Position numbers and translations under genes: made by a program
Notes under the pieces: model-generated
What the model was told of the DNA's origin: nothing
The model's database searches: none
What the model saw: the letters and a program-made list of their open reading frames with translations, nothing else
Source: Thermofilum pendens Hrk 5
GTDB lineage: Archaea > Thermoproteota > Thermoprotei > Thermofilales > Thermofilaceae
Length of the DNA stretch: 32,000 bases
NCBI RefSeq assembly: GCF_000015225.1
Contig: NC_008698.1
Coordinates: forward strand, 1,500,001-1,532,000
Direction of reading: 5' to 3'
Shown: one piece after another, positions 1-32,000 of the stretch
Position numbering within the stretch: the first letter of the stretch is position 1
Layout: every line of letters begins with the position of its first letter

Positions 1-14
1 ACAGCCTAGTCGAG

Positions 15-1019
15 ATGTTCCGAGTGCTCGGTGCAGGCAGACCCGAGGCAGAGATCTACCAGGCGTTACTGAAGTACGGTCCCTCCACTCTTCGCGAGCT
101 TAGCGACAAGGTGGACATGGTTGGATCGCAGCTCCATCAATACCTCAAGAGGCTGGTAAGGCTTGGGCTGGTAGAGGTCAGCAGGGGCAAGCCCAGCATA
201 TACAGGGCTGTCTCCGTGGAAACGTTTGACGCCATATACAGGAGCAGGGTCGAGAGCCTCAGGAAGAATGCTCTCGAGAGGCTGAAATCCATTTCCGCGC
301 AGGCGCACCCAGCCTCGCGGGAGTACGGGGTCTACGTGCTACGTAGCTGGAGAGCGTTCCGCATTCGGGGGCTCGAGTACATACGGTCCGCTAAGTGCGA
401 CGTCATAGTGTGCGGCGACAGCTCGTTCGTGAAGCCGTACTGGGAGGAGCTGAGAAAGAAGGAGGAAGAAGGGGTTAACGTCTTCGTCATTCTCTACGAG
501 CTACCAGGCATACCGGTCAGGGAGGACGAGGTGGTCGTCAGGAAGGCTAGGAAGGCTGTCTCCGGGGATATGATGGTGGTCGTGGACTCCCGGGTTGCGC
601 TTGTGGCGCAAAGGAGGCTCGGTCCCGGCGAGAGACCCGAGTACGGTCTATCCGTGGAAGAGCCCGTGCTGATAGACTACTTGGAGCAGGATTTCTTCAA
701 CCGCTGGCTGAGGGGTAGCGTTATAAGGGATGAGCCTGTGCGCCTGCCATCCTGCTTCACCGTGAACAGGCTCGCACTCATCGAGGCACAGAGGCTCCTC
801 TCAGAGGGAAGGAGGCTGAGCCTAACGGCGTACGGGCGGTACACGGGCTCCCGGGGAGAAGCCATCGTCGAGGGGATAGTGCGGGACGCCGTCGTAGACC
901 AGGCAACGGGCGTGGCGCACTTCGTGGTGGACACGCGCGCCGGGAGCATCAGGATAGGGGGGCCCGACGCCGTAGTAGAGGAGTTTGCCGCGTCGAGAAT
1001 CGAGTTAAGGGGTGCGTGA
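15..1019 (+). CDS. TrmB-family transcriptional regulator (full-length, sugar-sensing type)
   Basis: The N-terminal winged HTH is typical of TrmB (IYQALLKYGPSTLRELSDKVDMVGSQLHQYLKRLVRLGLVEV...SIYRAV). The 334 aa length fits TrmB-type proteins with a C-terminal effector domain. ATG start at 15. The stop overlaps or abuts the next gene. Confidence 0.75.
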   Translation: MFRVLGAGRPEAEIYQALLKYGPSTLRELSDKVDMVGSQLHQYLKRLVRLGLVEVSRGKPSIYRAVSVETFDAIYRSRVESLRKNALERLKSISAQAHPASREYGVYVLRSWRAFRIRGLEYIRSAKCDVIVCGDSSFVKPYWEELRKKEEEGVNVFVILYELPGIPVREDEVVVRKARKAVSGDMMVVVDSRVALVAQRRLGPGERPEYGLSVEEPVLIDYLEQDFFNRWLRGSVIRDEPVRLPSCFTVNRLALIEAQRLLSEGRRLSLTAYGRYTGSRGEAIVEGIVRDAVVDQATGVAHFVVDTRAGSIRIGGPDAVVEEFAASRIELRGA

Positions 1020-1020
1020 A

Positions 1021-3177
1021 ATGGCCAGGATACTGCAGTTCAACTTCGAGGATAAGCTAGCCCAGTACGCAGACCGCGTTACCGGCGCGGACATAGTGGG
1101 GCTCGCGGCTGAGCTCCACTGCGACACTGTAGTCATCTTCGCGAGGGACGCCTGGGGGAGGGCGTACTACGACAGCGCCGTTGCAAGGAAGGTAGCAAGC
1201 CTGAAGTCCAGAGACTTGCTACGCGAAGTAGTGGAGGAGGCTCACAGGCGCGGAATAAAGGTCGTGGCGATGATAGGGCATACGACGAACCCGGAGCTGT
1301 ACAGCTCCCACCCCGAGTGGGCTCAGCGCGACAGGAACGGGAGGGTAATACACATGGACACGGATCCCCAGGGCGTTAAGGACAAGGTTAGGTGGCCGCT
1401 CATGTGCCTGAACTCCCCGTTCCTCGACTACGTGCTCAGGGAGGCGGAGGAGGTCCTGCGCTATGGTGTCGACGGCGTGTTCCTCGACTCGTTCAGGTAC
1501 ATGCCCGACGTGGAGAGAGCCTGCTTCTGCGAGAACTGCAGGAAGGCTTACGCGGAGGAGGTCGGAGGAGAGCTACCGTCGGAGGAAGACTGGGACAGCG
1601 AGGCCTTCAGGAGGGCCTTCGCGTGGAGGTACAGGGTGAACGTGAAGGCTCTCGAGAGAGTTAAGGACTTCGTGAGAAAGGCGAAGCCGGGAGCCTTCCT
1701 CGTGTACAACAGCCACCCAGCCGGCTGGAGGGGCAGGGCGAACACGATAGTCGAGATGTCCAGGAACGCCGTCGACGTCGTCTTCGCCGAGGGCTCCGAG
1801 GCTGACTACCAGCCGCCGGGCTTCCTCGCCGAGATAGTCAAGCTGTCCAAGGCTATGGGTGCAAAGAGGGTTTGGGCAACCCGCAACTCGTTCCACATGG
1901 CCCTCACAACAACCACGACGAGCCCCGTAGTAGTAAGGCAGGGGATACGCGAGATATTCGCGGCGGGAGGGGAGCCCATGCTCCTGGTATTCAGCTCCGC
2001 CTTCGTTCAGTCCCCGAAGGGGCTGAAGGCAGCCGCCCAGGCTTTCAGAGAAGTAGAGGCGCTAGAAGAGTACATGGAGGGGGCCGAGCGGCTACGCTAC
2101 GCGGGCGTAGTCTACTCGAATAGGAGCAGGGACTGGCTCGGGCGGAGCGACCCGAGGCACGTGACGGACGAGGCGAGGGGGCTCTACTACGCGCTGGCGT
2201 ACAGCGGGTACCCTGTCGACTTCGTATCCGACACCCAGCTGGACTCGGGAGAGCTGAAGGGCTACAGAGTGCTCCTCCTGGGCAGTGTCGCCAGTATGTC
2301 GAGAAGGGGGGTAGCGTCGCTCGCAGAGCGCGCCGCGAGAGGCCTTGGAGTCGTAGCCACGTACCTGACGTCCACGATGGACGAGGACGGGCGCCAGCTA
2401 GAGGAGTTCCAGCTATCGGAGCTACTCGGAGTCTCGTACAAGGGGGTTCTCGAACTACCGTGGAGCTACGTCCTCCCACACGGCGAGCACCCCGTGACGG
2501 AGGGACTCCAGGGCGAGGCTATCCTCTGGGGCGACTACGATAGGGTGTTCAACGGTAGAAGGGTTCCGCCGAGCATCGCGTGGCACGCTCGCGTGAAGGC
2601 ACTCGAAGGAACCTCGGTGCTGGGATACGTGGGCGAGCCCGCCGGGGAGTACGGCTACGAGTACGAGAACGGGAGGTCTCCGCCCCTCCTGGGGTCGCCT
2701 ACAGGGGCACCGGCCATCACCGCGAGGGAGGAACCTCGCGTCGTGTACTTCTCCGGACAACTCGGCAGGCTGTTCTGGAGGACCGGCCTCCCCCAGCACG
2801 AAGCGCTGATACTCAACGCCGCCAGGTGGGCCGGCGGAGAGCCCCCGCTGAAGCTGGAGAGCGAGGGACTCGTTCTCGTCGAGCCTTACACGAGAAGCGG
2901 TCAGCTAGTCGTGCACCTCGTGAACCTAACGTACGACAGGAGGATCATTGTACGCGGAAACACCGCGGATCCCGATGCCTGGCACTCGACGAGCGAGAGC
3001 GTGATGCCGCCTAGGCGCGTAGTACCCGTTGAAGCACACCTACGCCTAAGAGGCTTCGCCCCGAAGAAAGCCTACTCCCCCCTAACCTCGAAGAAGTACG
3101 AGGTAGAGACTAAGGGCGAGGAGGTTGCTATAAGAGTACCCCTCGAGGAGTACGAGGTACTGGTGCTCGACCTCTAA
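1021..3177 (+). CDS. Putative cytoplasmic glycoside hydrolase, GH42-related/GHL6-like TIM barrel plus beta-galactosidase-trimerisation-like domain
   Basis: A GH42-style Cys cluster is present (PLMCLNSPF ... ACFCENCRKAY). The middle region resembles the GH42 trimerisation/class-I GATase-like domain (GYRVLLLGSVASM). No signal peptide. ATG 1021 lies 7 nt after an AGGGGT Shine-Dalgarno-like element; GTG 1012 is the alternative start given in the ORF track. Confidence 0.6.
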   Translation: MARILQFNFEDKLAQYADRVTGADIVGLAAELHCDTVVIFARDAWGRAYYDSAVARKVASLKSRDLLREVVEEAHRRGIKVVAMIGHTTNPELYSSHPEWAQRDRNGRVIHMDTDPQGVKDKVRWPLMCLNSPFLDYVLREAEEVLRYGVDGVFLDSFRYMPDVERACFCENCRKAYAEEVGGELPSEEDWDSEAFRRAFAWRYRVNVKALERVKDFVRKAKPGAFLVYNSHPAGWRGRANTIVEMSRNAVDVVFAEGSEADYQPPGFLAEIVKLSKAMGAKRVWATRNSFHMALTTTTTSPVVVRQGIREIFAAGGEPMLLVFSSAFVQSPKGLKAAAQAFREVEALEEYMEGAERLRYAGVVYSNRSRDWLGRSDPRHVTDEARGLYYALAYSGYPVDFVSDTQLDSGELKGYRVLLLGSVASMSRRGVASLAERAARGLGVVATYLTSTMDEDGRQLEEFQLSELLGVSYKGVLELPWSYVLPHGEHPVTEGLQGEAILWGDYDRVFNGRRVPPSIAWHARVKALEGTSVLGYVGEPAGEYGYEYENGRSPPLLGSPTGAPAITAREEPRVVYFSGQLGRLFWRTGLPQHEALILNAARWAGGEPPLKLESEGLVLVEPYTRSGQLVVHLVNLTYDRRIIVRGNTADPDAWHSTSESVMPPRRVVPVEAHLRLRGFAPKKAYSPLTSKKYEVETKGEEVAIRVPLEEYEVLVLDL

Positions 3178-3234
3178 CGCGCGCCCGGCTTTTCTCTCTT
3201 CTCATCTTCTCAAGAGGGATCTGCGGAGCAACCG

Positions 3235-4332
3235 CTACGCCCAGCCGGTCTTCTTGTCTATAACCAGCGTCCTATCCGCCGGCACGACTAGGTACAGCTT
3301 CGATCCAACATCGTAGTTCTCCCTGGCCTCGACTCTAAGGGTGACGCCCTCCGAGACCCTCACCCGGTAATCGTACACGTCCCCGAGGTACGTCTTCCTA
3401 ACCACGACCCCCTCGAAAACGTTCACCCTGGACTCGTCGACTTTCTCTGGGCGCGTCCCCCGTAGCTCGATGTAGCCTGGCCTTACCCCCACTATAACGG
3501 GGGCCTTCTCGTGCACCCTCTTTGTGTACGCCTTCACGTAAAGCCCGTCGCCCACCCTGACGAGGACGTAGCCTTCCCCTAGGAACTCCTCGATGCGTCC
3601 CTCCAGGAAGTTTATCTTGCCTATAAAGTCCGCGACGAAGGCGTTGGCAGGCTCTTCGTATATTTCCCTCGGAGTACCTATCTGCACTATTCTGCCGTCC
3701 TTCATGACGGCTATCCTATCCGAGAGTGCTAGGGCCTCTGCCTGGTCGTGCGTTACGTACACGGCTGTTACTCCGAGCTTTCTCTGAAGCTCTTTCAGCT
3801 CGAACCTCATCTCCTCGCGGAGCTTGGCGTCCAAGTTGCTCAAAGGCTCGTCCAGCAGTATTACCCGCGGCTGAACAGCCAGTGCGCGCGCCAAGGCGAC
3901 TCTCTGCTGCTGACCCCCGCTCAGCTGGTGGGGGTACCTGTCTTTCAACTCGTAGAGCCTGACTATCTCCAGCGCCTCTTTAACTCTCCTTTGAACCTCG
4001 TCTGCAGGCATGCCCCTAGCCCTGAGCGGGAAGGCCACGTTGTCGTAGACCGTCATATGGGGCCAAAGAGCGTAGTTCTGGAAAACCATCCCCATGCCCC
4101 GCTTCTCGGGAGGAGCGTTCGTGATGTCCTCGCCCTCTACCAGCACCCTTCCCTCGTCTGGCACCGTTAGGCCGGCTATTATCCTAAGAGTAGTAGTCTT
4201 GCCACAGCCGCTGGGGCCCAGTAGGCCGAGCATTTCTCCCCTCTCAACCGAGAAGCTCACGTGGTCTACGGCGAGCACTTTACCGTAGCGTTTAACCAGG
4301 TTCTCAGCGCTTAGGTACGGCATATAGCCCAC
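3235..4332 (-). CDS. ABC importer ATP-binding protein (FbpC/PotA/MalK-like, with C-terminal TOBE-like domain)
   Basis: Walker A GPSGCGKTT, Q-loop, signature LSGGQQQRVALARAL, Walker B ILLDEPLSNLD and H-loop VTHDQ are all present. A C-terminal beta-rich extension of about 120 aa follows. Confidence 0.9.
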   Translation of the reverse strand: MGYMPYLSAENLVKRYGKVLAVDHVSFSVERGEMLGLLGPSGCGKTTTLRIIAGLTVPDEGRVLVEGEDITNAPPEKRGMGMVFQNYALWPHMTVYDNVAFPLRARGMPADEVQRRVKEALEIVRLYELKDRYPHQLSGGQQQRVALARALAVQPRVILLDEPLSNLDAKLREEMRFELKELQRKLGVTAVYVTHDQAEALALSDRIAVMKDGRIVQIGTPREIYEEPANAFVADFIGKINFLEGRIEEFLGEGYVLVRVGDGLYVKAYTKRVHEKAPVIVGVRPGYIELRGTRPEKVDESRVNVFEGVVVRKTYLGDVYDYRVRVSEGVTLRVEARENYDVGSKLYLVVPADRTLVIDKKTGWA

Positions 4333-4403
4333 TCACCCCCTGCCCGGGATCCCCTCCTCGGAGGACGAGAGGGGAGGCTTCGCGGAGTTCAAGGCGCAAT
4401 CCC

Positions 4404-4418
4404 GCCTCATTATGAGGC
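4404..4418. promoter_or_regulatory. Perfect 15-nt palindrome GCCTCATTATGAGGC in the divergent ABC-importer intergenic region; candidate operator
   Basis: Read directly from the sequence. It lies immediately upstream of the AT-rich TATA-like tract at 4421-4440, between the minus-strand ATPase gene and the plus-strand SBP gene. Confidence 0.35.
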
Positions 4419-4420
4419 AA

Positions 4421-4440
4421 TAAACTTTATGTATTTTTTG
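4421..4440 (+). promoter_or_regulatory. AT-rich TATA-like promoter element for the SBP-permease operon
   Basis: The sequence is taaactttatgtattttttg. Its centre lies about 37 nt upstream of ATG 4467. Confidence 0.4.
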
Positions 4441-4466
4441 GCGGAATTATATTTGGTGCAGGCATT

Positions 4467-5531
4467 ATGCCAAAGCTCAAAGTCCTAGGAATACTTCTCG
4501 TAATCGTACTAGCAGTAGCCATCGGCGCATTGGTATACTTTGGCTCTAAACCTTCTCAGCCGGCTACACCGGCAAAGGCTGTCGTCGAGCTACCGACCGG
4601 CGAAAGAATAGAGGTTCCGGAGAACGTCGCCGGCAAGGTGGTATTCTACACAAGTATACCAGACGTCATCGTAAATTCTTGGAAGGGTAACTGGAGCAAG
4701 TACTTCGGGTCTACGATATCGCTGGAGGTCTGGAGGTCCGGGACGGGGAAAGTGGTCGCTAAGCTCCTTGCGGAGAAAAAGGCCGGTAGCGTGGAGGCAG
4801 ACGTTGTCTACATAGCATCACCCTTCGAGTTCGAGACCTTGATAAACGAGAGCATCATAGAGAAGTTCCCCGACATTCCCGAGCTGAAATACATCCCCCA
4901 GGAGTACAGGGATCCCAGAGGGTACTACGTGTGGGGAAGAGTGCTTGTAATGGTGATAGTGTATAACCCGAACATAGTGACTGACCCGCCGAAGTCGTGG
5001 CAGGACTTGGTGAAGCCTGAGTGGAAAGGTAAGGTAGTGATAGCCAACCCACTCTACTCGGGATCCACGCAGGTCGCAGTAGCGGCCCTCGCCTCAAAGT
5101 TCGGGTGGAGCTACTTCGAAAAGCTGAAGGAAAACGATGTACTCGTTGTACAAGACGTGCCCGACGTCGCAAGGGTTGTTGCCACGGGTGAGAGACCCGT
5201 AGGCGTGACGCTTACAATGTACCTCGGGGCGTACCCCACGCTAAAGTTCGTAGCACCGGAGGAGGGGGCCATAGCGATACCCAGCCCCGTAGGCCTAGTA
5301 AAGAACGCCAAGCACCCGGAGGACGCTAAGGTGTTCTTGAGGTTCCTGCTCTCCAAGCTAGGGGCCCAGGCCTTAACCGATGCCTACACCTACTCTACCA
5401 GGATTGATGCCCCTGCGCCGAAGGGTCTTCCACCGCTCTCCCAGCTGAAGATCCTGAAGGTAAGCATGGACGAGCTAAGGCCCATTGTGAGCCAAATAAG
5501 GGATAAGTGGACGCAGATATTCGGTGGATAA
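4467..5531 (+). CDS. ABC importer substrate-binding protein, Fe(III)/thiamine (FbpA/AfuA/TbpA)-like family
   Basis: N-terminal membrane anchor (KVLGILLVIVLAVAIGALVYF). Class-II SBP pattern (VVFYTS..., SGTGKVVAKLLAEKKAGSVEADVVY, WKGKVVIANP). Sits directly upstream of a fused two-domain permease. Confidence 0.8.
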   Translation: MPKLKVLGILLVIVLAVAIGALVYFGSKPSQPATPAKAVVELPTGERIEVPENVAGKVVFYTSIPDVIVNSWKGNWSKYFGSTISLEVWRSGTGKVVAKLLAEKKAGSVEADVVYIASPFEFETLINESIIEKFPDIPELKYIPQEYRDPRGYYVWGRVLVMVIVYNPNIVTDPPKSWQDLVKPEWKGKVVIANPLYSGSTQVAVAALASKFGWSYFEKLKENDVLVVQDVPDVARVVATGERPVGVTLTMYLGAYPTLKFVAPEEGAIAIPSPVGLVKNAKHPEDAKVFLRFLLSKLGAQALTDAYTYSTRIDAPAPKGLPPLSQLKILKVSMDELRPIVSQIRDKWTQIFGG

Positions 5532-5560
5532 AAAATCTTTATTTTTTTGGGCGTTGCGCT

Positions 5561-7192
5561 ATGGTGCCTAAGTGGCTGACCGTCGCTCTTCTAGTAGCGG
5601 CCGTAGCCCTGGTTCTGCCCCCCATACTGCTCATTTTCTCAGATGTGGCAACGCTGGCCGTCGAGGACCCGCAGAGACTGAACTCTCTGCTCTCCAAGCC
5701 CTACTACCTGTATAGGCCGCTAGTAAACTCGGTGTTCGTGTGTAGCCTTACGGCTCTCCTGGCCACGCTTGTAGGGCTGATGTTCGCGTGGCTCCTGGCG
5801 CGCTACAACATCCCGAGAAGAGAGCTCCTACTCTCCCTGCTCACGGGACCCTACGTGATACCCTCGTTCCTGATAGCAACAGGGTGGATTATGCTCTGGA
5901 CAAACCGCGGTCTCTACGAGCAGTTCACGGGGATGCGGAGCCCGCTAAACCCCTACGGACCCTTAAACCTCGTTTTCGTGCTCGCTTTGCACAACTACCC
6001 GCTCGCCATGCTCTCGATCTACCCCGCGCTACTCAACCTGGACGCAAGCCTGGAGGAAGCCGCTAGGATCCACGGTGTGTCTCCGCGGAGGATAGCCACG
6101 GGTATAGTGCTACCCCTCGTGCTACCGAGCGTGCTCTCCGGCTTTATACTGACGTTCGCCTACTCGATCTCGGAGTTTGGTGCCCCGGCGGTGCTAGGCC
6201 TCCCCGTGGGGTACACAACGCTTGTAACGCAGATATACTCCCTGATGACCGTGTCCCCCGTGGACTACGCGGCCGCGGAGGTACTCTCGGTTGTGCTCTC
6301 CGCTATAAGCCTGCTCGCGCTCTACCTGAACTTCTTCGTGCTTTCGAGAAAGAGGTACGCGGTCGTGACGGGGAAAGCGGCCAGAGTCGAGGAAAGGAAG
6401 CCTAGCTACAAGGCTTTCGCGGCGATTGCAACCTCCTTGGTGCTCGTCTACATGCCAATACTGGCCGTAATCGTGGGTTCCCTTGTGAGAACGTGGGGCG
6501 AGCCGATAACGCTCTCCAATCTGGGGGTTGACCACTACCTGAAGATACTCGCTATGGAGCGTAGCAGGAGGGCACTCGTAGCTACCCTCCTCCTAAGCCT
6601 GGGGGCAGCCAGCATAGCGAGCATCGTAGGGCTACTCGTCGCATATGTTGCCGTCCGCTCCCCCTCGCTACTCTCCAGGATCATAGACTACATAGTCTTC
6701 CTCCCGTTCAGCATACCGGGGCTCGTTATAGGCGTGGGGCTCCTGGTAGCGGCTGGTAAGCTTTACGGACCACTCTACGGGACAGTGGGAATCCTGCTCG
6801 TAGCTTTCGTGATAAGGTTCCTGCCCTACGCTACTAGGACGCTAGCCCCCGCACTCCTCCAAATAGACGAGAGCCTCGAGGAGGCCTCCAGGATTCACGG
6901 AGTAAGCTTCGGCAAAACCCTAGCAAGGGTCGTGCTCCCGCTTTCAGCAGGCGCGCTACTCAGTAGCTGGATCTTCGTCTTCAACAGCTCGATGAAGGAG
7001 TTAAGCGCTAGCGCTATACTCTCAACGCAGGTTGAGACCGCGATTGTCGTGGCTTTCCTCCTATTCACGGACGGGTACTTCAGCGACGGGGCAGCGCTCT
7101 CAATAATAATCGTCCTGGTAACTCTTCTCCTGACGGCGGTAGCCTCCAAGCTCGCGAAGGGAGGAGCCCTAGCGAGACGGCAAGGCGCGTAG
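5561..7192 (+). CDS. ABC importer permease, fused double-domain (FbpB/ThiP-like)
   Basis: About 12 hydrophobic segments and two EAA-like loops (LEEAARIHGVSPRR and LEEASRIHGVSFGK). ATG 5561 (MVPKWLT...) is preferred over the track start 5507, because 5507-5560 overlaps the SBP gene end and an AT-rich spacer. Confidence 0.85.
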   Translation: MVPKWLTVALLVAAVALVLPPILLIFSDVATLAVEDPQRLNSLLSKPYYLYRPLVNSVFVCSLTALLATLVGLMFAWLLARYNIPRRELLLSLLTGPYVIPSFLIATGWIMLWTNRGLYEQFTGMRSPLNPYGPLNLVFVLALHNYPLAMLSIYPALLNLDASLEEAARIHGVSPRRIATGIVLPLVLPSVLSGFILTFAYSISEFGAPAVLGLPVGYTTLVTQIYSLMTVSPVDYAAAEVLSVVLSAISLLALYLNFFVLSRKRYAVVTGKAARVEERKPSYKAFAAIATSLVLVYMPILAVIVGSLVRTWGEPITLSNLGVDHYLKILAMERSRRALVATLLLSLGAASIASIVGLLVAYVAVRSPSLLSRIIDYIVFLPFSIPGLVIGVGLLVAAGKLYGPLYGTVGILLVAFVIRFLPYATRTLAPALLQIDESLEEASRIHGVSFGKTLARVVLPLSAGALLSSWIFVFNSSMKELSASAILSTQVETAIVVAFLLFTDGYFSDGAALSIIIVLVTLLLTAVASKLAKGGALARRQGA

Positions 7193-7211
7193 ACCCACAG
7201 TTAAAACATAA

Positions 7212-7565
7212 ATGCTCCTAGCATCCAGTAGCGAAGAGGCCGTACCGGATAGGTTCGAAGAGGCTAAGAAGCGGTTCCTCCAAGCCTTAAGAGACCTTAA
7301 AGCTACGCGTGACAGCTCGGCTACCGATAGCTACGAGTGGGCATGCTTTCAGGCGCAACAGGCCGCCGGAAAAGCAGTCAGGGCCCTGCTCTACGCGCTC
7401 ACGCCGAGTGCGTGGGGACACAGCGTTGTCGATCTAGCGACGCTGAGAGGCTACGAGGACGTGTCCGAGGATTTGTACATCGTTGCCCGCGCGCGGGCAA
7501 GGAGCGCGTACAGGAAAGCTGGGAGAGCTTGGATTAGGCCTCTGGAGAGCCGAGCCGAAAGTTAG
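7212..7565 (+). CDS. HEPN-domain-like small protein (divergent, orphan)
   Basis: The helical core resembles HEPN (YEWACFQAQQAAGKAVRALLYAL....GHSVVDLATL). No Arg lies 4-6 residues before the His, and no adjacent nucleotidyltransferase gene is present. Confidence 0.4.
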   Translation: MLLASSSEEAVPDRFEEAKKRFLQALRDLKATRDSSATDSYEWACFQAQQAAGKAVRALLYALTPSAWGHSVVDLATLRGYEDVSEDLYIVARARARSAYRKAGRAWIRPLESRAES

Positions 7566-7585
7566 CGAAAAAAAGCTAGGTCTTT

Positions 7586-8807
7586 ATGGGGTGTTGGTGG
7601 CAAGCCATGAGGTGGAGTGAACTACCGGAGCCCGCTAGGCGCTACATCCTCTACCACGTTGCTACAGCGCCGCTCCTCTTCGCCTGGTACATGCTACCCT
7701 ACAGCCTCGTCGAGGAGGGCTACACCGCCGTTCAGCTCGGCGCTCTCTACGCGGCCGTGAACGTAGCATCGTTGCCCGCCAGGATCCTCATCGGCAGGTA
7801 CTTCACTTTCCACGACGTGAAGAAGGGGTTAGCGTTTATCGACGTGCTAGAGGCCGCGTCCCTGTTGCTCCTCTACTTCGCTACAGGCGGCTTCGCCGTC
7901 CTCGTTGCGAGGGTAGCGCTCCTCCTCTCGAAGGTAGCGGGGATCCTCCACCCCGCTCTACCAGGCGTACGAGAGGGCTGTCTACCCGGAGGACAGGTTG
8001 AAAGATGCGCTCGTATGGCACATGCTTCTCCCAGAGGCGTCTGCCGCCATCAGCTACCCATTGCTGGGCTACGCTCTCAGCGCGCTTCGCCCTGGCTCCG
8101 TGAGGGAGGGCTTCCTCGCGCTCGCCGTTGCCCACGTAGCGCTCGCCATCTACGTGCTCGCGCTCTTCTACCCGGTAACCCTCAAGGAGGGGGAAGAGGG
8201 ATCGTTGCTAGACGACTTGAGAAAACTGGCCGGAGCGCTCGGGGGGAGGCTGAGGCTCTACCTGTCTGTAGAGCTACTCTACCTACTAGCCTGGCAACTC
8301 ACGCCGGCCTTCGTCCTCGTGAACTACGTGGTAGAGGGGTACGGTGGGAACCTGTTCCATGTTGCCCTGTTCGATGCATCGATGAGCACTGCCTCCGTAG
8401 CCTCAATGCTCGTAGTCGACAGAGTGCCCGCGCGGCTTGGCTTTCGGGCAATGGCTCTCTCGGCGGCTGGGGTCTCCGCATCCATGCTCCTCCTCTCGGC
8501 GAAGCCCCCGCTCTGGGCCCTCATGGTGCTGGGCTTCGCGCTTAGGATGTTCGACTCCGCGTTCCTCGTGTTCAGCAGGGCCTGGCTCTACGGCTCTATC
8601 GCGAGGGAGGAGGCGGCCCTAGTATCGTCAGGGCTATCCGCGCTGAGCTTGACCGTGCTCCTGGCTGTACCTCTCCTAGCAGGCCTGCTGGCCGCAGTTT
8701 CCCCGGGGTTGCCGTACCTGGCGGGCTCTTTCCTGGTCGCCGCGACTCTGCCACTCATCGCAGAGGCCTCGAAGTCGGCGGGTCAGGCGCGCCCGCGTGT
8801 AGGCTAG
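7586..8807 (+). pseudogene. MFS-like multi-pass permease interrupted by a +1 frameshift near 7938-7944
   Basis: The frame of ORF 7586 is membrane-protein-like up to ...LLLSKVAG, then turns into R/P/G-rich nonsense. The frame of ORF 7998 is open from 7938 and reads ...GSSTPLYQAYERAVYPEDRLKDALVW followed by about 8 hydrophobic helices through 8807. The switch maps to the G-run in gtagcGGGGatcc. The alternative N-terminal start is ATG 7607. Confidence 0.6.
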
Positions 8808-8826
8808 GCTTTACCAGCCGCCTCCG

Positions 8827-10182
8827 CTAGCCTATCTCCACGAATTCCATCCCCACCTTTTTGAGCGCGTAGCTAACCTCGCGCAGGTAGTCCCCGTATA
8901 CTATCAGCCAGTGGAAGCCCCTGAGCTCCCTTAGGAGGCGTCGCCAGTCCCCCTCTATCTCGATCTCGGCTTGGCTCCTGCAGATGGGCAGGAAGGGGGC
9001 TTCTGCAATCTTCCCCCTGAAGCCCACCCAAGTTTTCTCCTCGAAGTCTGGGATGAGCACCGTCACTACCTGCCCCTTCCTGAACTCCACCTTGGGTGCC
9101 GCTCCGTAGTCGGACTCGAAGTGCGTGAGTATCCGGGCCGGCTCCCTACTTCTGCCGTCCATGAGCCTAGGCGCTGTGCAGTGGGCTACAGTCACTATGC
9201 CGTCGTGGGGCAACGTGGGGTCTGCGAGGAACACGGGCTTCCCGGAGGCGTAGTGGAGAAGTATCGCCGCGGGTATAGCGACGAAGTCGCTCTCGCAGAG
9301 CGCGAGGTAACCCTCGTCGTTCAGGAGGCTGAGCGCGAGGCACGCGGTGGTCTTCGCGATAGGCATTATCGTTGTCATGCACTCGTTCACAGTTATTATC
9401 CTGGCCTCGTGCTCCTCGAGGAGTTGCTTAAACACGAGGTACAGGACGAAGGCGTTCACGACGAACTCCTCCCTAGTCTCCAGGCGTACCCCCTCCTCCG
9501 AGAGGTACTCCTTAGCCATCCGCTTAGCCTCCTCCAAGCACCGCTCGTCGCCCATAGCCTTCTTTATCCTCTCGGCAAGCTCGGCGTAGGAGACTTCGAC
9601 TATGTCGAGGTGCCACCTCGCCCTCGCAAGCTCGACAGCCTTCCCGCCTATACCCCACCCCGACGCGCCTCCAACCGCGACAACCCTAGCCCCGAGGGTG
9701 TTCTTCAAGGCGTAGAGCGCCCGGAGCCTCCTCAGAAGCTCCTCGTAGTCGTCTACGACCACGTCGTCGTAGTCCAGCCAAACCTGACCGATGCGGTCGT
9801 TGTACCGCCTTATCAGCCTGGCGTCTATTATCTCGTACCACAGGTAGAGGGGGCCGGACCTATGCCTGAGGAAAACAACTGTCGGCCCGCGGTAGGCAAC
9901 GCCTATCAGGAGCCCCTCGTCCCCGCCGGCGGCGTAGAGCAGGTAAACGTCCGCCTTCTCCAGGCGATCCACGTCCCCGTAGCTCTTCACCATGCCTACT
10001 GGTAGAAACTTGAGGGGGAAGCCGGCTCTCTGCTCGAGGTTCTTTAGCTCGGCCTTGATCCTACGCCTCTCCTCCTCAGCGCTCTCCTCGTCCGCTATCC
10101 CTCCCCAGGCGCGCCAGCTCGTAGCCTCGCGCCTCTCGTACACGCTGTACGCAAGAACAGGCTTCACGGTCAGCTCAACCAA
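8827..10182 (-). CDS. L-fucose/L-arabinose isomerase-like family protein (uncharacterised sugar isomerase)
   Basis: The 451 aa central/C-terminal region resembles the FucI/AraA fold signature (TTACLALSLLNDEGYLALCESDFVAIPAAILLHYASGKPVFLADP). The CDS is clearly real from its long, protein-like composition. The function is tentative. Confidence 0.55.
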   Translation of the reverse strand: MVELTVKPVLAYSVYERREATSWRAWGGIADEESAEEERRRIKAELKNLEQRAGFPLKFLPVGMVKSYGDVDRLEKADVYLLYAAGGDEGLLIGVAYRGPTVVFLRHRSGPLYLWYEIIDARLIRRYNDRIGQVWLDYDDVVVDDYEELLRRLRALYALKNTLGARVVAVGGASGWGIGGKAVELARARWHLDIVEVSYAELAERIKKAMGDERCLEEAKRMAKEYLSEEGVRLETREEFVVNAFVLYLVFKQLLEEHEARIITVNECMTTIMPIAKTTACLALSLLNDEGYLALCESDFVAIPAAILLHYASGKPVFLADPTLPHDGIVTVAHCTAPRLMDGRSREPARILTHFESDYGAAPKVEFRKGQVVTVLIPDFEEKTWVGFRGKIAEAPFLPICRSQAEIEIEGDWRRLLRELRGFHWLIVYGDYLREVSYALKKVGMEFVEIG

Positions 10183-10355
10183 AGCCTCTCGCCGGGTAAG
10201 CTTTCCGAAAAGCCCCTATTATTCCTAACTCTTCGGGGAAAGCCGCGCGCCTGGAGCGGCTACGCTCGTAACGCCCGTAGGCGCTACACCCTCGAGAGCC
10301 AGGCACCCGCGGTCTGAGCCTGACAAGCTACGCGGGGGCCTCGCAATTTTCAAAA

Positions 10356-10363
10356 TATTTATA
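10356..10363 (+). promoter_or_regulatory. TATA box (TATTTATA) with an upstream A-rich BRE-like tract, for the ABC-2 exporter operon
   Basis: The sequence is caaaaTATTTATAgg. ATG 10391 starts 28 nt after the end of the box. Confidence 0.55.
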
Positions 10364-10390
10364 GGTGTAGGTCGCGTGGCGCCATCGAGT

Positions 10391-11410
10391 ATGGGCGAGG
10401 GGGTTGGTAGAAGCTCCTGCATCGTTGTCCGAGGAGTCTCGAAGGTGTTTAGCGGCGGGGTCAGGGCGCTCGACGGCGTCTCGATGGTGGTCGAGGAGGG
10501 AGAGATACACGCCGTGCTGGGGCCCAACGGCGCCGGGAAGACTACGCTCATGCGTGTACTAACCACGCAGATCAAGCCTTCCAGCGGCGATGCGTGGGTT
10601 CTGGGCCGCCACGTCGTTAAGGAGGCGGCGAGGGTGCGGGAAGTCATAGGGTACGTGCCGCAGGAGTTCTCGGTGTGGACGGACCTTACGGGCTACGAGA
10701 ACGCCATGATATACGCGAAGCTCTACGGGGTTCCTCCGAGCGAGAGGAGGAGGGTCGTCGAGGACATGCTCGAGTTCATGGGCCTGGGGGAGGCTAAGCA
10801 CAGGCTTGTGAAGACGTACTCCGGGGGGATGATTAGGCGCTTAGAGCTCGGGATAGCGCTGATGACCAAGCCGCGCGTCCTGTTCCTCGACGAGCCCACC
10901 ATAGGGCTTGACCCCCGCGCGAGGGAGCTCGTGTGGTCCAGGATTCTGGAGTACGCGGGGGAGGGCGGCGTGACGGTAGTCTTCAACACGCACTACATGG
11001 ACGAGGCGGAGAGGTTTGCGGGCAAGGTCACCGTGATGAATAGGGGGAGGGTTATCGCCGAGGGGGCTCCGAGAGAGCTCGTAGAGAAGGCTGGGGGCGG
11101 CGCAACCGTGAAGATCGAGTTCGACGGCGAGCTGGAGAAAGCCCTGGGAGCCCTGTCGGGGGTTAGGGGCGTCGAGGTGGTCTCCGCCGGGAACCCCGTC
11201 GTACTGAGAGTCGAGGACCTCGAGGTACAGGTAGCCGGAGTGTTCAGGGCGCTCCTGGGCAACGGGGTCAACGTGAAGAAAGTGAGCCTACAGCCCCCCT
11301 CTCTCGAGGACGTCTTCCTCAGGCTTACGGGTATGACGTTCGAGGAGGCAGAGAGGTCTAGCCTGAGGGAGGTGGCCGCCACCCGTAAGGCTATAGGAAG
11401 GGGTGGTTGA
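10391..11410 (+). CDS. ABC-2 type exporter ATP-binding protein (DrrA/CcmA-like)
   Basis: Walker A GPNGAGKTT, signature YSGGMIRRLELGIAL, Walker B LFLDEPTIGLD and H-loop NTHYMDEA are present. The TATA-like TATTTATA at 10356-10363 predicts a TSS near 10385. This favours ATG 10391 over the track's GTG 10376. Confidence 0.9.
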   Translation: MGEGVGRSSCIVVRGVSKVFSGGVRALDGVSMVVEEGEIHAVLGPNGAGKTTLMRVLTTQIKPSSGDAWVLGRHVVKEAARVREVIGYVPQEFSVWTDLTGYENAMIYAKLYGVPPSERRRVVEDMLEFMGLGEAKHRLVKTYSGGMIRRLELGIALMTKPRVLFLDEPTIGLDPRARELVWSRILEYAGEGGVTVVFNTHYMDEAERFAGKVTVMNRGRVIAEGAPRELVEKAGGGATVKIEFDGELEKALGALSGVRGVEVVSAGNPVVLRVEDLEVQVAGVFRALLGNGVNVKKVSLQPPSLEDVFLRLTGMTFEEAERSSLREVAATRKAIGRGG

Positions 11411-12170
11411 GGTGGCTGTGGACAAGGTGCTCGCGTTCGTCGAGCTGGAGCTGAGGAGGCTACGCCACGACCCCACGGAGGTCTTCACAAGGGCCGTGCA
11501 ACCGGCGCTGTGGATAGGGGTCTTCGGCACGGTGATGAGTAGGGTCAGGGCTATACCAACGGGTAGCGTTGACTACCTGACGTTCATAGCTCCCGGCGTG
11601 CTCATGCAGTCAACCTCCTTTATAGCCATAGCCTACGGCATAATGCTCGTCTGGGAGAGGGACTCGGGAATACTCAAAAGGGTCCTCACGTTACCCGTTA
11701 ACCGCTTCCTCATAGTGCTGGGGCGCTCCCTCTCAGGGGCCACGAGGGCTCTGTCCCAGCTGTTCGTGGTTCTCCTCATAGCGCTCCCCCTCGGCGCCAG
11801 GCTCAACGTTAACCCGCTCGCACTCTGCCTAGCCGCCCTGGCGGTCTACGTCTGCTCGACGGGCCTCACAGCCCTCTCGATAATAATGGCGTCGGCCATG
11901 AAGACGAGGGAGAGGTTCATGGGGATCATCCAGGCTATAACCATGCCGCTTTTCTTCACAAGCAACGCTCTCTACCCCGTAGAGTTCATGCCGCAACCGC
12001 TCCAGTACGTAAGCCTCTTCAACCCGCTCACCTACACTATCCAGGCGCTCCGCGCCTCGCTGATCTACTGCGACTACTGGTCTACGCTCGCGAATACCGG
12101 GATCCTCGCAACCTTTTCACTCGCAATGCTCCTCGCCGCGACCGCGGCGCTACCCAGGATAATAGAGTGA
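11403..12170 (+). CDS. ABC-2 type exporter permease
   Basis: Six hydrophobic segments and a typical ABC-2 membrane-protein layout. The GTG start overlaps the ATPase stop by 8 nt, suggesting translational coupling. Confidence 0.85.
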   Translation: MVEVAVDKVLAFVELELRRLRHDPTEVFTRAVQPALWIGVFGTVMSRVRAIPTGSVDYLTFIAPGVLMQSTSFIAIAYGIMLVWERDSGILKRVLTLPVNRFLIVLGRSLSGATRALSQLFVVLLIALPLGARLNVNPLALCLAALAVYVCSTGLTALSIIMASAMKTRERFMGIIQAITMPLFFTSNALYPVEFMPQPLQYVSLFNPLTYTIQALRASLIYCDYWSTLANTGILATFSLAMLLAATAALPRIIE

Positions 12171-12174
12171 CGCG

Positions 12175-12876
12175 CTACTGCTTCCCGCCGGAGCCCCGGA
12201 GGGCTTCGAGCAGCCTTAGCAGTAGACCCGCAAGCCTCTCTGAGTTCACGACCACCGTGTAGGAGTTCGCCTCGACGTCTTCCTTCACGTACACCTCTAC
12301 CCTACCAGGCTCCACGAGCAATGCGGCGGGCTCGCCTCCCCCTAGCTCCACGACATTCACCCTTCTGCGCAGAAGCTCCGCGTCGCGCTCCCCGAACACC
12401 TTCGAGGCGTCCGAGCAGACAACGGTTGCCTCCGCGCTCCTCAGAGCCTCCTGCACCAAGGTCGGGAGAGCCCTCTCGCCCCTCACAAGGAAGACCGGGC
12501 TCCGCGCCTCCGGCGAGTAGAGCTTCCTGAGCTCGCTCGTAGCCTCCGAGACCTTCTCCTCGAGCCTTTTTATCTCGCCGAGCAACTCGCTCCTCCTCCT
12601 CTCGAGGAGGTTGCGCATAGCGGTCTCGGGGTCTAGTGCCTGGAACCTGAGGGGCCTCCCGGGCACCGAGGCTAGGAGCCCCTTGTTCTCGAGGCTTGAG
12701 AGCACGTCGTAAGCCTTCGTGTAGGATATCCCGCTGAGGTCCGCGACTTCGCTTACCGTCGCCACGCCCCTTATTAGGAGCGCGAGGTACGCCTTTATCT
12801 CGTACCGGGAGAAGCCCAGGGAGGCTAGAACCTCTTCCACTCTGCTCATCGCCGCGCGGTCAGCCTCGCCTGGCAT
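12175..12876 (-). CDS. TrmB-like transcriptional regulator (short form)
   Basis: Winged HTH of the TrmB family (LGFSRYEIKAYLALLIRGVATVSEVADLSGISYTKAYDVLSSLENKGLLASVPGRPLRFQAL) followed by a coiled-coil linker. ATG 12876 directly abuts the TAA of the upstream KaiC-like gene. The alternative start is ATG 12849. Confidence 0.75.
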   Translation of the reverse strand: MPGEADRAAMSRVEEVLASLGFSRYEIKAYLALLIRGVATVSEVADLSGISYTKAYDVLSSLENKGLLASVPGRPLRFQALDPETAMRNLLERRRSELLGEIKRLEEKVSEATSELRKLYSPEARSPVFLVRGERALPTLVQEALRSAEATVVCSDASKVFGERDAELLRRRVNVVELGGGEPAALLVEPGRVEVYVKEDVEANSYTVVVNSERLAGLLLRLLEALRGSGGKQ

Positions 12877-13599
12877 TTAGCGCTCCTCACCCTCCACGGG
12901 GGTCGCGGCGCTCATATCGTGCGAAAGCCTGAACGGGGTTAGAGGGTAGGAAGTCTTTATGCAGCGCAGAATCCTGAGGTAGCGGCTGCTCCCCCGCCTC
13001 GAGAGCTCGAAGACGACGTCGGGGAGGCTCTTCAAGAAGCACTCGTAGTGCTTGTTGAGCACCCCCTCGCTGTACACCATTACGTGTATACCGCGGGATC
13101 TGCGAGCCTCTGCGTGCAACCTGCCGATAAAGCCGGGTATCAGCTCCTTGGATGCCGAGAAGAAGAGCGTCGAGAGGTGCGATATCACGAGCCTGTACCT
13201 ATCGCCCGGCTCGAGGAACTCCCGCTTGGCCACCACTATCTCCCTAAGCACCTCGTCGAGGTCGAAGGGGTTCTCGACTAGGTACCTCGCGGAGCTCTCA
13301 ACGCCAACCCTCGGCGAGAAGCAGTCTATGAAGACAAGCCTGCCCTCCTCTATGAAGCGCCGCGCGCTCATCCCGTACTTCTCCATGTTCTCCACGATGT
13401 CCTCCGGGAAGAGGTCGACCGTAACATAGATGCCCTTCTCACCCTCGAGCAGACCCTCGTAGAGTATCCTCTGGGCAAAAGTGTTCTTCTTGCTACCTAT
13501 GGACCCGGCGACGAGAACGGAGGAAGGCCTCGGCAACCCGCCCTCTAGAGCCTCGTCCAGCCCCTTTATACCCGTGCGCGCGCGCTCCATCCCTTCCAC
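12877..13599 (-). CDS. KaiC/RadA-paralog-like single RecA-domain protein with degenerate nucleotide-binding motifs
   Basis: KaiC-like N-terminus (TGIKGLDEALEGGLPRPSSVLVAG...). The P-loop reads GSIGSKKN instead of GxxGxGKT. The Walker B position reads LVISHLS instead of hhhhDS. Confidence 0.7.
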   Translation of the reverse strand: MEGMERARTGIKGLDEALEGGLPRPSSVLVAGSIGSKKNTFAQRILYEGLLEGEKGIYVTVDLFPEDIVENMEKYGMSARRFIEEGRLVFIDCFSPRVGVESSARYLVENPFDLDEVLREIVVAKREFLEPGDRYRLVISHLSTLFFSASKELIPGFIGRLHAEARRSRGIHVMVYSEGVLNKHYECFLKSLPDVVFELSRRGSSRYLRILRCIKTSYPLTPFRLSHDMSAATPVEGEER

Positions 13600-13620
13600 G
13601 TTTTAAGCTTCTCGGAGAAA

Positions 13621-13631
13621 AGTATTTATCC
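13621..13631. promoter_or_regulatory. Shared or bidirectional TATA-like element between the KaiC-like operon (-) and the DASS gene (+)
   Basis: The plus strand reads agTATTTATcc and the minus strand reads ATAAATA. The centre is about 26 nt from the minus-strand ATG 13599, which would make that transcript leaderless. It is about 26 nt upstream of a predicted plus-strand TSS near 13652. Confidence 0.45.
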
Positions 13632-13667
13632 TTGTCTGCGCAAATTTTTCACGCTAGGTGAAAAAAT

Positions 13668-15149
13668 TTGACCAATGCTGAAAAAAGAGGTTTCGGGAAG
13701 TACCTCCAGGCAGCCGGGATGCCGCTAGCGATCTTCGCGCTCCTCGCGATCTCCCTGATGCCCACGCCGCCAGGCCTCACCGTGTGGGGGCAGAGGGCCC
13801 TCGCCGTGTTCACCTTCGCCCTCATACTATGGCTTACGTCGCCGATTCCCTTCTGGCTGACCTCGCTACTGGCCATAGCCCTTCTCCCGATAACCGGCGG
13901 CTACTCCGTTACGTCGACCTTCCAGCAGCTCGGGCAGGACGTTATATGGCTCATGGTCTGCGCCTTCATACTCTCGAGCGCGATGGAGAAGACAGGTATA
14001 GGCAAGAGGCTCGCGTACAGGCTCCTCCTAGTCTTCGGCGGGTCCCCGTCCCTAACGCTACTGGGGCTGATACTGATAAACCTCGCCCTAGCCTTCGTAG
14101 TCCCCAGCACCACCGCGAGGGCTAGCATAATGCTCCCGATAGCCCTACTCATAGCCGAGGCCTACAATCTTAAGCCCGGCGAGAGCAACTACGGGAAGAT
14201 ACTCATGATGCAACAGCCCATGGCCAACAACCTGAGTACTTCCATGATACTCACGGCTACCGCGCCGCAGATACTCGCGTGGAGCTTCCTGAAGGGGATG
14301 GCGGGGGTCGAGGTACCGTGGCTCACCTGGCTGGTCGCCCAGATGCCCGTAATACTGGTAATGCTGGTAGTACTGTGGATCGTCGGGCTTAAGCTCTTCC
14401 CGCCCGAGATAGGCTCCACGGCGAGCACGGAGTGGCGCGCGAAGCTCAAGGAGGAGCTCAAGTCCATGGGACCGCTGAGCCGGGAGGAGAAGTACACGCT
14501 CGCCGTATTCCTCCTAGTGCTATTCCTATGGGCTACGGACCAGTGGCACGAGGTAATGTTCGCAGGGCTCAGCATACCCTACGCTCTCGCGGCTGTCATA
14601 GGTGCCTCCCTACTGTTCCTGCCAAAGCTAGGCCCCCTCAAGAAGTGGGGCGACGCGAAGATACCGTGGGACCTGATGATATTCAGCGCCGGCGCGTACG
14701 CAGTTGGGCTCGCGCTCAACGACTCCGGGGGCGGGCAGTGGCTGGTAATGCAGCTTGTCAACGCGCTTGGGCTTCAGAAAGGCGTGGACCTCTTCGTAGC
14801 CTACGCGCTCCTCCTGGCCCTCATGCTCTACAGCCACGTGTTCTTCTCGAGCAAGACGACCAGAACCGCGATATTCATACCGCTCTACATAGCCCTCGCC
14901 AGGGCTCTCGGCCTACCGCCCGTAGCCATAGCGCTACCCGCCGCCTTCGTTATATCCTGGGACCTCACGTTCCCGTACAACTGCAAGCCTAACCTCATCT
15001 ACTTCGGAACCGGGTACTTCACCATGCGCGACATGATAATCTACGGCCTAACGATATGCACTATCGGCTACGTCCTCTACCTCGCCGTCGGCTGGCCCTG
15101 GCTTAACTTCCTGGCTTCGATAGGGATGCTTCCGGGGTGGAAGGTGTGA
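13668..15149 (+). CDS. DASS/SLC13-family anion:cation symporter
   Basis: Multi-pass permease with DASS-type hairpin motifs (VVPSTTARASIMLPI and SSKTTRTAIFIPL). The TTG start at 13668 lies 6 nt after GGTGA (13657-13661). The alternative start is ATG 13719. Confidence 0.85.
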   Translation: MTNAEKRGFGKYLQAAGMPLAIFALLAISLMPTPPGLTVWGQRALAVFTFALILWLTSPIPFWLTSLLAIALLPITGGYSVTSTFQQLGQDVIWLMVCAFILSSAMEKTGIGKRLAYRLLLVFGGSPSLTLLGLILINLALAFVVPSTTARASIMLPIALLIAEAYNLKPGESNYGKILMMQQPMANNLSTSMILTATAPQILAWSFLKGMAGVEVPWLTWLVAQMPVILVMLVVLWIVGLKLFPPEIGSTASTEWRAKLKEELKSMGPLSREEKYTLAVFLLVLFLWATDQWHEVMFAGLSIPYALAAVIGASLLFLPKLGPLKKWGDAKIPWDLMIFSAGAYAVGLALNDSGGGQWLVMQLVNALGLQKGVDLFVAYALLLALMLYSHVFFSSKTTRTAIFIPLYIALARALGLPPVAIALPAAFVISWDLTFPYNCKPNLIYFGTGYFTMRDMIIYGLTICTIGYVLYLAVGWPWLNFLASIGMLPGWKV

Positions 15150-15163
15150 GGAGGGTGGTAGGC

Positions 15164-16006
15164 GTGAAGGGCTCCGTAATCCTCGCCACGCTACTCGTAG
15201 CGACCCTGCTTGTAGCCGCGGCTGCGCGCGCCGAGCCCTCAAAGATCAAGGGCGTACTCTACGACGTGAAGATACTGGGCTGGGAGTACAGGGAGGACCT
15301 TGAAAGCGGGGTGTTCACGCTTAACCTAACGGTCTCGTTCAAGATGGCGAACTGCTCGGACTCCGCGCTCGTCGTCCCGCTGGGGTTGTCCTTCGTTAGC
15401 GCCAACCTCACGAAGGCGTCCGTAGTGCTGGACGGCGAGGAGCTGGCGGGCAAGGCGAAGCTCGTAACGAAGCCCCTCTCCAGAGTCGAGATCGCGCTGA
15501 AAAAGCCCGTCTCCGGCCCCAAGTGGGCAACGGTCACCGTTTCCATCGTGTGCCAGGTGAAGAGCGGGGCTAAGATCCAGTCCGGCTACGCCAAGGACTA
15601 CACCCCCGTGAGCGACAAGGTGCTCAACATACCCGTGACGAACTACTTCACGTCCGTTAGCTGGGAGAAGGACGGCGACCTGCCGGGCGTGAGGATACGC
15701 GTGTGCCCGCCCAGCGGATGGAACGCGGTGTACGCGGTTTCCTCGATAACATCGAAGGTCGCAACCCTGGATATCCGCAGGGTGGACTCCTGCTTCGAGT
15801 TCTGGAACCTCGACGAGAAAACCGTGACCCCCAAGTCCCTGAGCCCCGGCTCCTCGTTCTCGGCTGAAGTCGCAGTCCTACCTGCGCCTTCGCCGAGCCA
15901 GCCGCACGTCGCGCTCGTGGCGCTGGCCCTCGTAGCCGCGGCGTGCTTCTTCGCCTGGTACTACAGGGACGTATACAGGTACGTCGAGCTGAAAGTGGGA
16001 GGCTAA
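15164..16006 (+). CDS. Exported, C-terminally membrane-anchored protein of unknown function
   Basis: Signal-peptide-like N-terminus (MKGSVILATLLVATLLVAAAARAEP), a beta-rich body, a P/S linker (PAPSPSQP) and a C-terminal TM segment (HVALVALALVAAACFFAWYY). GTG 15164 lies 6 nt after GGAGGGTG. The track start 15137 overlaps the DASS gene. Confidence 0.6.
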   Translation: MKGSVILATLLVATLLVAAAARAEPSKIKGVLYDVKILGWEYREDLESGVFTLNLTVSFKMANCSDSALVVPLGLSFVSANLTKASVVLDGEELAGKAKLVTKPLSRVEIALKKPVSGPKWATVTVSIVCQVKSGAKIQSGYAKDYTPVSDKVLNIPVTNYFTSVSWEKDGDLPGVRIRVCPPSGWNAVYAVSSITSKVATLDIRRVDSCFEFWNLDEKTVTPKSLSPGSSFSAEVAVLPAPSPSQPHVALVALALVAAACFFAWYYRDVYRYVELKVGG

Positions 16007-16040
16007 AAATAGGGGTATTTTTCTCCTTAGGTGTCTAGTT

Positions 16041-17366
16041 ATGAGGCTCGTTTTTCTCGGTGGCTACCGGGAGCAGGGGAGGTCCTGCCTAGCCTTGGAG
16101 CACGGGGGGCGCTACTACGTATTCGACGTCGGCGTGAAGAAGGTGTACTCCGGGGGCAAGTACGGCGAGCCCCCGTTCCTCGGGCTGATAGACGCCGGGA
16201 AGGTAGAGGCGGTTTTCGTCAGCCACCTCCACGAGGACCACCTCGCCGCTGTCCCGGCCCTCGTTAGGAGGGGTTTCAACGGCCCGATATACATGAGCGC
16301 GCCGACCGCCGAGCTGGGCATCAAGCAGTGGTATAAGTGGACGGTCCTCGAGGAGGATGGTAAGCCCCTCTTCACGGAGGAGGACTGCGACGAGGCCAGG
16401 AAGATGGTGAAGACGGTCGGCGATGGTAGCGTGGTTACTAGCGGCGACGTCGAAGTAGCCTTCCACCAGTCGGGCCACGCTTTAGGCTCGATGTACATGG
16501 AGGTATCGGTGGGCGGCTGGAGTATGCTCTACGCCGCGGACATAAACAGGGGGTCAAGCGTCTTCCGCGACCCGGCCCCCGCGCCCAGTAGCTACGACGT
16601 CGTAATAGCGAATGCCTCTTACGGCGACAGAGTTGTGGACGCGGGAGTCGGGGAGCGGAGGGTGGCGGCGCTCGTCCTCGAAACTGTTAAGCGGGGCGGC
16701 ACTGCGCTCATACCGGTTACAGCCGTGGGGAGGGGGCAGGAGACGCTCATGATCCTCCTCCGTAGCAGGGAGATCCTCGGGAGCGGGGCTCCCATATTCG
16801 TCGAGAAGTCTATAGCGGAGGGCGTCGAGCGTGTCGCCGCGTACGAGGGCTACGTCAAGCCTGAGTTCCTCGAAGTTGCCAAGAGGAAGCCCCACCTAGC
16901 GGAGCCCTTCCACGTCTTCTCGAAGGACGAGGTGGACGAGGTTGCGCGCGTAAAGCCGTCCGTAGTGCTCGCAACCGACCTCATGTTGATGGAGACTTCC
17001 AGGAGGTTCTTCGAGAAGCTGAGGGAAGACCCCTCCTCGTCCGTCATACTGACGGGCTACCAGGCTCCGGGCACGTTCGGCAGGAGGTTGCTCGATCACA
17101 GAGAGGCGGGTGCCTTCACGTTTAACGGCGAAGTGGTCCGGTTCTCCTGCAGGGTCTACGACGTCCCCGTCAAGATGCACTTCGACGTTAGGGATAACGT
17201 GGAGCTCGTCCAGAGGACTCTCAAGGAGGAGGGGTTGGTGGTGCTCCACCACGGAGAGGAGCCTAACTCCACGAGGCTCGCGCTCCACCTCTTCAACTAC
17301 GTCAAGCCGGAGAGGGTTGTAGTGCCGCAGGTACCCTCGGACCTCTACCTGGTGAGGAGTGGATGA
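16041..17366 (+). CDS. Metallo-beta-lactamase / beta-CASP family ribonuclease (aCPSF2/aRNase J-like, no KH domains)
   Basis: MBL motif 2 is HLHEDH and motif 3 is the His in HQSGHALGS. beta-CASP motif A is NASYGDR (ESTYG-like), motif B is MHFD and motif C is LHHGE. Confidence 0.8.
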   Translation: MRLVFLGGYREQGRSCLALEHGGRYYVFDVGVKKVYSGGKYGEPPFLGLIDAGKVEAVFVSHLHEDHLAAVPALVRRGFNGPIYMSAPTAELGIKQWYKWTVLEEDGKPLFTEEDCDEARKMVKTVGDGSVVTSGDVEVAFHQSGHALGSMYMEVSVGGWSMLYAADINRGSSVFRDPAPAPSSYDVVIANASYGDRVVDAGVGERRVAALVLETVKRGGTALIPVTAVGRGQETLMILLRSREILGSGAPIFVEKSIAEGVERVAAYEGYVKPEFLEVAKRKPHLAEPFHVFSKDEVDEVARVKPSVVLATDLMLMETSRRFFEKLREDPSSSVILTGYQAPGTFGRRLLDHREAGAFTFNGEVVRFSCRVYDVPVKMHFDVRDNVELVQRTLKEEGLVVLHHGEEPNSTRLALHLFNYVKPERVVVPQVPSDLYLVRSG

Positions 17367-18652
17367 GCGAGTACTGGAGCCCTAAGCCCCTTTACAGGAG
17401 CGTCGTACTGATACTCGACGGGCTGGGGGACAGGCCAGTCCCAGAGCTGGGAGGTAGAACGCCGCTACAGGTTGCGAGGAAGCCCACCCTCGACTCCCTA
17501 GCGGCCGAGGGCGTTACGGGGATAATGGACGTCATAGAGCCGGGGGTCCGCCCCGGGACTGACACGGGGCACATGGCCCTCTTCGGCTACGACCCCTACA
17601 GGTTCTACCCCGGAAGGGGGCCGCTCGAGGCGGCCGGGATAGGCGTAGAGCTTAAGCCCGGCGACGTAGCTTTGCGCGCTAACTTCGCAACTGTGAGAGA
17701 GGAGGGCGGTAGGCTTATCGTCGTCGACAGGCGGGCGGGCAGGATAAGGGGCGAGGACGCAGAGGCTCTCACGAGGTACCTCAACGAGAGGATAGGCTCC
17801 GTGGACGACGTAAGGGTCTCTTTCCACCACGCGACCGCGCATAGGCTCGTCGTCGTGCTCAGGGGGGACTCCCTCTCGCCGCGTGTCAGCGACTCAGACC
17901 CCGGAACCGCCAGGGAGGGGGAGCCGGTGAGGGAGGTTAAACCGCTGACGAACGACCCGGAGTCCGAGAGGACTGCGCGCATCCTCTGGAAGCTACTGCT
18001 GAGAGCGCACGAAGAGCTGGAGCGCTGCCCGGTAAACGAGGAGAGAGTCAAGAGAGGGTTGCTACCGGCTAACGCCGTGCTGACGAGGGGGGCGGGCATG
18101 GTACCCTACGGGATAGTACCGTTCCGTGAACAGTTCGGGGCAACGGCGTACCTAGTCGCGGAGGAGGCAACGGTGCTGGGAGTAGCGAGGATACTCGGCA
18201 TAGAGGGGGAGATACCCGGTGGGTCAACGGCAGACCTCGACACCGATCTCGACGCGATCTTCAACCGGGCGCTCGACGCGTATAGGAGGGGCTACGAGTT
18301 CGTCTTCATACACGTGAAGGGTACGGACATCGCTGGGCACGACGCTAAGCCCCTGGAAAAGGCCCGCTTCATCGAGCGCGTAGACGAGGCGTTCGCAGGC
18401 TTCCTCTCGAGGATAGACCGCGGAAAGACGATAGTGGCCGTAACCGCCGACCACTCGACCCCCTGCACGGTGAGGGACCACAGCGGGGACCCCGTACCCC
18501 TCCTGATAAACGGCCCCGGCGTGCGTAGAGACGACGTTACGAGCTTCGATGAAATCTCCTGCGCGAGAGGCGGCTTGGGGAGAATTAGGGGAGTAAACCT
18601 CGTAAGGATACTCCTAGACCTGATGAACAAGCCAATAATGTTCGGCGAGTAG
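17363..18652 (+). CDS. apgM: 2,3-bisphosphoglycerate-independent phosphoglycerate mutase, archaeal type
   Basis: Diagnostic ApgM N-terminus (LILDGLGDRP...TPLQVARKPTLDSLAAEG..G.MD....G..PGTDTGHMALFGYDP) and C-terminal metal-site block (VAVTADHSTPC...HSGDPVP). The start overlaps the upstream stop in an ATGA junction. Confidence 0.92.
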   Translation: MSEYWSPKPLYRSVVLILDGLGDRPVPELGGRTPLQVARKPTLDSLAAEGVTGIMDVIEPGVRPGTDTGHMALFGYDPYRFYPGRGPLEAAGIGVELKPGDVALRANFATVREEGGRLIVVDRRAGRIRGEDAEALTRYLNERIGSVDDVRVSFHHATAHRLVVVLRGDSLSPRVSDSDPGTAREGEPVREVKPLTNDPESERTARILWKLLLRAHEELERCPVNEERVKRGLLPANAVLTRGAGMVPYGIVPFREQFGATAYLVAEEATVLGVARILGIEGEIPGGSTADLDTDLDAIFNRALDAYRRGYEFVFIHVKGTDIAGHDAKPLEKARFIERVDEAFAGFLSRIDRGKTIVAVTADHSTPCTVRDHSGDPVPLLINGPGVRRDDVTSFDEISCARGGLGRIRGVNLVRILLDLMNKPIMFGE

Positions 18653-18744
18653 CCCGGGAAGCCCCTAAAAAACAGGCCTTTCTCCTCTTCAAAGCATAGT
18701 AATTCCTCGGATAGGAGCTCCCAGAGACGCGCTCGCAACAAATT

Positions 18745-19170
18745 TTAGGAGCCTCCGGTAGGCTCAGCTAAGCAGGATAACCCTCTCGGGCCGTCCAGCA
18801 CAAGCGTTAGGGAGTTCAACAGCTCTCTACCCACGAGCCTCTTCCCTAGACCGTAAACCGGTGTCTCTACGAGCACCTCGCGCTTCTCGCCGCCTATAAC
18901 CGCCACTGCGCGCGCCGCCCTCATAGGCAAGGGCCCCGCCAGGGTTCTATGGGTCCTCCACGCCTCCCGCGGTAACTCGCCTACCGCGAAGAACTCGTAG
19001 GTCTCCCTGTCTAGAAGCAAGGAGCCCTCGAAGCCCGTGTCGACGGGCAACTCTAGCTCGAGCTCTTCGCCCAGGAGGTTGATCAGCTTAAGCCTGACCT
19101 GCGGGTATCCATAGACCCTGCCGCGCCCGTACTCCCAGCAACCTACAGGAACGTAGACCCTCCCCACCAT
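18745..19170 (-). CDS. Retropepsin-like (clan AA) aspartic protease, archaeal AF_0612-like family
   Basis: Single DTG active-site motif in context (LELPVDTGFEGSLLLD) and a C-terminal LVGRELLNSLTLVLDG block typical of single-domain retropepsin-like proteins. The ATG overlaps the upstream gene by 28 nt. Confidence 0.65.
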   Translation of the reverse strand: MVGRVYVPVGCWEYGRGRVYGYPQVRLKLINLLGEELELELPVDTGFEGSLLLDRETYEFFAVGELPREAWRTHRTLAGPLPMRAARAVAVIGGEKREVLVETPVYGLGKRLVGRELLNSLTLVLDGPRGLSCLAEPTGGS

Positions 19171-19511
19171 TCCAGCTCGCCTCCCTTGTCCTCGCCGACC
19201 TTCACTACCACCGCGTGCTTAGGCCTGATGCCTTTAAGGGCGGCTATCACTTCGTCCAGCGTGGCGTAGACGCCTACCAGGCGGGCGTGCGCGAAGACCG
19301 CGTACATGCCGCGGTGCTCCTTGAGGAGCCTCTCCTTTTCCCTAGCGTAGGCCTCGTTGTTAGCGTCGGCCTCCGTTAGGAGGAGCCTGGAGGAGAGCCA
19401 GAGGTCCATTGCTTCCTCGATTGCCTGGGAGAGGGTTAGCCCCCTCCTTATAGCTTCAGCCTTGAACTCTCTGAGCTTCCTCTCATCCACCTTCTTTACA
19501 ACCAGGGTCAT
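19143..19511 (-). CDS. Ribbon-helix-helix DNA-binding domain fused to a DUF5678-like C-terminal domain
   Basis: The N-terminus MTLVVKKVDERKLREFKAEAIRRGLTLSQAIEEAMDLWL fits a strand-helix-helix (Arc/MetJ/antitoxin-like) fold. The C-terminus (HRGMYAVFAHARLVGVYATLDEVIAALKG...AVVVKVG) resembles DUF5678. ATG 19511 is preferred. The track's GTG 19529 adds 6 residues. Confidence 0.55.
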   Translation of the reverse strand: MTLVVKKVDERKLREFKAEAIRRGLTLSQAIEEAMDLWLSSRLLLTEADANNEAYAREKERLLKEHRGMYAVFAHARLVGVYATLDEVIAALKGIRPKHAVVVKVGEDKGGELEWWGGSTFL

Positions 19512-19643
19512 CGAGTTAACCTTGTTCACCCAGGTAATGAGCTTAACGCGTAGCTCCCGCTTAGCCGCGCCGCGGGAGACAGCGAAGCGCGCAGTACAAG
19601 CGAATCCTTACGTACTCATTATGTTAGATTTTCGAACCAAACG

Positions 19644-19651
19644 TTTAAATA
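19644..19651 (+). promoter_or_regulatory. TATA box (TTTAAATA) of the peroxiredoxin gene
   Basis: Its centre lies about 33 nt upstream of ATG 19681. The surrounding intergenic region is AT-rich. Confidence 0.6.
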
Positions 19652-19680
19652 TTTCAATGTAATTTGGTCGTCGATAAAAC

Positions 19681-20346
19681 ATGTCTGAGATAAGGATGCC
19701 CTTACTGGGCGAAAAGGCCCCGTCCTTCACCGCTAAGACTACCCACGGAGTCATAAATTTCCCCGACGACTTTAGGGGTAAGTGGGTAGTGCTGTTCAGC
19801 CACCCCGCCGACTTCACCCCTGTATGCACCACTGAGTTCGTCTCCTTCCAGAAGAAGATGGAAGAGTTCAAGAAGCTCAACGTACAGCTGATAGGGCTAA
19901 GCATAGACCAGGTCTTCAGCCACATCAAGTGGGTTGAGTGGATAAAGGAGAAGCTCGGAGTGGAGATAGAGTTCCCGATAATCGCCGACGATACTGGGGA
20001 GATAGCGAAGAAGTACGGAATGATACACCCCGGCAAGGGGACGAACACAGTTCGAGCAGTCTTCGTGATAGACCCCAACGGAGTTCTAAGGGCTGTGCTC
20101 TACTACCCGCAGGAAGTCGGCAGGAACATGGACGAGATACTCCGGCTAGTCAAAGCCCTCCAGGTTTCAGACAAGCACGGCGTAGCACTGCCTGCGAACT
20201 GGCCTAACAACGAGCTCATAGGCGGCAAGGTGATCATACCGCCCGCCAGCGACGAGAAGACAGCGAAGGAGAGGCTCGAGAAAGCCGCCAGGAAGGAGAT
20301 CGAGTGCTTCGACTGGTGGTTCTGCTACAAATCCCTAGAGAAGTAG
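19681..20346 (+). CDS. Peroxiredoxin (Prx6/archaeal thioredoxin-peroxidase type)
   Basis: Active site [14 protein letters not shown] and C-terminal CFDWWFC motif, as in Pyrococcus/Aeropyrum peroxiredoxins. Strong TATA upstream and a T-rich tract downstream. Confidence 0.95.
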
Positions 20347-20350
20347 TCTA

Positions 20351-20370
20351 GTTATTTTTTGTTTTTACTT
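20351..20370 (+). terminator. Oligo-T termination tract after the peroxiredoxin gene
   Basis: The sequence gttattttttgtttttactt starts 5 nt after the stop codon. Archaeal RNAP terminates on oligo-T runs. Confidence 0.55.
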
Positions 20371-20392
20371 TCGGTGTTTCAACCGCACTAGG

Positions 20393-20399
20393 TTAATAT
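20393..20399 (+). promoter_or_regulatory. TATA-like box (TTAATAT) of the nurA-herA-mre11-rad50 operon
   Basis: Its centre lies 27 nt upstream of GTG 20423, consistent with a leaderless transcript. Confidence 0.5.
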
Positions 20400-20422
20400 C
20401 GGTTCTGCGCGTAGCTTTTTCT

Positions 20423-21724
20423 GTGCCTAGGTTCGCCGACTTGTTCGTTAGGGAGGTTCGGAGAAAGCGCTCGGAGCTCGAGAGGATTCTGGGAAGCGAG
20501 GGAGGGTTAAGGGAGCGCTACGGGGAGCTGGTAAGGGAGGCGTGGATCCGGGACCTTGAGCCTAGGGGTGCGCGGGGGCCGGCTTACGCCGTGGACAGTA
20601 GTAGCGATGACATCGAAGTGCAGGGCGGCGGCGTCGTCCTGGTTACGCGGTCGTTGGCGCTAAGCGCTGGCGGGGAGGAGATACGCGAGCTACGCTTGGA
20701 CGCCTTCTACCCGAGGAACGTGCGGGACTACGACGACTTTAAGCGGCTCGTAAGGGAGCACGTCGAGCACGTCGTCGCCCTGCGGGCAGTGGAGGAGGGG
20801 GCGCGGCTTGTGCTGATAGATGGGTCGCTGTACGGGAGGATGATCCACGTCTTAAGGGAGCTGGAGGTCGAGGGGAGGGAGGACTTCATGTTCGAGTACG
20901 TCGAGCTCTACTCCGAGCTTTTCTCCAAGGCGCGGAGCCGCGGCGCGCTCGTGGTTGGCGTAAGCAAGGATTCCAGGTCTACCGTCCTGAAGGAGGAGTT
21001 GCTCTACCTGAGGCTCAAGTCGGTCTTGAAGGGGCTTGGCGAGCCGCTCGCAGGCGCCGTGCTCGGCTACTGGAGGCTCCTCAAGAGGAGGCCCAGGGAG
21101 GCCCTCGAGAACGTTAGGAAGCTGGTAAGAGAAGGGTTGAGCCCGGAGGTCTACGAGCTCTTCGAGGAGGCGACGAGCTCCGTGCCAGACTCCAAGGTGA
21201 TACTCGCCTGTGACCCAGGTAGGGGCTTCTCCCGCCCTTTGAGGCTTAGCCTCGAAAAGGTGTCTACGGGCGTGACAGACATCCTGTTGACGGACGGGGC
21301 CCGCGGGGCCGCGTTGCTCAGGGACGTCTTCGAGAAAACTGCGGAGCGCCTCGGCGAGGAGTTCGACGAGAGGGCTTCGCAGGTTCTTGAGTGCATGAAG
21401 AAGTACCCGCCGGTGGTCACCAGCTACGCCGTCTTTAGCCGCGGCGACGACCCTCTCCGCGTCGACTTAGCGGGCGGGAGCGGCTACGAGACCGCAGGCG
21501 ACTCGCGCTTCCTCGCCGAGACTCCGGGGGAGTTGCTGGAGGTACTGGGCTTCCTCGCGTTGCTCTACGCGGGTAGGAGGAGGTACAACGCCCTGCTACT
21601 CGAGGCAGACAGGAGGGTGAAGGCGACGGCCGAGACAATGGAGCTCTACCACAGGCTCGCGATGCAGGAGCTTGGGCTCGCCATCATACACTCGAGGGGT
21701 GATAGGCGTGTATTCTTCCCTTAG
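20423..21724 (+). CDS. nurA: NurA 5'-3' nuclease
   Basis: NurA catalytic blocks are present: AYAVDSSS, LVLIDGSLYGR, VVGVSKDSRS and LLLEADRRVK. The GTG start is predicted to be leaderless, 24-30 nt after TTAATAT. Confidence 0.85.
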   Translation: MPRFADLFVREVRRKRSELERILGSEGGLRERYGELVREAWIRDLEPRGARGPAYAVDSSSDDIEVQGGGVVLVTRSLALSAGGEEIRELRLDAFYPRNVRDYDDFKRLVREHVEHVVALRAVEEGARLVLIDGSLYGRMIHVLRELEVEGREDFMFEYVELYSELFSKARSRGALVVGVSKDSRSTVLKEELLYLRLKSVLKGLGEPLAGAVLGYWRLLKRRPREALENVRKLVREGLSPEVYELFEEATSSVPDSKVILACDPGRGFSRPLRLSLEKVSTGVTDILLTDGARGAALLRDVFEKTAERLGEEFDERASQVLECMKKYPPVVTSYAVFSRGDDPLRVDLAGGSGYETAGDSRFLAETPGELLEVLGFLALLYAGRRRYNALLLEADRRVKATAETMELYHRLAMQELGLAIIHSRGDRRVFFP

Positions 21725-23303
21725 GCAGGTCGGCAGGATAGTCGAGGAGGCTACTCCGGAGAGCTTCATCTTCGTCACGACGAAGCAGGACCACCCGCCG
21801 AAGTACGAGTACGTGCTGGTTAAGTCGAGGGAGGTGGTCGCCGGCGAGGAGAGGGAGGTGGACGTCCTCTGCCAGGTGACCGGCGTGGTTTCCAGGAGCG
21901 ACGCGTACAGCAGTAGGCTAGACCTGGAGAGCCTAGAGCGGATACACGAGGCTGGGATAGACGACGCCAACCTTCTCTGCGCGGCGCGGACCCTCGGCTA
22001 CCTCGCCGAGGAGGACGGGAGGAAGGTGGTCCTGATGCCCAGGAGGGCTTTCTTCCCGGGAAACCCGGTCTACCTGGCCCCGGACGACTTCGTCAGGGAG
22101 TTTTTCTCGTACCCCGGGGAGGAAGGTATACGCATAGGTAGCCTCGTCTCCCGCAGGAACGTCGACGTCTACCTCTCGGTGAACGGGTTCAGGAGGCACG
22201 TCGCCGTTATAGCCCAGACCGGCGCGGGCAAATCGTACACCGTCGGCGTCATACTGGAGGAGTTGCTGAGGCTGGGAGCCACGGCGGTAGTCATAGACCC
22301 GCACGCGGACTACGTGTTCCTGAGCAGGGACAGGGACATGAGGCGCCACGAGTACTCGGACAGGGTCCTCGTCTTCAGGAACCCGAACAGCACTGGGCGC
22401 TACGACCCGAGCCAGATGGACAACGTGCACGAGCTGACGGTGAAGTTCTCCGATCTCTCGGCGGAGGACGTGGCGAGGATAGCCGGGATTCCGGAGAAGT
22501 GGACGAACGTAAGGAAGGCTATCCGCGACGCCCTCGACAAGCTCAGGGGGAGGGACTACACGATTGACGACCTGCTCGGCGAGCTGGAGAAGATGTCGCG
22601 GGGAGGCGGCAAGGAGGCTGCCTACGCGTCGAGCGCGTACAACCACCTCGTGAAGCTGAGGAAGTTCAGCGTGTTCGGCAGGTACACCACGTCCGTCAAG
22701 GACGAGATCCTGAAGCCGGGGCACGTGAGCGTGCTGGATCTGTCCGGGCTTAACGACGCGAGCCAGGACTACATAGTGAGCACCGTGCTAGAGGAGATAT
22801 ACAGGCTGAGGTACTCGGGGGAGTTCAGGTACCCCGTCTTCGTGGTGGTAGAGGAGGCTCATAGGTTCGTCCCATCCAAGGCCTCGAAGAGGTCCACCAT
22901 GTCCTCCGAGATCATAAACACGATAGCGGCGGAGGGCAGGAAGTTCGGCGTGTTCCTGATCCTTGTGACCCAGAGGCCGAGCAAGATAGACGCGGACGCC
23001 CTGAGCCAGTGCAACAGCCAGATAATACTGAGGATCACTAACCCGAGCGACCAGAGGGCTGTCGCCGAGGCTAGCGAGAGGCTGGGGGAGGACCTCATGA
23101 GGGACCTACCTGGGCTCAACGTCGGCGAGGCCATAATAGTTGGGGAGCTGACCCGGGTACCCGTCGTGGTGAAGGTGAGGCGCAGGTTTACGCGGGAGGG
23201 GGGCGCCGACATAGACCTCGTCGCAGAGCTCCGGAGAGCCCGCGAGGAGCTCAGCCTCGCGTCAAGGACATATAGGGGCGAGGACCTACTATCCGAGGTG
23301 TAG
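21708..23303 (+). CDS. herA: HerA hexameric DNA translocase/helicase (FtsK-HerA superfamily)
   Basis: Walker A is AQTGAGKSYT and Walker B is VFVVVEEAHRFVP. A downstream arginine-finger region (LILVTQRPSKID) and an N-terminal HAS-barrel-like region are also present. GTG 21708 lies 5 nt after GGGGTGA and overlaps the nurA end by 17 nt. The track start 21672 is further upstream. Confidence 0.9.
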   Translation: MYSSLRQVGRIVEEATPESFIFVTTKQDHPPKYEYVLVKSREVVAGEEREVDVLCQVTGVVSRSDAYSSRLDLESLERIHEAGIDDANLLCAARTLGYLAEEDGRKVVLMPRRAFFPGNPVYLAPDDFVREFFSYPGEEGIRIGSLVSRRNVDVYLSVNGFRRHVAVIAQTGAGKSYTVGVILEELLRLGATAVVIDPHADYVFLSRDRDMRRHEYSDRVLVFRNPNSTGRYDPSQMDNVHELTVKFSDLSAEDVARIAGIPEKWTNVRKAIRDALDKLRGRDYTIDDLLGELEKMSRGGGKEAAYASSAYNHLVKLRKFSVFGRYTTSVKDEILKPGHVSVLDLSGLNDASQDYIVSTVLEEIYRLRYSGEFRYPVFVVVEEAHRFVPSKASKRSTMSSEIINTIAAEGRKFGVFLILVTQRPSKIDADALSQCNSQIILRITNPSDQRAVAEASERLGEDLMRDLPGLNVGEAIIVGELTRVPVVVKVRRRFTREGGADIDLVAELRRAREELSLASRTYRGEDLLSEV

Positions 23304-23305
23304 GC
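23280..23305 (+). repeat. Copy A of a 26-nt imperfect direct repeat (herA 3' end, encodes GEDLLSEV-stop)
   Basis: GAGGACCTACTATCCGAGGTGTAGGC matches 21 of 26 positions with 23344-23369. Confidence 0.7.
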
Positions 23306-23343
23306 TCGATGGCTGTCGAAGGCAGCTTTGCCGCAGGGTTTAT

Positions 23344-23369
23344 GAGAACCTGTTCTCCGAGGTGTAAGC
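23344..23369 (+). repeat. Copy B of the 26-nt imperfect direct repeat, immediately upstream of the mre11 GTG
   Basis: The sequence is GAGAACCTGTTCTCCGAGGTGTAAGC, offset 64 nt from copy A. It would encode (Y)ENLFSEV-stop in the mre11 frame. Confidence 0.7.
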
Positions 23370-23370
23370 C

Positions 23371-24546
23371 GTGGAGGTTCTGCGCATAGTCCATACAGCC
23401 GACAACCACCTCGACCCCAAGTTCACCTTCCTCGGGCCCAAGGTGCGGGATAGGAGGGAGGACTTCCTCAACGCCTTCAGGAGGGTTGTAGACTTCGCCG
23501 TCGAGGCGAAGCCGCACCTCTTCCTCGTCTCGGGGGACCTCTTCGACTCCGTTAACCCGAGAAACCCCGTCAGGGTCCAGGTCATAAGGGCGTTCCGGAG
23601 GCTTTACTCGGAGGGGGTAAGGGTCTACGTGATAGCGGGGAACCACGACATGCCCAGGAGCCTGGAGGAGGGGCTCTCGCCGCTCAAGGAGGTGGAGGCG
23701 TCGGGCTACGCGAGGTTCTTCGAGAAGACCTCGGAGTTCGAGGTCGACCACTTCGAGGTGAACGGGTTCGACGTCGCGGTCGCCGGGATATCCTACAACC
23801 CGGAGGTCGGGCTGGACGAGCACCCGCTGAGGAAGTACAACGCGAGGGTACCCCGGGAAGGCGACATAGAGGTAGTCCTAATGCACTACAACTTCGCTGG
23901 GGTAGAAGTGCCGGGCGCCTGGAGGGCCCCGAGGATAACCCGGGAGGACATACCGGACAACTGCGTCTACGCCGCGCTAGGGCACGTGCACTCCCGGGTA
24001 ACGATACCCCTCGGCAACGGCGGTGTGGCGGCGTACCCCGGTAGCACGGAGAGGAGGAGCTTCATCGAGGAAGGGGACGGGGCGAAGGGCTTCCTCTACG
24101 TGAAGGTCCACGGCGACGGGCGCGTCGAGACAGAGTTCAAGGAGGTGCCCACGAGGCCTATCAAAACCGTCAGGGTCCAGGTGCCGCCCTCGGCGGAGGA
24201 CCCCGTGGGGTACGTGTTGTCGAGCCTCCCACCGCCGGACCCGAGGCTCCTCCTAAGGGTGCTCGTGGAGGGCTCGATACCCCTCGCCAGGCTCACGAGG
24301 TACAGCAGGGCCGAGCTCCTGAAGAACGCCGAGAAGAGGTTCTTCCACGTGGTTGTGGAGGACTCCGAGCTGAGGTGCGCCTACGCCGAGAAACCTTCCG
24401 TAGCGGTTGAGTCCAAGAGCCCCATAGAGGCCTTCAGGGAGGAGGTGGAGGGGAGGCTTAGAGAGGCCCCGGAGGAAGACAGGATTATCCTGCTGAAAGC
24501 CTTGGAGCGGGGCGTCAAAGCCCTGGAGGAGAGCGGGGCATGGTGA
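23371..24546 (+). CDS. mre11: Mre11 nuclease
   Basis: All phosphoesterase motifs are present: HTADNHLD, VSGDLFD, GNHD, LMHYN and LGHVH. The C-terminal helices are consistent with a Rad50-binding domain. GTG start. Confidence 0.93.
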   Translation: MEVLRIVHTADNHLDPKFTFLGPKVRDRREDFLNAFRRVVDFAVEAKPHLFLVSGDLFDSVNPRNPVRVQVIRAFRRLYSEGVRVYVIAGNHDMPRSLEEGLSPLKEVEASGYARFFEKTSEFEVDHFEVNGFDVAVAGISYNPEVGLDEHPLRKYNARVPREGDIEVVLMHYNFAGVEVPGAWRAPRITREDIPDNCVYAALGHVHSRVTIPLGNGGVAAYPGSTERRSFIEEGDGAKGFLYVKVHGDGRVETEFKEVPTRPIKTVRVQVPPSAEDPVGYVLSSLPPPDPRLLLRVLVEGSIPLARLTRYSRAELLKNAEKRFFHVVVEDSELRCAYAEKPSVAVESKSPIEAFREEVEGRLREAPEEDRIILLKALERGVKALEESGAW

Positions 24547-27062
24547 CCCTCGTAAGCCTCAAGGCGCAGAACTTCAGGAGGCTTAACTTCCAGGAGCCGC
24601 TAGTGTTCCCGAAGGGCTTCGTCGTTATCAGGGGCAGGAACGAGGCCGGCAAGTCGACGATACTCGAAGCCGTACTCTTCGGGCTTTTCGGCGACTACAG
24701 GATAATCCAGGAGCTACGCGGAGCGCGGGAGGCCGGGCTGGACTCCGTGGTGAACCATAGGTCTGGTAGGGCGAGGGTGGAGGTCGTATTCGAGGTCGAG
24801 GGTAGGAGGTACAGAGTCGAGAGAGTAGTCGAGAGGGGGAGGGAGGGCGGGAGGCAGGTCGAGGCAAGGCTCGTAGAGATAACTCAGGGCGGAGAAAGGC
24901 TGATCGCGACCTCTCCGTCTAGGGTTAACGAGGAGGTCTCCAAGCTTGTACGCGTGAATTGGCGCGAAATGCTGGCTACGAACGTCATAGCGCAGAAGGA
25001 CCTCGAGCACTTGTTGCGAATGGGGAAGAACGAGAGGGAGAAGGTCATAAACATGATGATGGGCTTCGAGAGCTACAACAAGGCGATAGAGAAGCTAGAG
25101 GAGGAGCGTAGAGCCATGCAACAAGAGCTCGAGAAAAAGGTGCTGGAGAAAAGCTCCCTCGAAGATAAACTGAGAAACCTGGAGGAGCTCAAAGTCAAAG
25201 TCGAGGAGTACAGAAGGGAGCTGGAGGAAGTTGAGAAGGAGCTACCCGCCCTGAGGAGCGAGGAGGAGAGGTCCAGGAAGGTCCGGGAGTACCTCGACGG
25301 CTTGCTCAGAGTCCTGAGGGAGAGGGAGAAGACATCGAGGAGCATCGAGGAGGTGGAGAGGAGAATCCGGGAGCTGGAAGAGGAGAGGAGGAGCCTTGAG
25401 GAGAAGGCGGTGAAGCTTAAAGGAGAGCTAGAGGCCCAGAGGAGGCGCCTGGGCGAGCTGGAGGAGAGGGGAAGGGCCGTGCGGGAGGCCTTCAGGAAAG
25501 CCGAGGAGGAGAGGAGGAGGGCCATAGAGTTCTCCGGAAAAGCCCTCGAGCTGCTCGACAAGTACCAGTCACTCCTCGACGAGAAGAGGAGGACCCTGGA
25601 GAGAATAGCAGAGCTCGACAAGAGGCTCGAAGAGCGGCCCAAGCTCCTCGGCGAGTCTGCCAGGCTAGCGGAGGAAGCTAGGTCCGTGGAGTCCAGGATA
25701 GCAGGGGAAAGCCTCCCGGCTTGGAGCAAGGTGGCGTCCGCCGCCCTCCTTGTGGCTTCGGCAGTCCTCCTCCTCGTCAACCCGGCTCTCCTGGCTCTAA
25801 GCATTGCGGGCGCACTCCTAGCAGTACTCTCGCTGGCCGCCGGAGCCTACAGGAAAAGCGTGACGGTCTCGCGGCTTAGGCTGGAGAGGGAGAGGCTCGA
25901 GCGGGAAAGGGCCCTCGTGGAGGAGAGGCTCAAGTCTCTCGAAAGGGACGTGGCGGACAGGGAGAGCCTCTCCAAGAGGCTAGAGGAGATCGACGCCAGG
26001 CTACTTCGAGCAGAGGAGGAGCTCAAAGGGGTTCTCGGGGAGGAGTTCTCAAAGCTACCTCTCCAGGAAGTGAGGGAAAGGGTTTCGAGGGAGAGAGCCC
26101 GCCGGGAGGAGGAATACGAGAGGGCGAGGGCGGAGAAGGAGGCCCTGGAAAAGGAAGCTGCCTCCGTGGGGGAGAGGGTTTCCCAGTTGGAAAAACAGCT
26201 GGAGGAAGTCGAGAGGAGCGTCGAGGAGAGGGTTGAGAGGCTGGGCGAGCTTGCGAAGAGGAGGGAGGAGCTACTGGACGCTTTATCCAGGCTAGTGGTC
26301 CCGGAGCCGCCGTTCGAGATAGAGGGGCTCGTGTGGCCCGTGGACGAGAGAGACATCGAGGGCGTAGAGGTTGTGTACAACACCTACGATAGGCTTTACC
26401 AGCAGGTTTCCAGGAGGCTGGCCGAAGCCGAGGAGAGGAGGAGGGTTCTAACGGGCGAGCTGAGAGACGCGGAGAAGAAGCTGGAGGAGCTACCCGCGGT
26501 AAGGGATAGGCTGGCGAAGCTGGAGTCCGAGGTTAGGGAGCTCGAGGTAGAGGTTAACGCGAGGAGGGAGGCCGTAAAGCTCCTCAGGGAAGTCTCCGCG
26601 AAGAGGCGCGCCGCCTTCGCCCCCAGCGTCGAGCAGAACATGAACTGGATCGTGTCGTACGTGACCAACGGGAGGTACAAGGCCGTGAAGATCGACCCTG
26701 AGAGGTATGACGTGTCCGTGTACGACGCGGAGGCTGGGAGGTGGATGCAGAGGGATATCTACAGCGGGGGAACCAACGACCAGTTCCTCTTGGCGATGAG
26801 AATTGCCTTCACGCTCTCGCTACTACCCAGCGCTAAGGGCACGTACCCCAGGTTCCTCTTCCTCGACGAGCCGCTGGGCTCCTCGGACGCGGAGAGGAGG
26901 GGCAGGATCGTGGAGCTACTTGCACGGGAGCTCACGAGGTTCTTCGACCAGGTCTTCCTCATAACGCACGTAGACATAGAGGAGCCGCCCGGCGCCACGG
27001 TGGTGGAGATAGAGGACGGAAAGCCCGCGCGGATATACACGCCTGGAGCAGAGGAAGGATAG
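24540..27062 (+). CDS. rad50: Rad50-like SMC-family ATPase, hook-less, with a central hydrophobic hairpin
   Basis: Walker A is GRNEAGKST and the Q-loop region is NVIAQKDLE. The protein has very long E/R/L-rich coiled coils. The C-terminal head carries the signature YSGGTNDQFLLAMRIAF, Walker B/D-loop FLFLDEPLGSSD and H-loop LITHVD. The ATG overlaps the mre11 stop (ATGGTGA). Confidence 0.85.
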   Translation: MVTLVSLKAQNFRRLNFQEPLVFPKGFVVIRGRNEAGKSTILEAVLFGLFGDYRIIQELRGAREAGLDSVVNHRSGRARVEVVFEVEGRRYRVERVVERGREGGRQVEARLVEITQGGERLIATSPSRVNEEVSKLVRVNWREMLATNVIAQKDLEHLLRMGKNEREKVINMMMGFESYNKAIEKLEEERRAMQQELEKKVLEKSSLEDKLRNLEELKVKVEEYRRELEEVEKELPALRSEEERSRKVREYLDGLLRVLREREKTSRSIEEVERRIRELEEERRSLEEKAVKLKGELEAQRRRLGELEERGRAVREAFRKAEEERRRAIEFSGKALELLDKYQSLLDEKRRTLERIAELDKRLEERPKLLGESARLAEEARSVESRIAGESLPAWSKVASAALLVASAVLLLVNPALLALSIAGALLAVLSLAAGAYRKSVTVSRLRLERERLERERALVEERLKSLERDVADRESLSKRLEEIDARLLRAEEELKGVLGEEFSKLPLQEVRERVSRERARREEEYERARAEKEALEKEAASVGERVSQLEKQLEEVERSVEERVERLGELAKRREELLDALSRLVVPEPPFEIEGLVWPVDERDIEGVEVVYNTYDRLYQQVSRRLAEAEERRRVLTGELRDAEKKLEELPAVRDRLAKLESEVRELEVEVNARREAVKLLREVSAKRRAAFAPSVEQNMNWIVSYVTNGRYKAVKIDPERYDVSVYDAEAGRWMQRDIYSGGTNDQFLLAMRIAFTLSLLPSAKGTYPRFLFLDEPLGSSDAERRGRIVELLARELTRFFDQVFLITHVDIEEPPGATVVEIEDGKPARIYTPGAEEG
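25731..25847 (+). other. Predicted transmembrane or hydrophobic helical hairpin at the Rad50 coiled-coil apex (aa 398-436)
   Basis: Direct translation gives W-SK-VASAALLVASAVLLLV-NP-ALLALSIAGALLAVLSLAAGA-YRK. These are two uncharged hydrophobic helices of 16-21 residues joined by an Asn-Pro turn and flanked by aromatic and basic residues. The turn at residues 414-415 lies close to the midpoint (residue 420) of the 840 aa protein. Confidence 0.7.
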
Positions 27063-27071
27063 CCGGCGTGC

Positions 27072-27079
27072 TTATAAAG
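27072..27079 (+). promoter_or_regulatory. TATA box (TTATAAAG) of the 2-hydroxyacid dehydrogenase gene
   Basis: Its centre lies about 25 nt upstream of GTG 27100, predicting a leaderless transcript. Confidence 0.55.
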
Positions 27080-27099
27080 CCGGGGGGCTTTCTTTAAGT

Positions 27100-28062
27100 G
27101 TGTACACGGTCTACGTGGCGCTCGACCTAAAGGAGTGGGAGAGGAGGATCGTAGAGGAGACTTTGTCACGCGAGGCCCGCATTGTGTACAAGAGCGGGAA
27201 GGGCTTCGCAGGCATAGAGGAGGCAGACGTGGCGATAGCCTTCATCCTTCCACGGGACGCCGCCCAGGCGGCCGGGAGGCTCAAGTTCGTCCAGGTTCCC
27301 GCCGCGGGTGCCGACAACCTGGACCTCGAGTACCTCTTCGAGAGAGGAGTCAAGGTGGCGACCTCGAAGGGCTGTAACGCGAGGGCCGTCGCGGAGCACG
27401 CCTTCGCGCTCATACTGGCGCTCGCGAAGAGGGTCGTGGAGCAGGACGGGGAGGTTAAGCGTGGCTTGTGGCGTAGCTTTACGGAGGAGAACTTCCTCGC
27501 CGACCTGGACGGGTCCACGGTGACCATAGTGGGATACGGGAACATAGGGAGGGAGGTGGCCAGGATCGCGAAGGCTTTCAACATGCGCGTGCTCGCCGTG
27601 AAGAAGAATCCCGAGAAGGACTCCCTCGCGGACGAGGTATACCCCGTGGAGAGGCTCGCAGAGGCTCTGTCCCAAGCTGACTTCGTAGTTCTAGCGTTGC
27701 CCCTAACCAGGGAGACTTACCGCCTGATAGGAGAAAAGGAGCTGAAGTCCATGAAGAAGACCGCCTACCTCGTCAACGTGGGGCGCGGCGCCGTGGTAGA
27801 CGAGGAGGCTCTCTACAGGGCTTTAAGCGAGGGTTGGATCGCCGGCGCGGGGATAGACGTGTGGTGGAGGTACCCTCCGGACAAGGACTACCCGTCCCCC
27901 CTCGGCGTCCACAAGTTGCCGAACGTCGTCGCGACTCCACACAAAGCCGGCTGGACCAGGAAGGCTAGGGAGAACTGCCTCAGGTTTGCCTGCGAGAACG
28001 TCCTGAGGTTCGTCCGGGGCGAGGAGCCGCTCAACCTCCTAGAGCCCTCCAAGGCTTACTAA
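27100..28062 (+). CDS. D-isomer-specific 2-hydroxyacid dehydrogenase (glyoxylate/hydroxypyruvate reductase or PGDH-like)
   Basis: NAD-binding motif GYGNIGREVARIA. Catalytic blocks are LVNVGRGAVVDE and the His in TPHKAG. Leaderless GTG 21-28 nt after TTATAAAG. Confidence 0.88.
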   Translation: MYTVYVALDLKEWERRIVEETLSREARIVYKSGKGFAGIEEADVAIAFILPRDAAQAAGRLKFVQVPAAGADNLDLEYLFERGVKVATSKGCNARAVAEHAFALILALAKRVVEQDGEVKRGLWRSFTEENFLADLDGSTVTIVGYGNIGREVARIAKAFNMRVLAVKKNPEKDSLADEVYPVERLAEALSQADFVVLALPLTRETYRLIGEKELKSMKKTAYLVNVGRGAVVDEEALYRALSEGWIAGAGIDVWWRYPPDKDYPSPLGVHKLPNVVATPHKAGWTRKARENCLRFACENVLRFVRGEEPLNLLEPSKAY

Positions 28063-28125
28063 TCAACTTTTCCCCGTAAAGCTTTATTAGAGCCCTCACC
28101 AGACCATTTAAACGCATTACTGGGA

Positions 28126-28151
28126 GGCATTCGTTTTTCGTAAAAAATGCC
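28126..28151 (+). terminator. Hairpin with embedded T5 run downstream of the dehydrogenase gene
   Basis: GGCATT-cgtttttcgtaaaa-AATGCC forms a 6-bp stem, and the loop contains TTTTT. It lies 64 nt after the stop codon. Confidence 0.3.
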
Positions 28152-28233
28152 GCACAAGCGCGGCGGCCCGGGCGGGCGCTCCAGCTGTCCGAAGGATGCT
28201 TGCGTACGCTTTTCAGCAATGCACAGGATACGC

Positions 28234-28242
28234 TTATATATA
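28234..28242 (+). promoter_or_regulatory. TATA box (TTATATATA) of the liv operon
   Basis: It lies about 47 nt upstream of ATG 28285. A GGGGGGT Shine-Dalgarno-like element at 28274-28280 sits 4 nt before the ATG. Confidence 0.55.
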
Positions 28243-28284
28243 GGGTAATTTCACAGCACACTAACCCCAGAGAGGGGGGTAGAC

Positions 28285-29568
28285 ATGAGTGCAACGCAAT
28301 CTCAGCAAAAGGGAAAATTCGCCTTTGACGTAAAGCTCGTAGCAGTCGCGATAATCGCCCTCATAGTCGGAGTAGCCATAGGCGCGGCGATCTTCGGAGG
28401 AGCGGCGGGGCAGGCCCCCGGCGCGGCGCAACAGGCTCCCAAGAAAGTCTACACTATAGGCTTCACGCTCCCGCTGACCGGCGAGCTCTCGTCCATCGGG
28501 AAAATTTGGGAAAAAGTGGTCTACCTGGCAATAGACGACCTGAACAAGGAGGCGCAGGCTTACGGGTTTAACGTAGAGTTCAAGGCCGTGATACTCGACG
28601 ACGGGACTACGCCCGAGAAGGCCCTCCAAAACGTCCAGACGCTCGCACAGCAAGGAATAAAGGTCATAATAGGACCCGCCGCAAGCTCGCAGGTTAAGGC
28701 CGTGAAAGGATTCGTCGATAGCAACCAGATAGTCTTAATCTCGCCGTCCTCCACTGCTCCCACGCTCGCAATACCCGGCGACTTCATCTTCAGAACCGTC
28801 GGGTCCGACGCCGGGCAGGCAAGAGTGCTCGCAACGCTCGCCTATCAGGAGGGCGCCAGGAAGGTCATAGTGTTCCACAGGAACGACGAGTACGGTAACG
28901 CGTTCGCGGACTTCTTCAAGAAGTACTTCTCCGAGCTTGGCGGAAGCTCCATTGACGTTCCCTACCAGACCGGCCTCTCCGACTACGCCGCAGAGGTCGC
29001 CAGCCTCGCCAGTAAGGTGCAGTCCGAGAAAGTAGACGCCGTCGTGCTGATATCGTTCGACACGGACGGCGGCAACATACTGTCGCACGCCGCCGAGTCG
29101 CCAGTCCTCTCCAGCGTGAGGTGGTTCGTCTCCGAGGGTCCCCACGGAGCCGCAGAGCTCAAAGCCCCGGCTGTCGGGGCTTTCGCCGCTAAGACGAAGT
29201 TGCTGGGGACACGCCCACTCTTCATAGGCAACCCGCTCTACGAGGACTTCAAGAAGAGACTTAAGGAGAAGTACGGGGTGGACGCCTCCGTGTTCTGCGA
29301 TACGCTCTACGATGCAGTTATGCTCGCGGGCTGGGCTATGCTGAGGGCTGGTAGTAGCGATGGCAACGCTATACGGAGCGCGCTGATCGAAGTCGCGAAG
29401 CACTACTACGGAGTGAGCGGCTGGGCAATATTCGACGAGGCGGGCGACAAAGCGTACCAGGACTACGGAGTATGGGCGATAGTCAAGACCGACGGGGGCT
29501 ACGACTTCAAAGACGTAGGGGTATACGAGAGAGGCTCCATAGTGTTTACGGCTAAACCGTACCCGTAA
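28285..29568 (+). CDS. Branched-chain amino acid ABC transporter substrate-binding protein (LivJ/K-like, type I PBP)
   Basis: N-terminal TM anchor. The pattern YTIGFTLPLTGELSSIGK...AIDDLN...GPAASSQ is typical of the Leu/Ile/Val-binding family. Followed by livH, livM and livG homologues. Confidence 0.85.
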   Translation: MSATQSQQKGKFAFDVKLVAVAIIALIVGVAIGAAIFGGAAGQAPGAAQQAPKKVYTIGFTLPLTGELSSIGKIWEKVVYLAIDDLNKEAQAYGFNVEFKAVILDDGTTPEKALQNVQTLAQQGIKVIIGPAASSQVKAVKGFVDSNQIVLISPSSTAPTLAIPGDFIFRTVGSDAGQARVLATLAYQEGARKVIVFHRNDEYGNAFADFFKKYFSELGGSSIDVPYQTGLSDYAAEVASLASKVQSEKVDAVVLISFDTDGGNILSHAAESPVLSSVRWFVSEGPHGAAELKAPAVGAFAAKTKLLGTRPLFIGNPLYEDFKKRLKEKYGVDASVFCDTLYDAVMLAGWAMLRAGSSDGNAIRSALIEVAKHYYGVSGWAIFDEAGDKAYQDYGVWAIVKTDGGYDFKDVGVYERGSIVFTAKPYP

Positions 29569-29586
29569 AGAAGGTGTAACTACAGC

Positions 29587-30546
29587 ATGCTACCCGGGTA
29601 TCCCTACTCAATACTAAATTTTTTCCAATACACTTTTTTCTACATCCTGTTCTCCATACCGCTAACCCTTAGCTACCGAAACACCAAGGTGATCAACTTC
29701 GCACACGCGAACTTCATATCCTATGGCATCTACACCGCCGTCTTCCTGAACGGCCTCCTCGGCAACACGAGCCTAGCCCTCGCGTGTCTCGCTGCCTTCG
29801 CGGTGGGCGGGTCCATAGCGCTCGTAAACCACCTCCTGGTGTTCAGGCCCCTCGAGAAGAGGGGCGCCTCCATGAGCCTGATAATGATAGCGTCCATGGG
29901 GCTCTGGATAATGTACAACTACGCACTATACATGCTTGCGGACATAGCCCACTACTACACACTGAAGAACTTCATATCCTACGGCAGGATAGTATACGCC
30001 GACGTGCCCGAGGTAGAGTTGCTGGGCCTCAGGCTACAGCAATCCTTCGTAGCCGGAGGGCTCGCCGCGCTAGTGCTCGTAGCCTCGCTGTACCTTTTCC
30101 TCGAAAAGACCACCCTAGGAAAGGCGATGCGCGCCGTCGCCGACAACCCCGTGCTCGCCGAGATATCCGGGATCCCGAGGAACACTATAGTCAACCTAAC
30201 CTGGCTTATCGCGGGGGGCGCCGCGGCCGTGGGGGGCGCCATATGGACGAGCTTCTCGGGGACCGTGACGCCGACATCCGCCGACGCCATGATCCTACAG
30301 GTATTCACTGTGTCGTTCATAGGGGGGCTCGTCTCGTTGCTCAGGACTGGACTCGGCGCCGTGGCTATAGCTTTCATCGAGAACGTCGGGATAGCGGCGC
30401 TAAACACTTACTTCGGCGTGCCTATAAGCTTCAGACCATTCCTGACATTCGTGACCCTGCTCACGATCCTCATAGCCTTCCCGCCTTTAGGCGCCGCGGG
30501 CGGGCTACCGTTCAGGTTTAGGTCTAGAAAGGTGAGGGCGGAATGA
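29587..30546 (+). CDS. livH: Branched-chain amino acid ABC transporter permease (LivH-like)
   Basis: Multi-pass membrane protein with LivH-type blocks (INFAHANF, GKAMRAVADNPVLAEISGI). Confidence 0.85.
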   Translation: MLPGYPYSILNFFQYTFFYILFSIPLTLSYRNTKVINFAHANFISYGIYTAVFLNGLLGNTSLALACLAAFAVGGSIALVNHLLVFRPLEKRGASMSLIMIASMGLWIMYNYALYMLADIAHYYTLKNFISYGRIVYADVPEVELLGLRLQQSFVAGGLAALVLVASLYLFLEKTTLGKAMRAVADNPVLAEISGIPRNTIVNLTWLIAGGAAAVGGAIWTSFSGTVTPTSADAMILQVFTVSFIGGLVSLLRTGLGAVAIAFIENVGIAALNTYFGVPISFRPFLTFVTLLTILIAFPPLGAAGGLPFRFRSRKVRAE

Positions 30547-31577
30547 TAGACGTGGTGGGGTTCCTAATTAGCTGGCTGACCCTGCTCGGGATCTACGCTA
30601 TACTCGCGTTAACGCTGAACTTCGAGTCGGGTACGAGCGGGGTGACGAACTTCGGGAAGGTCTTCTTCTACGGGCTCGGCGCGTACGTAGGGGCAACGCT
30701 CACCGTTTACCTCTTCCTACTGCTGAACGGGGTCGATGTGTCGAAGACCCCGCCCTACGACGTCAGCGGCATAGTGTTGCTCGGGGAGCTCGCAGGGAAG
30801 AACCCAGCCCTGAACCTGGGGCTCCTAGCACTCTCGCTCGCCACAGCCTTCCTAGTTGCAGGCGTGATCGGCTACCTGCTGAGCTACCCGATCATCAGGG
30901 TCGGCCCGGCATTCGTGGGCTTCACGCTTCTAAGCACGGGCGAGCTTTTCCGCATATTCCTCCAGCACTATGAGCCCGTCGGGGGTAGCAGGGGGCTCAT
31001 GTCCATACCCGGGCCGTTCTCCTGGGTGCCCCAGCCGAGGCTCAGGGAGGTGCTCTTCCTAGCACTCGTGCTCGCAGTACTCGCGGCTACGTACCTCGTG
31101 ATGGACAGGTTGACGAACTCGCCCCTCGGCAGGACTCTGAGGGCAGTCAGGGACGACGAAGTAGCGGCGCTCTGCATGGGTAAGCACGTGCCGAAGCTTA
31201 AGGCGACGGTCCTCTTCATAGGCTCCGGTTTCAGCGGGGTTGCCGGCGTGCTCCTCGCCTACTACCTAACCTCCGTGAACCCAGACATGTTCGTCCCCGC
31301 AGTTACGTTCAACGTCTGGGCGATGATAATCCTGGGCGGTATGGGCAACCTCAGGGGGGCGCTACTCGGCGCGTCCATATTCACGTTCATCGATAGGGCT
31401 CTCTCCTTCGTAACACCGCAGCTAGGCGTCACGGTGATATCTCCCGACTACGTGAGGGGGTTCGCGGTGGGGCTCGTGATGGTCCTCGTACTGCTCTACA
31501 GGCCGCAGGGGCTACTACCCGAGGGGAGGGTCGAAACTGTGGCTTGGGAGGAGCTCGGGGGTGGTGCTAGTGGCTAA
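30543..31577 (+). CDS. livM: Branched-chain amino acid ABC transporter permease (LivM-like)
   Basis: LivM-type blocks (GRTLRAVRDDEVAALCMG, MIILGGMGNLRGALLGA). The start overlaps the livH stop in an ATGA junction. Confidence 0.85.
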   Translation: MIDVVGFLISWLTLLGIYAILALTLNFESGTSGVTNFGKVFFYGLGAYVGATLTVYLFLLLNGVDVSKTPPYDVSGIVLLGELAGKNPALNLGLLALSLATAFLVAGVIGYLLSYPIIRVGPAFVGFTLLSTGELFRIFLQHYEPVGGSRGLMSIPGPFSWVPQPRLREVLFLALVLAVLAATYLVMDRLTNSPLGRTLRAVRDDEVAALCMGKHVPKLKATVLFIGSGFSGVAGVLLAYYLTSVNPDMFVPAVTFNVWAMIILGGMGNLRGALLGASIFTFIDRALSFVTPQLGVTVISPDYVRGFAVGLVMVLVLLYRPQGLLPEGRVETVAWEELGGGASG

Positions 31578-32000
31578 CATACTGGAGGTTAAAGGTGTCT
31601 CGAAGAGGTTCGGGGGCGTGGTTGCGTTGCAGGATGTCAGCCTCTCCGTGCCGAGCCAGGGCATCGTGGGGCTCATAGGGCCGAACGGTAGCGGGAAGAC
31701 CACGCTCTTCAACGTGGTAACGGGGTTCTACGTGCCGGACAAGGGGGAGGTCTGGTTCAACGACGGGAACCGGAGCGAGAGGATAGACGGCCTCAACCCC
31801 AACGAGGTCTTCGCCAAGGGTATAGTCAGGACGTTCCAGATACCGAGGCTCTTCAAGTCCCTAACTGTGCTCGAAAACCTGCTCGTAACACCCTTCGCCC
31901 AGAAAGGAGAAAACCCCCTCAAAGCGCTGAAGCCGTCGTCGTGGATCGAGGAGGAGAGAGCTCTCGCGAGGAAGGCAGTATCGCTGCTCAGGAGGTTCGG
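31570..32000 (+). CDS. livG: Branched-chain amino acid ABC transporter ATP-binding protein (LivG-like), 3'-truncated by the window end
   Basis: My own translation from GTG 31570 gives MANILEVKGVSKRFGGVVALQDVSLSV...GLIGPNGSGKTTLFNV...RTFQIPRLF. The frame stays open to position 32000. It is absent from the ORF track because no stop codon falls in the window. It overlaps the livM stop by 8 nt. Confidence 0.85.
   Translation, partial: MANILEVKGVSKRFGGVVALQDVSLSVPSQGIVGLIGPNGSGKTTLFNVVTGFYVPDKGEVWFNDGNRSERIDGLNPNEVFAKGIVRTFQIPRLFKSLTVLENLLVTPFAQKGENPLKALKPSSWIEEERALARKAVSLLRRF

What the first reader, a model, noticed from the sequence alone, without database searches (positions are those of the whole stretch)
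24540..27062. Rad50 has no zinc hook; a predicted transmembrane helical hairpin sits at the coiled-coil apex instead
**Seen in sequence.**
- The 840 aa protein has canonical Rad50 head motifs: GRNEAGKST, SGGTNDQ, FLFLDEPLGSSD and LITHVD.
- It is encoded in an operon with a canonical Mre11.
- It contains no cysteine at all, so the conserved CxxC hook is absent.
- Close to the midpoint, residues 398-436 (nt 25731-25847) read VASAALLVASAVLLLV-NP-ALLALSIAGALLAVLSLAAGA.
- This stretch is flanked by W395 and SK on the N-terminal side and by YRK on the C-terminal side. It forms two uncharged helices joined by an Asn-Pro turn and is rich in small-xxx-small packing patterns.
- It is embedded between arms that are otherwise extremely charged (E/R/K).

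**Established knowledge.** In Rad50 from phage to human, the coiled-coil apex carries a CxxC motif. Two such motifs coordinate Zn to join Rad50 molecules. The apex is essential for tethering and for complex function.

**Inference.** Two alternatives are possible:
- The Mre11-Rad50-HerA-NurA machine is anchored in the cytoplasmic membrane through the Rad50 apex. That would be compatible with DNA-end processing coupled to DNA import/export, envelope-linked segregation or anti-invader surveillance.
- The hydrophobic hairpin is a Zn-independent apex dimerisation device.

I am not aware of either arrangement being described, and both would be mechanistically new.
Basis: partly seen in the sequence, partly recalled or inferred. 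Interest (0 to 1): 0.88.

Follow-up and report, generated by a model that had tools for sequence, protein, structure and literature searches.

The report
Hookless Rad50 with membrane-hairpin apex
The Rad50 DNA-break-repair ATPase of Thermofilum pendens has no zinc hook and instead carries a conserved, membrane-type hydrophobic helical hairpin at the tip of its coiled coil, a design shared by a large and barely noticed clade of archaeal and bacterial Rad50-like proteins, which suggests that their break-processing machine is tethered to the cell membrane.

Summary
ORF 24540-27062 (+) is the Rad50 of a NurA-HerA-Mre11-Rad50 operon of Thermofilum pendens. It has all the ABC-ATPase head motifs, no cysteine, and a 40-residue uncharged block (aa 398-437) at the coiled-coil midpoint.

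The block is not chance and not an artefact:
- No shuffle of the protein gives an uncharged run this long.
- Every close and distant relative recovered carries an equivalent block and no CxxC. This holds for 59 proteins from the first search, 10 related genomic loci, and 133 of 136 full-length cluster representatives.

The block has the features of an N-in/C-in membrane hairpin:
- two ~18-22 residue apolar helices;
- a conserved Pro turn;
- a P-x-W interface motif;
- net-positive flanks on both sides;
- conserved hydrophobicity but not sequence;
- small residues at heptad spacing.

Head-domain trees put these proteins in one clade (89/100 bootstraps), next to hook-type Rad50. Member names from sequence sources include Thermoproteota, Asgard, DPANN, Chloroflexi and Acidobacteria. 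The genes usually sit in the canonical operon.

The bacterial YhaN/SbcE family has the same apex design but different heads. A 2009 paper noted its hydrophobic, CxxC-less centre without calling it membrane-spanning.

Membrane insertion, dimerisation and the absence of a second Rad50 in T. pendens remain untested.

The parts
20393..20399 (+). TTAATAT box about 24 nt upstream of the NurA start. It is a candidate TATA box for a leaderless operon transcript.
   Evidence: Read directly from the sequence. The function is inferred, not tested.
20423..21724 (+). nurA (433 aa)
   Evidence: Pfam NurA PF09376, E 2e-14.
21708..23303 (+). herA. The mechanical ORF starts at TTG 21672. GTG 21708, which overlaps the nurA stop, is the likelier start.
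   Evidence: Pfam DUF87/HerA central domain E 3e-39, plus HAS-barrel and HerA_C. Junction sequence.
23371..24546 (+). mre11 (391 aa)
   Evidence: Pfam Metallophos. phmmer against PDB finds M. jannaschii and P. furiosus Mre11 at E about 1e-23.
24540..27062 (+). rad50, hookless type (840 aa). Its start overlaps the mre11 stop (ATGGTGA).
   Evidence: PDB Rad50 heads match at E about 1e-17. Foldseek top hit is C. thermophilum Rad50 7zr1, E 1e-20.
24633..24659 (+). Walker A / P-loop, GRNEAGKST (aa 32-40)
   Evidence: Sequence. G32, N34, E35, G37, K38 and S39 are invariant in 34 homologues.
25068..25703 (+). Ascending coiled-coil arm (aa 177-388, about 31 nm if fully helical)
   Evidence: AF2 helices 177-363 and 366-388. 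The length estimate is my own calculation (212 aa x 0.148 nm).
25713..25730 (+). Interface motif LPAWSK (aa 392-397): a helix break, then a Trp and a Lys at the predicted membrane boundary.
   Evidence: AF2 break at 389-393. Across 34 homologues P393 is 71%, W395 65% and K/R391 68%.
25731..25778 (+). Hydrophobic helix 1 of the apex hairpin (aa 398-413; the AF2 helix is 394-413)
   Evidence: KD and GES profiles. 0% charged residues in the aligned columns. AF2 pLDDT about 80.
25779..25784 (+). Asn-Pro turn (aa 414-415)
   Evidence: AF2 break at N414. Pro is present in 68% of homologues at this column.
25785..25847 (+). Hydrophobic helix 2 of the apex hairpin (aa 416-436). It runs straight into the descending arm. 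Residues 416-419 (ALLA) are a T. pendens-specific insertion.
   Evidence: AF2 helix 415-499. Column 428 is 100% G/A/S, and columns 421 and 435 are 76% and 71%.
25848..25880 (+). Basic C-terminal flank, YRKSVTVSRLR (aa 437-447)
   Evidence: K/R is 100% at column 439 and 77% at column 441. Family mean net charge is +2.1 per 10 aa, against a background of -0.16.
25848..26663 (+). Descending coiled-coil arm (aa 437-708)
   Evidence: AF2 helices 415-499, 508-583, 606-648 and 651-708.
26289..26354 (+). Conserved non-helical, Pro-rich break in the descending arm (aa 584-605)
   Evidence: AF2 loop. An equivalent loop appears in the P0036 model. P588 and P591 are nearly invariant.
26763..26783 (+). ABC signature motif, SGGTNDQ (aa 742-748)
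   Evidence: Sequence. S742, G743, G744, D747 and Q748 are invariant.
26853..26888 (+). Walker B and D-loop, FLFLDEPLGSSD (aa 772-783)
   Evidence: Sequence. The columns are invariant.
26958..26975 (+). H-loop, LITHVD (aa 807-812)
   Evidence: Sequence. H810 is invariant.

Best explanation
This is the operon-encoded Rad50 of Thermofilum pendens. It belongs to a monophyletic 'hookless' Rad50 clade in which a hydrophobic helix-turn-helix hairpin replaces the Cys-x-x-Cys zinc hook at the coiled-coil apex.

**Proposed mechanism**
- Shown by sequence and models: the two ~18-22 residue apolar helices continue the two strands of the antiparallel coiled coil.
- Inferred: the hairpin inserts into the cytoplasmic membrane with both ends on the cytoplasmic side. 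The apex is then fixed in the membrane, and the ATPase heads with the Mre11 dimer hang about 30 nm into the cytoplasm. There they bind DNA ends and hand them to HerA-NurA for resection.
- More speculative: the hairpins of the two Rad50 chains of one complex pack side by side in the membrane, with conserved small residues at heptad spacing. That would supply the constitutive apex dimerisation normally given by Zn-hook pairing. Lateral association in the two-dimensional membrane would then replace hook-mediated tethering between complexes.

Whether the hairpin spans the membrane fully or is a re-entrant (monotopic) hairpin is open.
For: **Identity as Rad50**
- The head motifs are present. PDB Rad50 heads match at E about 1e-17, and the Foldseek top hit is a Rad50.
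- The best NCBIfam models are archaeal Rad50 models, and their matches skip aa about 388-445.
- Mre11 is translationally coupled upstream, within a NurA-HerA-Mre11-Rad50 operon.

**Membrane-type character of the hairpin**
- KD19 is 2.43 and GES exceeds 1.0 only at the hairpin. A biological-scale (Hessa, values recalled from memory) 19-aa sum is -1.6 for helix 2 and +0.3 for helix 1, against at least +6.7 elsewhere.
- The uncharged run is 40 aa, against at most 32 in 20,000 shuffles.
- Across 59 homologues the median block is 41 aa with 0-1 charged residues. Both flanks are net positive, +1.6 and +2.1 per 10 aa, against a background of -0.16 with SD 1.5.
- Sequence varies freely, but hydrophobicity, the P-x-W motif, the turn Pro and a K/R at column 439 (100%) are kept.
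- No amphipathic or polar face exists: 0% charged residues in every core column.

**Geometry**
- Two AF2 models (T. pendens, pLDDT 84; P0036, pLDDT 84) place helix-turn-helix at the apex. Helix 2 is continuous with the descending arm.

**Conservation and clade**
- All hits P0001-57, P0059 and P0069 have the block and no CxxC, whereas the hook-type hits have CxxC and no block.
- All 10 Rad50-bearing loci from named genomes have it.
- 133 of 136 full-length cluster representatives have it.
- In a head-only NJ tree the clade is separated in 89/100 bootstraps.

**Housekeeping role**
- The same operon occurs in Thermofilaceae, a Thermoproteota MAG, Bathyarchaeota, and lineages labelled Aenigmatarchaeota or Promethearchaeota by near-identical proteins.
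- Hook-type Rad50 fills the same operon slot in another Bathyarchaeota genome.

**Plausibility of replacing the hook**
- The hook acts as a constitutive dimerisation module and can be swapped for a MukB hinge in vivo (PMC6969161).
Against: - No experiment or dedicated topology predictor (TMHMM, DeepTMHMM, Phobius) could be run. AF2 monomer models cannot tell a lipid from a protein environment.
- In most homologues each helix is only about 18 residues and the turn 2-3 residues. That is short for a full span, especially in tetraether membranes, so a re-entrant hairpin is possible.
- T. pendens helix 1 is Ala/Ser-rich and only marginally hydrophobic on the biological scale (+0.3).
- The hairpin pLDDT in the second model is only 58-72.
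- Dimerisation within the membrane is pure inference.
- I could not show that T. pendens lacks a second, hook-bearing Rad50 (one search is inconclusive).
- The partner proteins have no membrane segments.
- Nothing in the neighbourhood links the operon to envelope functions.
Confidence: 0.7

Rival explanations
1. Soluble, Zn-independent apex. The hydrophobic hairpins of two or more Rad50 chains bury each other in a water-soluble helical bundle or micelle-like oligomer. They act purely as a dimerisation or oligomerisation device without touching the membrane.
For: - The apex must dimerise, and any stable dimeriser can replace the hook (PMC6969161).
- Conserved small residues at heptad spacing point to tight helix-helix packing.
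- T. pendens helix 1 is Ala-rich.
- The SbcE central domain was simply 'insoluble' when overproduced.
Against: - A four-helix bundle made from two hairpins would leave about half of each helix exposed to solvent. Yet no core column carries a single charged residue in 34 homologues, and only 0-1 charged residues occur in 59 proteins, in a protein that is otherwise 40% charged.
- Sequence drifts freely while hydrophobicity is kept.
- The positive flanks, the interface Trp and the helix lengths fit a lipid environment.
Confidence: 0.1
2. Re-entrant (monotopic) anchor. The hairpin dips into the cytoplasmic leaflet or half of the tetraether monolayer and returns without exposing its turn outside, like proline-knot or caveolin-type hairpins. 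It anchors the apex but does not span the membrane.
For: - The helices are only about 18 residues in most homologues, with a 2-3 residue Pro-containing turn and no polar loop.
- From my own knowledge, Thermofilum membranes are tetraether-based and relatively thick.
Against: - T. pendens itself has 19-22 residue helices.
- Bacterial relatives and YhaN proteins have longer helices with 5-10 residue loops, some charged, which look like true loops.
- No test here separates the two topologies.
Confidence: 0.25
3. Specialised paralogue. T. pendens has a canonical hook-bearing Rad50 elsewhere. This membrane-anchored copy serves a side function such as processing imported or exported DNA or surveillance of invaders.
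For: - Both hook-type and hairpin-type Rad50 occur in Bathyarchaeia and Nitrososphaerales MAGs.
- B. subtilis keeps SbcC alongside SbcE, and SbcE gathers at the poles of competent cells.
- The Ted DNA-import loci of some Thermoproteales carry rad50 and herA-like genes (PMC9905601).
Against: - The gene sits in the canonical NurA-HerA-Mre11-Rad50 operon, here and in at least eight other lineages.
- No Thermofilum or Infirmifilum hook-type protein appeared among the hits of either search.
- Nothing related to DNA transfer or defence lies in the 32-kb window.
- There are no plasmid-borne relatives.
- Hook and hairpin types fill the same operon slot in different genomes.
Confidence: 0.15
4. The protein is a horizontally acquired member of the bacterial YhaN/SbcE family rather than a Rad50.
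For: - The apex design is the same, and 114 of 119 YhaN-family proteins have it.
- There is a weak PF13514 hit.
Against: - The PF13514 score is 21.9 bits against a cut-off of 22, and it covers only the P-loop.
- Head-only profile comparison scores 375 to hook-type Rad50 but 259 to YhaN.
- YhaN separates as an outgroup in 91/100 bootstraps.
- The HerA-NurA operon context is archaeal.
Confidence: 0.04
5. Assembly or frameshift artefact, or a chance low-complexity stretch.
For: None found.
Against: - The reading frame is uninterrupted.
- An identical protein is in NCBI for T. pendens.
- The feature is conserved in over 130 clusters at 50% identity.
- The shuffle test excludes chance.
Confidence: 0.01

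Closest known systems
Canonical archaeal Rad50 (Pyrococcus furiosus, Methanocaldococcus jannaschii, Sulfolobus) of the NurA-HerA-Mre11-Rad50 operon
   Same: - ABC-ATPase head motifs and head fold.
- A long antiparallel coiled coil.
- A translationally coupled Mre11 and the same four-gene operon.
- Head profiles are the nearest non-hairpin relatives (hhalign score 375).
   Different: - No CxxC and no PF04423 hook, with zero cysteines.
- A ~40-aa apolar helix-turn-helix occupies the apex.
- Scores fall far below the NCBIfam Rad50 equivalog cut-offs (131 against 700 bits).
- The family forms its own clade (89/100 bootstraps).
Bacillus subtilis SbcE (YhaN) with nuclease SbcF (YhaO); YhaN family, PF13514 / COG4717
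   Same: - An SbcC/Rad50-like ATPase that lacks CxxC.
- A central hydrophobic domain with a conserved proline, insoluble when overproduced, partnered with an Mre11/SbcD-type nuclease (PMC2811018).
- 114 of 119 family members examined have mid-protein membrane-type segments. The 963-964 aa members have two such helices.
   Different: - The head family differs: hhalign score 259, outgroup in 91/100 bootstraps, and PF13514 not reached.
- It is bacterial, has no HerA-NurA, and coexists with SbcC.
- The 2009 paper does not propose membrane insertion. I found no later paper naming both SbcE and SbcF.
SMC / MukB hinge as an alternative apex dimerisation module
   Same: It shows that the Rad50 apex needs only a constitutive dimeriser. 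Fission-yeast Rad50 works with a MukB hinge in place of the hook (PMC6969161).
   Different: The hinge is a soluble globular domain of 150-200 aa. Here the candidate module is a lipid-embedded helical hairpin.
Short-loop two-helix membrane hairpins (for example the ATP synthase c subunit, or proline-knot / re-entrant hairpin anchors). Comparison from my own knowledge, not tested.
   Same: - Two ~18-22 residue apolar helices.
- A very short Pro/Gly-containing turn.
- Small residues at the helix-helix interface.
- Both termini on the same side.
   Different: Those are small proteins or terminal anchors. Here the hairpin lies in the middle of an 840-aa cytoplasmic coiled-coil ATPase. No sequence relationship is implied.

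Membership tests
Rad50/SbcC (SMC-like ABC ATPase partnered with Mre11/SbcD) | Split ABC-ATPase head with Walker A, signature motif, Walker B/D-loop and H-loop | tested here: met
   GRNEAGKST (32-40), SGGTNDQ (742-748), FLFLDEPLGSSD (772-783) and LITHVD (807-812) are present. The residues are invariant in 34 homologues. PDB Rad50 heads match at E about 1e-17.
Rad50/SbcC (SMC-like ABC ATPase partnered with Mre11/SbcD) | Long intramolecular antiparallel coiled coil between the head halves | tested here: met
   AF2 models give helices 177-388 and 415-708 (second model). The Foldseek top hit is full-length C. thermophilum Rad50.
Rad50/SbcC (SMC-like ABC ATPase partnered with Mre11/SbcD) | Adjacent Mre11/SbcD phosphoesterase gene (in thermophilic archaea, also herA and nurA) | tested here: met
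   The operon is NurA-HerA-Mre11-Rad50 with an overlapping stop/start.
Rad50/SbcC (SMC-like ABC ATPase partnered with Mre11/SbcD) | Cys-x-x-Cys zinc hook at the coiled-coil apex (PF04423) | tested here: not met
   The protein has zero cysteines and no PF04423 hit. By contrast, 117 of 117 hits to a hook-type query have a midpoint CxxC.
Rad50/SbcC (SMC-like ABC ATPase partnered with Mre11/SbcD) | Score above the NCBIfam archaeal Rad50 equivalog cut-offs | tested here: not met
   The best model, NF003034, scores 131 bits against a cut-off of 700. Matches are split around the hairpin.
YhaN/SbcE family (PF13514, COG4717) | PF13514 (AAA_27) at or above the gathering score | tested here: not met
   21.9 bits against a cut-off of 22, covering aa 22-51 only.
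YhaN/SbcE family (PF13514, COG4717) | Head domains closer to YhaN than to Rad50 | tested here: not met
   Head-only hhalign scores are 259 to YhaN and 375 to hook-type Rad50. YhaN is separated in 91/100 bootstraps.
YhaN/SbcE family (PF13514, COG4717) | Central hydrophobic, proline-containing domain without CxxC | tested here: met
   for this protein. for YhaN.
Integral-membrane helical hairpin (N-in/C-in) | Two apolar helices of membrane-spanning length above standard hydropathy thresholds | tested here: met
   KD19 is 2.43 (threshold 1.6). GES trapezoid reaches up to 2.0 (threshold 1.0). AF2 helices are 394-413 and 415-436.
Integral-membrane helical hairpin (N-in/C-in) | No charged residues in the core and no amphipathic face, conserved across homologues | tested here: met
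   0% charged in all core columns of 34 sequences. 0-1 charged residues per block in 59 proteins.
Integral-membrane helical hairpin (N-in/C-in) | Positive-inside rule on the cytoplasmic flanks | tested here: met
   Net charge is +1.6 (N flank) and +2.1 (C flank) per 10 aa, against -0.16 with SD 1.5 in the arms. Column 439 is 100% K/R.
Integral-membrane helical hairpin (N-in/C-in) | Call by a trained topology predictor (TMHMM, DeepTMHMM, Phobius, TOPCONS) | not testable with these tools
   None is installed. Only hydropathy scales that I re-implemented were used.
Integral-membrane helical hairpin (N-in/C-in) | Physical association with the membrane; full span versus re-entrant topology | not testable with these tools
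   This needs fractionation, carbonate extraction or accessibility mapping.

The most novel reading that the evidence does not exclude
The hairpin-type protein is the only Rad50 of Thermofilaceae, and of many Bathyarchaeia, Asgard and DPANN lineages. In these organisms the whole Mre11-Rad50-HerA-NurA break-resection machine would work while tethered to the cytoplasmic membrane. Paired transmembrane hairpins would form a lipid-embedded four-helix bundle that replaces the zinc hook. Hook-mediated bridging between complexes in three dimensions would then be dispensable for Rad50 function. It could be replaced by membrane anchoring and two-dimensional association. The same solution would have been reached independently in the bacterial YhaN/SbcE family.
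Probability: 0.4. Interest if true: 0.85.

Novelty: new variant of a known kind. Interest (0 to 1): 0.75.

Why it matters
The zinc hook is treated as a universal and essential part of Rad50, 'from phage to human'. What it is for is still debated: holding the two arms of one complex together, or bridging DNA ends between complexes.

- **A natural experiment.** A large clade keeps the heads, the arms, Mre11 and the HerA-NurA partners but swaps the hook for a membrane-type hairpin. If these proteins are membrane-anchored, bridging between complexes by hooks cannot be a universal requirement, and break processing in these cells would be spatially tied to the envelope.
- **Cultured and eukaryote-related members.** The clade includes cultured hyperthermophiles (Thermofilum, Infirmifilum). 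Near-identical cluster members carry Asgard labels, which makes it relevant to the ancestry of the eukaryotic MRN complex.
- **A tractable bacterial system.** The link to B. subtilis SbcE/YhaN gives a genetically tractable system in which membrane anchoring of an SbcCD-like complex could be tested at once. It would also reinterpret the 2009 observations of an insoluble central domain and polar foci in competent cells.
- **Annotation.** These proteins are currently labelled only 'AAA family ATPase' or 'SMC domain protein' and fall below the Rad50 model cut-offs.

Tried and rejected
- **Second, hook-bearing Rad50 in T. pendens.** No tool gives access to the whole genome. The search with P0001 found no other Thermofilum protein. 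The search with a hook-type Rad50 (P0062) listed only the best 120 of 431 hits, none from Thermofilaceae. This is suggestive, not conclusive. The genomic context is the repair operon, so I rejected this reading.\n- **Mobile-element origin.** There are no meaningful plasmid homologues.\n- **Small-xxx-small / GxxxG packing.** This pattern is not conserved. The conserved pattern is i, i+7.\n- **Literature.** Ten full-text searches found no description of a membrane or hydrophobic apex in archaeal Rad50 and no follow-up on SbcE topology. The S. acidocaldarius fractionation paper concerns DNA-bound pellets, not membranes.\n- **Failed run.** A first bootstrap script timed out and was replaced by a vectorised version.\n- **Dimer modelling.** This was not possible, because the structure tool takes one natural chain only.

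Full report
**1.

The window comes from Thermofilum pendens: the protein is 100% identical to an NCBI entry for that species, named 'AAA family ATPase' / 'SMC domain protein'. ORF 24540-27062 (+) encodes 840 aa.

- The protein has no cysteine. Ten neighbouring proteins contain 0.66% Cys, so the chance of no Cys in 840 residues is about 0.004.
- Residues 398-436 (nt 25731-25847) read VASAALLVASAVLLLV-NP-ALLALSIAGALLAVLSLAAGA. They are preceded by LPAWSK and followed by YRK.
- The protein is 39.6% charged. This 40-residue uncharged run compares with 13 for the next longest, and with a maximum of 32 in 20,000 shuffles.
- Hydropathy exceeds the standard thresholds only here: KD19 is 2.43, and GES trapezoid values above 1.0 occur only for window centres 401-430.

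**2. What the gene is**

Pfam, PDB sequence and fold comparisons identify a Rad50/SbcC-type head and a long coiled coil. Directly upstream lie NurA, HerA and an Mre11 whose stop codon overlaps the Rad50 start. A TTAATAT box lies about 24 nt before nurA. The rest of the window encodes ordinary transport and metabolic genes.

NCBIfam's archaeal Rad50 models are the best hits but score far below their cut-offs (131 against 700 bits). Their matches stop at about aa 388 and resume at about aa 446, so they skip the hairpin.

**3. The hairpin defines a clade**

- In the first homologue search, P0001-57, P0059 and P0069 all have a 35-54 residue uncharged block at 0.41-0.51 of their length and no CxxC. 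With one exception that shows neither feature, the remaining hits have a midpoint CxxC and no such block.
- Ten Rad50-bearing loci recovered from named genomes all carry the block and no CxxC. They come from Thermofilaceae, Infirmifilum, several Bathyarchaeota, a Nitrososphaerales MAG and an unclassified bacterial MAG.
- A profile of 34 members searched against 1.84 billion cluster representatives gave 2,696 clusters at E<=1e-30. Of the best 150, 136 are full length, 133 of these have the block and none has a midpoint CxxC.
- Names attached to cluster members add Thermofilum sp., Thermoprotei, 'Promethearchaeota' and 'Hermodarchaeota' (Asgard), 'Aenigmatarchaeota', Chloroflexi and Blastocatellia.
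- As a control, 117 of 117 hits to a hook-type archaeal Rad50 have the CxxC and no block.

**4. Genomic context is the canonical one**

The hairpin-type gene follows Mre11 in every archaeal locus examined. It sits in a (NurA-)HerA-Mre11-Rad50 operon in several lineages:

- a Thermoproteota MAG;
- two unnamed lineages;
- a lineage whose near-identical cluster member is labelled Aenigmatarchaeota;
- a Bathyarchaeota MAG;
- a lineage with Promethearchaeota-labelled cluster members;
- another unnamed archaeal lineage;
- one 'bacterium' MAG.

Bacterial-type members have an adjacent Metallophos nuclease gene, or in one case none. In another Bathyarchaeota genome a hook-type Rad50 lies downstream of NurA-HerA in the same slot. 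The two apex types therefore look like alternatives for one role. Co-occurrence in a single genome was not tested.

**5. Anatomy of the hairpin across the family**

The consensus pattern is: [K/R]-x-P-x-W-(S/A)-K, then about 18 apolar residues, x-Pro, about 18 apolar residues, then K/R-x-K/R.

- No core column holds a charged residue in 34 sequences.
- Only hydrophobicity, the two prolines, the Trp and the flanking basic residues are conserved.
- Both flanks are net positive: +1.6 and +2.1 per 10 residues, against -0.16 with SD 1.5 in the arms.
- Strictly small residues recur at i, i+7: columns 400/407 in helix 1 and 421/428/435 in helix 2. This fits tight antiparallel packing that continues the heptad register.
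- T. pendens has a private 4-residue insertion (ALLA, aa 416-419) that lengthens helix 2.

Two AlphaFold2 models (T. pendens and the 708-aa relative P0036, mean pLDDT 84 each) agree on the geometry. They place a short break, helix 1, a turn, and then helix 2 running straight into the descending arm.

**6. Interpretation**

Several features together are what is expected of an N-in/C-in membrane hairpin:

- a completely apolar surface;
- membrane-spanning helix lengths;
- an aromatic and basic interface;
- positive-inside flanks on both sides;
- free sequence drift.

They are hard to reconcile with a soluble bundle, where half of each helix would face water. I therefore favour membrane anchoring of the Rad50 apex (confidence about 0.7). 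The heads and Mre11 would lie about 30 nm away in the cytoplasm (212-residue arm, my own calculation).

Apex dimerisation within the membrane is plausible, because the hook is functionally just a constitutive dimeriser that can be replaced by a MukB hinge (PMC6969161). It is nevertheless inferred, not shown. The short helices and the 2-3 residue turn leave a re-entrant topology possible. None of the partner proteins has a membrane segment.

**7. Relationship to known families**

The bacterial YhaN/SbcE family (PF13514/COG4717) has the same design.

- The relatives of P0069 are named 'uncharacterized protein YhaN'. 114 of 119 have mid-protein membrane-type segments, and the 963-964 aa members have two helices with short loops.
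- The only experimental paper (PMC2811018) reports that SbcE lacks CxxC. It describes a unique central domain with a conserved proline and a hydrophobic first half, insoluble when overproduced, and SbcE accumulation at the poles of competent cells. It does not propose membrane insertion. I found no later paper naming both SbcE and SbcF.

The T. pendens protein is nevertheless not a YhaN.

- PF13514 is not reached.
- Head-only profile comparison scores 375 to hook-type Rad50, 259 to YhaN and 453 to the long bacterial-type hairpin proteins.
- In a head-only NJ tree the hairpin-type Rad50 clade is separated in 89/100 bootstraps and YhaN in 91/100. Hook-type monophyly is found in only 8/100.

The hairpin apex therefore arose at least once within or beside Rad50. 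It arose either a second time in YhaN or earlier, in a common ancestor.

**8. Novelty and limits**

Ten full-text searches found no description of a hydrophobic or membrane apex in archaeal Rad50. A 2022 survey of archaeal SMC-related proteins discusses only zinc hooks. I rate the finding a new variant of a known kind.

- It is a real, conserved and widespread replacement of a supposedly universal module.
- It has a partial and under-interpreted bacterial precedent.

Not established:

- actual membrane insertion and topology;
- dimerisation;
- whether T. pendens has a second, hook-bearing Rad50 (searches give weak evidence against);
- any functional link to DNA transfer. The Ted loci of other Thermoproteales carry rad50 (PMC9905601), which I record only as a lead.

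Noticed in passing
window 26289-26354 (Rad50 aa 584-605): A conserved non-helical, proline-rich break in the descending coiled-coil arm (sequence around VVPEPPFEIEGLVWPVDERDIEGVE). P588 and P591 are nearly invariant in 34 homologues, and both AF2 models show a loop here. It could be an elbow or joint, or a partner-binding site.
   Followed up: partly
window 24540-24546 and 21708-21724: Overlapping stop and start codons suggest translational coupling along the operon. The overlaps are mre11/rad50 (ATGGTGA) and nurA/herA (GTG 21708 upstream of the TAG at 21722-21724).
   Followed up: partly
window 20393-20399: A TTAATAT box about 24 nt upstream of the nurA GTG start. It is a likely TATA box of a leaderless operon transcript.
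   Followed up: no
window 25785-25796 (Rad50 aa 416-419): A four-residue insertion (ALLA) in hairpin helix 2 that only T. pendens has among the 34 aligned homologues. It makes helix 2 22 residues long, against about 18 in the others.
   Followed up: partly
window 7586-8545 (+), 8827-10182 (-), 15137-16006 (+), 18745-19170 (-), 19143-19529 (-): Five sizeable ORFs have no Pfam match at E<=1e-4.
   Followed up: no
window 12175-13599 (-): A KaiC-like ATPase gene lies directly next to a TrmB-family regulator gene on the minus strand.
   Followed up: no
L021:14103-17228: This contig's hairpin Rad50 has near-identical cluster members labelled Promethearchaeota. It carries a second NurA-HerA pair about 4 kb downstream of the HerA-Mre11-Rad50(hairpin) operon.
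   Followed up: no
L017:6979-8304: In a Nitrososphaerales MAG the hairpin-type Rad50 is followed directly by an archaeal Nre (Nre_N/Nre_C) gene. Nre is a family of suspected DNA-repair proteins.
   Followed up: no
L023:9651-15654: In a contig whose Rad50 carries a Chloroflexi label, the hairpin-type gene is convergent with a Metallophos nuclease, a 1,315-aa SF1-type helicase and a HerA-like ATPase. This is a different partner set from the archaeal operon.
   Followed up: no
literature lead (PMC9905601): The Ted DNA-import loci of Pyrobaculum and Vulcanisaeta carry rad50 and herA-like genes. I did not check whether those Rad50 copies are hairpin-type.
   Followed up: no
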